Assembly: GCA_965222595.1 (NCBI GenBank)
Contig: CBDCUJ010000001.1
Coordinates: 235,522 to 299,521 of the forward strand
DNA from: Dehalococcoidia bacterium
Lineage (GTDB): Bacteria > Chloroflexota > Dehalococcoidia > Lucifugimonadales > UBA3495
Direction of reading: 5' to 3'
DNA: 64,000 nt
The number at the start of each line of letters is the position of its first letter. The first letter of the stretch is position 1. This document shows, piece after piece, positions 1 to 64,000 of this stretch. Position numbers and translations under genes: made by a program. Below the pieces are notes generated by a model. The model was not told the DNA's origin. It was given only the letters and a program-made list of their open reading frames with translations, and ran no database searches.

Positions 1-655
1 GCCGCAGATGGTCCAGCGTCCGGCCCGGAGTGCCGATGACGACTTGGGCCCCGTTCCTCAACGCCGCATATTCCGGCTTCAGAGGCCGCCCACCATACAG
101 CAGCGTCACGCGGATTTGCTGCGGGGAAGCCAAGGCTTGGATGACTCCGGCCACTTGCATGGCCAGTTCCCGGGTGGGAACCAGCACAACGGCCTGGACT
201 TGCCGGACCAACGGGTCGCACATCTCCGCCAAAGGCACTGCGAATGCCAGCGTTTTACCGGAGCCGGTACGCGCCTGGCCGATCAGGTCGCGTCCCGCCA
301 AGAGTTGAGGGATAGCTTTCTCCTGAATGGGGGTGAGCCTGGATATGTTCATCCGGGAAATCGCTGTTTTGGTGGCCGGGTTCACGGACATCGCGGAAAA
401 TGTGGCATCGCCGGTCAGTGTGCTGTCAACGGCTTGCTCATTTACAGTACGCGGACGGATGGACTGGACCAAGTCGGCATCGGCCGCCGGGGAAGCCCCT
501 TGGCGGCGGGCCTTGAAGCACGAGCGGCAATACACCGGCTTGCCCTGGGTTGGCCGGAAAGGGAGGGTGGCCGACATATTGCAGTCATCGCAAACGGCCT
601 GGTATGGGGTGCGGTTGGACGGGCGCGGACGCGCGGACGGATATGCAAGAGCCAT
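1..655 (-). CDS. DEAD-box ATP-dependent RNA helicase, N-terminal part (continues beyond window start), with N-terminal CxxC-x17-CxxC zinc ribbon
   Basis: Own minus-strand translation from ATG at 653-655: MALAYPSARPRPSNRTPYQAVCDDCNMSATLPFRPTQGKPVYCRSCF..., then Q motif LTPIQEKAIP, motif I ARTGSGKT, Ia PTRELA, Ib GTPGR. Absent from the ORF track because it is open at the window edge. Confidence 0.85.
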   Translation of the reverse strand, partial: MALAYPSARPRPSNRTPYQAVCDDCNMSATLPFRPTQGKPVYCRSCFKARRQGASPAADADLVQSIRPRTVNEQAVDSTLTGDATFSAMSVNPATKTAISRMNISRLTPIQEKAIPQLLAGRDLIGQARTGSGKTLAFAVPLAEMCDPLVRQVQAVVLVPTRELAMQVAGVIQALASPQQIRVTLLYGGRPLKPEYAALRNGAQVVIGTPGRTLDHLR

Positions 656-827
656 ACGAGAACGGACTCCCTAAATTAGAGTGAAAACACAGGTGAATCA
701 GCGGGGTGAACAAGAAGAGAGGGAGAGAGGGGCCGGTCCGTTCTTGTGTCAAACCTTGGTGCGCTAATTAAGCGTGCCACTATATTATAGCCCAGCGTGA
801 CGGAAACCGAAACCCAGGGAGCACTCC

Positions 828-2704
828 CCACATCCACCACCTAAAGGGAGAAAAAGACCTCGTTGGAGCCAACAGTGAAGCTGGTTATGATGGTAAGTGA
901 TCAAACAAAACCATCACCAACGAGGTGTGACTATTATGGCCCAGGGAGCATTGCCTTTCCAATATGCCGAAGAGCAGCAAGAAGCGGGGATGACCGGCGT
1001 CTCCGGTCTGGCGGCGTACCTGGACCTGTGGGAGGTTGCCGGTATGAGCCAGTCGGTGCGGCGTCATCTGGGAGGTAACGAAAGACGGCAGGGTTGGACC
1101 GGGGCCCAGGTGGTGACATCGCTGGTGCTGCTGAACCTGGCGGCCGGGCAATGTGTGGAAGACCTGCGGCTGCTGGAGAAGGACCAGGGTTTGGGGCGGC
1201 TGTTGCGTCTTTCGGAGACTCACGGGATGGGCCGGAGGGAGCGTAAAGGGTTGCTGGAGAGGTGGCGCAAGGAGCGTCGGCGGAGTGTGCCGTCGGCCTC
1301 GGCGGTGTTCCGGCGCCTGGCGGAGTTCCACGCTGAGGCCGAAGAGGGCAGAAGAGAGGCCCGCACCGCCTTCATACCGGCGCCCACCGCCGGACTCCAA
1401 GCCCTGCGCCGGGTCAACGCCGACCTGGTTGGCTTCGTCCAAAGCCATACCCACCATAAGCAGGCGACCCTGGACATGGATGCGACCTTGATCGAGACCG
1501 GCAAGGAGCAGGCCTTGTATTGCTACCAGAAGTACAAGGCGTATCAGCCGTTCACCACCTATTGGGCGGAAGCTGACCTGGTAGTGCGCACCGAGTTCCG
1601 GGACGGCAACGTTCCGGCGGGCTACCAGCAACTTAGGATGCTCCAGGAGTCGTTGGAGGATCTGCCTTCCGGAGTGGAGGGGGCGCTGGTGCGCTCGGAC
1701 ACGGCGGGCTATCAGAAGGAGTTCCTGCGCTACTGCGCCGAGGGCCAAAACGAACGCTTCGGGGTGATTGAGTTCGCCGTGGGGGTGGATGTGACGGCGG
1801 AGTTCCGGCGAGGGGTGTCAGAGGTTGCAGAGGATGAGTGGCAGGTACTGCATCGGGAGGCTGGTGAGCGCCGGGTGGACACCGGCCAACAGTGGGCTGA
1901 GGTGAACTACGTGCCCAACTGGATAGGCCACTCCTGGAACAGCCCGGAGTACCGCTTCATCGCTATCAGGGAGCCCCTCAGGAATCCGCCTCTGCCGGGT
2001 ATGGAGAGCCGGTTGGATCTGCCCCCCAGCATGGCGATGGGGGCGAGGGGCTGGTACAAGGTCTTCGGAATAGTAACCAACCGGGACCTTGACCCGGAGG
2101 AGTTGATCTGGTGGTCTAGGCAGCGGTGCGGCAAGGGTGAGGAGGTGCATAGCGTGCTGAAGGAAGACTTGGCGGGCGGGCGGCTGCCTTCGGGATTGTT
2201 CGGGGCCAACGCCGCTTGGTGGGCCATAACGGCGTTGGCCTTCAACCTGAACTCGGCGATGAAGCGGTTGGCCCTGGGCCAAGAGTGGGTGAGCAAGCGG
2301 CTGAAGGCAGTCCGGTTCGGGGTCATCAACATTGCGGGACGAGTGGTGCGCCACGCCAGGACTCTGGTCATCCGTTTGGCGCAAGGCCATCCTTCATATG
2401 AGTTGCTGGTCACCGCACGCCGGAGAATCCTGGCGATGGCTCACGGACCGCCCGGACGCTAGCGCCGGTTTCCCCCATCACCCGTTCCCCCATCACCCGT
2501 GAAGGCGACTCACCCCAGTCGTCCAGAATGTCCCTATGCCGTCCTCAGCCGGAGAGCGGCCCGAACTGGGGTGTCAACGCTGCAATACCCAGCGCCACGA
2601 CCAACCCACGGGCTTTTCAACCCCTCCAACTCTCACCTGACCAGTCCGAGTGTACCCTCTGCCGCCATCCAACGCCCCCGACGCTCTTTAGGTGGTGGAT
2701 TTGG
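828..2704 (+). mobile_element. IS1380-family-like insertion sequence (copy 1)
   Basis: Terminal inverted repeats CCACATCCACCACCTAAAG (828-846) and CTTTAGGTGGTGGATTTGG (2686-2704), 18/19 complementary. Flanked by a 7-bp direct repeat GCACTCC (821-827 and 2705-2711). Encloses one DDE transposase ORF. Confidence 0.7.
936..2462 (+). CDS. IS1380-family DDE transposase
   Basis: Track ORF 897..2462. ATG at 936 is preferred because GAGGTG lies 8 nt upstream. IS1380-like motifs: LDMDATLIETGKEQALYCYQKYKAYQP, YRFIAIREP, GEEVHSVLKEDLAGGRLPSGLFGANAAWWAITALAFNL. Confidence 0.8.
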   Translation: MAQGALPFQYAEEQQEAGMTGVSGLAAYLDLWEVAGMSQSVRRHLGGNERRQGWTGAQVVTSLVLLNLAAGQCVEDLRLLEKDQGLGRLLRLSETHGMGRRERKGLLERWRKERRRSVPSASAVFRRLAEFHAEAEEGRREARTAFIPAPTAGLQALRRVNADLVGFVQSHTHHKQATLDMDATLIETGKEQALYCYQKYKAYQPFTTYWAEADLVVRTEFRDGNVPAGYQQLRMLQESLEDLPSGVEGALVRSDTAGYQKEFLRYCAEGQNERFGVIEFAVGVDVTAEFRRGVSEVAEDEWQVLHREAGERRVDTGQQWAEVNYVPNWIGHSWNSPEYRFIAIREPLRNPPLPGMESRLDLPPSMAMGARGWYKVFGIVTNRDLDPEELIWWSRQRCGKGEEVHSVLKEDLAGGRLPSGLFGANAAWWAITALAFNLNSAMKRLALGQEWVSKRLKAVRFGVINIAGRVVRHARTLVIRLAQGHPSYELLVTARRRILAMAHGPPGR

Positions 2705-2712
2705 GCACTCCT

Positions 2713-2858
2713 GTAACTGTTCAGACTTGATGAGTGTCCCTTCCCCCCGGCGCACTGGGGGGAAGGTTAGGAAGGGGGGAGGTAGGCGTTGGAACTCCCC
2801 CACCCTAACCCTCCCCCGTCCGCAGAGGAGGGGACACTCATCTACTCTGAACAGTTAC
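2713..2858. mobile_element. MITE-like element (copy A) with GTAACTGTTCAGA termini
   Basis: 13-bp terminal inverted repeats GTAACTGTTCAGA (2713-2725) / TCTGAACAGTTAC (2846-2858). 8-bp direct repeat GCACTCCT at 2705-2712 and 2859-2866. The interior holds two head-to-head copies of the C-rich/G-rich hairpin + GGTTAGG core. Confidence 0.75.
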
Positions 2859-2928
2859 GCACTCCTCCCTCCATTGCTTTCCGCTTGGCCACGCTTTTTA
2901 AAAGGCCCTGCTTCCACCGGCACCCCAA

Positions 2929-2957
2929 TTGACGCACCCCTCCACCGTTGCTAGACT
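2929..2957 (+). promoter_or_regulatory. Candidate sigma70-like promoter upstream of the interrupted VOC gene
   Basis: TTGACG (2929-2934), 17-nt spacer, TAGACT (2952-2957), about 90 nt upstream of ATG 3044. Sequence pattern only. Confidence 0.25.
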
Positions 2958-3043
2958 GGCCCGCCACCCACCAAGAATGTGGCCAGCGGATGCCGCAACG
3001 GCGTCCGCAAGACAAACTTCATAGAAAGTAGTGCGCTGCCGCA

Positions 3044-3094
3044 ATGAAGATCCATCACCTGCTCGCATATCTGCAGGTCAATAATGCCGCTAAG
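3044..3094 (+). pseudogene. 5' fragment (17 codons) of a VOC/PhnB-like glyoxalase-family gene split by IS insertion
   Basis: ATG at 3044 gives MKIHHLLAYLQVNNAAK and ends exactly at the left IS boundary. It joins in frame to AIEFYTSVFGA... at 4812. Confidence 0.75.
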
Positions 3095-4806
3095 CCCGAA
3101 TCCACCGAAGGGATGAGGTTACAGCAGCGTAATGGGCGATGAGGGGCAAGTGGAGGTGATGATCCGGGCACGATTTCGGGTAGAGGGGGCCGGTGGCTGT
3201 ATTCAGTCGCCGCGGGGAGACCTTGTGACCGTCTGCGGACGTTGGGCAGGGTGAGATGGTGGGGAGAGGACGCAGCGAGAGACCCACGCGGACCGGGCTG
3301 GCGCGAGTTGGCGGGGACGTTCGGTTGTCCGTTGGGTGGCTCAGGCACCGACGTTGCCGTCAGGCAGGGAGTGGAATCGCTCGCAATCGAGCGAGGGCGC
3401 GGCTGAACTGGGTTTCCCAGGGCCAATGCTTGGGAAGATGCAAAGTGAGGCGGCGCGCCGAGCGGGTGAGCCGTCCCGCCAGAGCGAAGAACCGTCGCCG
3501 GAGGGTCTTGGTGGTCACCACCTGCTCGCCCAGACCGATCCGCGCTGTCCAACGGGCCAGGTTGTGGGCCATCACCTGTATCGCCAGCCAGGCGGCGTTG
3601 GCGGCGAAGCGGCCCGACGGAAGATGATTCAACCCCACGCCGTACTTCAGGTCTCGAATGGCGTTCTCTATCTCGGCATGGCGACGGTGGTCGGCCTCCA
3701 GTTCGAGCATCTCCCCGTCCCGGTCGGTGATGAAGCCGTGATAGCTGTAGGTAGCGAAGAGGGCCAGTTGGGAACCGGGCGTGGGCTTCACCCGCCGGAC
3801 GATGAGCCGCACCGGTGCGGCGCCGGGCTCAGTCCGGAAGGGGACGTAGGTGGTCTCCGCTACATCGGCGGCGCCGTCCATCCAGTATGGGATGGGCCTC
3901 CAGTCCGCCTCGGGTATGGCCTCGATCAGATTGCGCAGGCTCTGGCGCTGGCGGACGGTGATGGAGAAGCGGACCTTCGTCTTGCGACAGACGGTCACGA
4001 CGGCATGGGTATAGAAGCCGCTGTCGGCCCGCACCGTGAGTTGTCCTTTGGCACCGGCGTAGCGTACCCGCCCCACCGTCTCCCGCAGGAAGTGGGCGGC
4101 GCCCCGAACGGTGTTGGCCCGGCCCTCCCGCAGCCGGGACATCAGCACGTCGCCGGTTCCGGCAGCGATGGCCAACAGCGGGTGATAGCCCCGCTTGCCG
4201 GTATAGCCGTGGTGACGCGCGCCCTCCTTGGCCAGACCGTAGGTCTCGCAGATGGTGGAATCGAGGTCTATGGTGAACGGCGCGTCGCCGGGTCCCGCCC
4301 CAGCGGCCCAGGCCCGCGCCAGCAGCTCCCGGCTCACCCGGTCCAGTTGACGGACGTGGCCCCACCGGAAGCTACGCAGGAAAGTGCCCAGGGTGGATGG
4401 CGCCTTCACCGTGCCGCCCAGGGTGCGGGCTGTCGCCCCGGTGCGCAACGCATCAGCGTCGTCAATGCAGTCGCCGCCCGCCAGTGCAGACGCAACCAGG
4501 GTCATCATCTTGTCGCCGGTGTTGGCCCGCCCCGGAGCGCTGCCGAGATCAAGGTGATAGTCTACGAGTTCCCCCAGCCCCAGGTGTTGGGCGAGGGTGG
4601 CCGGCAGGAGCAGGCCGGCATTGGCCACCAGGCGGTGATCGTCAAAGACGATTTGGATCCGGTCGGGGTGGTTGCGTGGTAGCATCTATTGGGTGCTCCT
4701 TTTCCGGGGTCGGTTTTTTGTTGCAAAACCATTATCCCAGAAGCACAGGAGCACCTTCTTGCCACTTCAGAACACTGACCTGACGCCCTCCTTCGGTGGA
4801 TTCGGG
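3095..4806 (-). mobile_element. IS1380-family insertion sequence (copy 2)
   Basis: Perfect 17-bp terminal inverted repeats CCCGAATCCACCGAAGG (3095-3111) / CCTTCGGTGGATTCGGG (4790-4806). 5-bp target duplication CTAAG (3090-3094 and 4807-4811). 1712 bp with one transposase ORF. Confidence 0.85.
3360..4685 (-). CDS. IS1380-family DDE transposase
   Basis: 441-aa ORF with FTIDLDSTICETYGLAKEGARHHGYTGKRGYHPLLA, LIVRRVKPTPGSQLALF, HRRHAEIENAIRDLKYGVGLNHLPSGRFAANAAWLAIQVMAHNLARW. Confidence 0.9.
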   Translation of the reverse strand: MLPRNHPDRIQIVFDDHRLVANAGLLLPATLAQHLGLGELVDYHLDLGSAPGRANTGDKMMTLVASALAGGDCIDDADALRTGATARTLGGTVKAPSTLGTFLRSFRWGHVRQLDRVSRELLARAWAAGAGPGDAPFTIDLDSTICETYGLAKEGARHHGYTGKRGYHPLLAIAAGTGDVLMSRLREGRANTVRGAAHFLRETVGRVRYAGAKGQLTVRADSGFYTHAVVTVCRKTKVRFSITVRQRQSLRNLIEAIPEADWRPIPYWMDGAADVAETTYVPFRTEPGAAPVRLIVRRVKPTPGSQLALFATYSYHGFITDRDGEMLELEADHRRHAEIENAIRDLKYGVGLNHLPSGRFAANAAWLAIQVMAHNLARWTARIGLGEQVVTTKTLRRRFFALAGRLTRSARRLTLHLPKHWPWETQFSRALARLRAIPLPA

Positions 4807-4811
4807 CTAAG

Positions 4812-5210
4812 GCGATCGAGTTCTATACGTCGGTTTTCGGGGCCACTGAGAAGTTTCGACTGACGGACCCCAACGGGCGCATTGGGCACGCCGTGCTCGA
4901 TTTCGGCGGTACGACGCTCATGCTCGCTGAAGAGTTCCCTGAATACGGCATCCTGGGACCGCTGACGTTGGGCGGCACCACGGTCACGATGCACCTGCAA
5001 GTCGACGATGCCGACGCGGTGATTCGTCGCGCGGCCGAGGCTGGCGCCGAGATCGAGAGCGAACCGGAGGACCAGTTCTACGGCGAACGGTCGGGCTGGT
5101 TTCGTGACCCTTCCGGCCATCGCTGGAACGTCGCCCATTTTCTCCACGAGGTTACGCCGGAGGAAATGCAGCGGCGTTTCACAGCGATGATGACAAGCAC
5201 GGCCAGCTGA
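4812..5210 (+). pseudogene. 3' fragment of the IS-split VOC/PhnB-like gene
   Basis: In-frame AIEFYTSVFGATEKFRLTDPNGRIGHAVLDFGGTTLMLAEEFPE...DQFYGERSGWFRDPSGHRWNV (track ORF 4893..5210 is its tail). Typical VOC/PhnB pattern. It lacks its own start because the IS separates it from 3044-3094. Confidence 0.8.
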
Positions 5211-5382
5211 CTCGACCAACTCGTCTCCAAGTCCCCTATCCCGTCCCTCCTGCCCACCAACTGGGCAAAATCAAGAATCTTCGTATTGCGGTTCATGTGT
5301 GGCCCTCACAGGGGTGGGCTGCCAGCCCTGTGAGGGCTCCGATGCGCCGCGTGGCAGGCCAATCCAGCCAGCGTCGCGGTTT

Positions 5383-6138
5383 CTACTCAGGGGACTTGAA
5401 GAGCGCTATGCGGTTGCCAGCGATGTCATAGAAGATGGCAATGGAGCCGAATCCTCCGGGAATCTCCATGGGTTGCATGAGGGCGGCGCCGCCCAGGCTC
5501 ACGGCCTTGTCGAGATACGCTTGGAGGTCGTTGACAATAACGGCGACGGAAGGATGGTTGGGGGGCATGCCCTCCATGTGCTGGAAGATGCCGCCGCCAA
5601 TCCCTCCAGATTCCTGTTGGATGAACCGGTAGTTGGCCTCCTCGTGATGGTCGATTTGCCAGTCGAACATCCCGGTGTAGAACTCAACGAGCGCCGCGGC
5701 GTCGCTGCCTCCAACCTCGAAGTGCGCCACCGGTGGACCGTCCCCCTTTGGGGGCATCTGTCCGTCCCATTCCGGCGGTGGTGCATACAACCCTATGGTG
5801 TTGCCGGCAGGGTCCCCGAACAAAGCGATGGAGCCCATGCCGGGCGCTATCTCCATCGGTGGCATGATGGCGTTCCCGCCCATATTTGCCACCTTATCCA
5901 GCGCCGCTTGAAGTTGGTCAACCTGCACATAGAAGGTGACATAGCTGCGCGCCGGCATATCCTCGGTTGTAGGCAACAAGCCTCCACCGATGCCGCCCTC
6001 ATTTGCCGGCACTATACCGTAGTTGCCCATCTCTTCGCCCTGAACGTCAATCTTCCATCCGAACAGGTCGCTATAGAACTGATTCAAGGCTGGCCCATCC
6101 GGGCCGGCAATTTCAAAGTGCACTACCGGGTTCCCCAT
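5383..6138 (-). CDS. Two-domain VOC (glyoxalase/bleomycin resistance/dioxygenase) family protein
   Basis: 251 aa with an internal duplication: VVHFEIAGPD...FGWKI...GGIGGG...MEIAPGMGSIALFGDPAGN and VAHFEVGGSD...FDWQI...GGIGGG...MEIPGGFGSIAIFYDIAGN. Confidence 0.8.
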   Translation of the reverse strand: MGNPVVHFEIAGPDGPALNQFYSDLFGWKIDVQGEEMGNYGIVPANEGGIGGGLLPTTEDMPARSYVTFYVQVDQLQAALDKVANMGGNAIMPPMEIAPGMGSIALFGDPAGNTIGLYAPPPEWDGQMPPKGDGPPVAHFEVGGSDAAALVEFYTGMFDWQIDHHEEANYRFIQQESGGIGGGIFQHMEGMPPNHPSVAVIVNDLQAYLDKAVSLGGAALMQPMEIPGGFGSIAIFYDIAGNRIALFKSPE

Positions 6139-6271
6139 TGTTTACCCCCTTCAGGGTTAAAGAATTTCGCTCGGTCACAGCGTATTGCTGGATTCTACGA
6201 CGTGTCAATTTTGTTTACTGGCGAATTGACTCGGTGTTGTTGCTGATGAGGCAGGAAAGCGCCGCCGCCCT

Positions 6272-7102
6272 TTACCTCCAGTCGTAGCCAGGTCTCCAGC
6301 CCAGCATTTGCTGCGCCTTTTCCGTACTGATTACGCTGGCAGTGCCGCTCAGCCCTTCCCGTATCTCCACCCGGTCGCCAAAGTTGTTTTTGACGATGTC
6401 AATCGTGGGCTCTTCGAAACGGCTGGAAGGCTGGGCGATCATAAACGCTTCATACTCTTCTATCTCCGCATCCAGCGCCAATACGTGGGCCTCGGCCACG
6501 TCCCTGGCATCGGCGTAGGCCCACATCACCAGCGTCAAGGGTTCCTCCGGTGTAGGGGCCGGCCAAGGGAACTCCGCCTGGACTTCCGGAAACGCCACAT
6601 TGGTAAACCGCAGGCTGACGACCGTCGTGCCTGAATTGCGGGCGATCATTCTGCCTATGTCCTCTCCGACCTGCTTGGTAAGGCCGTAGGGCTCGAAGGG
6701 CATCATGGGATGTTCCTCGTCCAATGGCAGGTACAGCGGCACGAAAGCATTCCCGTCGTGGGCCCACCCCATACCGAAGGCGCTGGACGAGAACACCACG
6801 CGACGCAGTCCCAACTCCGCTGCCGACATCATGACGTTGAAGTCGGCAGCCACGTTGTTTTCGAAAATGAACCTTGGCTCTGCCCGCAGCGGCCCGGGGA
6901 TGGCTCCCATGTGAACGACGGCTTCCGCTTCCTTGAGAATGCCTTCCACTGCCTTCCGGTCCATGAGATTGCAACGCACAAACTCCGCTGGAAGGTCATC
7001 GGCAGCCACCTGGTCTGTCGCCAGGACTTCTTTGTTCTGTTCCGCCAGCAACTGCACCACCCGGCGTCCCAGCCTTCCTGCCGCTCCGGTTACTACTATC
7101 AT
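6272..7102 (-). CDS. NAD-dependent epimerase/dehydratase (extended SDR) family protein
   Basis: N-terminal Rossmann motif MIVVTGAAGRLGRRVV. GGAGGA RBS upstream. 276 aa. Confidence 0.75.
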   Translation of the reverse strand: MIVVTGAAGRLGRRVVQLLAEQNKEVLATDQVAADDLPAEFVRCNLMDRKAVEGILKEAEAVVHMGAIPGPLRAEPRFIFENNVAADFNVMMSAAELGLRRVVFSSSAFGMGWAHDGNAFVPLYLPLDEEHPMMPFEPYGLTKQVGEDIGRMIARNSGTTVVSLRFTNVAFPEVQAEFPWPAPTPEEPLTLVMWAYADARDVAEAHVLALDAEIEEYEAFMIAQPSSRFEEPTIDIVKNNFGDRVEIREGLSGTASVISTEKAQQMLGWRPGYDWR

Positions 7103-7298
7103 TTTTCCTCCGGCATCTTTTCCTCCGGCTACTTCCCTCGGGTTCGTGGTCGATGCGAGAGATTCTGAGCCAGTTTCATAAGGGGCTCCGCATCCCTATA
7201 CTCGACATGTCGCCGCCTCTTCGGCGGCGGCCCGACTATAGCCCGATACTACCACGCCTGCTGTGGGCAAACACTGACAATCTTCCGGAGGATAATTG

Positions 7299-8657
7299 AT
7301 GCCTGATTTAGACGACCTGCTGGACCAAGTTGATGAAATGCGCGACGAGATTGTGGCGCTGGAGCGGGACATGGTCCGCATTCCCACGGTCAACACCGGC
7401 TTCATGCCCACTGGCAACGAGACGGAGCTGTGCCGGTACATCGAGAAATGGCTGGCCGAAGACGGCGTGGCCTGCGAGATTATCGAGTCCGCTCCGGACC
7501 GGGGCAACCTGATCGCGCGGCTGGAAGGCAGTTCGGGAAAGGCCGGGCTCATGTTCATGTCCCACTTGGACGTGGTGCCGGTGGAAGAGGAGGAGAAGTG
7601 GCGGTTTCCTCCTTTCAGCGCCACGGTGGCCGATGGCCGGGTCTTTGGTCGCGGCGCGTCGGACTGCAAGGCCCTGCTCACCTGCCAATTAGTCGCCTTG
7701 CGAATTCTCAAGCGGAACGGCGTCGAACTCAAAGACAGCCTGATTCTGGCCTCCTGCGCCGACGAGGAGCATGGCGGCCGCTACGGGTTTGGCTGGATGG
7801 CCGATAACCACCCGGAGAAGCTGGCGGCTCCTCTGGCCGTGAACGAGGGCGGCGGAGTTCCCATCGAAGCGGCAGGGAACCTCACCTATCTGCTGGGAGT
7901 TGGGGAGAAGGGGCGCTTGCAGTTGGAGATTGAGGTCCGGGGCTCCAGCGCCCATGCGTCAACTCCGTGGCAGGGCACAAACGCCCTGTTCGGCCTGTCG
8001 GAAGTCGTGAAGCGGATTGAAGCCTACGAGCCGGAGCGGGACACTTCCACCAGCTTGTTCCAGCACCTGTCGGTTTTCGCCATCGAAGACAGGCCGTCGG
8101 CAGCAAACATCGACCAGATTGTCGCGGACACCGAGGATGGGAACCCCCGGTTCGCCTCAATTATGCGAGCGCTATCGCGGATGACCATCACTCCCACGAT
8201 GATTCAGGGCGGCATCAAGTCCAACAGCGTTCCCGAGTCGGTCCGCCTGACCTGCGATGTCCGTACGCTGCCCCATCAGGACGAAGCCTACGTCCGGCAG
8301 GAGTTGGAAAAGATACTCGAGGGGATTCCGGGGGTGGAGATTGACATCGATTACATGTCGATTCCCAACTCCTCTCCCTTCGAAACGGACTTTGCCCAGC
8401 GAATCCAGATCAGCACCGCCAAGGCCTTTGACCGGGACGACATCCAGTGGGTCCCCTCGCTGAGCACCGGGTTTACCGACTCCCGCTTCACCCGCAACCT
8501 GGGGACCACCACCTACGGCATGGTCGGCTCCCATCCCGACGACGACCCAATGATCGCGAATGTCCACGGAACCGACGAATCGGTGGGAATCCAGAGCCTG
8601 ATGAGCGGCACACGAATCATGCTGGCGCTGGCCTACGACATCCTGGCCGTAAAGTAG
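7299..8657 (+). CDS. M20 family metallopeptidase (ArgE/DapE/ACY1/CPG2-like)
   Basis: MSHLDVVPVEEEEKWRFPPF and GRGASDCKA motifs. GGAGGA RBS before ATG 7299 (the track starts 3 nt earlier at TTG). Confidence 0.8.
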   Translation: MPDLDDLLDQVDEMRDEIVALERDMVRIPTVNTGFMPTGNETELCRYIEKWLAEDGVACEIIESAPDRGNLIARLEGSSGKAGLMFMSHLDVVPVEEEEKWRFPPFSATVADGRVFGRGASDCKALLTCQLVALRILKRNGVELKDSLILASCADEEHGGRYGFGWMADNHPEKLAAPLAVNEGGGVPIEAAGNLTYLLGVGEKGRLQLEIEVRGSSAHASTPWQGTNALFGLSEVVKRIEAYEPERDTSTSLFQHLSVFAIEDRPSAANIDQIVADTEDGNPRFASIMRALSRMTITPTMIQGGIKSNSVPESVRLTCDVRTLPHQDEAYVRQELEKILEGIPGVEIDIDYMSIPNSSPFETDFAQRIQISTAKAFDRDDIQWVPSLSTGFTDSRFTRNLGTTTYGMVGSHPDDDPMIANVHGTDESVGIQSLMSGTRIMLALAYDILAVK

Positions 8658-8700
8658 GCGCTGCTGCGCTTGAGTCCTAATCCGGCCAAGAGCAGGGTCA

Positions 8701-8830
8701 TTTAATTGTCCCCTCCCCCAAATGGGGGAGGGTTAGGGTGGGGGCGTCCTCTAACGTGAGCGACCAACGTTATTGCCAGCATTTCACCCTCACCCCAACC
8801 CTCGCCCTCAAGGGAGAGGAAGAATTAAAA
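8701..8830. repeat. Repeat element (copy E): two head-to-head hairpin+GGTTAGG cores bounded by TTTAATT/AATTAAA
   Basis: TTTAATTGTCCCCTCCCCCAAATGGGGGAGGGTTAGGGTGGGGGCG ... CACCCTCACCCCAACCCTCGCCCTCAAGGGAGAGGAAGAATTAAA. Lies between the M20 stop and the cytochrome c start. Confidence 0.6.
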
Positions 8831-8853
8831 GGCCCTGCAGCCAAGAGGACTCG

Positions 8854-9348
8854 ATGAGACGCAGAACGAAGATGCCCGTCACCTTGGGCGCCGCGTTCCT
8901 CACGGCAATCCTCTTGCTCGCCGCGTGCCAGCAGGACCCGCCCGCGCCTGGGCAGGACCCGGCGCTGCTCCAAGGACAAAAAATCTTCGGGGCCAACTGC
9001 GCCGTCTGCCACGGGCAAGGCGGAGAGGGACAGCCCAACTGGCACGTCCGGAAATCCGACGGCACGTTGCCTCCTCCGCCTCTCAACGGGGACGGACATA
9101 CCTGGCACCATGGGGACGGGACCCTCTACACCTATGTGAGCGAGGGCGGGGCCGCCTACGAGTCCCCCAGCTATAAGAGCGGAATGCCCGCCTTCGGAGA
9201 CAACCTCTCCCACGAGCAGATAGTCGCCGTCATCAACTACCTGAAGAGCCTCTGGGGGGACAAGGTGGCGGAGGGCCTGGGGATAGTGAAGAGGGAATCG
9301 CAAGCCTCAGCCAGCGAGAACGACCCGTTCCCAACCTCCCCGCCGTAG
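8854..9348 (+). CDS. Lipoprotein-anchored c-type cytochrome
   Basis: MRRRTKMPVTLGAAFLTAILLLAAC lipobox and heme-binding CAVCHG. ATG 8854 is chosen because the upstream part of track ORF 8773 is translated repeat sequence. Confidence 0.75.
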   Translation: MRRRTKMPVTLGAAFLTAILLLAACQQDPPAPGQDPALLQGQKIFGANCAVCHGQGGEGQPNWHVRKSDGTLPPPPLNGDGHTWHHGDGTLYTYVSEGGAAYESPSYKSGMPAFGDNLSHEQIVAVINYLKSLWGDKVAEGLGIVKRESQASASENDPFPTSPP

Positions 9349-9635
9349 GGGAGAGAAACGGGCGCTGGGGTACCTCAGTTGTTCGTGTCAATTTGTACTG
9401 CGAATGCTTCGCTGGGAGGTTCTCATATAGCCTCGGTACGCCATTCCGTGATCGTGCATTCGAATATCACCGTGTCGGTTTCTCTGGGCGTAGGATTTAT
9501 CAGAGGCAGTCTTCCTCATCACTGCCTCGGACCTTCGTTTCCCTGGAGCATCTGCCGGAAAGAGACGGCAGGGGCTCAACGTGATCTGGAACAACGTCTC
9601 GACCCACTTGGGCCCGGCGATGCGGTCGTCCTTAG

Positions 9636-9765
9636 AGGGTGTGTGACAAGTCCCCTCTCCCTCTGGGAGAGGGTTAGGGTGAGGGCGTCCCGTAAGCTCT
9701 GCAGGAGCAACTAAGGCAAACTCACGCCAACTCATTGCACTCGAAAACGGTTTGTCACACACCCT
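9636..9765 (+). repeat. CTTAG-flanked stem-bounded repeat element (copy D) with hairpin+GGTTAGG core
   Basis: CTTAG (9631-9635), AGGGTGTGTGACAA, GTCCCCTCTCCCTCTGGGAGAGGGTTAGGGTGAGGGCG, ..., TTGTCACACACCCT, CTTAG (9766-9770). Confidence 0.65.
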
Positions 9766-10004
9766 CTTAGATATCCGGGCCTGACCCTGCGTCTGGTGAG
9801 CATGCCGCGAACAGCCCTGACTTCAACATCTATGAGGCTATCTGGAACTCGGTGTAGGAGGAAACGATAGGAAACAACGGCGCTGGTGCAGGATAGACGG
9901 AGCGCTTTTTTGCCAGCCTAGTCGACAGAAGAGAGGAGGTCAAACGGCGTTGCTGGACCGTCCTCCGATCTTGCATCGATTACGCACATCGTGCCGTTCA
10001 ATTT

Positions 10005-10616
10005 TCAGCCTCTGGCGAGGTCCGCAATCATTATTTTCGCTGTAGTGAGATATTCATCAACTTTGGCTACGGAATGTCTTTGGCGAGAGGTCAAGAACGC
10101 TTCTATTCTGACCCTGCTATTAGCACCGTAGACTACTCGAACCACTTCTCTGTAACCCTGTCTCGCCTGCGGACTCCTGTGTGCCAAGAAGTTCCGCACC
10201 TTTCTCATTTCACTGAGTATGTTTCCGTGGGCTTGCGCATAGACTATGAAGGGATCAGTAGAATTGAGAACTTGCGAAGTGCTATCGCGAATGTCCTTTA
10301 CGCTTGTCCATCTCAGGTAATTCTTCCTTTCTGATCGACCAAACGTGAGCATGGCGGATCTTGCGCCACCCATACTGTTGGCAGGGAAGAGCCTTGCCGG
10401 ACGAGCCCCGTTTACATAGGGGGCTCCTGCCACCAGTTTGCAAGCTATATCTTCGATCGCGCTCTCAACAATCGAGAACAGCCGCAGTATTATCAACTCG
10501 GTAATCAAGTATTGGTGCACTGGGGCCAGGGACCGGGAGTTTGCCCTAAATGTTTCAAGACGCTCGATATCAGTGGTAGTATTTCGTACAGTAACATCCA
10601 CCCGAGGTGCAGGCAT
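10005..10616 (-). CDS. HEPN-like protein (Rx4H motif), partner of the DUF262 gene
   Basis: 203 aa. C-terminal helix carries MRKVRNFLAHRS (R-x4-H HEPN signature). Its start ATG overlaps the upstream gene stop (TAATG). Looks AT-richer than the flanks by eye. Confidence 0.55.
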   Translation of the reverse strand: MPAPRVDVTVRNTTTDIERLETFRANSRSLAPVHQYLITELIILRLFSIVESAIEDIACKLVAGAPYVNGARPARLFPANSMGGARSAMLTFGRSERKNYLRWTSVKDIRDSTSQVLNSTDPFIVYAQAHGNILSEMRKVRNFLAHRSPQARQGYREVVRVVYGANSRVRIEAFLTSRQRHSVAKVDEYLTTAKIMIADLARG

Positions 10617-11611
10617 TATGTAAGGAACCTTCGTATGTAAGCATCCCTAATGGTCCGCTGCCGGATTCGTTGCGTTGTAGCGGTGGAAGCAATAACGAAC
10701 TGCTGGTCGTCATAAGTCTGATGTTCGCTATCTTGATGATATCGCGCATCGATTTCGTACAATGAATTCACGACCTTCGGGACTTCCAATTTTTTCATGG
10801 AATCCATCACCAGAAGCAGAGAGAAAAGGACAGGTTGACGGCCGAAGATAGTGTCGCGAATTACCGACGGCTCGATATCGGCAATGAAGTCAAATAGTCT
10901 GTCCATTCGCTGAGCCACTTCAGTTTGACATGGGAAGTCTTCTTCAAACTTTTTATAAATATTGCAAAGCCTCGTAGGACTGAAATCGGACAAGCCCTCA
11001 AGCAAATTCAGTGCCAAATCTGATATGAACTGCACTTCGTTCATCCTTGCGATGTCATTTGCAGTGAATATATTGTAAGTCCGCCACAGTTCCACCCTTG
11101 ACGATGCCTGCCGTAGACAGAATTGCTTGAATTCTCCGCTGAATGCCGAGTTACGTTTTTCTTGGGAATTAAGGCTTTTGCTTACAGAGTTGATCCTACC
11201 GAAAATGTCTATTACATCCGGATCCGTAGCACCCAGGAGATACCCAACCGGTATTCCGGTCAGCAAGAATGCCTCTCGCTCTGTTCTGTTCAACTGAGAG
11301 AAGGTTTGTCTGGCTCCGTTCTCCGGGTGTTTCACTGAGAACTCATTGCGGCAGAATCCGAGGATTGCCCTAATTCGCTGCTGTCCGTCGACGACTTCCC
11401 GGACGGTTTTCCCACGATCCAAGTCCAGTGAATACCTGATGTAGATGGCTGGAATGGGCTTTTGCTCAATGAGTGTATTAATCAAATACGATTTCTGAGG
11501 CGTGGTCCAAACCGAGCGCCGTTGATACCAAGGAGAGTAGTTGAGCTCCCCCGAGTTATCGAGGTTTCGGATATCCTGCACCATCAACGACTGATAATCA
11601 ACTCTGTCCAT
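10616..11611 (-). CDS. DUF262 (ParB/Srx-fold, GmrSD N-terminal-like) domain protein without a DUF1524 nuclease domain
   Basis: YSPWYQRRSVWTTPQKSYLINTLIEQKPIPAIYI and VVDGQQRIRAILGF (DGQQR motif). 331 aa. Confidence 0.8.
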   Translation of the reverse strand: MDRVDYQSLMVQDIRNLDNSGELNYSPWYQRRSVWTTPQKSYLINTLIEQKPIPAIYIRYSLDLDRGKTVREVVDGQQRIRAILGFCRNEFSVKHPENGARQTFSQLNRTEREAFLLTGIPVGYLLGATDPDVIDIFGRINSVSKSLNSQEKRNSAFSGEFKQFCLRQASSRVELWRTYNIFTANDIARMNEVQFISDLALNLLEGLSDFSPTRLCNIYKKFEEDFPCQTEVAQRMDRLFDFIADIEPSVIRDTIFGRQPVLFSLLLVMDSMKKLEVPKVVNSLYEIDARYHQDSEHQTYDDQQFVIASTATTQRIRQRTIRDAYIRRFLT

Positions 11612-11738
11612 ATCTCACCCGCATGTACCATCACTCACAAATCTGCCTTGGTTCGGTAGCATTAGCCGAAGTATATTGACCCACCCAGATTTCGCAATAG
11701 CTTGACCTAAACCAAGGTGAAACGTGCAGTTAGTCTAA

Positions 11739-11831
11739 GCCCCATTTTCTGTACCAAGTTCAGTGCGAATTGTGCGGGTCATGGTCTTGCCCCATTTTCT
11801 GTACCAAGCTTAGTGCGAGTTTTGCGGGTCA
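11739..11831 (+). repeat. Two imperfect 43-bp direct repeats with a 50-bp period
   Basis: GCCCCATTTTCTGTACCAAGTTCAGTGCGAATTGTGCGGGTCA (11739-11781) and GCCCCATTTTCTGTACCAAGCTTAGTGCGAGTTTTGCGGGTCA (11789-11831), 39/43 identical. Located between the DUF262 promoter region and the tRNA 3' end. Confidence 0.8.
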
Positions 11832-11874
11832 ATCCGCTGTTTCAGCCAATGCGCTAAGCTTCCAAAAGCAGAAG

Positions 11875-11946
11875 TGGGCCCGGCAGGGATCGAACCTGCC
11901 ACCAGCCGGTTATGAGCCGGCTGCTCTACCACTGAGCTACGGGCCC
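11875..11946 (-). tRNA. tRNA with CAT anticodon (elongator Met, or Ile2 if lysidine-modified)
   Basis: Reverse complement GGGCCCGTAGCTCAGTGGTAGAGCAGCCGGCTCATAACCGGCTGGTGGCAGGTTCGATCCCTGCCGGGCCCA folds as a cloverleaf: 7-bp acceptor stem, GCTC/GAGC D stem, GCCGG/CCGGC anticodon stem with loop CTCATAA, TTCGATC T loop. G1-C72 argues against an initiator. No encoded CCA. Confidence 0.9.
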
Positions 11947-12076
11947 GTCAGTCTAGCCTACGCCCGGTCTTTTCAGGGTGTCAAGGCAAGTGGACTGTCC
12001 GCCGGACGGGTGGGGTCTTGGCGGCATACAGTAACAGGGCCGCAGGCTTGGGCCTGGCCTTTTGCGGCGTTGCCGC

Positions 12077-13429
12077 TTACAGGCCCAAACGCTGGCGGTA
12101 GTCGGGGTCCCAGGCGGCCAGTGTGCCTCGTTCCAATGCTTCGAGTTCCGGTGCCCGGGGGGACGCTTCTCCGGTCAGCGGCACGGTGGCCACGATGGCT
12201 TCTTGGACCAGTCGCTGGTAGTCTTCCTCGTCCATCCCTAGAAGCTCTTGCAAAATCGGGCCGTTGTGCTGCCCGAAGGTGGGGCTGGGACCGTGTATCC
12301 GCAGGTTGCTTTTGGAGAATTTGTAGGGCCGGCCGATGAAGGGCCGCGAGCCCATGCCCCGCTCCGTGGGATAGTCGACACGCTCCAGGAATCCCCGGTC
12401 CCGGTAGTGGGGGTCGAAGTGTACGTCTTTGCCGGTCAGTACGGGGCCCGAAGCGATTCCCACCCCTTGAAGGGCATGCATCAGGTCGTAGCGGTCCCGC
12501 TCCGCTGTCCATGCACTGATGATGTCGTCTAGCGCGTCGTGATTGCGCCGCCGCGACGGCAGGTCGAAGAAACGGGGGTCGGCCTTCAATTCAGGCTGGC
12601 CCATTAAATCGCACAACGCCAGCCATTCCGCATCGTCGGCCACCGACAACGCAATCCACTGGTCGTCGCCCAAAGCCGGATAGCACCCTTGCGGCGCCCG
12701 GTGGGGATGGCGGTTGCCGATGCGGGCCCCTTCCCTGCCGTTGGCCACGGCGTCCACGATGTATTCGGACAGGAACATCACGCCGGCCTGGTACATGCCG
12801 ATGTCGGCCCACTGTCCCAGCCCGGTCTTGTTGCGATAGCGAAGCGCGGAGCCGATGGCGAACAGGGCGGTCCAAGTCGACAGGAAGTCTACGAAGGACG
12901 CGCCAGCCTTGGCGGGACCTCCGTCGGGGTAACCTGTGACCCAGCAATGGCCGTGGGTCCCCTCCTGTGTCGTGGCTTGGGCCGGGTAGCCCGAGTACGG
13001 TCCGCCTCCGTGGCCGTAGCCGGTGTTGGACACCATGATGATGTCGGGGTTTATCTTTCGTAGGTTGGGATAGTCCAGCCCCCAGTTGCGCATGACCCTG
13101 GGCGTGAAGTTCTCCATGACCACGTCGCTGACGCTGACCAGTTGCCGGAACAGGTCCCGCCCCCGTTCGTCGGTGAGGTCCAGGGTGAGGGACTGCTTGC
13201 CGCGGTGGATGACATTGTAGGTGGACGGGCGGTTCCACCAGTCATCCCCGGAATCGTTCTCGGGGAAAGCGCCGGAATAGCCGCCGGTGCGCGTGATGTC
13301 GGGGCGGCCCGGCCCCTCGACCTTGATAACCTCCGCGCCCATGTCGGCCAGCAAGCCGCCGGCATAGGGCAGGGCGAACACGTAGGTGGAGTCGACCACC
13401 CGTATGCCTTCCAGCGGGAGCCCAGCCAT
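12077..13429 (-). CDS. Family III CoA-transferase (CaiB/BaiF)
   Basis: LEGIRVVDSTYVFALPYAGGLLADMGAEVIKVE N-terminal signature. 450 aa. Confidence 0.85.
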   Translation of the reverse strand: MAGLPLEGIRVVDSTYVFALPYAGGLLADMGAEVIKVEGPGRPDITRTGGYSGAFPENDSGDDWWNRPSTYNVIHRGKQSLTLDLTDERGRDLFRQLVSVSDVVMENFTPRVMRNWGLDYPNLRKINPDIIMVSNTGYGHGGGPYSGYPAQATTQEGTHGHCWVTGYPDGGPAKAGASFVDFLSTWTALFAIGSALRYRNKTGLGQWADIGMYQAGVMFLSEYIVDAVANGREGARIGNRHPHRAPQGCYPALGDDQWIALSVADDAEWLALCDLMGQPELKADPRFFDLPSRRRNHDALDDIISAWTAERDRYDLMHALQGVGIASGPVLTGKDVHFDPHYRDRGFLERVDYPTERGMGSRPFIGRPYKFSKSNLRIHGPSPTFGQHNGPILQELLGMDEEDYQRLVQEAIVATVPLTGEASPRAPELEALERGTLAAWDPDYRQRLGL

Positions 13430-13547
13430 TGCTATCTTAACGCCTCCATTCAGTCTGAATCAGGATTCCCCGAACTAGGGCATTAACAAAGTTCGCAGTT
13501 CCCAATCCTGGGAATCCCAAAATCTTGATAATTCTGATTCAAACAGT

Positions 13548-14828
13548 CTATATCGCGCCGGTCTGGCGGAGCCTCACCAACTCCTGCCGGGTATAGCCCA
13601 AGCCGTCCACGTAGATTTCGTGGTTGTGTTGCCCCAGGGTAGGGGCCGGAGCGATGTAACGGTAGGGGGTCAGGCTCAGGTTGAACAACACCGCCGGGAC
13701 CTTGATCTTGCCGATCACCGGGTGGTCGACTTCCCGGTAGAAGCCCCTGGACTCCAACTGGGGGCAGTCCGCCAACTCCGAGGGGGTCTGCACCAGGCCG
13801 AACAGCATCCTTGCTTGGGCCGCCTCGGTGAACAGGTCCCACTTGCCGCGGTCTTTGATGGAGTCCAGCACTATGCGGTCCAGCTCCTCGCCGTTCTGAT
13901 TGCGCTGACCCGTCTCCGCGAACCTGGGTTCGCGCAACTCCGGCGGGCCGAAGAAGTCGGCGATAGTCTCCCAAGTGGCGCCGCCGCCGGTTTGAACGAT
14001 TATCCAACCGTCTTCGCAGGGCATGGGATGGCCGAAATTACTGCCGGTGGGCCGGCGGCGCGGTTGGGTGCCGCCCATGAACGGGTACATGGTCTGGGTG
14101 GCCATCATGGTCGAAGCCACACACTCGGTTACCGAAACGTCGATATGCTGGCCTTCGCCCGTGTTGCCAGCCATGAACAGGGCCATCGCGGTGGCCGCCG
14201 CACCGTTCAAGCCGCCTTCGTACTGGGCCTGAAATCCGCCGTGCTTCAGGGGCTCCTTGTCTTGGGAGCCGCTGATGCTCATGATCATCCCCATGGCGTA
14301 GCTGACAATCTCTTCCCCCTTGTACCCGCTGTAGGGCCCGGTCTGCCCGAAGGGGGTAATGGACGTCATAATCAATGACGGGTTCAGCGTTTCGAGACTG
14401 TCATAACCCACCCCGAGTCCGTCCAGGTAGCCAGGCCGGAAGCTCTCGACGACCACATCGACGTGCGGGACCAGCTGCTTCAGGAGGTCGCGGCCCGCGG
14501 CGTTTTCAAGGTTCAGGTTGGCGCTCTTCTTGTTCAGGTTCAGCAACAAGAAGAACAGGCTTTTTTCGGGATGAGGGTCGTCACCGAAAAAGGGGGGCGC
14601 CCGGCGCAGGGCCGAGCCTCCCACCGGTTCCAGCTTCAACACATCGGCGCCGTAGTCCGCCAAGAGACGGGCGCAGAAGGACCCGGCGATGTCTTCGCTC
14701 AGGTCCAGTACCTTGACACCGTCCAAAGGGCCTAAGGCGAGCGAGGGCGGCAGGGTTGGGGAGTCGGCCAAGTCCGTATTTACTCCAATGCGGGAATATT
14801 CGTTAAGCCTAAATGGGCCCGGCGGCAA
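13548..14828 (-). CDS. Family III CoA-transferase (CaiB/BaiF)
   Basis: LDGVKVLDLSEDIAGSFCARLLADYGADVLKLEP signature. 426 aa. Exact start uncertain. Confidence 0.8.
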   Translation of the reverse strand: MPPGPFRLNEYSRIGVNTDLADSPTLPPSLALGPLDGVKVLDLSEDIAGSFCARLLADYGADVLKLEPVGGSALRRAPPFFGDDPHPEKSLFFLLLNLNKKSANLNLENAAGRDLLKQLVPHVDVVVESFRPGYLDGLGVGYDSLETLNPSLIMTSITPFGQTGPYSGYKGEEIVSYAMGMIMSISGSQDKEPLKHGGFQAQYEGGLNGAAATAMALFMAGNTGEGQHIDVSVTECVASTMMATQTMYPFMGGTQPRRRPTGSNFGHPMPCEDGWIIVQTGGGATWETIADFFGPPELREPRFAETGQRNQNGEELDRIVLDSIKDRGKWDLFTEAAQARMLFGLVQTPSELADCPQLESRGFYREVDHPVIGKIKVPAVLFNLSLTPYRYIAPAPTLGQHNHEIYVDGLGYTRQELVRLRQTGAI

Positions 14829-14879
14829 AAATCAACCGGCGGATTTGGCCGCTGGATTTGACCAATGTCCGAAATATCG

Positions 14880-15806
14880 CTAACCGAAGTTCTGTTCCAG
14901 GGTGGAGCGGAACTGTTTTTCGGTGTAGCTGTAAACTTGGGTGCCTTGGGACTGGACGGCGTAATGGCCGCAGATATTGCCCATCTGCACCGCTCGCTCC
15001 GGGCCTCGGCCCTCGATCAATCCCTTGATGAACCCGCCACGGAAGGCGTCGCCCGCCCCCGTGGGGTCGACGACCGCTCCCGTTGGCACGCCGGGAATGG
15101 TCACGCCGCCGGCGGCGGATAGAATTTCCGCCCCGTGCTCGCCCTTGGTGACAACTACGTATTCGACGGCGCCAGCCAGTTGCTGGCGGCTAAGGCCGGT
15201 GCGGTTGCAGATCATCTCGACCTCATAGTCGTTGGCGACGAGCACATTAGACTCCTCGATGCTGCGGGCAAGATCGCCCGGCTCCCAGATGGGTAGGGAC
15301 TGGCCGGGGTCGAATATGGAAAAGATTCCCAACTTCCGGTGCCGCTCGGCGAATTCGGCCATGTCGGCAATATTGCCGGGCGCGACGATGGCGATCGCAT
15401 TTCCGGGGTCCGCGACATCGAACGTGAACCCTGCCTGGTGTTTCATCGCGCCGGGGTTGAAGCCGGTGATCTGGTTGTTGTCGACGTCGGTGGTGATGTA
15501 GGCCCCGGCCGTGAGTTCCTGATTAACGACGCGGATGTCGCCGGTGGCCACGCCGTTTTCTTCCAGCCACTGGAAGTACCGGTGATAGTCCTTCCCGATG
15601 GAGGCAACGACCCTCGGTTTCTCCCCCAGCCGCGCCAGCGAGTAGGCGATATTCCCGGCGGTGCCGCCGAAATTTTCGGTCAGGCTGTTAACCGTGAAGC
15701 TCACGTTGATCATGTGAATCTGTTCCGGCAGGATGTGTTCGGAAAACCGGCCGGGGAAGTCCATGATCCGGTCGTAGGCCAAGGAACCAGAAACCAAAAT
15801 CTCCAT
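14880..15806 (-). CDS. PfkB-family carbohydrate/nucleoside kinase
   Basis: FGGTAGNIAYSLARLG and DPTGAGDAFRGGF motifs. 308 aa. Confidence 0.8.
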   Translation of the reverse strand: MEILVSGSLAYDRIMDFPGRFSEHILPEQIHMINVSFTVNSLTENFGGTAGNIAYSLARLGEKPRVVASIGKDYHRYFQWLEENGVATGDIRVVNQELTAGAYITTDVDNNQITGFNPGAMKHQAGFTFDVADPGNAIAIVAPGNIADMAEFAERHRKLGIFSIFDPGQSLPIWEPGDLARSIEESNVLVANDYEVEMICNRTGLSRQQLAGAVEYVVVTKGEHGAEILSAAGGVTIPGVPTGAVVDPTGAGDAFRGGFIKGLIEGRGPERAVQMGNICGHYAVQSQGTQVYSYTEKQFRSTLEQNFG

Positions 15807-15871
15807 GTGAGCCGTTCCTCGCTTCTCACTCCCGGCTGCCGCCGGTGGGTGGGAGTGAATAATATCAAATG

Positions 15872-16582
15872 TCAGCAGCCGTACTCGCCGGCAATGGCGC
15901 CGCCGAACTCGACGGGGTTTCCGACCTGCATGCCGGCCGCCGCGCCGGCGTTGACTTCCAGCACATACTGGATATCAGCGCTCGGCCTATAGCGTTCCAA
16001 GTCCGAGTTCTCTGTCCCTGGGGCGGGAGGCGGAACGTTCCTTGAAAAATCGACCAGCGTGCAGTCTGCGCCGATCCACAAAATATCCAAGGGGAAATGC
16101 ATGTTCTTCATCCAAAAGACCACGCCCTTCGGCGAATCGTAGACGAACAGCATCCCGGCGCCCGGGTCCATAGAGGGCCGGTCCGAGAGTCCCTGTTGTT
16201 GTTCGTCGCTGGTGACAGCCAACTCCACCGAGAAGGTTGCGCCGCCAACCGATACCGTAGGCGCGACGGCCGCCGGCGTGGCCGATGAGCCTGGGCTTGG
16301 CGCCGTCGTAGCGGTGGCGGGGGATGCCGTACGGGTGGCGGTGGCAGGACGCGCCGTAGCAGTGGCGCGACGGGCGGTAGCAGAGGCGGCCGGGAGTGGC
16401 GAGTCTGTCGGAAGCGGCTTGGCAGTGCCGGTTGGCGATGGAGTGTCCGGAGCTGGGGTGGCCGTCTCTACGGCTGGCGTTACCGGCGTGACGGCGGCGT
16501 CTCCGCAACCCACCGCCAATAGAATGAACAGCAGGCCCAATGCCACCCAAATTGCACGCGGCGCAACCGGGCGACTTCCCAA
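15872..16582 (-). CDS. Secreted/anchored DUF192 domain protein with Pro/Thr/Ala-rich linker
   Basis: N-terminal hydrophobic segment and Cys (LLAVGC), a low-complexity PTA-rich region, then a C-terminal DUF192-like MLFVYDSPKGVVFWMKNMHFPLDILWI. Confidence 0.65.
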   Translation of the reverse strand: MGSRPVAPRAIWVALGLLFILLAVGCGDAAVTPVTPAVETATPAPDTPSPTGTAKPLPTDSPLPAASATARRATATARPATATRTASPATATTAPSPGSSATPAAVAPTVSVGGATFSVELAVTSDEQQQGLSDRPSMDPGAGMLFVYDSPKGVVFWMKNMHFPLDILWIGADCTLVDFSRNVPPPAPGTENSDLERYRPSADIQYVLEVNAGAAAGMQVGNPVEFGGAIAGEYGC

Positions 16583-16761
16583 TTCGACCTCACGATAGTT
16601 ACTTACGTTATCCCCTCCACTGCCATCGTTGCGTTCGTTTCAGCCCCCAGCAGCAGCCCAAGGAGAATGTTATCCCAGCGCCCGAAATCCGACAAGCCGA
16701 ATTGACGAAATTACAGGGCTGGAGTAGTCTGTGGGCGTCAATCCGTTGGAGGAAAACGACG

Positions 16762-17325
16762 ATGACTCAAGAAGCCCGGCCCGATACGCAGTCGGCGCTG
16801 ACCCCGGAAGTCCGGGCAATGATCGGTGTCGCCGGTGACGTGGTGGAGTCCTGGGGCACCGTCGATGAAGAGTACCTCCGGAGGTTCACCCAAGCGGTCA
16901 TGGACCCCGACCCCCGGTATTGGGACAAGGAGTTCGCCAGCAACACCCACTACGGCGGGATAATCGCGCCCCCGATAATGGTGAGCTACATGACCAGCCG
17001 CATCCGCCCCGACCAAGACGACCCCATTACCCGGGCGTTCGAGGAGAACCCGGAGTCGGACGGCATCGGCAGCGTGGAGCGGCCCGGAGCCTTGCCTCCT
17101 GTTCCCACCCACTTGGTGCGGGTGTTGAACGCCGGGAACGAGATCGAGGTCTATCAGTACCCCAGCATCGGCGATAAGATTTACTTCCAGAACCGCTATT
17201 CCGACATCCGGGAGCGCGTGGGCCGCGAGGGCAATCCGTTCCTGATCATCATGGTGGAAACCAGCTACCGCAACCAGAAAGAAGAACTGCTCTGCATCAC
17301 CCGCCAGTCGTCCATTCGCCGCTAG
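16762..17325 (+). CDS. MaoC-family dehydratase, N-terminal-type (FAS1-like) hotdog subunit
   Basis: ATG 16762 preceded by GGAGGA. EEYLRRFTQAVMDPDPRYWD...APPIMVSY pattern. The upstream part of track ORF 16540 is unlikely to be coding. Confidence 0.7.
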   Translation: MTQEARPDTQSALTPEVRAMIGVAGDVVESWGTVDEEYLRRFTQAVMDPDPRYWDKEFASNTHYGGIIAPPIMVSYMTSRIRPDQDDPITRAFEENPESDGIGSVERPGALPPVPTHLVRVLNAGNEIEVYQYPSIGDKIYFQNRYSDIRERVGREGNPFLIIMVETSYRNQKEELLCITRQSSIRR

Positions 17326-17364
17326 GGGCGATGGCAGCTCGGCCGCCATTTTCCGGCGTAGGAT

Positions 17365-17928
17365 ATGACGATGAGCGCACCGTTGGAAGAATTGCTAAAG
17401 ATGGCCCCGGAAGAGATTCTGGAGCATAATGAGAAACCGTCCGGCGACCAGCTCCGGTACAAGGAGCAAATTTACTACGACGACGTCGATGTCGGGTTGG
17501 AGTTGCCCAAGTACATCTACTCCCCCACCCCGACCCACCTCTTCCGGTGGAGCGCGGCGATCGAGAACTTCCACCGGATCCACTACGATTTGGACTTTGG
17601 GCTGAACCACGACAAGAACCCCAGCATCCTGGTCCACGGCTCTTGGAAGCAGAGCGTGGTGCCCCAGTACATCAAGGACTGGACGCTGCCCAAGGGCTGG
17701 CCTTGGAAGGCCCGCTTCGAGCACCGTGCGATGCTGGTGCCGGGCGACATCCTGATCATGTGGGGAATCGTCACCGGCAAGCACGAGAAGGGCGGCATGG
17801 GCTTCGTGGACTTGGACATCGGCATGAAGACCCAGGACGGCATCGAGAGCATGCCGGGCACGGCCACGGTCGTCCTGCCGCTCCGGGGCGGACCCGACAT
17901 TCCCTACCCCTTCGTGCCTCCCGCCTAG
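17365..17928 (+). CDS. MaoC-like acyl dehydratase (hotdog fold) subunit
   Basis: FRWSAAIENFHRIHYDLDFG (HxxxxD hydratase motif context). Adjacent to the N-type subunit. Confidence 0.7.
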   Translation: MTMSAPLEELLKMAPEEILEHNEKPSGDQLRYKEQIYYDDVDVGLELPKYIYSPTPTHLFRWSAAIENFHRIHYDLDFGLNHDKNPSILVHGSWKQSVVPQYIKDWTLPKGWPWKARFEHRAMLVPGDILIMWGIVTGKHEKGGMGFVDLDIGMKTQDGIESMPGTATVVLPLRGGPDIPYPFVPPA

Positions 17929-18022
17929 TGGTCAGTGGATAGTCGCCGACCCTGGCGCCAGCCAACTGACCATCAACCACTATTCATCAGCCACTGACCA
18001 CCAGCCGCCAAAAGGAGATGGC

Positions 18023-18292
18023 ATGGCCAGATTTCTTGCTACCCACACAGTCTCCGGACTCACCGAAGAGGAATTTCGGGAAAAGCTGGGGGCTGTCCGC
18101 AAATGGCGGCCAGACCGGCGCACCACCATCCTCAAGGTTTACGCCGACACCCAGAACGGCAAGCTGGTCACCGAATGCGAGGCCGCCGAGCAGGCCCACT
18201 TCGAAGACTGGATGAAAATGGTAGGCTGGCCCGCCGAGTCCATTTACGAGATAGACATGGTGTGCCAAGTGGGCAACATCTGGAAGCTGTAG
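18023..18292 (+). CDS. Small DUF4242-like protein
   Basis: 89 aa, MARFLATHTV...; AAGGAG RBS. Family assignment is from recollection of the DUF4242 N-terminal pattern. Confidence 0.45.
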   Translation: MARFLATHTVSGLTEEEFREKLGAVRKWRPDRRTTILKVYADTQNGKLVTECEAAEQAHFEDWMKMVGWPAESIYEIDMVCQVGNIWKL

Positions 18293-18381
18293 GGGTGTGT
18301 ACACCTGAGGCAATCGCTAGCCGGTTGTAGTTGAGGGTACAAGGTTTCGTCTGAACTGCAGGTATCGCGTATCGGGTTAAA

Positions 18382-18966
18382 TTAAGTGACCAACACCGTA
18401 CGCAAGTCATCGAAGAAGATATTCAGCGAAGCTACGTTTTGACGGGCCCGGGAGAGGTCCATCGTACCGACAATATCATCTGCATATTCAGCGCCGTTCA
18501 GCAAGGAATCAACTCCTCCTTCTCGAAAAAGCCTTCTGAGTTGCGTTTTCAAAGCCGCCCAATCGCAGCCGGCAGGTATCGGCGGTGTGGTATTTGCTTG
18601 GGCAATGTTTCTAATTGCTTCCTGGTCGGCCAGATACCAAGCTTCTATGCAGGGGTTTGGAGCCGCAATTACCAAGGGGCCTATATAACCGTCGGCATTT
18701 CGCAGCAACGCACTCTTGGTTTCCGGTACTCCCCGGCAGTCCGTATCCTGAGCTGCTACCACCATGTCGTATTCGGCATAACCGGATTTCAGGTAGTCCA
18801 AGACATATCTTCGGAATGACCCCTCCATGCTGGGTTTCCCACCGGTCGCGTTGCGTGTATCGAAATCGATCACTTTTCCGGGAACGATTTGGCTGGCGAC
18901 CTTACGTATAAGACTTGTTATGAAATTGTGATGTCCAACGTCCTCGAGGAACAGCCCTATTCTCAC
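18382..18966 (-). CDS. DUF4276/TOPRIM-like protein (putative nuclease partner of the upstream ATPase)
   Basis: 194 aa. TOPRIM-type acidic residues LFLEDVG (Glu) and AAQDTDC (DxD), plus CIEAWYLAD. GTG start 3 nt after the ATPase stop. Confidence 0.6.
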   Translation of the reverse strand: MRIGLFLEDVGHHNFITSLIRKVASQIVPGKVIDFDTRNATGGKPSMEGSFRRYVLDYLKSGYAEYDMVVAAQDTDCRGVPETKSALLRNADGYIGPLVIAAPNPCIEAWYLADQEAIRNIAQANTTPPIPAGCDWAALKTQLRRLFREGGVDSLLNGAEYADDIVGTMDLSRARQNVASLNIFFDDLRTVLVT

Positions 18967-18969
18967 CGA

Positions 18970-20223
18970 TTAGCCACCTAAGTCCCCACGGATAATCCTC
19001 TCGTCTAGCGCCGTGTCAATGTCTTCTGGCTTGAACATCGGCGCCTTGAGCGGGAAGGGGGTGAACTGGGATCGGTGCCCATCGCGGTACGCAACTACCA
19101 AATCAGCGTTTTCAAAGTACTTGGGCATCAGTGGAGAATGGGTCGTGACGAGTAATTGTTGGCTCATCGACCGGGCTCGTTCCGACAATATTTTGGCGGT
19201 TAGCTCGATCCTCCGGGGATGGACTCCATTTTCGGGCTCTTCGAAACCGATAGTAGTATTGTCTTCTTGGGACGACAGAATAGCCAATAAACCCAATACT
19301 CTCAGGGTGCCTTCGGAAATGACTCGCGATGAATAAAAAACATCGTCCTCAACAATCAACAACTCCACGAACCCTTCGTCGGTGCGTCGGACGTCCATGC
19401 CGGAAACCGCTGGAACGACCTGCCGCAGAGTCTTGGACAGCGCATCGAATTGTCTAGGATTCTTGGCTTTCAGATTGAAGAAATAACCCGCCAGATCCTG
19501 ACCGTTCGGTCCGATCGCCCGCACTTCCTTTAGCGGCGTATTCTCCCGCATGAGTATTGGATCGAAATAGTAAAAACTCCAGCGGGCCAATTCCTCTTTG
19601 AATGCAGTAATATGCGGATAATGCGGCGCGTATAAAGGCTGTGAGACAATAGTGTAAGGTAGTCCGACATCGTGCATAGTCGGATGTGCCTGCCCTTCCA
19701 TTCGTAAGGAGAGTTTGTCACCCGTTCGTTCAAAGAAGGGGTTTCTACTCTTCCGCTCGCTCCCGTCTTTGTTCAACGCTACGAGCCGCTCGTCAGCTAC
19801 CCTCAACACTGCGGTCTCCGGCAAAAACTCAACCGCTAGAGAATATCGCAAGTTGGGTTCAGTAACGTGCCTGGTGCTGTAGGTCGTTAGTCCTTCTCGG
19901 AGATTCCTAATTCGTTTCTCCGTTACGTTAACCGCTTGATCAGAAAGAGAAACATCAACGGTTATCCTTAGTTGAAGATTCGACTGCTGAAGCGAATGCT
20001 GAATGCCGCGTTCGGTGAAGAACGCTTCCACTGGAATTCCGCGGTGGGCGTCAAAAGCAGTTTTCAGGTCAGGTTGGGTCGCCATCGCGCTCAAAAGACG
20101 GAGCGCATCAAACAGATTGCTCTTGCCGGAGGCATTCGGTCCGACGATCACAGTGAGTGGACGAAGCGTCAACTTGACGTCGCAAAGCGATTTGTAGCCG
20201 GAAATTTCTACTCGGGTAATCAT
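18970..20223 (-). CDS. ABC/OLD-like AAA ATPase (AAA_21/AAA_15 type)
   Basis: MITRVEISGYKSL..., Walker A VGPNASGKSNLFDAL, Walker B region IGFEEPENGVHPRRIE, LLVTTHSPLM. 417 aa. Confidence 0.8.
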   Translation of the reverse strand: MITRVEISGYKSLCDVKLTLRPLTVIVGPNASGKSNLFDALRLLSAMATQPDLKTAFDAHRGIPVEAFFTERGIQHSLQQSNLQLRITVDVSLSDQAVNVTEKRIRNLREGLTTYSTRHVTEPNLRYSLAVEFLPETAVLRVADERLVALNKDGSERKSRNPFFERTGDKLSLRMEGQAHPTMHDVGLPYTIVSQPLYAPHYPHITAFKEELARWSFYYFDPILMRENTPLKEVRAIGPNGQDLAGYFFNLKAKNPRQFDALSKTLRQVVPAVSGMDVRRTDEGFVELLIVEDDVFYSSRVISEGTLRVLGLLAILSSQEDNTTIGFEEPENGVHPRRIELTAKILSERARSMSQQLLVTTHSPLMPKYFENADLVVAYRDGHRSQFTPFPLKAPMFKPEDIDTALDERIIRGDLGG

Positions 20224-20304
20224 CGTGGCTTATATTCTAGCATTATGACGCTCCTCCCCTCGCTATCCTATTGTGCTGTACAGCATTCCCCTCGTTAGAA
20301 CAAT

Positions 20305-20829
20305 CTACCCCACCAACCCCAATTCTCTCAACGGCCAGCACCTGATCCAAACTCGGCCTATGATCTGGTCGAAGGGGACCGGGCCGAAGGCGCGGCTGTC
20401 GTCCTTGGCTTGACGGTTGTCGCACAGCACGAAGACCTCCTCCGGACCGTTCCACCACGTCTGTTGCGGCTCGGCGTTTACACCCGGATATCCCAGCGGG
20501 GGGGCTACCAGGTACTCCTCTGGCAGCAGCACGTCGTCGGCGTAGACCCTCCCCCCGGCCATCTTCACTTCTTCGTCGGGAAGGGCCACGATCCGCTTGA
20601 TGTAGATTCCTTCGGGCAGACCGGGTCGCCGCAGCACCACCACGTCGCCCCGTTGGAGATAGTTCCAAGAGAAGACAGGCCGCACGACCAAGACCGACTG
20701 TCCGTGTTCCAGCGTGGGGCTCATGCTGTCGCCCTCCACCCGGAACCGGGCGGAAAACAGCAGGTTGACTAAGTTCTGGGCCCAGGAGAGGGGCGGGCCA
20801 GCGGGTCGTAACGAACGTCTGGTAGCCAT
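20305..20829 (-). CDS. lepB: Signal peptidase I (S26 family)
   Basis: GDSMSPTL (Ser nucleophile box), KRIVALPDE (Lys box), LCDNRQAKDDSR. Confidence 0.85.
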   Translation of the reverse strand: MATRRSLRPAGPPLSWAQNLVNLLFSARFRVEGDSMSPTLEHGQSVLVVRPVFSWNYLQRGDVVVLRRPGLPEGIYIKRIVALPDEEVKMAGGRVYADDVLLPEEYLVAPPLGYPGVNAEPQQTWWNGPEEVFVLCDNRQAKDDSRAFGPVPFDQIIGRVWIRCWPLRELGLVG

Positions 20830-20981
20830 GGGAGCCCCAGTATTCTAGGTTTGAACCGGACTGAGCCGCAACTAACAGCCCGGTCCGGCCGGCAAGTGGC
20901 TCCTAGACTAACCACCGGCGCTAACCTACAATCCCGGCAGCAACGAGAAGGAACATCGACCAACCACCGCAGGAGGCAACG

Positions 20982-22049
20982 ATGGAAAACGGCTTGATCC
21001 GAATAGGCTTGATCGGCGCCGGGGCCAACACCCGTCTCCGCCACATTCCCGGTTTCAGGGAACAGTCCGGAGTGGAAATCGTCGCCGTGGCCAACCGGAG
21101 CCGGGAGTCGGGTAAACGCATCGCGAGCGAGTACGAAATCCCCAAGGTCTACGACAACTGGCTGGAGTTGATGGAAGACGACAGCATCGACGCCGTCTGC
21201 GTCGGCACCTGGCCTTACATGCACCGCAACCTGGTGCTGGCCGCCTTGGAAGCCGACAAGCACGTACTCACCGAAGCCCGCATGGCCATGAACGCCCAAG
21301 AGGCCCACGACATGCTGGACGCCTCCCGCCAGTTCCCTCACCTGGTCACCCAGATAGTGCCCGCCCCCCAGACCCTGGAGGTCGACGCTACCGTCAAGGA
21401 ATATGTGGCCAACGGTTACTTGGGCGAAATCCTGGCGGTGCGGCTGCGGGTCTGCGACTATCACGGCCGCAGCAACCGGGCTGACACCTTCATCGACACC
21501 GAAGCGCCGTTGCACTGGAGGCAAGACCGCACTCTAAGCGGCTACAACATCCTGGGCATGGGCATCGGGTATGAGACCGTCATGCGGTACGTCGGTCCCG
21601 CTACCCGCGTTTCCGCCATGACCAAGGTGTTCGCCAACAGGCGCCGCGACGAGAACGGGATCGTACAGGCAGTGTCGGTGCCCGACCACGTCAACGTCCT
21701 GTGCGAGATGGCCTGCGGAGCCCAGGCCGACTTCAGCTGGAGCACCGTGACCGGTCTGCAGACCGGCACCGATTTCTGGATTTTCGGCTCCGACGGGACC
21801 ATCAGCCTGCAGGGTCCGCCTTTCAACAAGGTCCTGGGCGGCAAAAGAGGGGCCGAGCAGCTTGAGGAATTGCCCATTGCGCCGGAGATGCGGGGCAAGT
21901 GGCGGGCGGAGGAGGAGTTCTGCAACGCCATCCGTGGCACGGAGTCTATCACCCACACTCCCTTCGACATCGGCGTGCAATACATGGAGTTCACCGAGGC
22001 GGTGACCCGCAGTGCCCAAACCGGACAGGCGGTGTCGCTGCCGCTTTAG
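20982..22049 (+). CDS. Gfo/Idh/MocA family oxidoreductase (paralog 1)
   Basis: IRIGLIGAGANTRLRHIPGF Rossmann N-terminus. Shares long identical blocks with 22909..23946 (VAVANRSRESG, YDNW.EL.ED, GTWPYMHR, FTEAVTRSAQTGQAV). Confidence 0.85.
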   Translation: MENGLIRIGLIGAGANTRLRHIPGFREQSGVEIVAVANRSRESGKRIASEYEIPKVYDNWLELMEDDSIDAVCVGTWPYMHRNLVLAALEADKHVLTEARMAMNAQEAHDMLDASRQFPHLVTQIVPAPQTLEVDATVKEYVANGYLGEILAVRLRVCDYHGRSNRADTFIDTEAPLHWRQDRTLSGYNILGMGIGYETVMRYVGPATRVSAMTKVFANRRRDENGIVQAVSVPDHVNVLCEMACGAQADFSWSTVTGLQTGTDFWIFGSDGTISLQGPPFNKVLGGKRGAEQLEELPIAPEMRGKWRAEEEFCNAIRGTESITHTPFDIGVQYMEFTEAVTRSAQTGQAVSLPL

Positions 22050-22061
22050 GCGGAGGAGGTT

Positions 22062-22916
22062 ATGGGAGAGTTTACCTGGCAGATCGGCGTCTGGAGCGCC
22101 GACCGGGAGCACTTAGAAACGGTGGCCGCGCTGGTTGATACCGGCTCTTCCTATTCAGCGTTTCCCCGGACTATGCTCGAACGTCTGGGGATTGTACCGC
22201 GTTTCCTCCTGCCTTTCGAGATGGCCGACGGCAGCATCATCCAGAGAGATGTCGGCTTGGCTATGCTGGTGATTAACGACAGCGAGAGCTCCATGCGCGT
22301 CACATTCGGTGATGACGACGCCGAGCCCTTAATCGGCGCCAATGCGCTGCAAGAATTTTTGCTTATGGTAGACCCGGTTGAGGAACGGCTGATTCCCCGG
22401 ACAGGAAGAATGAAGCCGTTGAGGAGGGGGCAGCGAAATGGGATGTTTTATTGCTCCATAGAAGTCGGCGATCTGAACGGCGACAACTTAGAGACCGTGG
22501 AGGTACTGGCAAGCAGCAGGCCCGGATTCTTGCATCTCCCGCAGACGCTTCTTTACCGGCTTGGTATTTCACCCACAAGAATGTTGATATTTAAGAGTCC
22601 CGACGGGAACATCGTCGAACTGGGAGTCGCCGACGCACGGGTGCGGCTTGACGACCGGAGCGCGTCGACGCCGGTGGTCTTTGATGAAGACGCTGCCCCG
22701 GCGCGGCTGGGCCACGTCACGCTGGCCGGCCTCGGCCTGAAAGTTGACCCGGCGCAAAACCGCTTGGTTGATGAACTGCCACTGATGAAGCTGCCAGGAT
22801 GGTACGAAAAACAGCGATTACTGAAGGAATGGATGGAGCGGAATTGGCCAGAGCATAAGGCGCCCCGCGGATCTAACTCAAACCGTCCACCAGCAAGGGA
22901 GAATCACCATGGCTAG
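22062..22916 (+). CDS. Tandem retropepsin-like (clan AA) aspartic protease domains; the second domain lacks DTG
   Basis: Domain 1 has ALVDTGSSYSAF. Domain 2 aligns with it (MFYCSIEVGDLNGDNLETVEVLASSRPGFLHL...GLKVDPAQNRL) but has SSR in place of DTG. Overlaps the next gene start by 8 nt. Confidence 0.7.
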   Translation: MGEFTWQIGVWSADREHLETVAALVDTGSSYSAFPRTMLERLGIVPRFLLPFEMADGSIIQRDVGLAMLVINDSESSMRVTFGDDDAEPLIGANALQEFLLMVDPVEERLIPRTGRMKPLRRGQRNGMFYCSIEVGDLNGDNLETVEVLASSRPGFLHLPQTLLYRLGISPTRMLIFKSPDGNIVELGVADARVRLDDRSASTPVVFDEDAAPARLGHVTLAGLGLKVDPAQNRLVDELPLMKLPGWYEKQRLLKEWMERNWPEHKAPRGSNSNRPPARENHHG

Positions 22917-23946
22917 CGAAGGTATACGAGTCGGCCTAATCGGGGCCGGCCGGAACACCCGGGACCGCCATATTCCGGGTTTCCAAGAGGTAAACGGCGT
23001 GGAGATAGTCGCGGTGGCCAACCGCTCCCGGGAATCCGGGCGTCAGGCGGCCGACCAGTTCAACATCCCCACCGTCTACGACAACTGGCAGGAGCTGCTG
23101 GAAGACCCGACCATCGACGCCGTCTGCATCGGCACCTGGCCCTACATGCACCGGGTGTTGACCATCTCGGCCCTCGAGGCGGGCAAGCACGTGCTCTGCG
23201 AGGCCCGGATGGCGGCCACCGCCCAAGAAGCCCACGACATGCTCGACGCCTCGCGGGCCCGCCCCGACTTGGTCACCCAGATCGTGCCTTCCCCTCTTAC
23301 CTTCAAGGTGGACAACCTGTTGCAACAGAAGATCGCGGAGGGTTACGTGGGTCACATCCTGGCGGTCTCGGTCCAATCGTTGGCCCCCGCATTCATGGAG
23401 GCCGGAGGGCCGATGCACTGGCGCAACGACCGCGACCTGAGCGGCTTTAACATCCTCAACATGGGGATCTGGTACGAGGCCATGATCCGTTGGGTGGGGC
23501 GCGCTAACAACGTAATGGCGATGACCAGCATCAACGCTTCCCACCGGACCGGCGAAGACGGCAACCGTGTGCCGGTCAGTATCCCCGACCACGTCGACAT
23601 TCTGGCCGGGTTGGCCAACGGGGCCCAAGCCAACTTGCGCTTCAGCGCGGTGACCGGCCTCGCGCCCGGGAACGACGTTTGGATCTATGGCGCCGAGGGC
23701 ACTCTGCGGTTGGACTCGGGGTTGAACGTCTGGGGCGGCAAGCGCGGCGAACACCAGCTGGCGGAAATCCCCAATCCCGCCGAAGGACAGGCCTACTGGC
23801 GGGTGGAAGAGGAGTTCTGCAGCGCCATACGCGGCCAGGAAAGAATCACCCGCACCCCCTTCGACGTCGGCGTCCACTACATGGAGTTCACCGAGGCCGT
23901 CACCCGCAGCGCCCAGACCGGCCAAGCGGTAGCCCTGCCGTTATAG
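22909..23946 (+). CDS. Gfo/Idh/MocA family oxidoreductase (paralog 2)
   Basis: IRVGLIGAGRNTRDRHIPGF. Paralog of 20982..22049. Confidence 0.85.
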   Translation: MASEGIRVGLIGAGRNTRDRHIPGFQEVNGVEIVAVANRSRESGRQAADQFNIPTVYDNWQELLEDPTIDAVCIGTWPYMHRVLTISALEAGKHVLCEARMAATAQEAHDMLDASRARPDLVTQIVPSPLTFKVDNLLQQKIAEGYVGHILAVSVQSLAPAFMEAGGPMHWRNDRDLSGFNILNMGIWYEAMIRWVGRANNVMAMTSINASHRTGEDGNRVPVSIPDHVDILAGLANGAQANLRFSAVTGLAPGNDVWIYGAEGTLRLDSGLNVWGGKRGEHQLAEIPNPAEGQAYWRVEEEFCSAIRGQERITRTPFDVGVHYMEFTEAVTRSAQTGQAVALPL

Positions 23947-23968
23947 TGCTATCGAAGCGAGGGAACGA

Positions 23969-24325
23969 ATGGGAACGTTCAACTGTTCGGTCAGGCTAAC
24001 CAGCTTCGACGGCGAAAAGTCTGTAGACGTGGACGCGCTGGTCGATACCGGCGCCAGCTACAGCGTGTTTCCTGCCAGTCTGTTGGCCGACCTAGGGGTT
24101 TCGCCGGGCGATCGTGGCGAGTTTGAATACGGGGACGGTCGGCGCGCCGAGTTGGATTTAGGTCAACACTGGATCACGGTCGATGGTCGAAGTACTGTCA
24201 CTTGGTCAATATTCGGCGAGGATGAATCGACATTCCTGTTGGGGTCCTACGCGCTTGAAGGGGTGCGGCTTGGCGTAGACCCCTACTCCCAAAGGCTTAT
24301 CCCGATCATCGGGTTGATCAAGTAA
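23969..24325 (+). CDS. Single-domain retropepsin-like (clan AA) aspartic protease
   Basis: 118 aa. ALVDTGASYSVFPASLLADLGV and C-terminal GVRLGVDPYSQRLIP align with both domains of 22062..22916. Confidence 0.7.
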   Translation: MGTFNCSVRLTSFDGEKSVDVDALVDTGASYSVFPASLLADLGVSPGDRGEFEYGDGRRAELDLGQHWITVDGRSTVTWSIFGEDESTFLLGSYALEGVRLGVDPYSQRLIPIIGLIK

Positions 24326-24336
24326 AGATACACCCT

Positions 24337-24879
24337 CTACCTGTCCAGCAAATGCCGCATCGCCTGCGGGGCGGCCGTGGCGGCCCGTTCCCGAAGCTCA
24401 GAAACGGTCAACGTGACAATCGGGTGGTCGATGATCGCCAAGCCGTAGTCCGCGTCCCCCCGCATCCGGGCCATGGCGCGGGCTTGACTCACGAAGGGCT
24501 TGGTGGTCAACACCGTGGAGGCCACCCCCAGCAGCTCCATCTCCATCGCGTCGTGCACACTGCACGAGGTGCAGGAGCCTCATTCCGCCGTGGCGTGAAT
24601 CATCACGTCGCAGCGTTGGGCCAAGTCTTCCAACGCGCTGCGGTCGGCAGGCCATTGGTGGCCGCCCTTGTTGTATTCCAGCACTTCCTTCAGCGAATAC
24701 CGCTCGCCAATGGTCTCGGCCATCATACGCAACAGGTCCTCGGAGTGGGGCTTGTTGTTGGACAACAGTCCCAGCACCCTGCCATTGAGGCTGGCCGGGC
24801 GGGCGGCCAGCACAGCCTGGGTTGGCTGGTCGCGGTCCCGGGGGTCAAGGGCGTAAATACCTCTTGGTGATTCCGGCAT
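24337..24879 (-). CDS. UGSC-motif (UxxCxxC) protein, predicted selenoprotein with in-frame UGA at 24580-24582
   Basis: Track ORFs 24580..24879 and 24337..24558 share one frame and are separated only by TGA. The joined reading is ...CDVMIHATAE-U-GSCTSCSVHDAMEMELLGVASTVL... A stem-loop CTGCAC/CTC/GTGCAG (24560-24574) starts 5 nt after the UGA. Confidence 0.7.
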
Positions 24880-24912
24880 TTCCGATTTCCCTCCGGTGGC
24901 TCCCGGTGATTT

Positions 24913-25929
24913 TTACCGGGGGACCGTGATTTCCCTCGTAACCGAACGGCTGCTGCCCCAAGAAGTGATGGCGGCCATGAACTCCCCCGCATCCCCTCCG
25001 GCCGGCGCCACCGTGATACGTCCTGGTTCCGGGACGACACCGATGAGCCTCTCCCGGTCCGCCTCGGGCCCCAGCCGGTCGATGCGCCGCCACCGGTCCC
25101 ACTCCCCGGCGGGCAGCCGGGTCTTTTCGTAGACAAAGGCGGCGACTTGTTCCCGGGTCCAACCGAACGCGGCGATGTAGGCCATGAGCTCCTGGCTGAT
25201 CACCAAGACGACTTCCGAGATAGACGGTCCGAGGCCGAGCATGGCATGGGACGCGGCGGTGAGGAAACCTTCCGGCTCCCGGTCACCGTGGCCCTCCAAC
25301 TGCAACGGCGCGTTGGCGGCGACCATGGTGACGGTGCTGGAGCCTTCGTGGAAACCCTTGGCCTCCGCCAATGACCCCCAAGGGCTGGTATCGACGTCTT
25401 CAGCGAAGCAAAAGCTGTATTTGCCGGGATGGCCGAAGGTGCTTTTGTCCATGTCTTGAGCTACCGAACCGTAGTAGTTGGCTTTGACCAGGTTGATCGC
25501 TCGTCCGATGGCCGCGTTGGCCCGGTTCGCCTGCCCCATGAGGTTGACTCCCGGGTTCATGCCGATGTGGGAGGCGTAGGGGCCGCTCACTATCACGAGG
25601 TTCGCGATGCCGTTGGTGGATGTGCTGCTGGCGTGAAGATTATAAGTCCGGTCGCAGACCGCCGAAATTGCCGCCGCGACCACCGGAAAATGCTCCGGCA
25701 GGCAGCCAGCCATCACCGCGTTGACCGCCACGCTCTCAGCCTGAAACGTCTTGCGGCGAATGCCCTCGACACCCAGAACATAATCCGGAGCAAGGCTGCA
25801 ATATTCCAGCATTGCTGAGACGCGCTCCGGGGTGGGCGGAACGATTGGCAGGCCGTCAGTCAGCCCTTCCCGGAAGTAAAATTCCTGGGCCTCGTCCCAA
25901 TCGTTGAAGTGAAAATGCTCGGACAGCAT
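24913..25929 (-). CDS. Conserved hypothetical protein (338 aa), first gene of the UGSC operon
   Basis: Long ORF on the same strand, 34 nt upstream of the UGSC gene. Contains GLTDGLPIVPPTPERV...AVNAVMAGCLPEHFPV. I do not recognise the family. Confidence 0.6.
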   Translation of the reverse strand: MLSEHFHFNDWDEAQEFYFREGLTDGLPIVPPTPERVSAMLEYCSLAPDYVLGVEGIRRKTFQAESVAVNAVMAGCLPEHFPVVAAAISAVCDRTYNLHASSTSTNGIANLVIVSGPYASHIGMNPGVNLMGQANRANAAIGRAINLVKANYYGSVAQDMDKSTFGHPGKYSFCFAEDVDTSPWGSLAEAKGFHEGSSTVTMVAANAPLQLEGHGDREPEGFLTAASHAMLGLGPSISEVVLVISQELMAYIAAFGWTREQVAAFVYEKTRLPAGEWDRWRRIDRLGPEADRERLIGVVPEPGRITVAPAGGDAGEFMAAITSWGSSRSVTREITVPR

Positions 25930-26000
25930 GGCGCCACTTTAAGACACAAGCCGCCCCAGGCGCAATTGCCGGTAATCTCTCCCCCGGTCCCCCTCCCTTG

Positions 26001-26060
26001 GTATCCAGGAGGGCCCGGTGGTATCCAGGAGGGCCCGGTGGTATCCAGGAGGGCCCGGGT
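26001..26060. repeat. Three tandem copies of a 20-bp unit GTATCCAGGAGGGCCCGGTG
   Basis: Units at 26001-26020, 26021-26040 and 26041-26060 (the last ends GGT instead of GTG). Lies 72-131 nt upstream of the minus-strand start at 25929. Confidence 0.9.
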
Positions 26061-26313
26061 CGGAACAAGAGTCTGCCAAAAGATCCAGACCGGCCGTACC
26101 GCGGCGCCGCCCCCTACTCCCCCATGTATGCAGACGGACGGACCGGGCACGGCCGGCCTGGATCCCTGCCCTCCGGCCTCGAGGTGTTGGGGCCCCTTGA
26201 GCCGGAGGGCGGGGAGTGGAATCCCGGTGAACGGTCGCTACTTATCCGTCCTAGGCCGTTCCAAGATCAAAAGCGGAATGCAATATATCGCCTGGGCCAT
26301 CGTTGTCTGCCTC

Positions 26314-26823
26314 CTAGATAATTCTTCCCGAAGCGTCCAAAGACGGAGCGATAGGCAGATAGCGGGTGAGACTGTCCAGGCACCGTCCCCAACCCTGGTT
26401 GTGTTCGTCGCGCATGTTTTCGTCGGGGAACATTTCGTGAGTGAGTCTGACCTCGGTCGACCCGTCCCGGTCAAAGAACTCGATAGTAACCAGGGTTTCG
26501 GTCGGCGCCCAGTCCGCGGCGTACGGCGCCGGCGCGGCCTCCCATTTCCAGGTGAAGACCAGCTTCTCCGGTGGAGTGATCTCTCTATATACCCCGGTTA
26601 CAATAAAAGGCTGTTCTTGATCTGGCACCTGCATTCCCAAGCGATAACTGCCGCCGGTCCGCAGGTCGACCTCCGCAATAGGCACGGTGAAATCCTCCTG
26701 CACGGCCCACCACCGGTGCAGGTGCGCCGGATTGGTCCATGCTTCGAACACCCGCTCCCTGGGGGCGTTGATGGTGCGGTTGATTACCACGCTGAAGGTC
26801 GGGTCGGGGGTTGGCTGGGTCAT
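26314..26823 (-). CDS. SRPBCC/AHSA1 (Aha1-like) domain protein
   Basis: INAPRERVFEAWTNPAHLHRWW...TGVYREITPPEKLVFTW pattern. Directly downstream of an ArsR-type regulator, a common pairing. Confidence 0.75.
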   Translation of the reverse strand: MTQPTPDPTFSVVINRTINAPRERVFEAWTNPAHLHRWWAVQEDFTVPIAEVDLRTGGSYRLGMQVPDQEQPFIVTGVYREITPPEKLVFTWKWEAAPAPYAADWAPTETLVTIEFFDRDGSTEVRLTHEMFPDENMRDEHNQGWGRCLDSLTRYLPIAPSLDASGRII

Positions 26824-26834
26824 TGGGAGTCCTT

Positions 26835-27236
26835 CTACTTGGGGTCTTGCGACAGTTGATTTGCGCTTGGCGCCGGTGGGGCGTCCTCCGGGTTAACGTC
26901 TTCAAGGTAGCTGGCCAAGGACTCCAACTGCTGGTCCCAGAACCGCCGGTATTGTTCGATCCACTGGACTGCGTGTTGCATCGGCGCTGTTTGCAACCGG
27001 CACCGTCTGACCCTTCCATCCCGTTCTTGGGTGACCAACCCTGCCCGTTCCAGTACGCGCAGTTGCTTGGAGATCGCGGGTAGGGAAACCTCGAAGGGTT
27101 CCGCCAGAACGGTGACCGGCAGAGCTTCTCGTGAGAGGCGCTCCAGCATGGCCCGCCTGGTGGGATCGGCCAACGCCGAGAAGGTCTGATTGAGAGTCTC
27201 GACGGCATTATTAACCATTTGGTTAAATATTAACAT
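26835..27236 (-). CDS. ArsR/SmtB family transcriptional regulator
   Basis: FSALADPTRRAMLERLSREALPVTVLAEPFEVSLPAISKQLRVLERAGLV winged-helix region. ATG 27236 is preferred because GGAGGG lies upstream. Confidence 0.8.
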   Translation of the reverse strand: MLIFNQMVNNAVETLNQTFSALADPTRRAMLERLSREALPVTVLAEPFEVSLPAISKQLRVLERAGLVTQERDGRVRRCRLQTAPMQHAVQWIEQYRRFWDQQLESLASYLEDVNPEDAPPAPSANQLSQDPK

Positions 27237-27444
27237 CGGACCCTCCATTGTCAACCCTCGCCCGGCATACAACAAAAAACCCGCGCCCCAGTTAGGGGCG
27301 CGGGTGTGATCGGGGACCGGCGCAGGTCAGGCCGGTTGGCTATGTGGCCGGTGCTAGACGGGGTACCGGTCTCCGTCGATTCCCCTTATTTGGCCGAACG
27401 CGCAGGCGGCCGTGTAGTCGGCGCTGTTCCGGTTTATCCAGGGA

Positions 27445-28272
27445 TCAGACCTCCAGTGGAGTATCATCGCGGTTGGCCCATTCACCCATGGAGGCGTCGT
27501 AGTTTTTCGTCTGGTTGTAACCGACCAGTTGGAGGACGAACACACCGTGCGCCGCACGGATTCCGCCCTGTCAATACGTGTAGACTTTCTTCTCGGGCGT
27601 GATGCCGGCCTCCGACAGGACTCGCTTGATTTCGTTGGCTGGCTTGAAACGGTGAGTGCCCCGGTCCATCACGTTGAACCATTCCAGGTGAATCGCCCCA
27701 GGAATGTGCCCAACACGCTGGTTGCCCCGGGAATCGCTGCCGTCCCATTCGGCGTCGCCCCGGACGTCCCAGATCACGGCGTCGGCCAGGCCGCAGGCCT
27801 CCTTCAGCTCATCGACCTTCACCAGCAACGACTCATCCCGCTGCGGTGTGAAAGTAGCGCCAGCGGCCCCGGAAGAGCGATCGACGCCGACACCGTTCCC
27901 GGCGGCTAGCCAACCCCTCCAGCCGCCGTCGAGCACTTTGACGTTGGCATGCCCATAGGTGTTGAGGGCCCACCAGAGCCGGGTAGCGTAGAGGCTCTGG
28001 GAGTTGTCGTAGGCGATTACCAGCGTGTCGTCGCCGACACCAAGCCCCTCGCACATGGCTTTGAATTGCTCAGAAGACATCAGGTGGACCCGGCCGGTGT
28101 CCGGGTCCTTTTCGAAGTTGTCGGGGACTATCACCGCGCCGGGAATATGCCCGCGGTTGTAAGCGGCGTCGACGTCGCAATCGACGACCACGACGTTCGA
28201 GTCGTCCTTGTGGGCGGTCACCCATGCGGCATCGACAAGATATTCGGGATGAGTGTAGTTCTCGGTCGCCAT
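27445..28272 (-). CDS. Two-domain rhodanese (thiosulfate sulfurtransferase-like) with TGA at the catalytic Cys position (predicted selenocysteine)
   Basis: Track ORF 27571..28272 ends ...KKVYTY at TGA 27571-27573. The same frame continues QGGIRAAHGVFVLQLVGYNQTKNYDASMGEWANRDDTPLEV to TGA 27445-27447, which matches the rhodanese active-site loop and C-terminus. A stem-loop CCGTGC/GGC/GCACGG (27545-27559) starts 11 nt after the UGA. Confidence 0.75.
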
Positions 28273-28545
28273 ATTCCCTCTTGCCAGTCGCCGCCGGACT
28301 CATCGCGGCGACATGCGACGTTATGACCGTCGTTTCGGGATTGTAGGCCACCGGCGCGAACACGGTCAACGCGGGCAGAGCGCTCCGGCGTCGGTTTACC
28401 TTGCCGTTCCCCAATCCTGAAAGCTAAAATGCGGGAAAGCCCGTCGGCCCGCCCCCGCCCAAAGACCGGGGCGGGCCGTCTTGTTGGAACGCCGCTTCCC
28501 TGATAGAGCCGGCTCCGAGATTGGGCCGAAGGCCAATGAGAGGTC

Positions 28546-29004
28546 GTGATGCGAAACGAGTTCACGGCGATATTCGAAATGGACGACGACCGCGTTGAGC
28601 CGCGCTATGTCGCGTACTGCGCGGAAATCCCCGGCGCCAACGCGGAAGGCAAAACGATGGATGAGGCGCGGACCAATTTGACCGAAGCGGTATCGCGGAC
28701 GCTGGAAGAGCGCCGCGCAAAAACCATGCGCGAAGTCCTGTACGATATCTCGCCCAACGCCACCCGCGAAACCGTGGTTGTACAGTCGTTGCGCAATGAG
28801 TTCACGGCAATAATCGAATGGGGAGAAGACTGGTACATCGCTTTTTGTCCGGAAATGCCCGCCGCCAGCGGTCAGGGCATAACCCGGGAGGAGGCACGGG
28901 ATAATTTGGCCGAAGCAATACTGCTGGTATTGGAAGATAGCCGCGATGACGGCTTGCGCGGCGTGCCTAACGAAGCCATCCGAGAAGTCATCGTAGTCCA
29001 GTGA
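28546..29004 (+). CDS. hicB: HicB-family antitoxin with a duplicated HicB/UPF0150 fold
   Basis: Two repeats: RNEFTAIFEMDDD..YVAYCAEIPGANAEGKTMDEARTNLTEAV and RNEFTAIIEWGEDWYIAFCPEMPAASGQGITREEARDNLAEAI. Overlaps the next gene by 4 nt. Confidence 0.7.
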   Translation: MMRNEFTAIFEMDDDRVEPRYVAYCAEIPGANAEGKTMDEARTNLTEAVSRTLEERRAKTMREVLYDISPNATRETVVVQSLRNEFTAIIEWGEDWYIAFCPEMPAASGQGITREEARDNLAEAILLVLEDSRDDGLRGVPNEAIREVIVVQ

Positions 29005-29195
29005 GACGCAATGCTCTGCTACATCATCTCCGTCGGCATCATTGCCGATTGAAGCGGGAAGGCCGGTCCCACTCAATCTGGCTCAACCCGGTCACCGGAG
29101 AGGTTCAATCCATACCTAGACACGCCGAGATTGATGACATCCTAGCCCGCAATATATGCCGCAAATTGTCAATCCCTATTATCGGCAGGGAGTAA
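29001..29195 (+). CDS. hicA: HicA-family toxin (mRNA interferase)
   Basis: 64 aa. LKREGRSHSIWLNPVTGEVQSIPRHAEIDDILARNICRKLSI fits the HicA pattern. Confidence 0.7.
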   Translation: MRRNALLHHLRRHHCRLKREGRSHSIWLNPVTGEVQSIPRHAEIDDILARNICRKLSIPIIGRE

Positions 29196-29208
29196 CAGGA
29201 GGACCGAC

Positions 29209-31143
29209 ATGGTACAACAAGGACAGATCGACCACCTGCTTCAGGAAACCGGCGAGATCGCTCCCCCGGCAGCGCTGGTGGCGCAAGCGACCCTCCAAGA
29301 CTTCGAGGGCGCTTACCGCGACTCCATGGAGTCCCCGGAGGTGTTCTGGGAGGGTGTGGCCTCGGAACTGGAATGGTCCCGCCGGTGGGACAAGGTCTTC
29401 GAGTGGGACTACCCGACTTTCCGATGGTTCCTGGGGGCGCGGTGCAACATCACTCGAAATTGCCTTGACCGTCACCTGACCAACGGCAACAAGAACAAAG
29501 CGGCCTTCATCTGGCTGGGTGAGGACGGCTCCGAACGAGTCTACACCTACGGCAGGCTGGCCCAGCTGGTGAACCGGTTCGCCAACGGGCTGCGCTCCTT
29601 GGGAGTAGGCAAGGGCGACCGCGTGGTCATCTACATGCCGCTGACACCGGAAGGGGCTATCGCGATGCTGGCCTGCGCCCGAGTAGGCGCGGTCCACAGC
29701 GTGGTGTACGCCGGCTTCAGCGTCGGCGCATTGCGCGAGCGGATAATCGACGCCCAAGCCAAGGCGGTGATTACCGCCGACGTCGGCTATCGCCGGGGCA
29801 ACGAAGTGGGCCTGAAGAGCATCACCGACCAAGCGGTGGCCAACCTGGACGTGGTGGAGCACGTGGTGGTCTGGAGGCGCAAGCCCCCCCTTATTCCCTC
29901 CAATGATGGGGGGAATAAGGGGGGGACGCTGGACCCCCGGGAAGTCGATTTCGATGAGTTGGTGGCCCGGGGCGACGTGGACTGCCCGGCCGAGGAGATG
30001 GACTCGGAAGACCCTCTCTACATCCTGTACACCAGCGGCACCACCGGGAAGCCCAAAGGAGTGCAACACGTACACGGTGGTTACATGGTGGGCACCTACT
30101 ACCATTTCAAGACGTTCTGGGACGTGAAAGACGACGACGTTTTCTGGTGCACTTCGGACATCGGCTGGGTGGTGGGCCATAGCTACATAGTCTACGCCCC
30201 CCTCGTCGCGGGGGCCACCACCGTGTTCCGCGAAGGCGCCATCGACTACCCTCATCCTGGCGTGTTCTACGAAATTATCGAGAAATACGGAGTAAACGTC
30301 ATTTTCACGGCGCCCACCGCCCTGCGCATGCTGATGCGCTACGGCGAGAAATACCCCCAGGGGTATGACCTGCGCTCCCTTCGGTTCCTCACCTGCGCCG
30401 GCGAGCCGCTGAACCCCGAGGCCCTGCGCTGGACCTACGAGCATATCTGCGGCAGCGGCCGGTGGGGCCACGTGGTGGACAATTGGTGGCAGACGGAGAC
30501 CGGCGGGCCGTGTCTGGGCACCACCGCCACCATGCCGGTGAAGCCGGGCCGGGTCGGCCGGCCGTTGCCGGGGGCCGAAATGGACATCGTGGACCGGGAG
30601 GGCCAGCCCATCACCGAGCCGGACAAGGGCGGCCTCTTGGTGATTAAACGGCCTTTCCCCCATTTCTTCCGGACAGTGTTCGGCGACCCGGAGCGCTACT
30701 CCCAAGACTGGAACACCATTCCCGGAGTGTACTTTACAGGCGACGTGGCGCTGCGGGACGCCGACGGTTACTACATGGTGGTGGGCCGCGCCGACGACGT
30801 GCTCAACGTGGCCGGACACCGCATCGGGTCCGCGGAGGTGGAGAGCGCCTTGGTGTCGCACCCGGCGGTGGCCGAGGCGGCGGTCATCGGCAAGCCCGAC
30901 GAGCTGCGCGGGGAGTCGATCAAGGGCTTCGTCACGCTGCGCGCGGGCAACGATCCTTCAGACAGCATGGTGGACGCCTTGAAGCTGCACGTTCGAAACG
31001 AATTGGGCCCCATCGCCGTCCCCGCAGAGCTCGAATTCACTCCCACTCTCCCCAAGACCCGCTCCGGAAAAATCATGCGCCGCCTGCTAAAAGCGCAGGA
31101 ATTGGGCTTGGACCCCGGCGACATCACCACCCTGGAGGAGTAG
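29209..31143 (+). CDS. acs: Acetyl-CoA synthetase (AMP-forming)
   Basis: 644 aa. AMP-binding YTSGTTGKPKGV and C-terminal LPKTRSGKIMRRLL. AGGAGGA RBS. Confidence 0.9.
   Translation: MVQQGQIDHLLQETGEIAPPAALVAQATLQDFEGAYRDSMESPEVFWEGVASELEWSRRWDKVFEWDYPTFRWFLGARCNITRNCLDRHLTNGNKNKAAFIWLGEDGSERVYTYGRLAQLVNRFANGLRSLGVGKGDRVVIYMPLTPEGAIAMLACARVGAVHSVVYAGFSVGALRERIIDAQAKAVITADVGYRRGNEVGLKSITDQAVANLDVVEHVVVWRRKPPLIPSNDGGNKGGTLDPREVDFDELVARGDVDCPAEEMDSEDPLYILYTSGTTGKPKGVQHVHGGYMVGTYYHFKTFWDVKDDDVFWCTSDIGWVVGHSYIVYAPLVAGATTVFREGAIDYPHPGVFYEIIEKYGVNVIFTAPTALRMLMRYGEKYPQGYDLRSLRFLTCAGEPLNPEALRWTYEHICGSGRWGHVVDNWWQTETGGPCLGTTATMPVKPGRVGRPLPGAEMDIVDREGQPITEPDKGGLLVIKRPFPHFFRTVFGDPERYSQDWNTIPGVYFTGDVALRDADGYYMVVGRADDVLNVAGHRIGSAEVESALVSHPAVAEAAVIGKPDELRGESIKGFVTLRAGNDPSDSMVDALKLHVRNELGPIAVPAELEFTPTLPKTRSGKIMRRLLKAQELGLDPGDITTLEE
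29884..29925. repeat. Perfect 15-bp-stem palindrome embedded in frame in acs
   Basis: CCCCCCCTTATTCCC (29884-29898), 12-nt loop, GGGAATAAGGGGGGG (29911-29925). Encodes PPLIPSNDGGNKGG. Confidence 0.85.
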
Positions 31144-31186
31144 AGAGCTGTTTCGCCGTTGCGCCCAAAGGTGAACTGACCAGAGA

Positions 31187-31393
31187 ATGAACGGCAGAGA
31201 GTTCATCCGGCCGGCGCGACGCTACGCCAGGCGCAACAGGATGGAATTTTATTTCGATCCTGACAAGGGAAAGGGCAGCCATGGCACCGCATTCATAGGA
31301 GACCGGCGTACACAGGTGCGGCACGGCGAGATTGCCACTGGCACCTTGATGTCCATGTTCAGAGAGTTGGGCATAGACAGGAGGGATTTCTGA
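31187..31393 (+). CDS. hicA: HicA-family toxin
   Basis: 68 aa. DPDKGKGSHGTAFIGDRRTQVRHGEIATGTLMSMFRELGI. Confidence 0.65.
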   Translation: MNGREFIRPARRYARRNRMEFYFDPDKGKGSHGTAFIGDRRTQVRHGEIATGTLMSMFRELGIDRRDF

Positions 31394-31396
31394 ACG

Positions 31397-31837
31397 ATGA
31401 AGTATGCCTATCCCTGCATTCTGGAACCCGAGGAAGACGAGGCGTATCAGGGATGGTTTAACGTGTCCTTTCCCGACATACCCAGTGCATTGACTTGTGG
31501 ACGCGATTGGAAAACGGCTGTGGAAATGGCCGAAGACTGCCTGCTCGTGTCGCTGTGCGTTTGCGTGGAGCGCAACGAGGAACTTCCCACTCCCAGTCCC
31601 ACTGCACCGGGGCAGGAACTGGTTACAGTGCCGCCCCTAGCGGCGGCCAAGCTCGCGGTGTACTCGACGATGCGACGGAAGGAAATCAGCAACATGGAGC
31701 TGGCCGAACGCCTCGGCATCAACGAATCAGCAGTACGCAAGCTCCTGATTCCCGATCGCTACTCCCACATGAAGCAGGTGGCCAAAGCCCTGGACGCGGT
31801 CGGTTGCCACCTGGTGGTGGAGGACTTGGCGGCGTGA
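31397..31837 (+). CDS. hicB: HicB-family antitoxin with C-terminal HTH
   Basis: MKYAYPCILEPEEDEAYQGWFNVSFPDIPSALTCG (HicB fold) and ISNMELAERLGINESAVRKLL (HTH). Confidence 0.75.
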   Translation: MKYAYPCILEPEEDEAYQGWFNVSFPDIPSALTCGRDWKTAVEMAEDCLLVSLCVCVERNEELPTPSPTAPGQELVTVPPLAAAKLAVYSTMRRKEISNMELAERLGINESAVRKLLIPDRYSHMKQVAKALDAVGCHLVVEDLAA

Positions 31838-31880
31838 CCGGCCAAGGTTACGGTGCCGGATCTGAACTGCGAGGCAGTAG

Positions 31881-32540
31881 ATGCGTGAAATTATTGGACG
31901 ATACAAATTTAGCCCAGCGCAGTTGCGCTTGATGGCAAAATCTGATGTCACGCCCGTTGATACCCCCGTTGATACCATTGAGAAAGCCCACTCTCGCGAA
32001 TACATATTCACCGTCGACGAGTTCGTGCGAATGGCGGAAATAGGCATCCTAGATTCGGATGACCGGGTGGAGCTCATCGACGGGGTGATAGTGGAAATGG
32101 CGCCTATCGGCAGACCGCATGGAAATCGGGTAAGCGACGTTGCCAGAGCCTTTTGGGAGCACGTGCCAAAGAGTGTGCGAGTGTACATTGGTTCAACAAT
32201 TCGCCTTGACGACAGAACCGGGCCGCAGCCCGACATCGTGCTCCTTAATCCACAAGCGTCGGCGGACGAAGAAACCGTCCCCCGACCAGAAGACATATTA
32301 CTGATCGTTGAAGTATCGGCTTCGACCCTCCGAACCGACAGGGGCGCCAAGGCGAGGCGATACGCCCAGAACGGTATCCCCGAGTTGTGGATTTTCGTCT
32401 TGGAGACCGAGCAAATCGAGGTCTGCCGTCAGCCCACTCCGGAAGGCTACGCTGAAGTGCGGCGATTCAGCCGTGGCGACACGCTGACCATACAGGCTCT
32501 GCCCGGCATCCAGATTTCGATGGATGAGCTGCTGGCCTGA
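31881..32540 (+). CDS. Uma2 family (DUF820) PD-(D/E)xK endonuclease-like protein
   Basis: DDRVELIDGVIVEMAP...PDIVLL...ILLIVEVSASTLRTDRGAKARRYAQNGIPELWIF. Confidence 0.8.
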   Translation: MREIIGRYKFSPAQLRLMAKSDVTPVDTPVDTIEKAHSREYIFTVDEFVRMAEIGILDSDDRVELIDGVIVEMAPIGRPHGNRVSDVARAFWEHVPKSVRVYIGSTIRLDDRTGPQPDIVLLNPQASADEETVPRPEDILLIVEVSASTLRTDRGAKARRYAQNGIPELWIFVLETEQIEVCRQPTPEGYAEVRRFSRGDTLTIQALPGIQISMDELLA

Positions 32541-32562
32541 GCAACAAACGGGGGTCAATATC

Positions 32563-33474
32563 ATGCTGTTGGAACCTCTGATTTCCACAATCGAAACTAT
32601 CAAAGAGCGCATTTCCGTCCACGGACCTACCCTGCGAGAAAACGAGACTCGCACCCGCATGGCGCTGATTGACCCATTGTTACAGGCCTTGGGGTGGGAT
32701 ACGACCGACCCGGCACTAGTGACGCCGGAGTACCGAGTTGGTGTGGGATGGGCAGATTATGCCCTCCGAAGTGTCGGGAACAAACCAGCCGCAGTTATAG
32801 AAGCCAAACGGCTGGGATCAATTGTTGAAAATCACTTGGACCAAGCGGTGGGCTATTGCATTCAGCAAGGGATTGCATACGCAGGGGTGACCGATGGCAG
32901 TCACTGGCAGTTGTATCGAACTTTCGAACCTATGCCCTTGGTAGAAAAACTCGTTCTGGACGTATCCATAGCCAGCACCCCCGCACACGAAGCCACCCTG
33001 AAAATGCTCCTGCTCTGGCGGCCAAACCTGGTGTCGGGGCAGGCGGTGGAGGCGAACGAGCCGTTGCAGGGTGTCCCAGATCCGGTTCCTCCAATGCCTG
33101 ACCCAGACGCCGGCAACTGGATTTCCCTTGCGAAGGTTGAAACCGGAAAAGGCCAAAAGCCTCCCATAGCAGTTAGATTCTCCGGTGGAGAAATGAAGCC
33201 TATCAAAACTTGGTGGCAGGTGTTAACAGGAGTGGCCGAGGGGCTGGTAAAAAGCGGGGAGTTGACAGCCGACCATTGCCCCATCGCCGGTTTGGGTTTT
33301 ATAAATTCAAGTCCAATTCACCCAAGCGGAAAGCCTTTCTTTACGCCCAAGCAGGTTTCAGGGGGTCTCTACCTAAATGTGCAGATGAACTCAAAACAAA
33401 TCGTTGCGAGTAGCAGAAGACTCCTCACCCGCTTCCATATAAGCCCAGAAACCGTCGAGTTGCGGTTCGAGTGA
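32563..33474 (+). CDS. Type I restriction enzyme HsdR N-terminal-like (PD-(D/E)xK) domain protein with an uncharacterised C-terminal domain
   Basis: ENETRTRMALIDPLLQALGWD...WADYALRS...PAAVIEAKRLG...AVGYCIQQGIAYAGVTDGSHWQLY. ATG 32563 chosen. Confidence 0.6.
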   Translation: MLLEPLISTIETIKERISVHGPTLRENETRTRMALIDPLLQALGWDTTDPALVTPEYRVGVGWADYALRSVGNKPAAVIEAKRLGSIVENHLDQAVGYCIQQGIAYAGVTDGSHWQLYRTFEPMPLVEKLVLDVSIASTPAHEATLKMLLLWRPNLVSGQAVEANEPLQGVPDPVPPMPDPDAGNWISLAKVETGKGQKPPIAVRFSGGEMKPIKTWWQVLTGVAEGLVKSGELTADHCPIAGLGFINSSPIHPSGKPFFTPKQVSGGLYLNVQMNSKQIVASSRRLLTRFHISPETVELRFE

Positions 33475-33520
33475 ACCCGGCTAACCACAACATCAATGCG
33501 TCATTGTATCCTGCCCACTG

Positions 33521-33790
33521 AAGGTCTACTACTTCCGCGAATTTCCTTATCACGAATACCGCGATGAGGAGGGGGCCGAGTATTCGTCGCGGCTGCCTTT
33601 TCCCCATAGCTTCTTCGACCCCTAGCAGGCCAACCAGACACCGTCTCTCGAAAAACTGAAGTGCCTGCACCGTGAGCTGGGCATGGAGCACCTCTTCAGG
33701 TACGGCCAAGAATCCAAGACGTCCCAGGAGGTCACCATGTCCAAGATCGGCCTGTTCGGCAAGGAAGTGCTGCCGGTTATCAAGACTTAG
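33521..33790 (+). pseudogene. Remnant of a luciferase-like (LLM) flavin/F420-dependent oxidoreductase gene
   Basis: An N-terminal-like KVYYFREFPYHEYRDEEGAEYSSRLPFPHSFFDP, an in-frame TAG (33623-33625), then a C-terminal-like GQESKTSQEVTMSKIGLFGKEVLPVIKT, compressed into 90 codons. No proper start. Confidence 0.4.
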
Positions 33791-33909
33791 AAACTATCTC
33801 AAAACTGATGGCGCCTTTCATAATCATCTGTTTTGGCGTCAATTACCCGGCGGGGTCCACCCCCATCCTAACCTTCCCCCTGAGGGGGAAGGGACTTTTG
33901 AGATAATTT
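33791..33909 (-). repeat. CTTAG-flanked stem-bounded repeat element (copy F)
   Basis: CTTAG (33786-33790), AAACTATCTCAAAA, ..., CCACCCCCATCCTAACCTTCCCCCTGAGGGGGAAGGGAC, TTTTGAGATAATTT, CTTAG (33910-33914). Confidence 0.65.
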
Positions 33910-34011
33910 CTTAGTGAATTTATACTTGATATACAATACTGTAATAGAATGCCAACTAACATGGCCGGCGCCCGGCGCGCGGGCTGAATACAGGCCGGTG
34001 GACTTTCCGAA

Positions 34012-36042
34012 ATGGTTGCCCTGACGCCAGACCGCCCCCGCCGCACACCGGCGGAGCCGCCCGCCGTTGACCCGGCGCCCGACGCCGGGCGTCCTCTCGT
34101 GCCTCGGATAGTACGGCTTTTCCGCCCCTACCGGGTCCAAGTCGCCATAGTCGTGGTATTCATCGTCGCAACCTCCACCTTGGGCGTGGTGAACCCGATG
34201 CTCATCCAGGTGGTCTTCGACGACGGGCTGGGTGTGGCGTCGGAAAGCGGCCCCAACATCAACCTTCTGTGGATTCTGGGCGGCGTGATGATCGCGATTG
34301 CCGCGGCCAACGCGGGCATGGGGATTTTCCAGACCTACATGACCAACAAGGTCGGGCAGCACGTCATGCGAGACCTGCGCGATGCGGTGTACGCCCACCT
34401 GCAGGGGATGTCGCTCCGGTTTTTCACCGGGACCCGCACCGGCGAGATCCAGTCCCGGGTATCCAACGATGTCGGCGGCATTCAGTCGGTGGTGACCACC
34501 ACCCTGAGCGACGCCATAGCCAACATCGCGATACTGGCCAGCACCCTCGGCGCCATGCTTTTCCTGTCGTGGCAGTTGACCCTGGTGGCCGTCGCCACTG
34601 TGCCTCTCTACTTCTTTATGGCCCAGTGGGTGGGCCATAAGCGGCGGGAAATTACTTCCCGGACTCAGAAGTCCATGGCCGAGATGACCGTCATCACCCA
34701 AGAAACACTGTCGGTATCGGGAATCATGCTGGCTAAGCTCTTCGGGCGGCAGCACGAGGAGATGGCCAACTTTCGCCATCACAACCAAGAGCTGTCCGAC
34801 CTGACCGTGCGCCAGCAAATGATCGGACACTCCTTCTTCGCGGTGGTGATGGCCTTCCTTTCAGTCAGTCCCGTGGCCATCTACCTGCTGGCGGGATACA
34901 TGATGTCCGGGGGCGGCCCGTCGGTGGTTACCGCAGGCACCATCATCGCCTTCACCGTCCTGCAAAACCGCCTGTATTTCCCCGTGGGGCGCCTGCTGCA
35001 GGTATCGGTGGAGCTTCAGTCCTCCCTGGCGGTGTTCGAGCGCATCTTCGGCTACCTAGACATGAAACAGGAAATCGTCGACTCGCCGAATGCCCGTTCC
35101 CTGCCCACTGACAAGGTTGCCGGGGCAATAGCCTTCGACTCGGTGCGGGTAAACTACGCCGACGGCGAGGAGCCGGAGGACCCTGACGCGGAGGGCCTGG
35201 ACGGACGCCAATGGGCGCTGGACGGCGTGAGCTTCCGCATTCCGCCGGGGCAACTGGCCGCCTTCGTCGGCCCCAGCGGCGCCGGCAAATCTACGATCGC
35301 CAACCTGGTCCCCCGCCTCTACGACGTGACCGAGGGACGGGTGAGCATCGACGGCTTGGACGTCCGGGACGTCAGGCTGGCCGATCTGTCCCAAATCGTG
35401 GGGTTCGTCACTCAGGAGAGCTACCTGTTCCACGCGACCATGGAGAAGAACCTGCTCTACGCCCGTCCCGACGCGACCAGAGCGGAAATGATCGAAGCGG
35501 CCCAGGCCGCCTTCATCCATGACCGCATCATGGAGTTGCCAGACGAGTACGACACGGTGGTGGGTGAGCGCGGGTTCCGCCTGTCCGGAGGGGAGAGGCA
35601 GCGGTTGTCCATCGCCCGGGTGATTCTGCACCAACCCCGCGTTCTCATTCTGGACGAGGCCACTTCGGCCTTGGACACCACCAGCGAACGCTACGTTCAG
35701 TCGGCCCTCCAGCCCCTGATGCGGGAACGCACCACCATGGTGATCGCCCACCGCCTATCGACAATCATCGCGGCCGACGTGATCTACGTGGTCGACCGCG
35801 GGAGAATCGTCGACTCCGGGACCCACGACGAGCTCCTCGCCCGCGGGGGTCTTTACGCCAACCTTTACGTCGAACAGTTCGGCGGCGGTCTTATCGAGGC
35901 CCGCTGCGACGACGGGGTGGTGTTCTCCAACGGCAGCATCTACCGCATCGAGGCCCGGGAACCGGCCTTGGCGGGAGCGGGAGCCGCCACCGGTGGAAGG
36001 GCGCCCCGGGATGAGGCCCCCATACCCCAGGATGAAGCCTAG
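34012..36042 (+). CDS. ABC transporter, fused permease/ATP-binding exporter (MsbA/multidrug type)
   Basis: Six-TM N-terminal half. Walker A GPSGAGKST, signature LSGGERQR, Walker B VLILDEATSALD. Confidence 0.85.
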   Translation: MVALTPDRPRRTPAEPPAVDPAPDAGRPLVPRIVRLFRPYRVQVAIVVVFIVATSTLGVVNPMLIQVVFDDGLGVASESGPNINLLWILGGVMIAIAAANAGMGIFQTYMTNKVGQHVMRDLRDAVYAHLQGMSLRFFTGTRTGEIQSRVSNDVGGIQSVVTTTLSDAIANIAILASTLGAMLFLSWQLTLVAVATVPLYFFMAQWVGHKRREITSRTQKSMAEMTVITQETLSVSGIMLAKLFGRQHEEMANFRHHNQELSDLTVRQQMIGHSFFAVVMAFLSVSPVAIYLLAGYMMSGGGPSVVTAGTIIAFTVLQNRLYFPVGRLLQVSVELQSSLAVFERIFGYLDMKQEIVDSPNARSLPTDKVAGAIAFDSVRVNYADGEEPEDPDAEGLDGRQWALDGVSFRIPPGQLAAFVGPSGAGKSTIANLVPRLYDVTEGRVSIDGLDVRDVRLADLSQIVGFVTQESYLFHATMEKNLLYARPDATRAEMIEAAQAAFIHDRIMELPDEYDTVVGERGFRLSGGERQRLSIARVILHQPRVLILDEATSALDTTSERYVQSALQPLMRERTTMVIAHRLSTIIAADVIYVVDRGRIVDSGTHDELLARGGLYANLYVEQFGGGLIEARCDDGVVFSNGSIYRIEAREPALAGAGAATGGRAPRDEAPIPQDEA

Positions 36043-36142
36043 CGGAAGAGCGTCACGCCTTTCATCGAGCCTTAACGCGGTGCCCGTCCACGAGGTTAGC
36101 GACAGCAAACGGTTGCTATAATGGCCCCGGAAGGTGGCCGCC

Positions 36143-37228
36143 ATGATAACGAACATTTCTCTGCGAAACTTCAAGTGCTTCCGCGAACTGGAAGTCAACC
36201 CCAAGCTGATTACGGTCTTCATCGGCCCCAACGGCACCGGCAAGTCCAGCGTCCTGCAGGCGCTGCTGCTGCTGAAGCAGTCGCTAGGGACAGACCAAAT
36301 TAACTATCAGGGAGAGTTTATCAACCTGAGTGCACCGGCTGATTTGGTTCCCAATTTCCTGTCGGAGCCGCTGCCGACGTATTTGGAACTCAAGGGGGGA
36401 AAGGTTACCGAGGCAACCCAGGAAGTCGACGAATTCCAATTTGCGGCAGAGTTTACATCCAATTTGCGGCTTTTTTCTCCCGGAAATCTAGAAGATCCGA
36501 CGCAAACCGGAGTGCCAGGGAAATTCGCTCCCGTTGGCCTTGTACTAAACCGATTAGCCATCGTACCAGCGGTAAGAGGCTTGGTGCGACCGAGATACGA
36601 ATTGGGCGCCAACTACTCTGAACAAGTACCATTGCATCGCGGTCTCAGCGGTCAGGAAGAACAGTTGGCAACAAATCTTGGCTATAGTCGTTCTTTGGAA
36701 GAAAAGCTCTCCACATTGCTTCAGAAGGTGACTGGCACAGGGTTGCGCGCCGATGTTGTCCCCTCCAACTCTGTAGAAGTGAAGTCGATGACCCCATCCG
36801 GCGCAGTCAATATGGTTGCAGCAGGATTTGGCTCGAACGCCCTAATCCTGCTGCTTCACCAACTGATTAGCGCGGAGAAAGGCGCAACGGTGCTGATCGA
36901 GGAGCCGGAAATCCATCTTCACCCCAAGGCGCAGGCCGATTTAGCGCAGGTATTGGCCGAGACTGCTGTGGCCGACGGGAAGCAGGTAATCATGACCACC
37001 CACAGCGAACATCTCTTGAGCCGTTTGCTGACCCTAGTAGCGGAAAAGCGGCTGTACCCGGATCAATTGGCGATCTACTCCTTCGAGAAGGACGGCGAGG
37101 GGGAATGTTCAGCCAGCGAGATTGAAGTCACCGAGCGCGGACAAGTAACCGGCGGACTCACGGGATTCTTCGACGCTAATTTGGCAGAGATGGACCGGTA
37201 CGTTAAGGCGCTGCAAACAAAATCGTGA
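36143..37228 (+). CDS. ABC/OLD-like AAA ATPase with a DUF3696-like C-terminus
   Basis: MITNISLRNFKCF, Walker A IGPNGTGKSSVLQAL, VLIEEPEIHLHPKAQADLAQVL, VIMTTHSEHLLSRLL. ATG 36143 preferred over GTG 36134. Confidence 0.75.
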   Translation: MITNISLRNFKCFRELEVNPKLITVFIGPNGTGKSSVLQALLLLKQSLGTDQINYQGEFINLSAPADLVPNFLSEPLPTYLELKGGKVTEATQEVDEFQFAAEFTSNLRLFSPGNLEDPTQTGVPGKFAPVGLVLNRLAIVPAVRGLVRPRYELGANYSEQVPLHRGLSGQEEQLATNLGYSRSLEEKLSTLLQKVTGTGLRADVVPSNSVEVKSMTPSGAVNMVAAGFGSNALILLLHQLISAEKGATVLIEEPEIHLHPKAQADLAQVLAETAVADGKQVIMTTHSEHLLSRLLTLVAEKRLYPDQLAIYSFEKDGEGECSASEIEVTERGQVTGGLTGFFDANLAEMDRYVKALQTKS

Positions 37229-37707
37229 CACCCAAGAAACAATTTATCTTGGATGAGAACGTCCTAATTTTCGCTCAAACAGGACTTAACAAACATGAAG
37301 TGCCGGATTCCACTTGTGCTGAGTTGGTAAGTAGCATTATCAGAATCTGCCATACCATAGTCATCGACTCGTCCTTATTTAACAAGTACCGACATCAGCT
37401 TAATCAGAGCAGACATCGCCCAACTATTCACGGGGCCGCCATGTTGCCCGTTCTGATGAACGCAGTGCAAATTCCGGGCAAGTTCGACCGGTTCGATAGG
37501 GCCAGTGCCCCTCCGTTCTAGGGCGAGGAAAGAATTCCTCAAGGGAGCCAAGACGATGTTCCAGTGTCAGTTCGGCTCGCAGTAGGAACAGGAGCCATAC
37601 TGGTGACGGCGGATCAAGCCCTGAGGGAAGATCTGGCGTCGTCAGGCATTCAATCCGATTACACTTTAAACGTTCTTTCCCCCGAAGACGCCCTCGCTTC
37701 CCTCTGA
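37225..37707 (+). pseudogene. PIN-like domain gene interrupted by an in-frame TAG (37519-37521)
   Basis: GTGA overlap with the ATPase stop. N-terminal FILDENVLIF. After the TAG the same frame reads GEERIPQGSQDDVPVSVRLAVGTGAILVTADQALREDL..., a PIN C-terminal pattern, ending at TGA 37705-37707. Confidence 0.45.
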
Positions 37708-37712
37708 CGCCC

Positions 37713-38681
37713 CTATCGCGGGGGGAAGTTGCGGGTGATGACCGCGCGGGCCTCTTCCAGGGGGATGTTGCCGGCTACGGCGCAGGGAGCGGTTTCGGCG
37801 AGGATGGCGTCGGTGTCGCCCAGCAGGGTGTGCTTCTTGAACTGGTCTTCATGCTCGATCCCCAAGGCCCGGCCCACCAGCGTCAGGTAGTGTTCCACCC
37901 GCACCGGGAAGTCTGCCTCCAACCCGCACATGTGCCGCTGGCAGCCGTGGTATAGCGTGGCGAACGTGTCGGCCCCGGCGTCCACCGCCTGCCGCACCGA
38001 GTCCCGCGCCATCTCGTCCCAAACCTCCGGACCGACCTCCTGCCGCACTGCTGGGGTGCAGTGCCTCCCGTAACGTTCGTCGGTGCCTAGGTCCAGCGCA
38101 GTGACGCCGGGAAGCTTCGACAGGAGAGTCAACGCGCTCCGGGCCTCGGCGGCGGACTGGGGACGGCCGGTGTGGTAATGGAGCGAGAGCGTGGTCTCCG
38201 GTTGGGGCTGGAAGTCCAAACGGTCCAGGTTCTGCATCAGAAATTCCGTGACGTGCTGGAAAGTGAACTCCTCCCGCATGTCCATGATGTCATCGTAGAA
38301 GAAGATGCACGACGGGCACCACATGACCACCTGCTCCGGGTCGAACTTGCGGAAGTTGGCCGCGGTGGTCTGAGCCACGGACCGGGCCGAAGCCTTGTCT
38401 CCCCGCTGGAAGTGCTGGATGCCGCAACAGTAGGACGCGCCGCCCACGGCGGTGAAATCGACGTCCAGTAGCTTGAACACGTCCATCACCGTGCGCACGA
38501 GATGGGTCGTCCGCAGGACGTTGCAACCCAGGTAGAGCACAATTTCGGAGGGCTTGACGTCGCCCTTGGGCGTGGTCAGCAGCCAGTCCCGTTCCTCGGG
38601 GGTTGACTGGAACCCGTGGAGAACATCGATCTCCCGGTAGTAATTCCGGTAGAAGCTGCGGTCAGAGTTCGATTGAGTCAC
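37713..38681 (-). CDS. CCG-domain (heterodisulfide reductase subunit B-like) Fe-S protein
   Basis: GTG 38681 preceded by GGGGAGGA. ASYCCGIQH and a second Cys-rich CCG-like repeat. The 5' part of track ORF 37713..39026 overlaps ggt and is not coding. Confidence 0.6.
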   Translation of the reverse strand: MTQSNSDRSFYRNYYREIDVLHGFQSTPEERDWLLTTPKGDVKPSEIVLYLGCNVLRTTHLVRTVMDVFKLLDVDFTAVGGASYCCGIQHFQRGDKASARSVAQTTAANFRKFDPEQVVMWCPSCIFFYDDIMDMREEFTFQHVTEFLMQNLDRLDFQPQPETTLSLHYHTGRPQSAAEARSALTLLSKLPGVTALDLGTDERYGRHCTPAVRQEVGPEVWDEMARDSVRQAVDAGADTFATLYHGCQRHMCGLEADFPVRVEHYLTLVGRALGIEHEDQFKKHTLLGDTDAILAETAPCAVAGNIPLEEARAVITRNFPPR

Positions 38682-38704
38682 GTTGTCCTCCCCGTCAGGG
38701 ACTG

Positions 38705-40297
38705 CTACCAGCCGACGACTGCGCCGTCTTTCCTGGGTTCGGTGCCGCCTTGGAGCACGCCGGTATCCAGGTCTCGTTGGATGACCTGCGCCCCGCCGAT
38801 GGATACCCGCTGGCGGCCCATGATGGCGCCCACCTTGTGGCCGCGGGCCTGCAGGTCGCGGGCCACTTCCGGGTCCAGTCCTTCTTCGATAATCACTTGG
38901 TCGTTGCCTACCATGAACCGGAGGGCGTTGATGGCCTGCTGGGGGTCCATGCCGTGGTCGACCATGTTGCTGATGAGCTGCAAGTGGCCTTGGGGCTGCA
39001 TGAACGCACCCATCATCCCATAGCACCAGCGAAGCTCGCCGTCCACGGTGACCATTCCGGGGATGATGGTATGGTACGGCCGCTTGCCGGGGGCGAGGGC
39101 GTTGGGGTGCTCCGGGTCCAACGAGAAGAGGGCCGCCCGGTTGTGCAGCACGATGCCGGTACCTGGAACGACCATCGCCGACCCGAAGTCGTTGAAGATG
39201 CTGTTGATGAACGAGCAGGCGTTCCCCTGCCCGTCGACCACGCTGATATAGACGGTATCGCTGCCGCCATGGACCTGGCCGTAAGGCGCGGTATCCATGG
39301 CTTTCCGTGGCTCGATCAGTTCGCGCCGGCTGGCCGCGAATTTCTTGGAAATCAGCTCTGCCGTGGGAACCTCCACCTTGCGGGGGTCGGCCACGTAGCG
39401 AAACGCGTCGGCGAATCCCAAGCGCATCGCCTCTATGAGGTGGTGATAGGCGTCGGGCGACTGGGCGCCCATGCCCTGTATGTCAAACCCCTCGGCGATA
39501 TTGAGGGCCTCCAACGCAGCGATGCCTTGGCCGTTGGGCGGACACTCCCAGCAGGTGAAGCCCCGGTAGTCGATGGAGATTGGTTCGTCCCAGTCGGAAG
39601 TGTGCCCCGCCAGGTCCTCCAGAGCCAGCCAGCCGCCGTGTTCCTCAACGAAGGAGGACATCTTTCGGGCCAGTTCGCCGTGATAGAAGGCCTCCGTGCC
39701 GCCCTCGGCGATAGCCCGCATCGTGCGGCCTAAGGTGGGAAGACGCATCAGGTGGCCTTTGACCGGCGCTTGACCGTCCACCAGGAACTCCTGCCCCGAC
39801 GGGTAACTCGATATTTTGCGCAGATTGGCGTCCCACTGGAAGGCGATGACTTCAGAGACCGGGAATCCCTCTTCCGCATAGCGGATGGCGGGCGCCAAGA
39901 GCCGGTCCAAGGGCATCGAGCCGCATTCCCGCCGGAGGGTCTCCCAGCCGTGGACCGTCCCCGGAACGGCGACGGAATATGGGCCGACATTGGGCATGGA
40001 GTGGTGGCCCGCGGCCCTCAATTCCTCCAGGTTGGCCTGCGACGAAGCGCGGCCGCTGCCGTTCAGGGCCCGCACCGATTTCTCTTGCTCATTCCACATC
40101 AAGGCGAACACGTCGCCGCCCACGCCGGTTGAGTTGGGCTCCACCACGTTCAGCGTGGCGGCGGTGCAGATAGCGGCGTCCACGGCGTTGCCGCCTTCCA
40201 TCAACACCTGCAACCCGGCCACAGAAGCCAGGGGTTGGCTGGTGGCCACCATTCCATTGGTAGCCAACACAGTCGAGCGCCGGGAGTCAAAATACAT
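38705..40297 (-). CDS. ggt: Gamma-glutamyltransferase
   Basis: 530 aa. MVATSQPLAS..., autoprocessing region HGGSDTVYISVVD, C-terminal GGTEPRKDGAVVGW. Confidence 0.85.
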   Translation of the reverse strand: MYFDSRRSTVLATNGMVATSQPLASVAGLQVLMEGGNAVDAAICTAATLNVVEPNSTGVGGDVFALMWNEQEKSVRALNGSGRASSQANLEELRAAGHHSMPNVGPYSVAVPGTVHGWETLRRECGSMPLDRLLAPAIRYAEEGFPVSEVIAFQWDANLRKISSYPSGQEFLVDGQAPVKGHLMRLPTLGRTMRAIAEGGTEAFYHGELARKMSSFVEEHGGWLALEDLAGHTSDWDEPISIDYRGFTCWECPPNGQGIAALEALNIAEGFDIQGMGAQSPDAYHHLIEAMRLGFADAFRYVADPRKVEVPTAELISKKFAASRRELIEPRKAMDTAPYGQVHGGSDTVYISVVDGQGNACSFINSIFNDFGSAMVVPGTGIVLHNRAALFSLDPEHPNALAPGKRPYHTIIPGMVTVDGELRWCYGMMGAFMQPQGHLQLISNMVDHGMDPQQAINALRFMVGNDQVIIEEGLDPEVARDLQARGHKVGAIMGRQRVSIGGAQVIQRDLDTGVLQGGTEPRKDGAVVGW

Positions 40298-40749
40298 GCG
40301 GATCGCGCTCCCAAAGGGAAAATCAAGCTGGGCAAGCCGCTCCCAATGCGGCCGAAAGACGCCGGGATTGTACCATGGCGTCCGCTGGGAAGCGGATGGC
40401 CGTCAGCCTGTTTCGTGGGCTGTCCCCTGGGCTGCGTCCGTGTCGCAGAACCGGCCGCTGTCTTGCAACTCGGGGTCGATCTCCGCCCGTGTCCGTTCCG
40501 GTAGCGGCTCGAACGGGCCGTATGCGGCGAGGTAACGGCGGGCCAGTCCCGAAACAACCCTCAGGCCGCCACCTCTTGGACGATTCCTCGATGCCTCAGC
40601 CGGACCAGTCGAGGCGGTAGAACTGCGGCGGCGGCTCCAACTTGACAACACCGGCGGCTGAGCACATCATTAGGCAAAGCTTTTCGGACAAGACTACGCT
40701 AGGCGCGTTGTCACACTTTTACAATAGAATATCCCGCACAACAAGATCC

Positions 40750-40958
40750 AACGATGGAAGTGCCCTTCCCAGGGCTTGAACGGGGAAGCTGGTCAAAGTC
40801 CAGCACTGTCCCGCAACGGTAGGTCCCGATTTATCGGGGCGAGTCCGGTCCACGGCTTCCATCGATGTTCTTACCTTCGAGGAAAGGTACTGGCATAACC
40901 CGTTAGCCGCAAGAAGCCCTGTTCCTTCCCGGAGTAAGCGTTGGAACAGGGTTTTTTA
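40750..40958 (+). promoter_or_regulatory. Cobalamin (B12) riboswitch with an intrinsic terminator expression platform
   Basis: P1 GATGGAAG (40752-40759) pairs with CTTCCATC (40856-40863). Core AACGGGGAAGCTGGTCAAAGTCCAGCACTGTCCCGCAACGGTA (B12 box) and GAGTCCGG. Followed by a terminator hairpin. Sits upstream of BtuF-like ABC importer genes. Confidence 0.75.
40917..40957 (+). terminator. Rho-independent terminator (riboswitch expression platform)
   Basis: CCCTGTTCC (40917-40925), 17-nt loop, GGAACAGGG (40943-40951), then TTTTTT. Confidence 0.7.
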
Positions 40959-40997
40959 TTTGTCCACGACCCATACCAATAAACGAGGAAACAAGGC

Positions 40998-42095
40998 GTG
41001 ATCAGGATTCGACTTATCCTCTGTGCAATGGCGTTGCTGGCCGTATCGGTGCTGGTTGCGGCGTGCTCGAACGCTGCCCCCACGGCGCCGCCAACCCCGA
41101 CGGTTGTTCCGACCGTATCGCCGACTTCAGCTCCGGCCTCGCCGACTATCGTCCCTACCGGCGGGCCTCCGGCCGAAGCAACCGCCGCCCCGACCGCCGA
41201 GCCTACTGCGCCGCCGCCGGCGTCCACCCGGCCCGCGTCCCAACCCACGGCGGTCCCGACGCGGACGCCCTCGCCTACCAACACTCCCAAGCCGACCGCC
41301 ACGCCAGCCCCGGTGGTTGTCGCGGATACCAACGGCAACCCGGTCCAATTCGACACCCCGCCGGAGCGCATGGTGGTCTACGACGGGGCGGCTGTTGAGA
41401 TGCTGTTCGCCATCGGCCAAGGGCATCGCGTCATTGGAACCCACATTTTCGTTACGTACCCGCCGGAGACAGCAGGCATCCCCAAGATTGGCGACGCTTT
41501 CAACATGGACATCGAAGCCATCGTCGCCTTGGAGCCGGACTTGGTGTACGTGTTCTACGACCGTTTCAACGAGGACCTGGAGCGGGCCGGGTTGAAAGTG
41601 CTCTACATCAAGAGTCTGTCCGATGGCTTCACCGAGGTAGCCAACCAGATACGGATGTGGGGCCTCATCACCGGCGGGACCGAGGAGGCCGGGAAGCTGG
41701 CCGGCGAGTTCGACGCGCGAGTGGCCGCCATCGAAGACAGGCTGGACGACATTGAATCAATCAAGACCGTCTACTCCCATGACCTTGAATGGTGGACGCC
41801 GGGACGCAAAACCCTGGTCAACGACGTGTTCGAGCTGCTGAAACTTCAGAACATCGCCGACTTCGAAGGCTATCAGCAAATCAGCCCCGAGGTGGTGGTG
41901 GCCGCCAACCCCGACATCATCATGGGGTCGATAGAAGACGTGACCGGGGAGCCGGCGCTGTCCGGCCTGTCCTCAGCCGCGCCTGACCGCATCTTCACGC
42001 TCAGCGTGGCCAACTCCTTCAGCGTGGCCGGGCCGCGGTTTATAGACGCCGTGGAAGAAATGGCCGCCTGGGTCTATCCCGACCGCTTCGAGTAA
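40998..42095 (+). CDS. ABC transporter periplasmic-binding lipoprotein (cobalamin/siderophore, BtuF-like)
   Basis: Lipobox LVAAC, a Pro/Thr/Ala-rich linker, then a class 8 binding-protein core (ERMVVYDGAAVEMLFAIG...PDLVYVF). Controlled by the B12 riboswitch. Confidence 0.8.
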   Translation: MIRIRLILCAMALLAVSVLVAACSNAAPTAPPTPTVVPTVSPTSAPASPTIVPTGGPPAEATAAPTAEPTAPPPASTRPASQPTAVPTRTPSPTNTPKPTATPAPVVVADTNGNPVQFDTPPERMVVYDGAAVEMLFAIGQGHRVIGTHIFVTYPPETAGIPKIGDAFNMDIEAIVALEPDLVYVFYDRFNEDLERAGLKVLYIKSLSDGFTEVANQIRMWGLITGGTEEAGKLAGEFDARVAAIEDRLDDIESIKTVYSHDLEWWTPGRKTLVNDVFELLKLQNIADFEGYQQISPEVVVAANPDIIMGSIEDVTGEPALSGLSSAAPDRIFTLSVANSFSVAGPRFIDAVEEMAAWVYPDRFE

Positions 42096-42118
42096 CCCGT
42101 AGCAGAGGACTAGCAGCA

Positions 42119-43255
42119 GTGGCCGAAAGGAGCAGCAAGCCCCCCCTTCACCCCCCCAGTGGGGGGGTTGTAAGGGGGGAGGGACCGGCGGCCTTGGATC
42201 TCGGCAGAATCGCCGGGGGGTTGGTCGGCCTTCGCTACCCGTGGTGGCGGCTGGCCTTCGGCGGGGCCGCTTTCTTAGTAGCGGCGGTATTCGCGGCCAG
42301 CCTTGGCTCCGTCGACATTCCCTTCCTCGCGACGGCCCAGATCGTGCTCTCCCGGCTGCCCGGCATTGACTCCCCGGCGAATACTCCGGCGGCGTGGGAC
42401 ACTATTGTGTGGCAACTCCGGCTGCCCCGGGTAGCCTTGGCCGGGATCGTGGGAGGCGGCCTGGCGATGGCCGGCGCCGCCTACCAGGGGCTCTTCAAGA
42501 ACCCGCTGGCCGATCCCTACCTGGTGGGGGTCGCGTCGGGGGCGGGGCTGGCGGCAGTTATCGTTCTGCTGACCGGAGTGCCTTTATTCATCGGCGGGTT
42601 CAGCTTCCTCCCCGCCGCGGCATTCGTTGGCGGCGTCTCAGCGGTGGCGGTGGCCTATTCCGTCGCCCGTAGCTCCCGGGGAACGCCCCTGACCACCCTG
42701 ATCCTGGCGGGCGTGGCCATTGCCTCACTGGCCGGAGCGGTAACCAGCCTGCTGATGATCCGCAGCGACCCAGAGCTCCGTCCGGTCATTAGCTGGCTCT
42801 TGGGCAGCTTCATCTCGTCAGAGTGGAGCGAGTGCGCCATCGTTCTGGCCTACCTGGCCCCCAGCATGGTCGTGCTCTTGGGGTTCGGCCGGGTATTGAA
42901 CGTGCTGCAGTTGCGGGAGGAACACGCCTCGATGCTCGGCGTCGAAGTCGAAAAGGTGAAGTTGCTCCTCATCGTGGCGGCCACCATGACCACAGCCGCC
43001 GCCGTATCCTTCACCGGGCTCATCGGCTTCGTCGGGCTGATCGCCCCCCACGTCGTGAGGCTGATCTGGGGGACCGACTACCGGTTCATCCTGCCCATGT
43101 CGGCCATTCTCGGGGCCACGTTCCTGGTGCTGGCCGACCTGGCGGCCCGCACTGTGGCGAGCCCCGGCGAACTGCCCGTTGGTATCGTCACCGCATTCTG
43201 CGGCGCGCCATTCTTCCTGTACCTGCTCCGGCGCCGCGGCGCCGGTATGGTCTAG
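42119..43255 (+). CDS. FecCD/BtuC-family ABC permease
   Basis: Multi-TM protein with LAGVAIASLAGAVTSLLM and GLIGFVGLIAPHVVRL patterns. Start uncertain because the N-terminus contains a translated repeat hairpin. Confidence 0.8.
   Translation: MAERSSKPPLHPPSGGVVRGEGPAALDLGRIAGGLVGLRYPWWRLAFGGAAFLVAAVFAASLGSVDIPFLATAQIVLSRLPGIDSPANTPAAWDTIVWQLRLPRVALAGIVGGGLAMAGAAYQGLFKNPLADPYLVGVASGAGLAAVIVLLTGVPLFIGGFSFLPAAAFVGGVSAVAVAYSVARSSRGTPLTTLILAGVAIASLAGAVTSLLMIRSDPELRPVISWLLGSFISSEWSECAIVLAYLAPSMVVLLGFGRVLNVLQLREEHASMLGVEVEKVKLLLIVAATMTTAAAVSFTGLIGFVGLIAPHVVRLIWGTDYRFILPMSAILGATFLVLADLAARTVASPGELPVGIVTAFCGAPFFLYLLRRRGAGMV
42140..42179. repeat. C-rich/G-rich hairpin repeat within the permease N-terminal coding region
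   Basis: CCCCCCCTTCACCCCCCC AGT GGGGGGGTTGTAAGGGGGG. Inner 7-bp stem (42151-42157 / 42161-42167). Encodes PPLHPPSGGVVRGE. Confidence 0.7.
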
Positions 43256-43268
43256 GGATAGGTGTGAA

Positions 43269-44132
43269 GTGAGCTCGAACGGCCGCACACCGCTTCCCGC
43301 CATTGGCGCCATGGATCAGGGCGGCACACAAAACGGCGCGGGGCTCGCACACCACGAGGTTGCCGGAATCGGCGTTTCCGGGGTCTGGGCGGGGTACGGA
43401 GAACGCCAGGTGCTCTCCGGAGTGGACTTGGCCGTGGAGCAGGGGACGCTCATCGCCTTGGCCGGCCCCAACGGAGTCGGCAAGTCGACGCTCCTTCGAT
43501 TGATCGCCGGAAGCCTGCGGCCGCGGCAAGGCTGCGTCACCGTCATGGGGACCGACGTATCGACCCTCTCGTCCCGGGAGAGGGCCAAGCGGGTGGCCGT
43601 GGTGCCCCAGGCCCCCGAGCTTCCCCACGGCTCTTCGGCGTTGGAAGTGGTGCTGATGGGACGGAACCCTCATCTGGGGATGCTGGCATGGGAGGGCCCG
43701 GAGGACGTTGAAATCGCCGTGCGGGCCATGCGGTCGACCGTCTCGGAAGAGTTCATGGACCGGCCCATTCAACAGCTTTCCGGCGGCGAAAGGCAGCGGG
43801 TCGCAGTGGCGATGGCCCTGGCCCAAGAGACTCCCATAATACTTCTGGACGAGCCGACGGCCAACCTCGACCTCGCCTTTCAACCCGCAATAATGCGGTT
43901 GTTGCGCGATCTGGCGGCGTCGGGCAAGACCGTGGTGACCGCAGTCCACGACCTGACCCTGGCCGGCCAGTTCGCGGATGTCGTGGCCATGCTGGGAGAT
44001 GGGAGAATTCACTCGATCGGCGCCCCGGAAACAGTGCTGACAGCCGCCAACATCAAACACGTCTACGGGGCCGACACGGTCGTGATGAAACACCCGGAAA
44101 CAGGCAAGCCCGTGGTGGTGAGTTCGAGCTGA
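43269..44132 (+). CDS. ABC transporter ATP-binding protein (BtuD/FepC-like)
   Basis: Walker A GPNGVGKSTLL, signature LSGGERQRV, Walker B IILLDEPTANLD. The start could be GTG 43269 or ATG 43311. The track start 43179 overlaps the permease. Confidence 0.8.
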   Translation: MSSNGRTPLPAIGAMDQGGTQNGAGLAHHEVAGIGVSGVWAGYGERQVLSGVDLAVEQGTLIALAGPNGVGKSTLLRLIAGSLRPRQGCVTVMGTDVSTLSSRERAKRVAVVPQAPELPHGSSALEVVLMGRNPHLGMLAWEGPEDVEIAVRAMRSTVSEEFMDRPIQQLSGGERQRVAVAMALAQETPIILLDEPTANLDLAFQPAIMRLLRDLAASGKTVVTAVHDLTLAGQFADVVAMLGDGRIHSIGAPETVLTAANIKHVYGADTVVMKHPETGKPVVVSSS

Positions 44133-44529
44133 CGGCACTCAGGCCCGGCTCGGTCCTATACAACCATTACGCCCCGTCCCGGTCCTATCGCCACTACACC
44201 ACCGACGCCTCCCCCCAAACCCAGAGCACAATTCCCCCCAATTATGCCGGATTCGAGGACATCGGCCGCCGGGCTGTGGACAGTCTGCAAGCTTTGGCAA
44301 GCCGTTGAATGAATCGGCTACCGGGGTTGAATAATTCACAACAGCGACCCTACCATAGCGGTATGGTTCCTCAACATTCAGAGGTCAGCTACAACCAGGC
44401 TGTGATGAATCTCGTCGATCAGGGAGCCGACAGGGGCAAATCGCGCACTTGGATAATATATGCGGAGCTATCCACGCCTGTTTTCCAACAAGGAAGGACA
44501 GGGCGCGGGAGCAGTTCGCCTGGTATTGA

Positions 44530-44847
44530 GTGAATATTGAAGACATCACTGGCTCGATACGTGATAATCGAATCCGAATCACAGATCACGCCGATGAAGC
44601 GGCTCAGGCTGACCGATTGTCATTTGATGAGATATTCGTCAGCGTTCTTCGAGGCGAGGTAATAGAAGACTATCCTGGCGACAGACCGTACCCTAGTTGC
44701 TTGGTTTACGGGGACACCCTTAGCCGGGAGCCGGTACACAGCGTTTGGGCCTACAATCCGGACAACGGTTGGGCTGTTTTGATTACACTCTATCGTCCTG
44801 ACCCAGAGCGTTGGCTTGACTGGCGTACGAGGAGGCCACAAGGATGA
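44530..44847 (+). CDS. DUF4258 domain protein (putative toxin)
   Basis: IRITDHADEAAQADRLSFDEIFVSVLRGEVIEDYPGDRPYPSCLVYG...VHSVWAY. 4-nt overlap with the next gene. Confidence 0.65.
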   Translation: MNIEDITGSIRDNRIRITDHADEAAQADRLSFDEIFVSVLRGEVIEDYPGDRPYPSCLVYGDTLSREPVHSVWAYNPDNGWAVLITLYRPDPERWLDWRTRRPQG

Positions 44848-45089
44848 TGCCATTTGGTAAATGTCCGGTATGTGGCGGCGAGATGGTTGAGAAAGAGGTG
44901 GAGAAATTGCTGCGCGGCGGCGTCAATATTGCCACCCTGACTGTCCCTGCCGAGGTTTGTTTGCATTGTGGAGAGCGGCTATTTTCGAAGGAAACGGTCA
45001 ACCGATTTGAGCAAATTCGCCACAAGCTGGCCCGGCAGCAAGTAGCGGAGTTTGATTCATTGGGACAATCGTTCCAGGTTCGGGCGTAA
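44844..45089 (+). CDS. YgiT-type (MqsA N-terminal-like) zinc-finger protein (putative antitoxin)
   Basis: CPVCGGEM ... CLHCGE zinc ribbon. 81 aa. Confidence 0.65.
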   Translation: MMPFGKCPVCGGEMVEKEVEKLLRGGVNIATLTVPAEVCLHCGERLFSKETVNRFEQIRHKLARQQVAEFDSLGQSFQVRA

Positions 45090-45355
45090 GCCGATCGTTT
45101 CGGGTCCCGGCCCAAAAGAGAAGGCGTAGCCGGTACTCGCCGGTGCGTTTGACAGTGGCAACCGCCGATGGTACGGTGCGATTCGAGTCGTGACCGAGTG
45201 GAAGGGGCCAACGCAGCGGGTCCCACGTTCCATAGACTAGAAACATCGGCAACCCGCTCTGGAGTACCGCAGGCAGTCCTGCCTAAAATGCGTCACCGTC
45301 CCACGCCGTTTCCGCCGTCCCCACGGCGATCAACCTCCGTGTCTCCCGTGCCACC

Positions 45356-46369
45356 GTGGCGGTAGCAGGCGCGGGCCGGGCGGCGCCGGGGAGCCGCCGG
45401 ACCGGCTCGTGGTTCCGCAGTCTCACCCTCGTTACTTTCGTCTCGGTTTTTGCATTGGTTGTGCTGGGAGGCGTGGTCCGGGTAACCGGGTCCGGGCTGG
45501 GCTGTCCCGATTGGCCCCTCTGCCACGGCGGCTTGCTGCCGCCCCTCGAGACCAAGGCCATAATCGAGTTCGCCCACCGTTTTGTGGCCTCGATTCTGGT
45601 GGGGCCGCTGATCATCGTCACCTGCGTTTCGGCCTGGGTGTTCCAACGGAACGAAAGGTGGCTGATTGTGCCGGCAACCGCCGCCTTGGTATTACTGGTG
45701 CTGCAAGCGTTGCTCGGCGGTTATACGGTGCTGAACGAGTTGCCGGGTATCATCGTTTTGGTCCATCTGGCCGTGGGACAAGGGCTGCTGGGTTGTCTAA
45801 CCCTGATGACGGTGGTAGCCTACCGGGGGCCTTTACGGGGCGGGCCGCAACCGTGGGCCGAGGGGAAACTCCGCAGGTTTCCCTCGCTGTCCATCGTCGC
45901 GGCGGCGGTGGTGTTCGGCCTGATGCTGTCGGGTTCGTGGGTGACTATTTCCGGGTCCACCGGCGCCTGTTTGGACTGGCCCCTGTGTAACGGCGACGCC
46001 TTCCCCTCACAACGGCTCCAGATGATTCACATGGTCCACCGGTACGTGGCGCTGGTAATAGGTCTGTTGGTCTTGTACACGTTGCACCTGGGGTTCAGGG
46101 GGCACACCCAACCCACACCCGTCAGGATGCTGTCGCTTGCCGGGGCCGCATTGTTTGTCGGCCAGGTGCTGGTGGGAGCCGGCGCGGTGTGGACCGACTT
46201 TTCCCAAGAATTCCGCGCCCTTCACCTGGCGTTGGCCACCGGTGTCTGGGCCGCAGTAGCCGCGCTGGCCTTCGTGGTCTACACTGGAAAGGCTGAAACC
46301 GGAAGCGCCGAAACTGGAAGGAGCCCCGGACGCGGGCACACCTCATCCACCAGGACCGCTAATGGCTGA
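45356..46369 (+). CDS. ctaA: Heme A synthase (COX15/CtaA)
   Basis: VRVTGSGLGCPDWPLCHG and a second Cys pair GACLDWPLCNG. Multi-TM. Confidence 0.85.
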   Translation: MAVAGAGRAAPGSRRTGSWFRSLTLVTFVSVFALVVLGGVVRVTGSGLGCPDWPLCHGGLLPPLETKAIIEFAHRFVASILVGPLIIVTCVSAWVFQRNERWLIVPATAALVLLVLQALLGGYTVLNELPGIIVLVHLAVGQGLLGCLTLMTVVAYRGPLRGGPQPWAEGKLRRFPSLSIVAAAVVFGLMLSGSWVTISGSTGACLDWPLCNGDAFPSQRLQMIHMVHRYVALVIGLLVLYTLHLGFRGHTQPTPVRMLSLAGAALFVGQVLVGAGAVWTDFSQEFRALHLALATGVWAAVAALAFVVYTGKAETGSAETGRSPGRGHTSSTRTANG

Positions 46370-47294
46370 TCAAATCGGGGCCGATCGAATAGACCTGAGC
46401 AAACCCGCCGCCGGCCGCGCCGCGGCAATGGGCCGGATGGCGGCCGATTACCTCACTCTCACCAAACCGCCCATCATCTCCCTGCTCTTGGTAACAGCCG
46501 TCGGCGGGATGTTTCTGGCCGCCCAAGGAGTTCCCCCCATTATCACCCTGCTGCTGGTCTGTGCCGGAGGGGCTCTGGGGGCCGGCGGGGCCAACGCCAT
46601 CAACCATTACCTGGACCAAGACATCGACGCCCTGATGAGCCGCACCTGGCAGCGGCCGGTTGCCAGCCACCGGATACCGCCGGCACGGGCGCTGGCCTTT
46701 GGCATCGGGCTGAATGTGGCGTCTTTCTTAGTGTTGGCCGGCGGGGTCAACATGCTGGCGGCGGTCCTCACCCTGGGGGCCACCCTGTTCTACGTGCTGG
46801 TTTATACCGTGTGGCTGAAGCGCACCACCCCGCAGAACATCGTCATCGGGGGCGCCGCCGGCTCAATACCTCCAGTGGTCGGCTGGGTGGCAATCACGGG
46901 GTCCTTCGATCTGTCGGCGCTTTACCTGTTCACCATCATTTTCTTCTGGACCCCGCCCCACTTCTGGGCCCTGTCTCTGCTGATACAAAAGGACTACGAG
47001 CGGGCCGGCGTGCCCATGCTCCCAGTGGTGGCGGGCAAGGAACGCACGGTACAGAGCATTTTCGGCTACACCCTCGTGCTGGTGGCGCTGACTCTGGTGT
47101 TCACGGCGTCCTCCACTCTGGGGCCGGTCTACCTCGGAATGGCAGCGGTACTGGGGGCCGTTTTAGTGGGGATGGCCTGGCAGTTACGGCGGGAGCAGAC
47201 AGCCCGGCGGGCGCGTCACCTGTACCTGTATTCGCTGCTCTACCTCGCGGTGCTGTTCGTAGCGATAATGGTCGACAGCGTACTCGTATTTTGA
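46362..47294 (+). CDS. ctaB: Protoheme IX farnesyltransferase (heme O synthase)
   Basis: UbiA-family pattern NHYLDQDIDALMSRT and YTVWLKRTTPQNIVIGG. Overlaps the ctaA stop. Confidence 0.85.
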   Translation: MADQIGADRIDLSKPAAGRAAAMGRMAADYLTLTKPPIISLLLVTAVGGMFLAAQGVPPIITLLLVCAGGALGAGGANAINHYLDQDIDALMSRTWQRPVASHRIPPARALAFGIGLNVASFLVLAGGVNMLAAVLTLGATLFYVLVYTVWLKRTTPQNIVIGGAAGSIPPVVGWVAITGSFDLSALYLFTIIFFWTPPHFWALSLLIQKDYERAGVPMLPVVAGKERTVQSIFGYTLVLVALTLVFTASSTLGPVYLGMAAVLGAVLVGMAWQLRREQTARRARHLYLYSLLYLAVLFVAIMVDSVLVF

Positions 47295-47336
47295 GCTGCC
47301 AAATCGCCGGGACTATTGCCCGCCCGCCCCCCCTTC

Positions 47337-47460
47337 GTAACTGTTCAGACTTCGGGGGATCTGCTTGACCAGCGGCACCGCCGACAGGGCAATTTAGCTT
47401 TGAGCAAGGCTGGATCCCCGTCCTCTGCGGGCATTCGTCCCCTCAACTCTGAACAGTTAC
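47337..47460. mobile_element. MITE-like element (copy B) with GTAACTGTTCAGA termini
   Basis: Same 13-bp termini as copy A (47337-47349 / 47448-47460). 9-bp direct repeat CCCCCCTTC at 47328-47336 and 47461-47469. Lies between ctaB and coxB. Confidence 0.75.
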
Positions 47461-47562
47461 CCCCCCTTCAAATACGTTGACAGTGCCGACGGTGCTGTGA
47501 TAACGTCCCCACCGCAAACAAGCACACCGCGCAAGCGGCTGTCGCTTTAGGGGAGTCCGAAT

Positions 47563-48753
47563 ATGGGGTTGATGCCCTCGCGACGGGCAGGTCCCCCTCA
47601 CCACAAAACAGGTAACCCTGAACGGTCCGTCCAGCGCCGAAACTGGTCACGAACAGTGGTTTTTTTCGGTACCTTGGCGGCCCTTTTCTTGCTTGCCGTG
47701 GCCTGCAGCCAAGGAAAGCAGTCCACTTGGGAGGCCGTGGGGCCGGTCGCCGAAAAACAGCTCCTGCTGTTTAAGGTGCTGCTCTGGACCATGGTCGCGG
47801 TCTTCGTGCTGGTGGAGGGAGCCCTCCTTTACACTCTGATACGCTACCGGCGCCGTCCCGGGCAGGAACGACCGCCCCAGATCCACGGTCACACCGCGCT
47901 GGAAGTCATTTGGACCATCATCCCTACGATAGTGGTTCTGGGGTTGGGAATCTGGTCGGTGTTCACCCTCTTCGAGTTGGACGAACCCCCAAGGGACGGC
48001 CCCGAGGTGCTCGACGTCGTCGTCACGGGCCACCAGTGGTATTTCGAGTTCGAATATCCGGACGCCGGCGGCGGAAAGAGGATAACCACCGCTAACGAGC
48101 TCCGCATTCCGGTTGACCGGCCCGTCCGCTTGGACCTCGAGAGCGACGACGTGCTCCACAGCTTCTGGGTGCCCAAGCTGGCCGGCAAAGTGGACGTGGT
48201 GCCCACCCGGACCAATCACCTGTGGTTCCAAGCCGATAGGGACAAGATTGACGAGGCACTGCCAGCCACCTTCTACGGCCAATGCGCCGAGCTATGCGGC
48301 ATCTCCCACGCCCTGATGCGGTTTCGGGTGATAGTCATGGACCAAGACGATTTCGACTCCTGGGTGGCCGACTACGGGCCCCCGGCGGCCGTCACCCCAC
48401 GGGCCCAGCAGGGGCAGCAGGTCTTCAACATCAACTGCGCCCTTTGCCATACCGTCAATGGCGCGGAAAACGAGGCGGTAGCCGCAACCAGGCTTACGCA
48501 GTTCCTGAGCGGAGGGGATGTCGTCGCGGTGCCCGGTCCGAACCTGACCGACCTCCGGCACCGGATGACCCTGGGCGCCGGAATAACGGACCTTTCGGTG
48601 GAGAACCTCCGGGCCTGGATCAAGAACCCCGAGAGGTTGAAGCCCGGCAACTGGATGTACGACAAGGCGATCATGTACCAGGACGGCGGCGATGCCAATC
48701 TCAGCGATGATGACATCGATGCTGTGATTGAGTATCTGATGAACCTGCGCTAG
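47563..48753 (+). CDS. coxB: Cytochrome c oxidase subunit II with a fused C-terminal cytochrome c domain (caa3 type)
   Basis: CuA site CAELCGISHALM. Heme c site CALCHTV. Lipobox-like LLAVAC. Exact start uncertain. Confidence 0.85.
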   Translation: MGLMPSRRAGPPHHKTGNPERSVQRRNWSRTVVFFGTLAALFLLAVACSQGKQSTWEAVGPVAEKQLLLFKVLLWTMVAVFVLVEGALLYTLIRYRRRPGQERPPQIHGHTALEVIWTIIPTIVVLGLGIWSVFTLFELDEPPRDGPEVLDVVVTGHQWYFEFEYPDAGGGKRITTANELRIPVDRPVRLDLESDDVLHSFWVPKLAGKVDVVPTRTNHLWFQADRDKIDEALPATFYGQCAELCGISHALMRFRVIVMDQDDFDSWVADYGPPAAVTPRAQQGQQVFNINCALCHTVNGAENEAVAATRLTQFLSGGDVVAVPGPNLTDLRHRMTLGAGITDLSVENLRAWIKNPERLKPGNWMYDKAIMYQDGGDANLSDDDIDAVIEYLMNLR

Positions 48754-48812
48754 ACTATTCTCGGAAGGAAAGCTCCCCTTGCGGAAGGGGGACGGACCGG
48801 CTTAGAAGAGCG

Positions 48813-50666
48813 ATGGCCACACTAACTGACGTAATTGCCCGGCCTACCGGTTACTCCGGCATCTGGAGCTGGATAACGACCGTCGACCACAAGCGCATCG
48901 GCGTCTTGTACGGTACAACGGCGTTCATCTTCATGCTGTTCGCCGGAATAGAGGCGGGCGTCATCCGGGTACAACTGTCCCAGCCCGAGCTGGGCATCGT
49001 CAGTCCCGGCCGCTATAACGAAATGTTCACCATGCATGCCACCGTGATGATTTTCATGGTGGTCATGCCCTTGTCGGCCAGCTTCTTCAACTTTGTCGTG
49101 CCCCTGGCAATCGGGGCCAGGGACGTCGCATTCCCCAGGCTGAACGCCCTGAGCTACTGGATTTTCCTGTTCGGCGGCATCCTGATGCACGTCAGCTTCG
49201 CCGTGGGCGAGGTGCCCGACGCCGGCTGGTTCTCCTACGCCAACCTGACGGAAAAGCCTTTCAGCCCCGATCGAGGCCTGGACTTCTGGTCCCTGAGCCT
49301 CCTGGTGCTGGGGGCCTCCTCAGTGGCTGCCGCCCTCAACTTCGTCGTCACCATCGTCAACCTCCGTGCGCCGGGCATGACGCTCATGCGTATGCCGGTG
49401 TTCGTCTGGATGACTCTTATTACTTCCATCCTGCTGGTCTTGGCCTTCCCGGTAATTACCGTGGGCCTTATCGAACTCACGATGGACCGCAACTTCGGCA
49501 CCCATTTCTTCGTCCCCTCGGAGGGCGGCGACCCCATATTGTGGCAACATCTTTTCTGGGTGTTCGGGCACCCTGAAGTCTACATTCTGATCTTGCCGCC
49601 CATGGGTATCGTCTCGGAAATACTGCCGACCTTCTCGAAGAAGCCCTTGTTCGGGTACCCCTTCATCGTGTTCTCCGGCATCGTTATCGGCATGATGGGC
49701 TGGGCGGTGTGGAGTCACCACATGTTCACCGTGGGCCTCGGACCCGTGGCGAACTCGGTTTTCACCATCACGACCATGCTCATCGCGGTGCCCACCGGCG
49801 TCAAGATATTCAACTGGATGGGCACACTGTGGAAGGGGTCTATCGAATTCAGCACGGCCATGCTGTTTGCTCTGGGGTTCATCACCCTGTTCATTATCGG
49901 GGGGCTCAGCGGGGTCTCCCACGCCGTTTCGCCGTCGGACTTCCAGCAACAGGACACCTACTACGTCGTGGCCCACCTCCACTACGTGCTGTTTGGCGGT
50001 TCGGTCTTCGGAATCTTCGCGGGAATCTACTACTGGTACCCCAAGATAACCGGGAAGATGCTGAGCGAATTCTGGGGTAAGATCACCTTCGCCCTGATGT
50101 TCATTGGCATGAACGTGACCTTCTTCCCCATGCACTACGCCGGCATGAACGGAATGCCGCGGCGGATCTTCACCTACGCCGAGGAATTTGGCTGGGGCAA
50201 CCTGAACCTGTTGTCCACCTTCGGCTACTTCGTCCTTTTCATCAGCATCCTCACGTTCATGTACAGCCTCTGGCAAAGCCGGCGCTCTCGGCCGGTGAGC
50301 CACGACCCGTGGGACGCCCCGGGGCTGGAATGGAGCATCGCCTCCCCGCCCCCGCCTTATAACTTCGCGGAGATCCCGAGGGTCGAGGGACGGGACCATT
50401 ACTGGATCTTGAAAGACCGAGCCCGTGAGGAAGGCAACCCCATCACCGGCCCGGAAGCTCCCGTCGATCCGGCTTCAATCCACATGCCCAGTCCGTCGTA
50501 CTGGCCGATCATCACAGCCGCGGGAGTAGCCCTCATCGGCGGCGGGATAGTATCCCACTACGGAATCAGTTTCCTCGGCGGTGTCATAGCGTTCCTCGGC
50601 GTCATCGGGTGGGCCAATGAGCCTGCGGCCGCGCCCGAGGAAGGTCGCGCCGGGGCACACCACTAG
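48813..50666 (+). CDS. ctaD: Cytochrome c oxidase subunit I
   Basis: LFWVFGHPEVYILILP and HHMFTVG motifs. 617 aa. Confidence 0.95.
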   Translation: MATLTDVIARPTGYSGIWSWITTVDHKRIGVLYGTTAFIFMLFAGIEAGVIRVQLSQPELGIVSPGRYNEMFTMHATVMIFMVVMPLSASFFNFVVPLAIGARDVAFPRLNALSYWIFLFGGILMHVSFAVGEVPDAGWFSYANLTEKPFSPDRGLDFWSLSLLVLGASSVAAALNFVVTIVNLRAPGMTLMRMPVFVWMTLITSILLVLAFPVITVGLIELTMDRNFGTHFFVPSEGGDPILWQHLFWVFGHPEVYILILPPMGIVSEILPTFSKKPLFGYPFIVFSGIVIGMMGWAVWSHHMFTVGLGPVANSVFTITTMLIAVPTGVKIFNWMGTLWKGSIEFSTAMLFALGFITLFIIGGLSGVSHAVSPSDFQQQDTYYVVAHLHYVLFGGSVFGIFAGIYYWYPKITGKMLSEFWGKITFALMFIGMNVTFFPMHYAGMNGMPRRIFTYAEEFGWGNLNLLSTFGYFVLFISILTFMYSLWQSRRSRPVSHDPWDAPGLEWSIASPPPPYNFAEIPRVEGRDHYWILKDRAREEGNPITGPEAPVDPASIHMPSPSYWPIITAAGVALIGGGIVSHYGISFLGGVIAFLGVIGWANEPAAAPEEGRAGAHH

Positions 50667-50679
50667 GAGACTGTAGACG

Positions 50680-51312
50680 TTGGCCCACCCACCCGAATCG
50701 GCGCCCTTGGACCACAATTACACCACTACCGGTCTGAACCACCGGAAGATGCTCATGTGGGTGTTCCTGGGTTCGGATTGCCTGTTCTTCGCCTCACTGA
50801 TCGCCACCTACATGGTGTACCGGGGACAGAGCCTGGTGGGGCCATACCCCAACGACATCATAGACGTCCCCATAACCACCATCAGCACCTTCGTTCTGCT
50901 GATGAGCAGCTTCGCCATGGTCCGGGCGCTGGCGGCCACCAATGCCAACGACCAAGGGGGAATCAAGATCTGGTTGCTGGCGACGGCGTTGCTGGGGTCG
51001 GTTTTCATCGGCTTCCAGATCTATGAGTTCAACGCCTTCAAGAACGAGGGATTGACGCTGGGCACGAACCTGTTCGGCGCTACCTTCTTCACCCTTACCG
51101 GGTTCCACGGAGCCCACGTCACCTTGGGAATCATCTGGCTGCTGGGCCTCTTCATCCTGTCGTACAAGGGCCGTCTCGGGCCCGCAACGGCGCTGGACGT
51201 GGAGCTTGCCGGCCTATACTGGCACTTCGTAGACATCGTCTGGATCGTGATATTCACTCTTCTCTACCTGATCGGCGGATTCGACGTGGGTCCTGCGCCC
51301 CCGGCTGGCTAG
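50680..51312 (+). CDS. ctaE: Cytochrome c oxidase subunit III
   Basis: FFTLTGFHGAHVTLGIIWL and YWHFVDIVWI motifs. Confidence 0.9.
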   Translation: MAHPPESAPLDHNYTTTGLNHRKMLMWVFLGSDCLFFASLIATYMVYRGQSLVGPYPNDIIDVPITTISTFVLLMSSFAMVRALAATNANDQGGIKIWLLATALLGSVFIGFQIYEFNAFKNEGLTLGTNLFGATFFTLTGFHGAHVTLGIIWLLGLFILSYKGRLGPATALDVELAGLYWHFVDIVWIVIFTLLYLIGGFDVGPAPPAG

Positions 51313-51365
51313 CCGGCCGGCTTATTGTCCCTGTGCCGTCAGGAGACCCCTAGGAGAACCTTCAA

Positions 51366-52262
51366 TTGGCCACGACCCACGAAGAAGCTGAACACGATGT
51401 TCGCCACCCCACTATCAAGCAGTATGTGGCGATCGCGGCGATCCTTTTCGCTATCACCATCGTCGAATTCATCCTGATCTGGCCCACCGCCGGGATAGAC
51501 GACGATCTGGGTCTGTCCAAGATCCCTCTGCTGATCTTCCTGTCAGCCATCAAGTTCGCCATCGTCATAATGTTCTACATGCACCTCAAGTTCGACCACC
51601 CGTTGTTCTGGAGAGTGTTCATCGCCGGGCTGGTGCTGGCGTTCATGGTAGGGTTGGCCCTCATGGGCCTTTTCACCGCCATTAAAGGAGACTCTAGGGC
51701 ATACGCCGAAGAACGCGCCGTTCCGTTCGTTCACGAAGGGGAAGGGGAACACGTGGAGGCCCATCCGGCGCCCACCGCCGTACCCCAAGCGCCGCCGACC
51801 CCGATACCGACGCTGGCGCCATCGCCTTTTGAAACAGCGGTCCCCACGGCCGAGCCGGCCGCGGAAGATACGGCTCCGACGGAGTCCGCCGCGCTTGGTC
51901 CGGGCGCTCCGCTAGGCATAGGAGTGAACGGCGACGTTCTGGAATTTGATGCCTCGGCGATGTCGGGGGCAGCAGGAGAAACGTACACCGTCACCCTGAC
52001 CAACACATCGACAGTCAACTCACACAACTGGGTGTTGGTCCAAGCGGGGACCGGCGAAGACGTAGCCACCGATGGCGCCAACCACGCCGCCACCGACTGG
52101 GTCCCGCCCGGCGATTCCAGGGTATTCGCCAACACCCCTCTCATCGCCCCGGGCGGCACTGGTGAAATCACGTTCGTGGCCCCGGGTACGGGTGCCTACC
52201 AGTTTGTCTGCACGTTCCCGGCCCACCAATTCACCATGACCGGGACTTTCACCGTCAACTAG
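51366..52262 (+). CDS. Cytochrome c oxidase subunit IV-like membrane domain fused to a C-terminal type 1 copper (azurin/auracyanin-like) cupredoxin
   Basis: N-terminus HPTIKQYVAIAAILFAITIVEF...IKFAIVIMFYMHLKFD (prokaryotic CoxIV pattern, 3 TM), a Pro/Ala/Thr linker, then SHNWVLV (His ligand) and CTFPAHQFTM (Cys-x4-His-x3-Met, azurin spacing). Confidence 0.7.
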   Translation: MATTHEEAEHDVRHPTIKQYVAIAAILFAITIVEFILIWPTAGIDDDLGLSKIPLLIFLSAIKFAIVIMFYMHLKFDHPLFWRVFIAGLVLAFMVGLALMGLFTAIKGDSRAYAEERAVPFVHEGEGEHVEAHPAPTAVPQAPPTPIPTLAPSPFETAVPTAEPAAEDTAPTESAALGPGAPLGIGVNGDVLEFDASAMSGAAGETYTVTLTNTSTVNSHNWVLVQAGTGEDVATDGANHAATDWVPPGDSRVFANTPLIAPGGTGEITFVAPGTGAYQFVCTFPAHQFTMTGTFTVN

Positions 52263-52349
52263 CCGGGTCACCTGAACAACACGAAGGGTCCCGGCCCTCC
52301 GGGTCGCCAGCCGATGCCTGTTGGTTGTAGCCCGGCCCTACTCCGGCCG

Positions 52350-52679
52350 TTAGAAAGTGTGTTTCCCGTCCGAGCCGAGGCTTAAGCCGCGGACCCGCAC
52401 CACCGCGTCCAGATTGAGCTTGCCGTAGATGTGAGGGTATTCTTCACCGGAGCGACTGGCCTCATACTCGACCCGCGCGCCCAGTTTCTCCACGTCCACG
52501 TCGACTACCTGCAGGTCCCTGCGGCCCTGATACAACCGCTCCGCCACCCGCAGCAACTGCGCCTCGTCGATGGAGCAGTGTATGAACCCCTCCTCTGCCA
52601 GGCTCGGGGCCTCGTATTCGCCCAATGGTTGCGCCGCCTGCCAGGCTTCCTGGCTGGTCAAATGATAGATGATCGCCAT
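52350..52679 (-). CDS. DUF952 domain protein
   Basis: EGFIHCS...EYPHIYGKLNLDAV pattern. 109 aa. Confidence 0.7.
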   Translation of the reverse strand: MAIIYHLTSQEAWQAAQPLGEYEAPSLAEEGFIHCSIDEAQLLRVAERLYQGRRDLQVVDVDVEKLGARVEYEASRSGEEYPHIYGKLNLDAVVRVRGLSLGSDGKHTF

Positions 52680-52800
52680 ATTACCGTTCCTCGTTCTTGC
52701 TACAGTCTCGCCGGGGACACTTGACCGGAGATACTTGAATTGTAACCCCTGACCACCGGGTGTTAGGATGTTAGCCGTGACTCGATCCTAGGGAGCCGAC

Positions 52801-53484
52801 ATGCAGGGCGAAATCCACGAAGGGCCAGGACTTAAATACCTGACGGTCCTGCCCGACGGTTATGATCCGGAGGCAGCCTACCCCGTGGTGATCATGCTCC
52901 ACGGGTTCGGGGCCAACATGCATGACCTGGCGGGCCTGGCCCCCGCAATCAATTCCACCGGGTACGTGTACGCCTGCCCCAACGCCCCGATCCCGTTCAA
53001 CCTCGGACAAGGACATGCCGGATTCGGGTGGATGACCCCTCGGGGCGGTTCGACTCCCGACGAGGTGGCCAACTCCGAGAAGTTATTGGACGACTTCTTC
53101 CAAGAGGTCCTGGAGAAATTCAGAGTGGGGTCGGGCAAGGCGTTGCTCTTGGGCTTCTCCCAAGGCGGCGGGATGACCTACCGGTGCGGTCTCGGCCGGG
53201 CTGAAACGTTCGCGGGACTGGCCGCCCTGAGCGCCACCCTGCCCGGAGCCGACGAGTTGGACCCGCGTCTGCCTGCGGACCGGTCCCAGCCCATCTTCGT
53301 CGCCCACGGCAGGCACGACCAAATGATCGCCGAGTCCACCGCATACGCGGCGAAGGACTACCTGGAAACGGCCGGATACAGCCCCGAGCTCCACGTCTAC
53401 GACATGGGGCACGAAATCAGCGGAGAGTTGCTAGGGGACCTGGTCCCGTGGATAGCTTCGGTACTACCGCCTTTCGGCGGCTAG
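52801..53484 (+). CDS. Alpha/beta hydrolase (phospholipase/carboxylesterase family)
   Basis: VVIMLHGFGAN, nucleophile elbow GFSQGG, C-terminal GHEI (His). 227 aa. Confidence 0.75.
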   Translation: MQGEIHEGPGLKYLTVLPDGYDPEAAYPVVIMLHGFGANMHDLAGLAPAINSTGYVYACPNAPIPFNLGQGHAGFGWMTPRGGSTPDEVANSEKLLDDFFQEVLEKFRVGSGKALLLGFSQGGGMTYRCGLGRAETFAGLAALSATLPGADELDPRLPADRSQPIFVAHGRHDQMIAESTAYAAKDYLETAGYSPELHVYDMGHEISGELLGDLVPWIASVLPPFGG

Positions 53485-53894
53485 TCCTCCATCCACGACA
53501 TAATGCGGGCTACGGTAATTTCGATGAGGACCAACCGCGACTCGGCCAGCAATTCCTCGGCGTAAGCGGGTCCGCGCTCCGGGCCGTCGTACTTTACGCA
53601 AAGGTGATGGACCATAGATTCCACGTCGGCGCTGGTCACCGATGCTTGGCCCTCTACGACCACGTATGCGAAGGGACGCTCCGAGGTGGCCACCGACAAC
53701 GCCACGTCCGGATTGTTCCGGATGTTGCGAATTTTGACCGCCTGGGTGTCGGCTATCACCCATGCCTTGTCCCCGTCCCAGAGGAACCAGACCGGGGCTA
53801 CGTGAGGCGTTCCCGCCGCACGTACCGTCACTAAATGACCAATCCGAGGCTCGCCCAAAAAGGACCCAATCTCTTCTTGCGTAAACGCGGCCAC
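53481..53894 (-). CDS. Pyridoxamine 5'-phosphate oxidase (PPOX class, possibly F420-dependent) family protein
   Basis: GTG 53894 preceded by AAGGAG. IGHLVTVRAAGTPHVAPVWFLWDGDKAWV...IRNIRNNPDVALSV. Only the last 137 codons of track ORF 53481..54686 are credible. Confidence 0.7.
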   Translation of the reverse strand: MAAFTQEEIGSFLGEPRIGHLVTVRAAGTPHVAPVWFLWDGDKAWVIADTQAVKIRNIRNNPDVALSVATSERPFAYVVVEGQASVTSADVESMVHHLCVKYDGPERGPAYAEELLAESRLVLIEITVARIMSWMED

Positions 53895-53915
53895 AGTAGT
53901 CGACTCCTTCTTCAA

Positions 53916-55361
53916 ATGCGGCGCCCCAATATAGCACAACACGTAACCACGCTCTTGGCCATGCTCCCCGCTCTCGTCCTGGCCACCGCCTGCGGGGCGG
54001 CAACACCGACCCACTCGCCCGCCCCGACGCCGACGCCGACGCCGACCAGCTTGCCCACCCCTACGCCTTCGCCGCTGGTGCTGCTGCCCCAAGACGAAGC
54101 TCCCCATGACGAGCCTGTCGAATGGTGGTACTTCAACGGGCTGCTCACCGACGGCGCGGGCAACGAATACAGCTACCACTTCGTCGCCTTTAAGGGCCCG
54201 GGCCCCGCCAACGCCGTCCCCCACCTGATGCACGTCAGCCTGGGCGACCACCACCGCCGAGAGCATTTCGCGGCCGAGACGCCGGCCCTTTCGCCGGTCG
54301 CCGAAGACGCCGTCGGTGTTGACGTCGAGGCCGGCGGCTGGACGATGCGGGGCGACGGCGCAGCCTACCAACTCCGCTTCAGTCTGGGCGGGCGCACCGT
54401 CGAAATCGAGGCTGTCCCCCAACGGGAGCCGGTGCTGCACGGCGGCACGGGCCTGATCAGCCTCGGACCGGTTGGGGACACCTACTACTATTCCCGGACT
54501 CGCCTGGAGACCGCCGGTTACATCGAGGACCAAGATGGACATCGGACGGTCAGCGGCACGAGCTGGATGGACCACCAATGGGGCGCCGTGTCCGGCCGCA
54601 CCGTAGGCTGGGACTGGCTGAGCCTGCACCTCGACGACGGGGCAGACCTGATGGCAGTCGTCGTACGGGACCCCGGCACCCGCCAATTATTCGCCAACTA
54701 CGGCACTTACGTCGGTCCCGGTGGCAAGGTAAGCCACCTGGACGGCCAAGACGTTTCAATTACGCCAACCGGTTCCTGGAGCAGCCCCGCCACCGGCATC
54801 ACCTACCCCATGGGCTGGAAGCTCGAAATCCCGCCGCTGGACCTGAGCATCGAGGCAGTACCGGTGCTGGAACAAGCGGAGTTCGCCGTTAGCGACTTCA
54901 TTGCGGCAGCCTATTGGGAGGGCGCGGTCAATGCGTCGGGAACGCTGGCCGGTTCGCCCATAACCGGCGCGGGATTCATGGAACTGGTAGGATACGACCG
55001 GAACAACTGGAAGCGCCGGAACCGCCGCCGGAATAGGGCGGTGTTCGGAACACATATCGCAAGCAACGGAGCCTGGCCCATCCAACCGGCCGGACCAGTC
55101 AGAACCGCCGCGGAAATGGTAATCTATACTGCAAATCGCCCCGGGTCCTCACAAAAGAGCGAAAACGCTGGGACAACGCAGGAAGTTCAACTCTTGGAAC
55201 TTCAGGCACCCGTTGCTGGCGAGGTGCGGTCCGCTTACAACCTGGTGACCAATTTGGCCAGTAATACCCATCTGGGCCTATATCAGCTTGATCTCCTTAG
55301 GGAACCTCTGAACAAGTTATGGTCATTGAGGCGAAAGCCGAAATCTCGGAGGAGAGCTTAA
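53916..55361 (+). CDS. AttH/CrtC-like (carotenoid 1,2-hydratase family, lipocalin-like) lipoprotein with an unexplained C-terminal extension
   Basis: Lipobox LVLATAC, PT-rich linker, PVEWWYFNG, YYYSRTRL, WMDHQWG, GFMELVGYD (the usual family C-terminus near 55000). The ORF then continues about 115 codons into repeat copy C. The start could also be ATG 53961. Confidence 0.65.
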   Translation: MRRPNIAQHVTTLLAMLPALVLATACGAATPTHSPAPTPTPTPTSLPTPTPSPLVLLPQDEAPHDEPVEWWYFNGLLTDGAGNEYSYHFVAFKGPGPANAVPHLMHVSLGDHHRREHFAAETPALSPVAEDAVGVDVEAGGWTMRGDGAAYQLRFSLGGRTVEIEAVPQREPVLHGGTGLISLGPVGDTYYYSRTRLETAGYIEDQDGHRTVSGTSWMDHQWGAVSGRTVGWDWLSLHLDDGADLMAVVVRDPGTRQLFANYGTYVGPGGKVSHLDGQDVSITPTGSWSSPATGITYPMGWKLEIPPLDLSIEAVPVLEQAEFAVSDFIAAAYWEGAVNASGTLAGSPITGAGFMELVGYDRNNWKRRNRRRNRAVFGTHIASNGAWPIQPAGPVRTAAEMVIYTANRPGSSQKSENAGTTQEVQLLELQAPVAGEVRSAYNLVTNLASNTHLGLYQLDLLREPLNKLWSLRRKPKSRRRA

Positions 55362-55441
55362 CGGTATTAGCTATCAAATGAGCGCCGGCACCCCCATCCT
55401 AACCTTCCCCCAGCGGGGGGAAGGGACTTGTTCAGAGGTTC
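55301..55441 (-). repeat. CTTAG-flanked stem-bounded repeat element (copy C)
   Basis: CTTAG (55296-55300), GGAACCTCTGAACAAGT, ..., CACCCCCATCCTAACCTTCCCCCAGCGGGGGGAAGGGAC, TTGTTCAGAGGTTC, CTTAG (55442-55446). Confidence 0.65.
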
Positions 55442-55474
55442 CTTAGCACGGACCCGGAGTGAAGAATCGGGATA

Positions 55475-56581
55475 ATGACTGCTGACAACCTGCGCACTCC
55501 CCTGTACGACGCTCATGTTGCCCTGGGCGCCCGTATCGTGCCCTTCGGCGGCTGGGACATGCCGGTGCAGTACCCCGGCGGTATTCTGGCCGAGGTCAAC
55601 TCGGTACGGACCGCTTCGGGCATGTTCGACGTTTCCCACATGGGCCGCGTTTACATTTCGGGTCCGGGCTCCTCCGAATTCCTGGACTGGGTATTGACCG
55701 GCTCGGCGGCGACGCTGCGCGTGGGGCGCGCCCGCTACTGTCTCGTCTGCAACGAGCGGGGCGGCGTGATCGACGACACTATCTTCTACCGCTTGGCCGA
55801 CGACCGCTTCCTGCTCATTCCCAACGCCGGCAACCGCGAAATGGTGGTGGCCTGGCTGCAACGCTGGATCGACGAGAAGTTCCCGGGCGCATGCACCCTG
55901 GACGATCAGACCGCGCAGACCGCCCTGATCGCCGTCCAAGGCCCGGCCGCGCCGTCCGTCCTGGACCAGTTGTGCGATAACCCGGTCTCCGGGGTGCGTC
56001 CCTTCGCTTGGATCGCGGCCCGGTTGGCAGGCGCGGACGCGCTCTTGGGGCGCACCGGCTACACCGGCGAAGACGGCTTCGAGATTCTCTGTGGCAGCGA
56101 CAACGCCGTGAACGTCTGGACCGCCCTGCAGCAAACCGGGGTCACCCCCTGCGGCCTCGGCGCGCGGGACGTGCTTCGCCTGGAAGCGGGCCTGCCCCTG
56201 CACGGTCACGAAATCGACGAGAACACGACCCCCATCGAAGCGGGTCTTCAACGCTTTGTCCGGTCCGACAAGGAATACGTCGGCTCCGAGGTGCTGCTTC
56301 GGCAACGCGACGAGGGCACGGAGCGGACGCTGGTGGGGCTGCAATTGCCCGGACGGTCGGCCCCCCGAGCGGGCTATGCGCTGTCGCACGAAGGGGTCCC
56401 GGCGGGGAGCGTTACCAGCGGCAGCTACTCGCCCACGCTTGACACCAGCATCGGCATGGGCTACGTTTTTGTGCGGTACGCCGAGCCGGGCACGTTGCTC
56501 GATCTGGACATTCGTGGACGCACCGCTACAGTAGAGGTCGTACCACTTCCCTTCTACAAGCGCCCCGCTTCAACTCCTTGA
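55475..56581 (+). CDS. gcvT: Glycine cleavage system aminomethyltransferase (T protein)
   Basis: [27 protein letters not shown]-terminus. Followed by gcvH and gcvP. Confidence 0.9.
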
Positions 56582-56597
56582 AGGAGGCCCGACCCCC

Positions 56598-56990
56598 GTG
56601 AGTCCCGACGACCGAAACTACACTCGCGAACATGAGTGGATAATGATTGAAGACGCCGCCAGCAAGCGCGGCCTGGCCGGAATCACCGACTACGCCCAAG
56701 AGCAGCTGGGAGACATTGTTTACTTAGAGTTGCCCAAGGTTGGCGACACCGTGTCCCACCTTGGCAAGATGGGGGAGGTCGAGTCGGTTAAGGCGGTCTC
56801 GGACCTATACTCCCCGGTGAACGGCGAGGTCATAGAGGTCAACCCGGAGCTGGTCCGGCACCCCGAACTGGTCAACGAGGACCCCTTCGGCGTGGGATGG
56901 CTGGTCCGCGTGACTCTGGCAGACGTCGAAGAGGTCAACGGCCTGATGTCGGCCAGCGAATACGACGCTTATACCGCCGGACTCTCATGA
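56598..56990 (+). CDS. gcvH: Glycine cleavage system H protein
   Basis: Lipoyl-lysine motif VESVKAVSDLYSPV. 130 aa. Confidence 0.9.
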   Translation: MSPDDRNYTREHEWIMIEDAASKRGLAGITDYAQEQLGDIVYLELPKVGDTVSHLGKMGEVESVKAVSDLYSPVNGEVIEVNPELVRHPELVNEDPFGVGWLVRVTLADVEEVNGLMSASEYDAYTAGLS

Positions 56991-58342
56991 CGGTTCCCCG
57001 AACGACGCCGGCTGCTCCCGGCAGCAACGGCCGCTTCCAGTCCCACTACATTCCCAACACCCCCGATGAACAGGCCGCGATGTTGGAAACCCTCGGCCTT
57101 GCCTCTATCGACCAGCTTTTCGACGACATTCCGGCCGAGTTCCGCAACCCCTCTCTGGGCTTGCCGCCGCCGCTCTCCGAGTTGGAAATCCAACGAGAGT
57201 TGGGGGCCCTGGCAGCCCAAAACCGCCCTTTGGGCAGCGGCCCATCGTTCTTGGGCGCGGGTTGTTACCACCATTTCATCCCGGCCATCGTGAAGGCCCT
57301 GATGACACGAGGCGAGTTTCTGACCGCCTACACTCCCTACCAAGCCGAGGCCAGCCAAGGGACGCTTCAGGTCATCTACGAGTTTCAGACGCTAGTCTGC
57401 AACCTGTTCGATATGGACGTTGGCAACGCCGGAATGTACGACGGAGCCACCAGCCTGGCAGAGGCGGCGCTGATGGCCTGCCGGGTGACCCGCCGCAACA
57501 AGGTGATTGTGCTGGACACGGTGTCCCCGGCGTACAACGAGGTCATTCACACCTACTGCCTCCCCCAGAATATCGAAGTGCTCACCGCCCCGGCCGAATC
57601 GTTGAACATCGACGATGAGTCAGCGTGCGTCGTGCTCCAGTACCCCAACTTCTTCGGCTATATCGAAGACTTGGCGGGACTGATGGACGCCGCCCATTCC
57701 CACGGAGCGTTGGGCGTGGTCTCCTGCGACCCCATCGCGGTGGGCATGTTTCAACCACCGGGACACTACGGGGCCGACATCGTAACCGGCGAGGGCCAGC
57801 CCCTGGGCATTCCGGCCAGCTTCGGCGGGCCGTACCTCGGACTCTTTACGACCAAACAAGAATTCATCCGCCAGATGCCCAGCCGCTTGTCCGGGCGGAC
57901 CGTTGACCGCAACGGCGAGACCGGGTACGTATTGACGCTCCAGACGCGGGAACAGCACATCCGCCGGGAACGGGCCACCTCCAACATCTGCACCAACGAG
58001 GCCCTCTACGCACTGGCCTCCACGATATATTTGTCCGCCTTGGGCAAGAGCGGCCTGAAGCAGGTGGCAGAGCTGTGCTACCACAAAGCGCACTATGCCG
58101 CATCTGAGATTACGGGCCTCTCCGGCTATTCCCTGCCGTCGCCGGGAACCTTCTTCCAGGAATTCGTGGTCCAGTGCCCGCTGCCTGTGCCGGAAATAAA
58201 CCGGAGGCTGATGGAGCGAAACATCCTGGGCGGGTTGGACGTCGGGGACCGCTGGCCCCACGGCATGCTGCTGTGCGTCACTGAGATGAACACCAAGGCC
58301 GAAATCGATGCCCTCGCCGCCGCCCTGGCGGAGGTGTCCTGA
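56987..58342 (+). CDS. gcvPA: Glycine dehydrogenase (aminomethyl-transferring) subunit 1
   Basis: ATG 56987 overlaps the gcvH stop (ATGA). HYIPNTPDEQAAMLETLG, YTPYQAEASQGTLQ. Confidence 0.9.
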   Translation: MTVPRTTPAAPGSNGRFQSHYIPNTPDEQAAMLETLGLASIDQLFDDIPAEFRNPSLGLPPPLSELEIQRELGALAAQNRPLGSGPSFLGAGCYHHFIPAIVKALMTRGEFLTAYTPYQAEASQGTLQVIYEFQTLVCNLFDMDVGNAGMYDGATSLAEAALMACRVTRRNKVIVLDTVSPAYNEVIHTYCLPQNIEVLTAPAESLNIDDESACVVLQYPNFFGYIEDLAGLMDAAHSHGALGVVSCDPIAVGMFQPPGHYGADIVTGEGQPLGIPASFGGPYLGLFTTKQEFIRQMPSRLSGRTVDRNGETGYVLTLQTREQHIRRERATSNICTNEALYALASTIYLSALGKSGLKQVAELCYHKAHYAASEITGLSGYSLPSPGTFFQEFVVQCPLPVPEINRRLMERNILGGLDVGDRWPHGMLLCVTEMNTKAEIDALAAALAEVS

Positions 58343-59799
58343 TGCGACAAGGCGGCAATCGGGCGACTTCCCAACTGCTGATGGAGCGCAGCGTACCGGG
58401 CCGCGTCGGGTGCGTGTTGCCCGGCTTGGACGTGCCCGCGCAGCCGCTCCCGGACGACACTTTGCTGCGCGACAAACTGGAGCTTCCGGAGATCTCCGAG
58501 CCGGAGGTCGTCCAGTACTTCACGGGACTCAGCCAGCGCAACTTTTCCATCGACACCCATTTCTACCCTCTGGGCAGTTGTACCATGAAGTACAACCCCA
58601 AAATCAACGACGAGACCGCCTTCCTGCCGGGCTTTGCGGGAATCCACCCGCTGCAGCCCGCCGCGCAGTCCCAAGGCGCGCTGGAATTGCTGTACCGGCT
58701 GCAGGAGTTCTTGGGCGAGATCACCGGCCTCCCTGCCGTCAGCCTCGCCACACTGGCCGGCGCCCACGGCGAGCTGGCCGGCATGTTGATGGTCCGGGCG
58801 CATCACCAAGCCAACGGCGACGCCGGCCGGGTGAAAGTGGCGATTCCCGACAGCGCCCACGGCACCAACCCGGCATCGGCCGCCATGGCGGGATTCGAAG
58901 TCGTCGAGATGCGCTCCAACCGCGACGGCAACCTTGACCTGGACGCGGTGCACGAGATCGCGGGACCCGACTTGGCGGGCGTGATGATTACTCTGCCCAG
59001 CACCCTGGGCCTGTTCAACCCCAACATCATGGAAGTTTGCCGCATAGTCCACGAGGCCGGCGGGCTGGTCTACGGCGACGGCGCAAACATGAACGCGCTG
59101 TTGGGCCGGGTGAAGCTGGGCGACCTGGGCTTTGACGTGGCCCACCTGAACCTGCACAAGACCTTCAGCACACCCCACGGCGGCGGCGGCCCCGGTGCGG
59201 GGCCGGTCTGCGCCAACGAGACTCTTGCGCCGTACCTGTCCACGCCGGTGGTGGCGCGGAGCGACGGTAGCTACAACCTTGCCGCGCCGGAAAATAGCAT
59301 CGGCAAGCTGGCTGGCTTCCACGGCAACTTCGGTGTGCTGGTGCGTGCCTACACCTACATCCGGACGCTGGGAGCGGACGGCATCAGGTCCATCAGCGGC
59401 AACGCGGTCCTGAACGCCAACTACATGATGGAAGCGCTGAAAGGCGTCTACCGGCTGCCCTATGACCGCACCTGTATGCATGAGGCGGTCTTTGCCGCCG
59501 ACTGGCAAAAAGCCCGCGGCGTCGGGGGTTTGGAGATCGCCAAACGCCTGCTGGACTACGGCTTCCACGCCCCTACGATGTACTTCCCGCTGATCGTCCC
59601 CGAATGTCTGATGATCGAACCGACGGAGTCCGAGACCCAGGAGACCATTGACCGTTTCGTGGAGGCCCTGATCGCCATCGACCGGGAGGTCACCGAAGAC
59701 CCCGACCTGGTCCGCAACGCCCCACACACCACGCCGGTGGCCCGCCTGGATGAAGCACTGGCAGCGCGCCGGCCGAATTTACGCTGGATTGGGAGTTAG
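58342..59799 (+). CDS. gcvPB: Glycine dehydrogenase (aminomethyl-transferring) subunit 2
   Basis: TGATG overlap with gcvPA. PLP-lysine region HLNLHKTFSTPHGGGGPG. Confidence 0.9.
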   Translation: MRQGGNRATSQLLMERSVPGRVGCVLPGLDVPAQPLPDDTLLRDKLELPEISEPEVVQYFTGLSQRNFSIDTHFYPLGSCTMKYNPKINDETAFLPGFAGIHPLQPAAQSQGALELLYRLQEFLGEITGLPAVSLATLAGAHGELAGMLMVRAHHQANGDAGRVKVAIPDSAHGTNPASAAMAGFEVVEMRSNRDGNLDLDAVHEIAGPDLAGVMITLPSTLGLFNPNIMEVCRIVHEAGGLVYGDGANMNALLGRVKLGDLGFDVAHLNLHKTFSTPHGGGGPGAGPVCANETLAPYLSTPVVARSDGSYNLAAPENSIGKLAGFHGNFGVLVRAYTYIRTLGADGIRSISGNAVLNANYMMEALKGVYRLPYDRTCMHEAVFAADWQKARGVGGLEIAKRLLDYGFHAPTMYFPLIVPECLMIEPTESETQETIDRFVEALIAIDREVTEDPDLVRNAPHTTPVARLDEALAARRPNLRWIGS

Positions 59800-59803
59800 G
59801 GGG

Positions 59804-60403
59804 TTAAGCCTCTGCCAGCTCGACTATACGGGCGACGGCCCGGTCGAGGCTGGGGGCATTGAGGCGAGCGACTCCCGGGTTCCAAAGGTAGGTTACGAAC
59901 TCGCCGACTGTGTCGTTGTAGCCCGGCCCTGTACGGTTCGTGCCAAGTACATTCCGCGGGGCTATCGCTTCCCTCAAGTGCCGGTTGCTGCTGCGTCTGG
60001 CCAATTGGACCAACGACCGCTTGGGATCATCTAGGCTCTCGGGGTTGCGAGAAACGGTGCTCGCGGCAACTCCCAACCATCTCGCTATTCCTGCACGGTC
60101 TGCCATTATCCACGCTTCGATTTCAAGTACAGCAACCCGGATGAGCATATTCGGGGCAATCGTCAGCCCACTGATATATTGACCAACCAGAGCAGCCGGG
60201 CAGTTCATTGGCCTGTCCAAATCCGCCAGAGCCAACACTGGGCCTACATAGAAAGCCCTTTGATTCAACCCCGGTATGCGGCTTTCAATGGATCCTCCTG
60301 CCACGAATTCCTCAAAGATTTCCGCTAATGGCAGATACTCATCAATCAGTCGCCTAGCTACTGCCCTCGACGGGGTATCTTCCACTGCCAGAATGATCTG
60401 CAT
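59804..60403 (-). CDS. DUF4276/TOPRIM-like protein (putative nuclease partner of the upstream ATPase)
   Basis: ATG 60403 gives MQIILAVEDTPS (Glu), ALADLDRP (DxD) and EIEAWIMAD. Starts 4 nt after the ATPase stop. The track start 60472 overlaps the ATPase. Confidence 0.6.
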   Translation of the reverse strand: MQIILAVEDTPSRAVARRLIDEYLPLAEIFEEFVAGGSIESRIPGLNQRAFYVGPVLALADLDRPMNCPAALVGQYISGLTIAPNMLIRVAVLEIEAWIMADRAGIARWLGVAASTVSRNPESLDDPKRSLVQLARRSSNRHLREAIAPRNVLGTNRTGPGYNDTVGEFVTYLWNPGVARLNAPSLDRAVARIVELAEA

Positions 60404-60407
60404 TACT

Positions 60408-61598
60408 CTAGGCCGAAAGCCCCAAGTGCATAGGGAGCTGTACGGCTTGGTTGCGGAAGGGCGCGATTTCACCTGGCATGACCCCCGCCTTCAGAACCTC
60501 TCGAATACGGGAATCTGCTGCAAGAGATTCCACGATAGAGCCATTTCTGCCGGGTGTAATGCAAAGCACTTCCCATCCATCTATCCCTTGGTCGCAAAGC
60601 AGATCTGGGCTGTGGGTTGTCAGAATGACTTGGCGCCGTTCGCTGTGCCGCCCGTCTCCGCGCCGCCGGCTGACAGGTACGCTCATGCGATAAATCAAAC
60701 CTGCCAAGCGCAGCACGATGTCCCGATTCAGGGATATTTCCGGTTCTTCCAGCAGAAGCGGGCCGCTACGTTCTAGTAGTGACCAGAACAGGCCAATTAG
60801 GCGCAGTGTGCCATCAGAAAGCTGGTCTTCCCTCTGCGAAACGTTATGGGCTCGCCAATTTTCGAAGCGAACTCTTAAATGGGGTTGCCCGTTCGTGGAA
60901 TCCCTCTCAAAGGTGATTTCTTCCAGCTGCGGCACAATATGCGACAGAGAAGCTGCGATTTTTTTCAGGCGGCTCTGACGGATATTACTGTTTGTGCCTG
61001 CAATTCTCTCCAAGAAGCCCTGACCAAACGGGTCGTTTTCCAGACGGTTACCGCCGATTTCAGCCCCATAACGCACTAGCTGAGGCACCAAGTGGAAGTA
61101 GGTAACTTCGTCGAAGAACTCGGCCACGGCGCGGAACTGCCGGTTAGCGTTAATCTGTTCCAACGCGGTTTCTGTACGAAGCTCAGGGTCGAGTTTGTCG
61201 TCATGGTCTGGGCGTCGAAGCAGAGTTTCGCCGTTATGCTCAACGATTTCTTCTTGAACTACAATGCGGTGATTTCCGCGCTGCTCAACCGCAAATACTA
61301 GGCGGTACACCCACTCGACTAGTTCATCCGCGTCCCGGCTCAGATGTACTTCAATGCCGACACCACCACCTGAATGGGCTGAGAGGCTGCGAATCTGAGG
61401 CACACCGCCGCGCCTACCCACTGCGGTTTGAAGGCCACCGCCTTCGCGTTTGGCAACGTCCCGGAGAAAGCGAATGGCATCGAGCAAGTTGGACTTGCCC
61501 GACGCATTCGGCCCAATGATGAAGGCGCGGTCGCGCATTGGCACATCCATGTCGGTGAAATTGCGCCAGTTGGTCAGTTTGAGCCGGGTGATTATCAT
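60408..61598 (-). CDS. ABC/OLD-like AAA ATPase (AAA_21/AAA_15 type)
   Basis: MIITRLKLTNWRNF, Walker A IGPNASGKSNLLDAI, LLLEEPEISLNRDIV, VILTTHSPDLL. 396 aa. Confidence 0.8.
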   Translation of the reverse strand: MIITRLKLTNWRNFTDMDVPMRDRAFIIGPNASGKSNLLDAIRFLRDVAKREGGGLQTAVGRRGGVPQIRSLSAHSGGGVGIEVHLSRDADELVEWVYRLVFAVEQRGNHRIVVQEEIVEHNGETLLRRPDHDDKLDPELRTETALEQINANRQFRAVAEFFDEVTYFHLVPQLVRYGAEIGGNRLENDPFGQGFLERIAGTNSNIRQSRLKKIAASLSHIVPQLEEITFERDSTNGQPHLRVRFENWRAHNVSQREDQLSDGTLRLIGLFWSLLERSGPLLLEEPEISLNRDIVLRLAGLIYRMSVPVSRRRGDGRHSERRQVILTTHSPDLLCDQGIDGWEVLCITPGRNGSIVESLAADSRIREVLKAGVMPGEIAPFRNQAVQLPMHLGLSA

Positions 61599-61646
61599 TG
61601 GCGCCTCCGCTTAAGCGGCTCGTGACTACCCGTTCACCGAATGATA

Positions 61647-62591
61647 CTACCCGCTGCCCGCGGTCCCCTCTTCCTCCAGCACCGCGTTCAGCAGTGCCTC
61701 GTCGACACGGACCTCGACTCCGGAACGTTCCTCCTGCAGCAGCATGGCGACGCGCGAATCGCGGTGGCCCCAGCCCCGGTTCAGGGCCTCGGTCATTTCC
61801 TGGAGGGTAAGCTGGGCCAAGCGCATGGGGACGTCGTACTCTCGGCCTACGCCGACGGCCAGATCGACGTCTTTGCGGGCCAAGCGCAGGGCGAAGTCGG
61901 GCGGGTCGAACTTGCCGGGGAGCAGGTGTTCCGCCAAGCCCTCGAAGACACCCCGGCGTCCTACGGCGCCCTTCCGCACCGCCTGCCACAGCGCCAGCGG
62001 CTCCACGCCGGCCTTCACGCCCATGGTGAACACTTCCGCCAGCGCCGCCTGCACGATGTACCCGGTGCAGTTGTGGACCAGCTTGGCGATGGCCCCACAG
62101 CCGACGGGCCCCACGTAGTAGGCCTTGTCGCCGATGCTGTCGAGCACCGGCTTGCAACGGTCGAAGACGTCCTTGTCGCCTCCGACCCATATCGCAAGGT
62201 TACCGGTCCGAGCTCCCTTCGGCCCTCCGCTCACGGGAGCGTCCAGCACGTGGATGCCCCGAGCTGCCGCTTGTTCGTGTATGTGGCGGATCAGGCCCGG
62301 GGTGCTGGTGCTGAGGTCGAAGTAGACCTTGTTCTCGCTGAGACCCTCCAGGATGCCGTCCTCGCCCAGCCCGACCGCCTCCACCTCCGTGGGGCCGGGC
62401 AGTGAGGTGAAGACGATCTCCGAGGCCTCGGCGACCTGCCGGGGGGAGTCCGCCCACTCCGCGCCGGCCTCCAAGTGCTGGGTGGCCGCCTCGCGCCGAA
62501 TGTCGTGGACGACCATCTCGTTGCCACCCTGCAGGCAGTTGTAGGCCATGCTGGCCCCCATGGTGCCCAGTCCGATAAATCCAACTTTCAT
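61647..62591 (-). CDS. NAD(P)-dependent 3-hydroxyisobutyrate dehydrogenase family oxidoreductase
   Basis: MKVGFIGLGTMGASMA Rossmann motif and C-terminal 6-PGDH-like helical domain. Confidence 0.85.
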   Translation of the reverse strand: MKVGFIGLGTMGASMAYNCLQGGNEMVVHDIRREAATQHLEAGAEWADSPRQVAEASEIVFTSLPGPTEVEAVGLGEDGILEGLSENKVYFDLSTSTPGLIRHIHEQAAARGIHVLDAPVSGGPKGARTGNLAIWVGGDKDVFDRCKPVLDSIGDKAYYVGPVGCGAIAKLVHNCTGYIVQAALAEVFTMGVKAGVEPLALWQAVRKGAVGRRGVFEGLAEHLLPGKFDPPDFALRLARKDVDLAVGVGREYDVPMRLAQLTLQEMTEALNRGWGHRDSRVAMLLQEERSGVEVRVDEALLNAVLEEEGTAGSG

Positions 62592-62689
62592 GTCGGCCTC
62601 CCGTGTTGTAGGCGTTTGACATATATCATATCGTAGGCAGGTTAAAAGCGGGGGTTCGGGTTGGAGGTGGGCGCCTGTATAGTGCTACT

Positions 62690-62875
62690 ATGAACTCGAA
62701 CGAACTTCGCCGATGGCTCCGGACGCGGGGTTGCACCTTCCACCCACACCGAGGGGGCGGCAGCCATGTGACGGTCCGGTTGGGTAACCGAACAACGCAA
62801 CTGCCGATGCACGGCCGCAAGGAACTAGGTCGCGGGCTAGTCGCCAAAATCAAGAAAGACTTGGGGTTGGAATGA
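62690..62875 (+). CDS. hicA: HicA-family toxin
   Basis: 61 aa. LRTRGCTFHPHRGGGSHVTVRLGNRTTQLPMHGRKELGRGLVAKIKKDLGL. Confidence 0.75.
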   Translation: MNSNELRRWLRTRGCTFHPHRGGGSHVTVRLGNRTTQLPMHGRKELGRGLVAKIKKDLGLE

Positions 62876-63294
62876 TGCTTGCCTATCCAGTACACCTTGA
62901 ACCGGACGATAATGACACTTTCCTAGTAACTTCGCTGGACTTTCCAGAGCTCACCACCTTCGGCGATGACCGGGAAGAGGCTATCGCCCGCGCCGTCGAC
63001 GCCCTTGGGGAGGCCATCGCTGCCCGTATGTATGACGGCAAGGACATTCCCGTGCCGTCGCAAGGCGAGGATTATGCTGTGCTCCCGACACTCATCGAGG
63101 CCAAAGCGATGTTGTACCGGAGAATGAGGGAGCAGGGCATCGGTAAGCTAGAACTGGCTCGTAGTCTCGGCTGGCTTTTGACTCAGGTAGACCGGGTGGT
63201 GGACATCAATCACCGTTCGCGGCTAGACGATATAGACGCCGCCCTGAGGGCAGTAGGCTGTCAACTGTACGTGAGCGCGTCGGCCCGCCCTTGA
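62872..63294 (+). CDS. hicB: HicB-family antitoxin with C-terminal HTH
   Basis: MLAYPVHLEPDDNDTFLVTSLDFPELTTFGDDREEAIARAVDAL. ATGA overlap with hicA. Confidence 0.75.
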   Translation: MMLAYPVHLEPDDNDTFLVTSLDFPELTTFGDDREEAIARAVDALGEAIAARMYDGKDIPVPSQGEDYAVLPTLIEAKAMLYRRMREQGIGKLELARSLGWLLTQVDRVVDINHRSRLDDIDAALRAVGCQLYVSASARP

Positions 63295-63328
63295 CAAGGC
63301 TTCACGTTATACAGACTACGGAGAATAG

Positions 63329-64000
63329 ATGCTGGAACAGCAAGAACAGCTCTGGGGATTCGACGCCGTGGAGCCGGGGCAGGCGGGCGCTTCGACTGTA
63401 GTCGACATCACTGCTGAGAACATCGCGGAGTACGCCCGGGTATCGTTGAACGACCACCCCCGCTACCGGGCCGATGGCGGCCGAAACATACCCATGCCCA
63501 CCATGGTCCTCAGCTATGCCCCATTGCTCCGGGACGAAATAGCGGAGGCCAACGGGTTCGTGGCCTTGGAGCAATCCAAGACGGCCCGCCGCCAGACGCC
63601 CTTCGCCAAATGCGAAATCCGCTGGGAGCGTCCGGTAAAGGCCGGCGACTCCATCACCGGGACCCGCCGCGTCCTGGAGAAGTATGAAAGGCGGGGCAGC
63701 AAGTTCGTCACATTCCGTGTGGAAGCGTCAAACCAGGAAGGGCAGCGCGTCGCCTCCTACGAGTACACCTGCATCTTCGAGTACGCCAAGGGCCAGCGGG
63801 AGACGCCCGAGACCGCCGTTTCGGCCTCCTCCGCGCCGGGCGGACCGGCGCATCAAGCCGCTGCCGGACCTGCTTCGCCCCGGTTGCTGGACTACTCGAC
63901 CGCCGCCGAGGGATTGCAGATGGCGGCGCTGTCCATCACCGAGAGCCAAGAAATTATGAACCGCAAGAACGGCTTCCGGTTGGCCGGGCGGGCCAATGAG
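63329..64000 (+). CDS. MaoC-family dehydratase N-terminal-type hotdog protein (partial, runs off window end)
   Basis: Own translation from ATG 63329 (GGAGA upstream): MLEQQEQLWGFDAVEPGQAGASTVVDITAENIAEYARVSLNDHPRYR...GDSITGTRRVLEKYERRGSKFVTFRVEASNQEG. Not in the track because it is open at the edge. Confidence 0.65.
   Translation, partial: MLEQQEQLWGFDAVEPGQAGASTVVDITAENIAEYARVSLNDHPRYRADGGRNIPMPTMVLSYAPLLRDEIAEANGFVALEQSKTARRQTPFAKCEIRWERPVKAGDSITGTRRVLEKYERRGSKFVTFRVEASNQEGQRVASYEYTCIFEYAKGQRETPETAVSASSAPGGPAHQAAAGPASPRLLDYSTAAEGLQMAALSITESQEIMNRKNGFRLAGRANE

Follow-up and report, generated by a model that had tools for sequence, protein, structure and literature searches.

A UGSC-family selenoprotein gene and its conserved neighbour as a candidate two-subunit redox enzyme in Dehalococcoidia

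The window analysed here, a 64-kb stretch of Dehalococcoidia DNA, carries on its minus strand two ORFs, 24879..24580 and 24579..24337, that form one 180-codon gene. Translation confirmed the earlier note's proposal that the two lie in the same frame and are split by a TGA alone: the frame opens at an ATG at 24879, closes at a TAG (24337–24339) and has a single in-frame TGA (24580–24582) as its sole interruption. With this codon read as selenocysteine (Sec, U) at residue 100, the gene (24337..24879) encodes 99 aa, U and a further 80 aa, 180 aa in all, in the context HATAE-U-GSCTSCSVHD; the codons of the redox motif U100-G-S-C103-T-S-C106 occupy 24562..24582. The second tracked ORF (24337..24558) begins at a GTG 21 nt past the TGA, and there is no stop codon between the two. 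The first gene of the pair, also on the minus strand, is a 338-aa ORF (24913..25929); the gap separating the genes is 33 nt, not 34 nt as first counted, and inspection of the sequence places within it a Shine–Dalgarno-like GGAGGG (24889..24894), the GGAGG core of which ends 10 nt before the start codon of the downstream gene.

With U entered as C, the joined protein scored 154.8 bits (cut-off 25; E 3e-45) on the Pfam family PF24696 ("UGSC family"), which covered residues 11–177 as one domain, whereas its score against the NCBIfam equivalog NF041046 fell slightly below the cut-off (112.4 bits vs 125). The TGA occupies the same column in 80/80 homologous genes (78 related Dehalococcoidia loci), and distant homologues (P0275 and P0402–P0409) have Cys in this column, where the motif reads C-G-[SN]-C. 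Protein conservation runs on through the 80 codons downstream of the TGA, including seven that precede any possible restart. Together with a local drop in synonymous variation shortly past the TGA, these features place the arrangement far outside chance expectation. Judged by profile and alignment, the ORF pair is therefore one gene of UGSC, a known but functionally uncharacterised selenoprotein family (the "UGSC-containing protein" in the Sargasso Sea and GOS selenoproteomes), as the earlier note had suspected. The window protein shares with the family the full-length domain and the U-G-S-C motif at the Sec/Cys column, and Sec forms far outnumber Cys forms among its close relatives, as they do in the GOS selenoproteome (255 Sec vs 21 Cys; PMC2398784). 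It differs in belonging to a subgroup whose motif, HATAE-U-GSCT[SA]C, includes a third Cys. Conservation at U/C100 and at C103 is 90% or more (alignment A6), whereas the position of C106 is occupied by Trp in the sampled Cys-type and fusion forms. Some fusion proteins lack both redox residues (IGAA, IGGS, MGVS), which indicates that a UGSC domain can be retained where no redox chemistry takes place. In a scan of metagenomes, Cys was back-translated at the Sec column, so that Cys-type genes alone were returned. Neither sel genes nor tRNA-Sec were found in the 64-kb window, which also gave no Rfam match of that kind; the four large ORFs checked for sel genes encode cytochrome oxidase I, an ABC exporter, a CoA-transferase and haem A synthase. 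A literature search combining SAR202 and selenocysteine returned nothing relevant.

The earlier note had placed a SECIS stem at 24560–24574 (CUGCAC-CUC-GUGCAG, nt 9–23 with the U of UGA as 1). The sequence is indeed present, and it overlaps a second hairpin lying 8 nt further 3′, CGUGCA-GUG-UGCACG (24552..24566, minus strand, nt 17–31), such that the two cannot form at once. The latter begins 13 nt after the UGA and has a 6-bp stem and a 3-nt loop, G23-U24-G25 (24558–24560); a possible seventh pair, U16–A32, would add 24567/24551. Among 90 conserved degenerate codons, use of a single codon is confined to E99, C106, S107 and V108; downstream of the TGA, synonymous sites are frozen at codons 106–108 only, exactly at 24552–24566. 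In alignment A10 this hairpin is 96.4% paired, two of its pairs show compensatory changes, and its covariation score was reached by 0/500 shuffles. The changes are C21–G27 to G–C and G18–C30 to A–U, found in loci L090, L171, L172 and L173, and every pair of the hairpin is kept in four distant fusion genes of Sec type. The 24560–24574 hairpin, in contrast, is 85.4% paired on the same alignment with no compensatory change, and is broken by one to three mismatches in each of the four distant fusion genes; it probably arises incidentally from two Cys codons (TGC...TGC). On these comparative data, the SECIS-like element of the UGSC gene is 24552–24566 rather than 24560–24574, although the two are indistinguishable within the Dehalococcoidia set alone. 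An extended lower stem of the MFE fold (nt 6–12 with 34–42) was also considered and rejected, being 82% paired with no clear covariation. Folding of single sequences gave no significant signal (z 0.67 and −0.88), and no Rfam model matched 24552–24566. The SECIS of Escherichia coli fdhF is a short hairpin that starts 11–13 nt past the UGA and presents G23 and U24 in its apical loop. The window hairpin shares this start and the apical G23 and U24 but has a loop of 3 nt rather than 4 and no bulged U; it is a candidate SelB site. A similar hairpin follows the in-frame UGA of a second gene, a rhodanese, 3 kb upstream, which speaks indirectly for Sec machinery in the genome.

The AF2 model of a Cys-type homologue (P0407, 27% identical to the window protein; pLDDT 89.2) comprises five beta-alpha units, and the helix that follows strand 3 has the U/CxxC motif at its N-terminus. 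Its Foldseek neighbours are flavodoxin-like proteins, Fe-ADH N-domains and lumazine synthase, and no thioredoxin-fold protein occurs among the top 50. The UGSC fold is accordingly predicted from this model to be flavodoxin-like and not thioredoxin-like, which differs from the GOS paper, where UGSC was grouped with Trx-like redox proteins (PMC2398784). The thioredoxin-fold U/CxxC redoxins (Trx-, SelW- and Prx-like selenoproteins) do have in common with UGSC a U/C-x-x-C pair at a helix N-terminus, likely selenenylsulfide cycling and, in some lineages, thioredoxin-reductase genes nearby; the distinction lies in the predicted flavodoxin/Rossmann-like architecture of five beta-alpha units.

A relationship to glycine and proline reductases was suggested by the UxxCxxC arrangement. 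This motif has been reported for GrdB (PMC13188914) and is present in the window protein (U100, C103, C106), in agreement with the earlier note, but the third Cys is not a family-wide feature. The window protein itself gave no match at E≤10 to the GrdB/PrdB models TIGR01917, TIGR01918, TIGR04483 and PF07355. Among 20 UGSC members, 12 matched TIGR01917, with a best E of 7.5e-7, over about positions 328–406 of the 431 in GrdB; the best homologue scored 28.4 bits against a cut-off of 602. The link from the window protein to GrdB is transitive, via homologues 45% identical to it. Profile comparison with hhalign placed Sec on Sec at P 2.8e-4 and 4.1e-4 (probability 35–41%); the aligned stretch starts at the strand preceding Sec, extends some 55 residues beyond it and shares the U-x-x-C spacing. 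At the family level this weak but recurrent similarity is suggestive of distant homology between the UGSC Sec region and the Sec-bearing C-terminal part of selenoprotein B from glycine, sarcosine and betaine reductases (GrdB, GrdF, GrdH) and of PrdB from D-proline reductase. UGSC, which has 180 aa in the window, differs in lacking the GRDB N-terminal domain (PF07355 gave no match at E≤10 in 13 UGSC members), and the window locus has the 338 family as partner in place of a GrdE/PrdA, GrdA, GrdC or PrdC context. Searching the PDB with a PrdB-like profile retrieved no structure of GrdB or PrdB. Anaerobic fermenters are the organisms that use glycine and proline reductases, whereas the hosts of UGSC are aerobic; genes for cytochrome c oxidase and haem A synthase lie in the window.

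Linkage between the UGSC and 338-aa genes, which the earlier note had proposed, was found from both sides. The UGSC gene is present in 78/79 loci found via the 338-aa protein, the exception being a cut contig, and a 338-family gene lies on the same strand in 72/80 loci found via UGSC; in the other eight the contig breaks off within about 1 kb on one side or both. The pair is likewise present in 7/7 Cys-type contexts, Sphingobium included, and its range extends over Chloroflexota, Actinomycetota and Alphaproteobacteria. Either gene may come first, start and stop codons overlap at some loci, and several lineages encode both parts as a single protein, of Cys or of Sec type, L090 2662–4257 being one such natural fusion; a UGSC domain was found in 28 of 45 N-terminally extended representatives. 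The GOS study reported a UGSC/Unknown_1 fusion (Fig. S1A; PMC2398784), which is very probably the fusion found here, with its N-terminal UGSC domain; the window differs from it in having separate genes in the opposite order. Because UGSC and the 338-aa family are nearly always adjacent or fused, the pair very probably forms one redox enzyme. The window neighbours are GFO/IDH/MocA, aspartyl protease, AHSA1, ArsR and rhodanese. GFO/IDH/MocA is near the pair in 35/79 loci, rhodanese is linked in 6/79, ArsR and AHSA1 each occur in at most six, and none of these four is a consistent third partner.

The 338-aa protein belongs to a family of at least 4300 clusters; one search gave 5625 homologues and a second gave 4302 representative clusters. 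The earlier note could not name the family; the protein has no Pfam or NCBIfam match and no solved relative. Alignments A1 and A5 revealed the conserved motifs DGLP (25–28), PPT (31–33), NAVMAGC76, R136-A-N, G142-R, C174-x-A-E177 and AGG (310–312). C76 and C174 are nearly invariant, C76 being replaced by Ala in the Sphingobium partner protein. The AF2 model (pLDDT 83.6) has no convincing PDB neighbour; class I fumarate hydratase and MmgE/PrpD, its best Foldseek matches, reached TM≤0.29 and were rejected as fold relatives. PDB sequence searches with profiles of both the UGSC and 338 families found nothing meaningful, and the GrdE/PrdA/Gly_reductase models matched none of 30 members of the 338 family. 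In other fusions of the 338 domain, FeThRed_B or AhpC/Redoxin modules stand in place of UGSC.

UGSC is most likely the Sec–Cys redox subunit of an uncharacterised two-subunit enzyme. We consider it probable that the two-gene unit, with its 33-nt spacer, encodes both subunits of one redox enzyme that operates a Sec–Cys relay. In the proposed mechanism, UGA100 would be recoded as Sec with the help of the 6-bp, 3-nt-loop hairpin 13 nt downstream, and the small, flavodoxin-like subunit would present Sec100-x-x-Cys103 at the start of the helix following strand 3. This pair would switch between selenol/thiol and selenenylsulfide states, handing two electrons to the active site of the 338-aa subunit, in which C76, C174 and Arg, Glu and Asp residues are conserved, and would be re-reduced by a thioredoxin-reductase-type system. 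We infer the physical complex, the direction of electron flow, the reductant and any substrate; the data themselves show a single gene with an in-frame UGA, its family, the Sec/Cys column, the covarying hairpin and the obligate linkage and fusion of both families. The redox-relay reading is supported by the fusions of the 338 domain to FeThRed_B or AhpC/Redoxin modules, and by thioredoxin-reductase-like genes that adjoin the pair in 15/87 distant loci (for example L106 1017–1964), although genes for thioredoxin reductase, DUF6282 and amidohydrolase are all missing from its surroundings, both in the window and across the 79 Dehalococcoidia loci.

A different chemistry could be envisaged for the same two proteins, in which Sec100 acts, as in GrdB/PrdB, as the catalytic nucleophile on a substrate held by the 338-aa subunit, cleaving a C–N, C–S or C–O bond via a selenoether that Cys103 resolves to the selenenylsulfide. 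The partner would then correspond to GrdE/PrdA and might carry a carbonyl cofactor produced by self-cleavage at Cys174. The family-level similarity of the Sec regions, with Sec on Sec, and the UxxCxxC of the window protein are both compatible with this, as is the nearly invariant C174, which in the model starts a strand after a conserved, low-confidence loop (161–171). The partner family, however, does not match the GrdE/PrdA or Gly_reductase models, UGSC lacks the GRDB N-terminal domain and does not conserve the third Cys, and the hosts are aerobes, with oxidase and haem A synthase genes in the window and the pair present in Sphingobium. The peroxiredoxin-like and FTR-like modules fused to the 338 domain speak instead for disulfide exchange, and we regard GrdB-like cleavage as unlikely, albeit the most serious competitor of the Sec–Cys relay.

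Readings that sever the functional link between the two proteins fare considerably worse. UGSC might be a general-purpose thiol/selenol oxidoreductase with a merely syntenic 338-aa neighbour, as its grouping with Trx-like proteins (PMC2398784) and the U/CxxC at a helix N-terminus would allow; this is very improbable given linkage seen from both sides and across lineages, both gene orders, overlapping starts and stops and true fusions, a degree of conservation that none of the other neighbour genes tested equals. We are just as sceptical that the 338-aa protein is an accessory factor of the selenoprotein, serving maturation, selenium or sulfur delivery or as a chaperone, and not a catalytic partner. 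The Sec-rhodanese gene 3 kb upstream fits such a role, and the weak Foldseek matches of the 338-aa model include selenophosphate synthetase (E 0.07–0.12), but the SelD-like matches have a TM of 0.17 and are not significant, rhodanese is rarely linked, and the pair is equally kept in Cys-type organisms, in which no selenium handling is needed. That the TGA simply terminates a 99-aa protein, leaving an untranslated relic or a separate small gene downstream, would agree with public gene calls of 95–99-aa products, yet is scarcely credible: the frame past the TGA is conserved as protein in all homologues even ahead of any restart, full-length Cys forms exist, the hairpin after the TGA shows compensatory changes, and Pfam matches both halves as one domain.

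In ocean and freshwater metagenomes, the UGSC proteins rank with the most abundant of the predicted selenoproteins. To our knowledge, no function, partner or structure has been put forward for them since the family was described around 2005–2008. The present analysis gives the family a concrete partner protein, a probable evolutionary tie to the glycine and proline reductase Sec module, a predicted fold that departs from the published guess and a candidate reductant, so that an orphan family becomes a two-protein system that can be tested. More tentatively, and with somewhat less than even confidence, UGSC and the family of about 340 residues could be a widespread two-subunit or fused reductase of Chloroflexota, Actinomycetota and Proteobacteria. 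Its selenium subunit would have branched off from the GrdB/PrdB Sec module and entered aerobic heterotrophs, the catalytic subunit would have a fold without a solved relative, and the enzyme might be recharged by a thioredoxin-reductase-type system and help degrade organic compounds, in some lineages alongside DUF6282 or Amidohydro_2 hydrolases. Neighbour genes in other lineages offer a hint of such a catabolic role; in the culturable Sphingobium the cluster (L080) comprises Amidohydro_2, aldehyde dehydrogenase, enoyl-CoA hydratase, CoA ligase and TetR genes. Since public gene calls truncate at the UGA or split the fusion genes, the UGSC family is systematically mis-annotated.

The 338-aa gene has no Shine–Dalgarno sequence in front of its ATG on inspection. 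Upstream of it, on the minus strand, lies the motif TTGCGC-N18-TAAAGT (25936..25965), which ends 6 nt before the start codon and did not pass a sigma-70 consensus scan. Its ATTGCGCC...CTTAAAGTG is kept in loci L001–L004 and L066, and the motif is possibly a promoter for a leaderless transcript.

Translation of the minus strand confirmed that the two tracked ORFs form one gene, running from an ATG at 24879 to a TAG at 24337–24339 and split by the ORF track because of a TGA at 24580–24582, the only one in frame. The second tracked ORF begins at the first GTG past this TGA, and the frame is free of stops between them; the description in the earlier note was correct apart from trivia. The product comprises 99 aa, U and a further 80 aa (180 aa in total; ...CDVMIHATAE-U-GSCTSCSVHDAMEMELLG... 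around the selenocysteine), and a GGAGGG box precedes the ATG on the same strand, its GGAGG core ending 10 nt before it. The ORF of the 338-aa protein (25929..24913) lies upstream and ends 33 nt before the ATG. With U entered as C, residues 11–177 matched PF24696 ("UGSC family") at an E value of 3e-45 (154.8 bits against a cut-off of 25), in line with the family proposed earlier, and NF041046 ("UGSC family (seleno)protein") was matched with 112.4 bits, slightly below its cut-off of 125. The UGSC family was described from marine metagenomes, where it is among the most abundant predicted selenoprotein families, with 255 Sec and 21 Cys forms in the GOS data and no known function (PMC2398784; PMC13188914). 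On sequence grounds, the window gene is a member of this known family and not a new selenoprotein.

A search with the 338-aa protein, limited to one genome per species, yielded 79 loci, all from Dehalococcoidia, Chloroflexota or SAR202 MAGs (41–96% identical). TGA occupies the same column in all 80 UGSC genes of these loci, and protein conservation continues unbroken across it. Distant homologues carry Cys in this column (GD-C-GSCTSW in P0402–P0409; GD-C-GNC in P0275), a pattern that reads as a classical Sec/Cys signature. These comparisons establish a single gene with a recoded UGA and a predicted U/C-x-x-C centre. Public protein sets carry stand-alone Sec-type UGSC genes solely as fragments of 95–99 aa. 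No tRNA-Sec or sel genes were found within the 64-kb window. Codon E99 (24583–24585), immediately 5' of the UGA, encodes Glu in 69 sequences, always as GAA and never as GAG, which may reflect a codon-context constraint on Sec insertion.

The hairpin first proposed as the SECIS-like element (24560–24574, minus strand; nt 9–23, counting the U of UGA as 1) is present and overlaps a second one, CGUGCA-GUG-UGCACG, at nt 17–31 (24552–24566, minus strand); the two are mutually exclusive. Both pair well in the Dehalococcoidia set, with covariation in neither. Across 80 sequences, a single codon is used throughout at just four of the 90 conserved degenerate UGSC codons, namely E99 directly before the UGA and the consecutive C106 (TGC), S107 (AGT) and V108 (GTG), whereas codon entropy elsewhere in the gene has a median of 1.24 bits. 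The latter three make up the top and loop of the nt 17–31 hairpin, and the third bases of AGT (U24) and GTG (G27) would be unconstrained if nt 9–23 were the element. In four distant Sec-type genes (L090, L171, L172 and L173), the nt 17–31 hairpin is fully paired, with compensatory changes at pairs 21–27 (C-G to G-C) and 18–30 (G-C to A-U), while the nt 9–23 hairpin has 1–3 mismatches in each. A 16-sequence alignment with 500 shuffles gave 96.4% of cells paired, two compensatory pairs and a covariation of 0.195 for nt 17–31 (0.081 shuffled; no shuffle reached the score), against 85.4%, none and 0.097, the same in every shuffle, for nt 9–23. Both the synonymous sites and the distant genes favour nt 17–31 over nt 9–23 as the SECIS candidate. 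The loop of the nt 17–31 hairpin includes G23 and U24, which match the loop positions of the Escherichia coli fdhF element. A rhodanese selenoprotein gene 3 kb away on the same strand (28272..27445; two PF00581 domains) has its TGA at 27571–27573, placing Sec at the active-site position (...VYTY-U-QGGIRAAHG...). Its hairpin CCGUGC-GGC-GCACGG (nt 15–29; 27545–27559, minus strand) has a 6-bp stem and a 3-nt loop, begins 11 nt past the UGA and resembles the UGSC nt 17–31 hairpin.

Pairing of UGSC with the 338-aa family appears near-obligate. A UGSC homologue is present in 78 of the 79 loci found with the 338-aa protein, the exception being a 2.3-kb contig, and lies directly downstream of the 338-family gene in about 70; in a deeper branch it is 2–3 kb off on the opposite strand. 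In the reverse direction, scanning metagenomes for UGSC genes, by design of the Cys type alone, gave 80 loci; in 72 of them a 338-family gene lies next to the UGSC gene or one gene off in the same orientation, and the remaining eight are all cut within ~1 kb at one or both ends. The pair also occurs in all seven further Cys-type contexts examined, in either order and in some with overlapping stop and start codons; one of these is Sphingobium, whose partner shares 38% identity with the window 338-aa protein (E 3e-68). Fusions with UGSC N-terminal and the 338 domain C-terminal were found in P0272, P0275, P0308 and P0345, two of them from Actinophytocola, and in Sec-type genes of L090 (2662–4257), L171 (786–2420), L172 (3–1568) and L173 (1159–2805), which public gene calls break at the in-frame TGA into products of ~84–96 and ~414–435 aa. 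Among the best 150 338-family representatives, 45 are N-terminally extended, 28 of them by a UGSC domain. No other tested neighbour gene matches this linkage in conservation. The gene linkage suggested in the earlier note therefore holds from both sides and, with the fusions, demonstrates at the level of gene content an obligate partner able to fuse with UGSC; very probably it corresponds to "UGSC/Unknown_1", recorded as a fusion in 2008. The UGSC domains of P0272, P0308 and P0345 (D-IGAA, E-IGGS and D-MGVS) lack both redox residues, and here the domain is retained without its Sec/Cys centre. Locus L007 has a partial second UGSC copy with TGA 1 kb downstream (6367–6660), and L070 has two full copies with TGA on both sides of the 338-family gene (3453–3908 and 5065–5589).

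Neither the window 338-aa protein nor 30 diverse relatives matched any Pfam or NCBIfam model, and a PDB sequence-profile search with the family gave no match. The family is large, with at least 5625 matches in one search and 4302 clusters at 50% identity in another (774 below E 1e-30). An AlphaFold2 model of the 338-aa protein was confident (pLDDT 83.6, pTM 0.87) and had no convincing structural neighbour, the top match, class I fumarate hydratase, having a TM of 0.29. Residues kept to ~30% identity are D25-G-L-P, P31-P-T, N70, M73-A-G-C76, G116-P, R136-A-N, G142-R, C174, E177, W184 and G311-G. The conserved loop preceding C174 is the region modelled with the least confidence, and C76 is Ala in the Sphingobium partner. 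P0249, P0267, P0292, P0293, P0303 and P0341, which are about twice the normal length (~710–740 aa) with 2–4 matched stretches, appear to be tandem duplications of the domain.

The UxxCxxC motif that the earlier note ascribed to GrdB, the selenoprotein B of glycine reductase, is indeed given in a recent review (PMC13188914). The wider likeness holds in part: 12 of 20 UGSC members matched TIGR01917 (GrdB), the best (E 7.5e-7) being a Dehalococcoidia homologue that shares 45% identity with the window protein, but the window protein itself matched no GrdB or PrdB model, and the third Cys of its motif is Trp in sampled Cys-type and fusion forms. Fewer members matched the GrdF, GrdH, TIGR01918 and PrdB models. 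Matches are confined to one stretch (GrdB positions ~328–406 of 431), and profile–profile comparison with marine PrdB-like sequences from the GOS supplement placed Sec on Sec (P 2.8e-4 to 4.1e-4, probability 35–41%). The common pattern consists of a strand, U-x-x-C, a helix, E-x-x-G-[IV]-P-T, a strand and a [YH]P[LI]G loop. Unlike GrdB and PrdB, UGSC lacks the GRDB N-terminal domain, scores far under the family cut-offs and has another partner protein. We read UGSC as a distant stand-alone relative of the GrdB/PrdB Sec module, not as GrdB or PrdB. A model of the Cys-type member P0407 (27% identical to the window protein; pLDDT 89.2) has five beta-alpha units, with C/U-G-S-C at the helix start after strand 3. 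Its Foldseek neighbours (TM 0.3–0.4) include flavodoxin-like domains, the iron alcohol dehydrogenase N-domain, lumazine synthase and similar proteins, and the predicted fold is flavodoxin-like. The thioredoxin-like fold guessed previously (PMC2398784) is not supported, since the Foldseek top 50 contain no thioredoxin-fold protein.

We lean towards a mechanism in which UGSC would act as a Sec–Cys redox subunit, either reducing the active site of the 338-aa enzyme or completing it, and would be recharged via a thioredoxin-type system. The main rival, in which Sec would attack a bound substrate directly as in GrdB and PrdB, draws on the module likeness and seems rather improbable. A redox-partner role is favoured because the 338 domain is fused, in place of UGSC, to a ferredoxin:thioredoxin reductase beta-like domain (PF02943) in two of the 45 extended proteins (including P0291, 470 aa) and to AhpC/Redoxin domains in two of the 45 (family alignment A8), and because thioredoxin-reductase-like genes with CxxC adjoin the pair in 15 of 87 distant loci, in several sequence types and positions. 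Recurrent neighbours in distant lineages are DUF6282 (13 loci, often between the UGSC and 338 genes), Amidohydro_2 (10) and acyl-CoA dehydrogenases (17), in clusters that also hold aldehyde dehydrogenase, enoyl-CoA hydratase, CoA ligase, Rieske and luciferase-like genes, which suggests that the pair acts in catabolism of organic compounds. Neither thioredoxin-reductase nor hydrolase neighbours were found at the window locus. In L106 (1017–4440), thioredoxin-reductase-like, Cys-type UGSC, DUF6282 (PF19799) and 338-family genes follow on one strand; L094, L097, L099, L100 (cut before the 338-family gene), L103 and L105 share this arrangement, which suggests a larger system in some lineages. Genes for cytochrome c oxidase subunit I and haem A synthase in the window mark the source organism as aerobic.

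Earlier work had already described the UGSC selenoprotein family with its Sec/Cys pattern and had noted that a fusion exists. We found no account in the literature or family libraries of four points: that UGSC is paired near-obligately with a large family lacking a name, that its sequence shows a link to the Sec module of GrdB/PrdB, that its predicted fold is flavodoxin-like and that thioredoxin-reductase genes associate with the pair. Within this known family the window locus is unremarkable, and its worth is as a way into an orphan system.

Upstream of the 338-aa gene (70–130 nt), a perfect 3 x 20-nt tandem repeat of TGGTATCCAGGAGGGCCCGG (25999–26058) is strain-specific, because L001 and L002, loci with 96% identity, have one copy of the unit. 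A conserved motif, ATTGCGCC...CTTAAAGTG (25936–25965), stops 6 nt short of the ATG of the 338-aa gene, a start that lacks a Shine–Dalgarno box, and recurs in L001–L004 and L066 just upstream of position 4001; it did not pass a sigma-70 consensus scan and may be a promoter that yields a leaderless mRNA. Convergent with the UGSC gene, a plus-strand module of a GFO/IDH/MocA oxidoreductase and, behind it, a retropepsin-like aspartyl-protease ORF occurs twice at 20982–24325 (20982–22049 with 22062–22916; 22909–23946 with 23969–24325). The protease was called by Pfam at 23969–24325 and, at 22062–22916, by its DTG motif and similarity to the former; the oxidoreductase occurs in 35 of the 79 related loci. 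A cobalamin riboswitch (RF00174, 55 bits; 40741–40874, plus strand) lies upstream of ORFs at 40998–43255.

Follow-up and report, generated by a model that had tools for sequence, protein, structure and literature searches.

A minus-strand gene in the window, as we call the whole 64,000-nucleotide (64-kb) stretch of Dehalococcoidia DNA analysed here, very probably encodes a 275-residue, two-domain sulfurtransferase of the rhodanese type whose catalytic nucleophile is selenocysteine (Sec). According to the comparative sequence evidence, recoding of an in-frame UGA is conserved, the tail beyond it is translated, Sec and Cys homologues form a pair at the catalytic position, and UGA serves as a normal stop elsewhere. 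TGA occupies the column of codon 234 in 80 of 80 orthologues, drawn from 80 Dehalococcoidia/SAR202 species genomes, and is likewise kept in all six tandem paralogues and in two distant clusters (43-45% identity, on contigs of 40-44% GC).

The open reading frame begins at 28272 and runs on the minus strand to 27574, giving 233 residues that end in KKVYTY and are closed by the TGA at 27573-27571; past this codon, the same frame stays open for a further 41 codons, QGGIRAAHGVFVLQLVGYNQTKNYDASMGEWANRDDTPLEV, up to a second TGA at 27447-27445. Both points had been made in an earlier note on this DNA and hold at the nucleotide level, so that the product joined across the first TGA has 275 residues. 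The first coding part (27574..28272, minus strand, residues 1-233; PF00581) comprises an inactive N-terminal rhodanese domain, placed at 27904..28230 (minus strand, residues ~15-123) from the best Pfam stretch and from alignment to 1UAR and 1E0C, together with most of the catalytic C-terminal domain. The predicted Sec codon (U234; 27571..27573, minus strand), preceded by TAT and followed by C, falls in the column of the catalytic Cys, and the second coding part (27448..27570, minus strand, residues 235-275) supplies the remaining active-site residues (QGGIRA) as well as a C-terminal helix and strand before the true terminator TGA (27445..27447, minus strand), which ends the 275-residue frame. 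Upstream, a Shine-Dalgarno-like AGAGGG (28276..28281, minus strand), read from the sequence, precedes the ATG at 28272; among the loci aligned from residue 1 onwards, 59 of 59 have such a motif no more than 20 nt before the aligned ATG. A promoter-like TTGACC-18-TACAAT (28340..28369, minus strand) is situated ~68 nt ahead of the start codon, as a pattern match scoring 10/12 in a consensus scan. Some 140 nt past the stop, an intrinsic-terminator-like hairpin (27279..27305, minus strand), with an 11-bp GC-rich stem followed by a T-run, suggests a monocistronic unit. An exact-protein look-up returned no record of the window's protein.

The assignment to the rhodanese family rests on a PF00581 match in two stretches (E = 3.3e-36, Pfam), which corresponds to two tandem rhodanese-homology domains, and on end-to-end alignment with 1UAR (Thermus thermophilus rhodanese), 3HZU (Mycobacterium tuberculosis SseA) and 1E0C (Azotobacter vinelandii RhdA) at E = 2e-40 to 3e-34. 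These are Cys-type two-domain thiosulfate sulfurtransferases of solved structure, and they have in common with the window protein an inactive N-terminal and a catalytic C-terminal repeat, an active-site loop that opens with the nucleophile, and a tail of the form GY..V.NYDGSW.EW.N. The TGA codon coincides with their catalytic Cys column and the translated tail matches their C-termini, which bears out the placement proposed in the earlier note. The nucleophile is the first residue of a six-residue loop in the C-terminal domain, U-QGGIR-A, where the codon is UGA instead of the UGC/UGU of the Cys-type enzymes and where the remainder of the loop, QGGIR(A), differs from RIAER(S), RIGER(S) and QTHHR(S) in 1UAR, 3HZU and 1E0C, respectively. 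In the N-terminal repeat, AYDNSQS aligns to LYGDKNN (1UAR) and VYDDEGG (1E0C); the Asp of AYDNS at the Cys site marks this repeat as non-catalytic. Two more narrowly defined families were considered and set aside. The equivalog model of 3-mercaptopyruvate sulfurtransferase SseA (NF008557) aligns over positions 4-278 of 281 and scores 125.5 bits against a cut-off of 250, and the mercaptopyruvate sulfurtransferase loop CG[ST]GVTA is replaced by UQGGIRA, which describes a related protein outside that group. The model of the single-domain rhodanese-related (seleno)protein with a CxU motif (NF041203, form 3) reaches 30.6 bits against a cut-off of 115, with a match limited to residues 144-185, away from U, and the window protein lacks CxU.

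On the RNA level, a SECIS-like hairpin core, CCGUGC-GGC-GCACGG (27545..27559, minus strand; 6 bp, loop GGC), starts 11 nt after the UGA, exactly as the earlier note had described it, and its GGC apical loop starts 17 nt after the UGA. In the RNAfold minimum-free-energy structure, this core sits within an extended stem-loop (27533..27569, minus strand), whose 8-bp lower stem is formed by AGGGCGGA and UCGUCCUC. The sequence at the SECIS position is under RNA-level constraint: among 168 codon windows, synonymous diversity reaches its minimum at codons 233-246 (0.33 vs 0.66, permutation p < 1e-5), the 16-nt core in columns 17-32 is 100% identical in 65 of 65 copies with this hairpin architecture (class A), and the codons frozen near the hairpin, namely GCG-GCG, CGT and TAT, are unpreferred ones, the TAT directly before the UGA being present in 81 of 81 sequences. 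Additionally, the hairpin core survives in homologues of 40-44% GC, and a 13-nt core is conserved across genomes ranging from 40% to 61% GC. The upper stem is invariant across copies and shows no compensatory changes, and the lower stem, 88% paired across copies and without covariation beyond shuffled controls, is weakly supported; the RNA argument therefore rests on the freezing of synonymous sites. By itself, the local folding energy falls short of significance (z = -1.58); 13 of 200 shuffled sequences fold equally well. Searches of Rfam at the gathering and at a permissive threshold gave no match to a SECIS family, with weak miRNA-like matches on an unrelated palindrome alone, and inspection by eye, as opposed to folding, revealed no evident SECIS-like hairpin 3' of the true terminator at 27445-27447.

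A pelagic subclade carries a second architecture (class B), GGCGAACA-GUN-UGUUCGUC, whose stem begins 17 nt after the UGA and is shifted 6 nt in the 3' direction relative to class A, with the GUN loop at 25 nt. The bSECISearch criteria of Zhang and Gladyshev from 2005 are said to place the apical loop 16-37 nt from the UGA, an interval that holds the G-first loops of both class A (17 nt) and class B (25 nt). For the SECIS of Escherichia coli fdhF, Liu et al. are said to have found in 1998 that the minimal element is the upper stem-loop 11 nt after the UGA. The window gene resembles this type in having a stem-loop within the coding sequence, an upper hairpin at 11 nt and a G-first loop, and differs from it in its 3-nt GGC loop, in having no obvious bulged U and in its lack of sequence similarity; the hairpin is a putative SelB target.

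Under the proposed mechanism, the UGA at 27573-27571 would be decoded by Sec-tRNA(Sec) brought by the elongation factor SelB, which would be recruited through the stem-loop inside the coding sequence, that is, through CCGUGC-GGC-GCACGG with its G-first apical loop. The ribosome would then proceed through the 41 codons, completing the loop U-QGGIR-A and adding the helix and strand with which the catalytic domain ends. In the finished enzyme, the selenolate would take up a sulfane sulfur, for example from thiosulfate, and pass it through a Se-S intermediate to an acceptor; the selenenyl/perselenide centre proposed in the earlier note may form in this way. We infer a role for SelB and tRNA-Sec in the genome of the window, the incorporation of selenium, and the substrate and chemistry. 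A more speculative reading, to which we give little credence, is that the Sec-rhodanese is not primarily a thiosulfate sulfurtransferase and acts as a selenium relay. Selenium carried on the selenolate as a perselenide (Se-Se), or in mixed Se-S form, would then be fed to selenophosphate synthetase in SAR202 cells that live under oxic conditions and whose selenoproteomes are unusually large (46-49 genes), with the tandem Sec paralogues as successive carriers and the frozen 13-nt SECIS core as the mark of a gene-plus-signal module that would move between lineages as a unit.

That the inserted residue is Sec, in a sulfurtransferase as described above, has to be weighed against insertion of another residue. 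Cys could be delivered by a SelB-like factor with a Cys-charged, tRNA-Sec-like tRNA, or the hairpin could stimulate read-through by near-cognate tRNA-Cys or tRNA-Trp. The inserted residue is not readable from sequence, all of the evidence for recoding is equally compatible with these routes, and Sec machinery was not seen for the window genome within the 64-kb window: neither the window nor loci L001-L060 yielded a tRNA-Sec with ARAGORN, probes of E. coli SelA, SelB and SelD gave no tblastn match in the window and 80 loci, and Pfam assigned the SelA-, SelB- and SelD-sized reading frames to CoA-transferases, COX1, an ABC transporter, GGT and similar proteins, with no SelA, SelB or SelD among them.

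Against this stands a recognised selenoprotein family in the same window. About 3 kb from the rhodanese, a UGSC-family gene (24337..24878, minus strand) with an in-frame TGA at 24582-24580 matches NF041046 at E = 1.8e-32 over model positions 2-146 of 147; its TGA is conserved in four syntenic loci, a hairpin UCGUGCA-GUG-UGCACGA begins 12 nt after it, and gene callers break the gene into two PF24696 pieces. UGSC (NF041046 / PF24696) and the rhodanese are unrelated in fold and function and have in common an in-frame TGA, a hairpin of the CGUGC.../...GCACG type and a G-first triloop, which makes the former relevant solely as independent evidence on Sec decoding; as such, its presence supports a Sec-decoding trait for this genome. 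Moreover, two genomes that carry orthologues of the rhodanese are published Sec users: BSepDB, whose scan was limited to genomes with at least two of SelA, SelB and SelD, lists 49 selenoprotein genes for UBA1141 (L015) and 46 for isolate 10f4566d (L026) (PMC13326102). For Cys, the ordinary codons UGC and UGU would do, as they do in the Cys homologues, and a costly UGA with its hairpin has been kept in more than 80 species, which argues for a residue that has no other encoding, while read-through with Trp at the catalytic position would leave an inactive enzyme. Insertion of a residue other than Sec is accordingly judged very improbable, and Sec remains the preferred identity of residue 234.

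A simpler objection is that the UGA is a real stop, which would leave a 233-residue product without the catalytic loop, or that the gene is a pseudogene or carries a sequencing error, the downstream frame being coincidental in each case. Public annotations are in line with this, listing the gene as a 'sulfurtransferase' of 232-234 residues, and gene callers stop at the TGA. Every one of the best 120 database matches (68-97% identity) is 232-237 residues long and cut at the TGA column, which speaks for recoding. At the nucleotide level, the tail continues in frame in all 80 orthologues with a conserved GY..NYD.SMGEWAN..DTPLEV, and its dN/dS of 0.085 (0.085-0.12), at a saturated dS of ~1.5, indicates strong purifying selection, the value for the N-terminal part being 0.165. 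The shortened product would have neither the nucleophile nor the final part of the fold, and an error or a decaying gene would have to arrive at the identical codon, TGA, in more than 87 independent copies, which stem from different assemblies and technologies. Full-length homologues with Cys at the UGA column (P0132, P0137, P0140, P0146 and P0147) have the same loop and tail, as in P0147, which reads ...TY-C-QGGVRAA...MGEWANRTNTPLVK. Two observations that the earlier note had named as counting against recoding, homologues that truly end at the TGA and Cys homologues whose downstream frame is not conserved, were thus looked for and not encountered in these sets: the column holds TGA in the orthologues and Cys in these five homologues, and the frame is kept in both. 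A real stop, a pseudogene or an error is effectively refuted.

Genome-wide reassignment of UGA to sense, of the kind seen in genetic codes 4 and 25, which would need no dedicated signal and has nothing in its favour beyond the in-frame TGA itself, is refuted, since TGA is the stop of ~18 of the 61 crude gene calls made on the window, including GcvT, CtaA and CtaB with complete Pfam domains, since it also terminates the rhodanese itself in the window and in 13 of 81 orthologous sequences (TAG in 47 and TAA in 21, vs an internal TGA in 81 of 81), and since scanning the window together with 1.6 Mb of related loci brought up recurrent in-frame TGA in two families alone, the rhodanese and UGSC. A 17-locus cluster of in-frame TGA in that scan was rejected as a recoded gene, being a HicA stop codon followed by a HicB start in the same frame.

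The Sec rhodanese of the window is a further member of a family already predicted in 2005. A Sec 'rhodanese-related sulfurtransferase' (COG2897 / cd01449) was reported from the Sargasso Sea (Zhang, Fomenko & Gladyshev, PMC1088965) and later from the GOS metagenomes (PMC2398784), and the earlier note was correct in recalling such predictions from marine metagenomes. Common to the published proteins and the one described here are the PF00581 fold, the two-domain COG2897/SseA-like architecture, a marine microbial origin, Sec in place of the catalytic Cys in the C-terminal repeat, within U-x-x-G (here U-Q-G-G), and a SECIS-like hairpin after the UGA. With PF00581 and U-Q-G-G, the window protein probably corresponds to COG2897 / form 4 (UxxG), matched by description and motif to the published family, whose representatives are AACY01016424 and MCY3690685.1. 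A cluster-membership link to MCY3690685.1 was not found, the NCBI cluster members found being MCH8989051.1 and HIN06229.1. The basis of the earlier reports was 3-9 metagenomic reads or a single representative accession, unassigned to any taxon, whereas the gene is placed here in Dehalococcoidia/SAR202, where 80 species genomes carry it, tandem Sec paralogues occur and the hairpin has two architectures.

Replacement of the catalytic Cys by Sec in a rhodanese thus appears, on far more data than the original 3-9 reads, to be real and strongly conserved. SAR202, a group of marine Chloroflexi, is an abundant dark-ocean and sponge-associated lineage implicated in the cycling of sulfur and recalcitrant carbon. 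Public records cut the rhodanese at the TGA and halve the UGSC gene, which implies that the selenoproteome and sulfur-metabolism inventories of SAR202 are under-called. We know of no experimental demonstration of selenium incorporation for any member of the Sec-rhodanese family, and of no biochemical study of any such protein. A Se-S (or Se-Se) transfer intermediate, if true, would be new enzymology, for which the sequences supply concrete test constructs. Tail peptides such as NYDASMGEWANR could arise by read-through alone and may serve as metaproteome markers in the deep ocean and in sponges. Furthermore, the two alternative hairpins and the 13-nt core conserved across the GC range make good training material for models of bacterial SECIS elements, which still miss ~13% of known genes according to BSepDB (PMC13326102).

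As to genomic context, no conserved operon partner of the rhodanese was found among the 80 loci. The only recurrent neighbour is a divergently transcribed acetyl-CoA-synthetase-like gene (53 of 80 loci), and ArsR/AHSA1 genes adjoin it in the closest relatives alone. The gene is also present in complete genomes, for example OZ252223.1 and OY761449.1.

On the minus strand, the rhodanese frame runs from ATG 28272 to a TGA at 27573–27571 (233 codons, ending ...KKVYTY) and, as the earlier note had described, stays open past this TGA for 41 more codons, encoding QGGIRAAHGVFVLQLVGYNQTKNYDASMGEWANRDDTPLEV, before it reaches the real terminator, a second TGA (27447–27445). Conceptual joining across the internal TGA gives a product of 275 aa. 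With Cys set at the TGA, PF00581 (Pfam) matches this product in two stretches (E = 3.3e-36), indicating a two-domain rhodanese, and the product can be aligned over its whole length to three solved enzymes, Thermus rhodanese 1UAR (E = 2e-40), SseA of M. tuberculosis (3HZU) and RhdA of A. vinelandii (1E0C). The catalytic Cys of all three structures falls in the column of the TGA, and the 41-codon tail covers the C-terminal helix, strand and GY..NYDGSW.EW.N motif of solved rhodaneses, bearing out the proposal that the TGA stands in the place of the catalytic cysteine and that the downstream residues fit the family C-terminus. Asp replaces Cys at the equivalent position of the N-terminal repeat, which is therefore the usual inactive one. 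The product is no SseA/3-MST equivalog, scoring 125.5 bits where 250 are required and having the loop UQGGIRA, not CG[ST]GVTA; nor does the single-domain CxU rhodanese form (NF041203) fit.

Among 5.8 billion proteins, the best 120 matches (68–97% identity, 85% query coverage) are all 232–237 aa long, meaning that every gene caller ended at the same column. The homologues do not truly end there: at the DNA level, 80 of 80 loci recovered by scanning GTDB species genomes, all from Dehalococcoidia/SAR202/Chloroflexota MAGs and many on closed chromosomes, carry TGA at the U234 codon followed by the conserved tail. Additionally, six SAR202 genomes encode a second, tandem paralogue with 50–55% identity directly upstream of the orthologue (L057 ~9110–9928, L060 ~9021–9875, L062 ~9035–9865, L069 ~9110–9928, L076 ~9085–9927 and L079 ~9076–9885, in locus coordinates), which likewise reads Y-TGA-QAGLRAAHG (Y-U-QAGLRAAHG in the product) and shares the invariant hairpin core. 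An exhaustive representative search revealed remoter truncated clusters, down to ~30–49% identity, interleaved with forms of 270–290 aa; two remote clusters (43–45% identity, contigs of 40–44% GC) read TAT-TGA-CAR at the DNA level with the tail intact. The full-length homologues bear Cys at the TGA column and share loop and tail with the TGA forms, as in the homologous protein P0147 (...IVTY-C-QGGVRAA...NYDGSMGEWANRTNTPLVK), so that both Cys and TGA occur at this position and the Cys homologues keep the downstream frame. Judged from these alignments, the two forms are a classic Cys/Sec homologue pair, and the TGA is evidently a conserved feature and no lesion.

At the internal codon, 81/81 sequences have TGA, while the real terminator varies (TAG 47, TAA 21, TGA 13). 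Over 600 ortholog pairs (Nei–Gojobori), dN/dS is 0.085 in the tail past the hairpin (codons 247–275; dS ~1.5, synonymous change saturated) versus 0.165 in codons 1–232 (dS 1.14), and purifying selection is therefore stronger on the tail; by this measure, the tail 3' of the TGA is evidently translated. Across the hairpin codons (235–246), dN/dS is 0.206 and dS drops to 0.43, which points to an added constraint at the nucleotide level.

The earlier note had also placed a hairpin, CCGTGC-GGC-GCACGG, at 27559–27545 (minus strand), starting 11 nt after the UGA, and it is present exactly as given. The minimal SECIS of E. coli has the same 11-nt spacing. RNAfold adds an 8-bp lower stem (27569–27533, −26.7 kcal/mol); the folding energy of the region is by itself unremarkable (z = −1.58), pairing in the lower stem (87.6% of cells) equals that of shuffled controls, and RNAalifold retains only the invariant 6-bp hairpin. 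The upper stem being invariant, no covariation was found in the hairpin, and no Rfam family matches it; what argues for an RNA element is accordingly its position, its shape and the synonymous freezing rather than compensatory change. Normalised synonymous codon entropy in codons 233–246 is 0.33 versus 0.66 elsewhere, the lowest of 168 contiguous windows (column-permutation p < 1e-5). The frozen codons are unpreferred: Ala-Ala is GCG-GCG in 80–81 of 81 sequences though GCC makes up 67% elsewhere, and Arg is mostly CGT, a codon used for only 7% of Arg elsewhere.

Two sets of orthologues differ in the hairpin 3' of the UGA. Class A comprises 65 copies, counting paralogues, that encode RAAHG proteins; all are 100% identical over the 16 nt UCCGUGC-GGC-GCACGG, and a 13-nt core persists in the homologues of 40–44% GC, where codon bias would oppose it. 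A pelagic SAR202 subclade of 22 genomes with RAANS proteins (ALOHA, Io17, UBA and NORP MAGs; loci L010, L015, L018, L020, L025, L026, L035, L037, L042, L043, L045, L051–L053, L058, L061, L063, L065, L066 and L070–L072), compared over the 54 nt after each TGA, lacks the CCGUGC/GCACGG hairpin and instead carries GGCGAACA-GUN-UGUUCGUC, with a frozen rare AGT Ser codon, the stem beginning 6 nt further 3' than in class A and the loop lying 8 nt further 3', 25 nt past the UGA. This looks like wholesale replacement of a putative recoding signal inside one orthologous gene. Both classes have a G-first triloop inside the 16–37 nt range of bacterial SECIS prediction.

A second candidate selenoprotein gene lies 3 kb away on the minus strand (~24878–24337), with an in-frame TGA at 24582–24580 in the context HATAE-U-GSC, which is the U position of the UGSC motif. 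Read through this TGA, the product matches NF041046, 'UGSC family (seleno)protein' (family PF24696), over its full length (E = 1.8e-32) with a score of 112 bits, slightly below the equivalog cut-off of 125, and the TGA is kept in four syntenic genomes (L001, L002, L004, L022). A hairpin, UCGUGCA-GUG-UGCACGA, begins 12 nt past this TGA, identical in shape and similar in sequence to that of the rhodanese. In the related public contig L081 (97% identical), gene callers break the gene into two PF24696 fragments; the plus-strand ORF 24352–24870 is its antisense shadow. The Tyr codon directly 5' of the rhodanese UGA (27574–27576) is TAT in 81/81, other Tyr columns being mostly TAC (62–88%), and the corresponding UGSC codon (24583–24585) is GAA in 5/5, likewise unpreferred and A/U-ending; such codons may, as local context, influence whether termination or Sec insertion takes place.

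Searches for tRNA-Sec in the window and loci L001–L060, and for selA, selB and selD in the window and flanking loci, returned none. BSepDB, whose scan was restricted to genomes encoding two or more of SelA/SelB/SelD, lists in its top-10 table Dehalococcoidia bacterium UBA1141 with 49 selenoprotein genes and isolate 10f4566d-ab44-... with 46 (PMC13326102); the two correspond to L015 and L026, each of which has the TGA rhodanese. Chloroflexi were already listed among Sec users in 2006, and in a study including SAR202, most of the sponge-symbiont bins have SelA and SelB together. The UGSC gene and the published Sec users carrying orthologues thus provide two independent lines of support for Sec decoding in this organism.

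Altogether, it is very probable that Sec is genuinely inserted in a SECIS/SelB-dependent manner to give a 275-aa Sec-rhodanese, in agreement with the earlier note's reading of the TGA as a predicted selenocysteine codon. That Cys or some other residue is inserted at the rhodanese UGA is unlikely, the Sec context of UGSC gene and published Sec users counting against it. Reassignment of UGA throughout the genome is ruled out: TGA closes ~18 of 61 crude gene calls in the window (with complete Pfam domains at that end in GcvT, CtaA and CtaB), the rhodanese's own terminator is TGA in this genome, and a 1.6 Mb scan found recurrent in-frame TGAs in only two families. The conservation of the TGA and the evidence for tail translation rule out a pseudogene, a sequencing error and a functional truncated product. 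The chemistry proposed for the Sec-rhodanese, which would involve an Se–S or Se–Se intermediate, and its physiological role are inferred.

Sec rhodaneses had indeed been predicted from marine metagenomes: a 'rhodanese-related sulfurtransferase' (COG2897) in 2005 from three Sargasso Sea sequences, with a SECIS drawn (PMC1088965), and again in GOS as cd01449/COG2897 (PMC2398784). A 2026 review lists 'rhodanese form 4, UxxG' (PMC13188914), which the present gene fits by U-Q-G-G, PF00581 and two domains. The gene is thus a well-documented further example of a kind already predicted. The Sec-rhodanese literature found here makes no mention of SAR202 or Chloroflexi for this family; new relative to it are the lineage-wide SAR202 conservation, the tandem Sec paralogues, the two alternative hairpins and the 13-nt core kept across genomes of 40–61% GC. 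GenBank and IMG annotate the orthologues as a 232–234 aa 'sulfurtransferase' with no selenocysteine flag, which leaves hundreds of clusters systematically mis-annotated; truncated deposits include MCH8989051.1 and HIN06229.1, and the IMG name is 'thiosulfate/3-mercaptopyruvate sulfurtransferase'.

The rhodanese gene looks monocistronic, with a promoter-like site (28369–28340), an SD-like AGAGGG and a strong terminator-like hairpin (27305–27279), all on the minus strand. Its neighbours here are an ArsR-family regulator, an AHSA1/SRPBCC protein, HicAB pairs and an acetyl-CoA-synthetase-like gene; the last, divergently oriented, is the sole widely recurring neighbour (53/80 loci), and the 80 loci revealed no fixed operon partner or link to selenium genes. 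HicB-like/HicA toxin–antitoxin genes lie beside the rhodanese (28546–29195), followed by a second HicB-like gene (31397–31837) and a Uma2-family endonuclease (31881–32540). A small ORF upstream of HicB ends at a TGA at ~31391, with the HicB start then in frame; this arrangement (17 loci) mimics an in-frame TGA and is not recoding. A near-perfect long intergenic palindrome (26060–26185; stem ~35 bp, −75.7 kcal/mol, z = −4.7) separates the AHSA1 gene from a hypothetical gene of 338 aa. It may represent a bidirectional terminator or a REP/MITE-like element; its miRNA-like Rfam matches are weak and spurious. The window also encodes two adjacent family-III CoA-transferases (12077–14828), an aerobic respiration cluster (CtaA, CtaB, COX1; 45356–50666) and GcvT (55475–56581), the stops of CtaA, CtaB and GcvT being ordinary TGA; COX1, haem-A synthesis and GcvT are consistent with an aerobe. 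A cobalamin riboswitch (RF00174, 55 bits) lies on the plus strand at 40741–40874, upstream of genes at 40998–42095 and 42119–43255.
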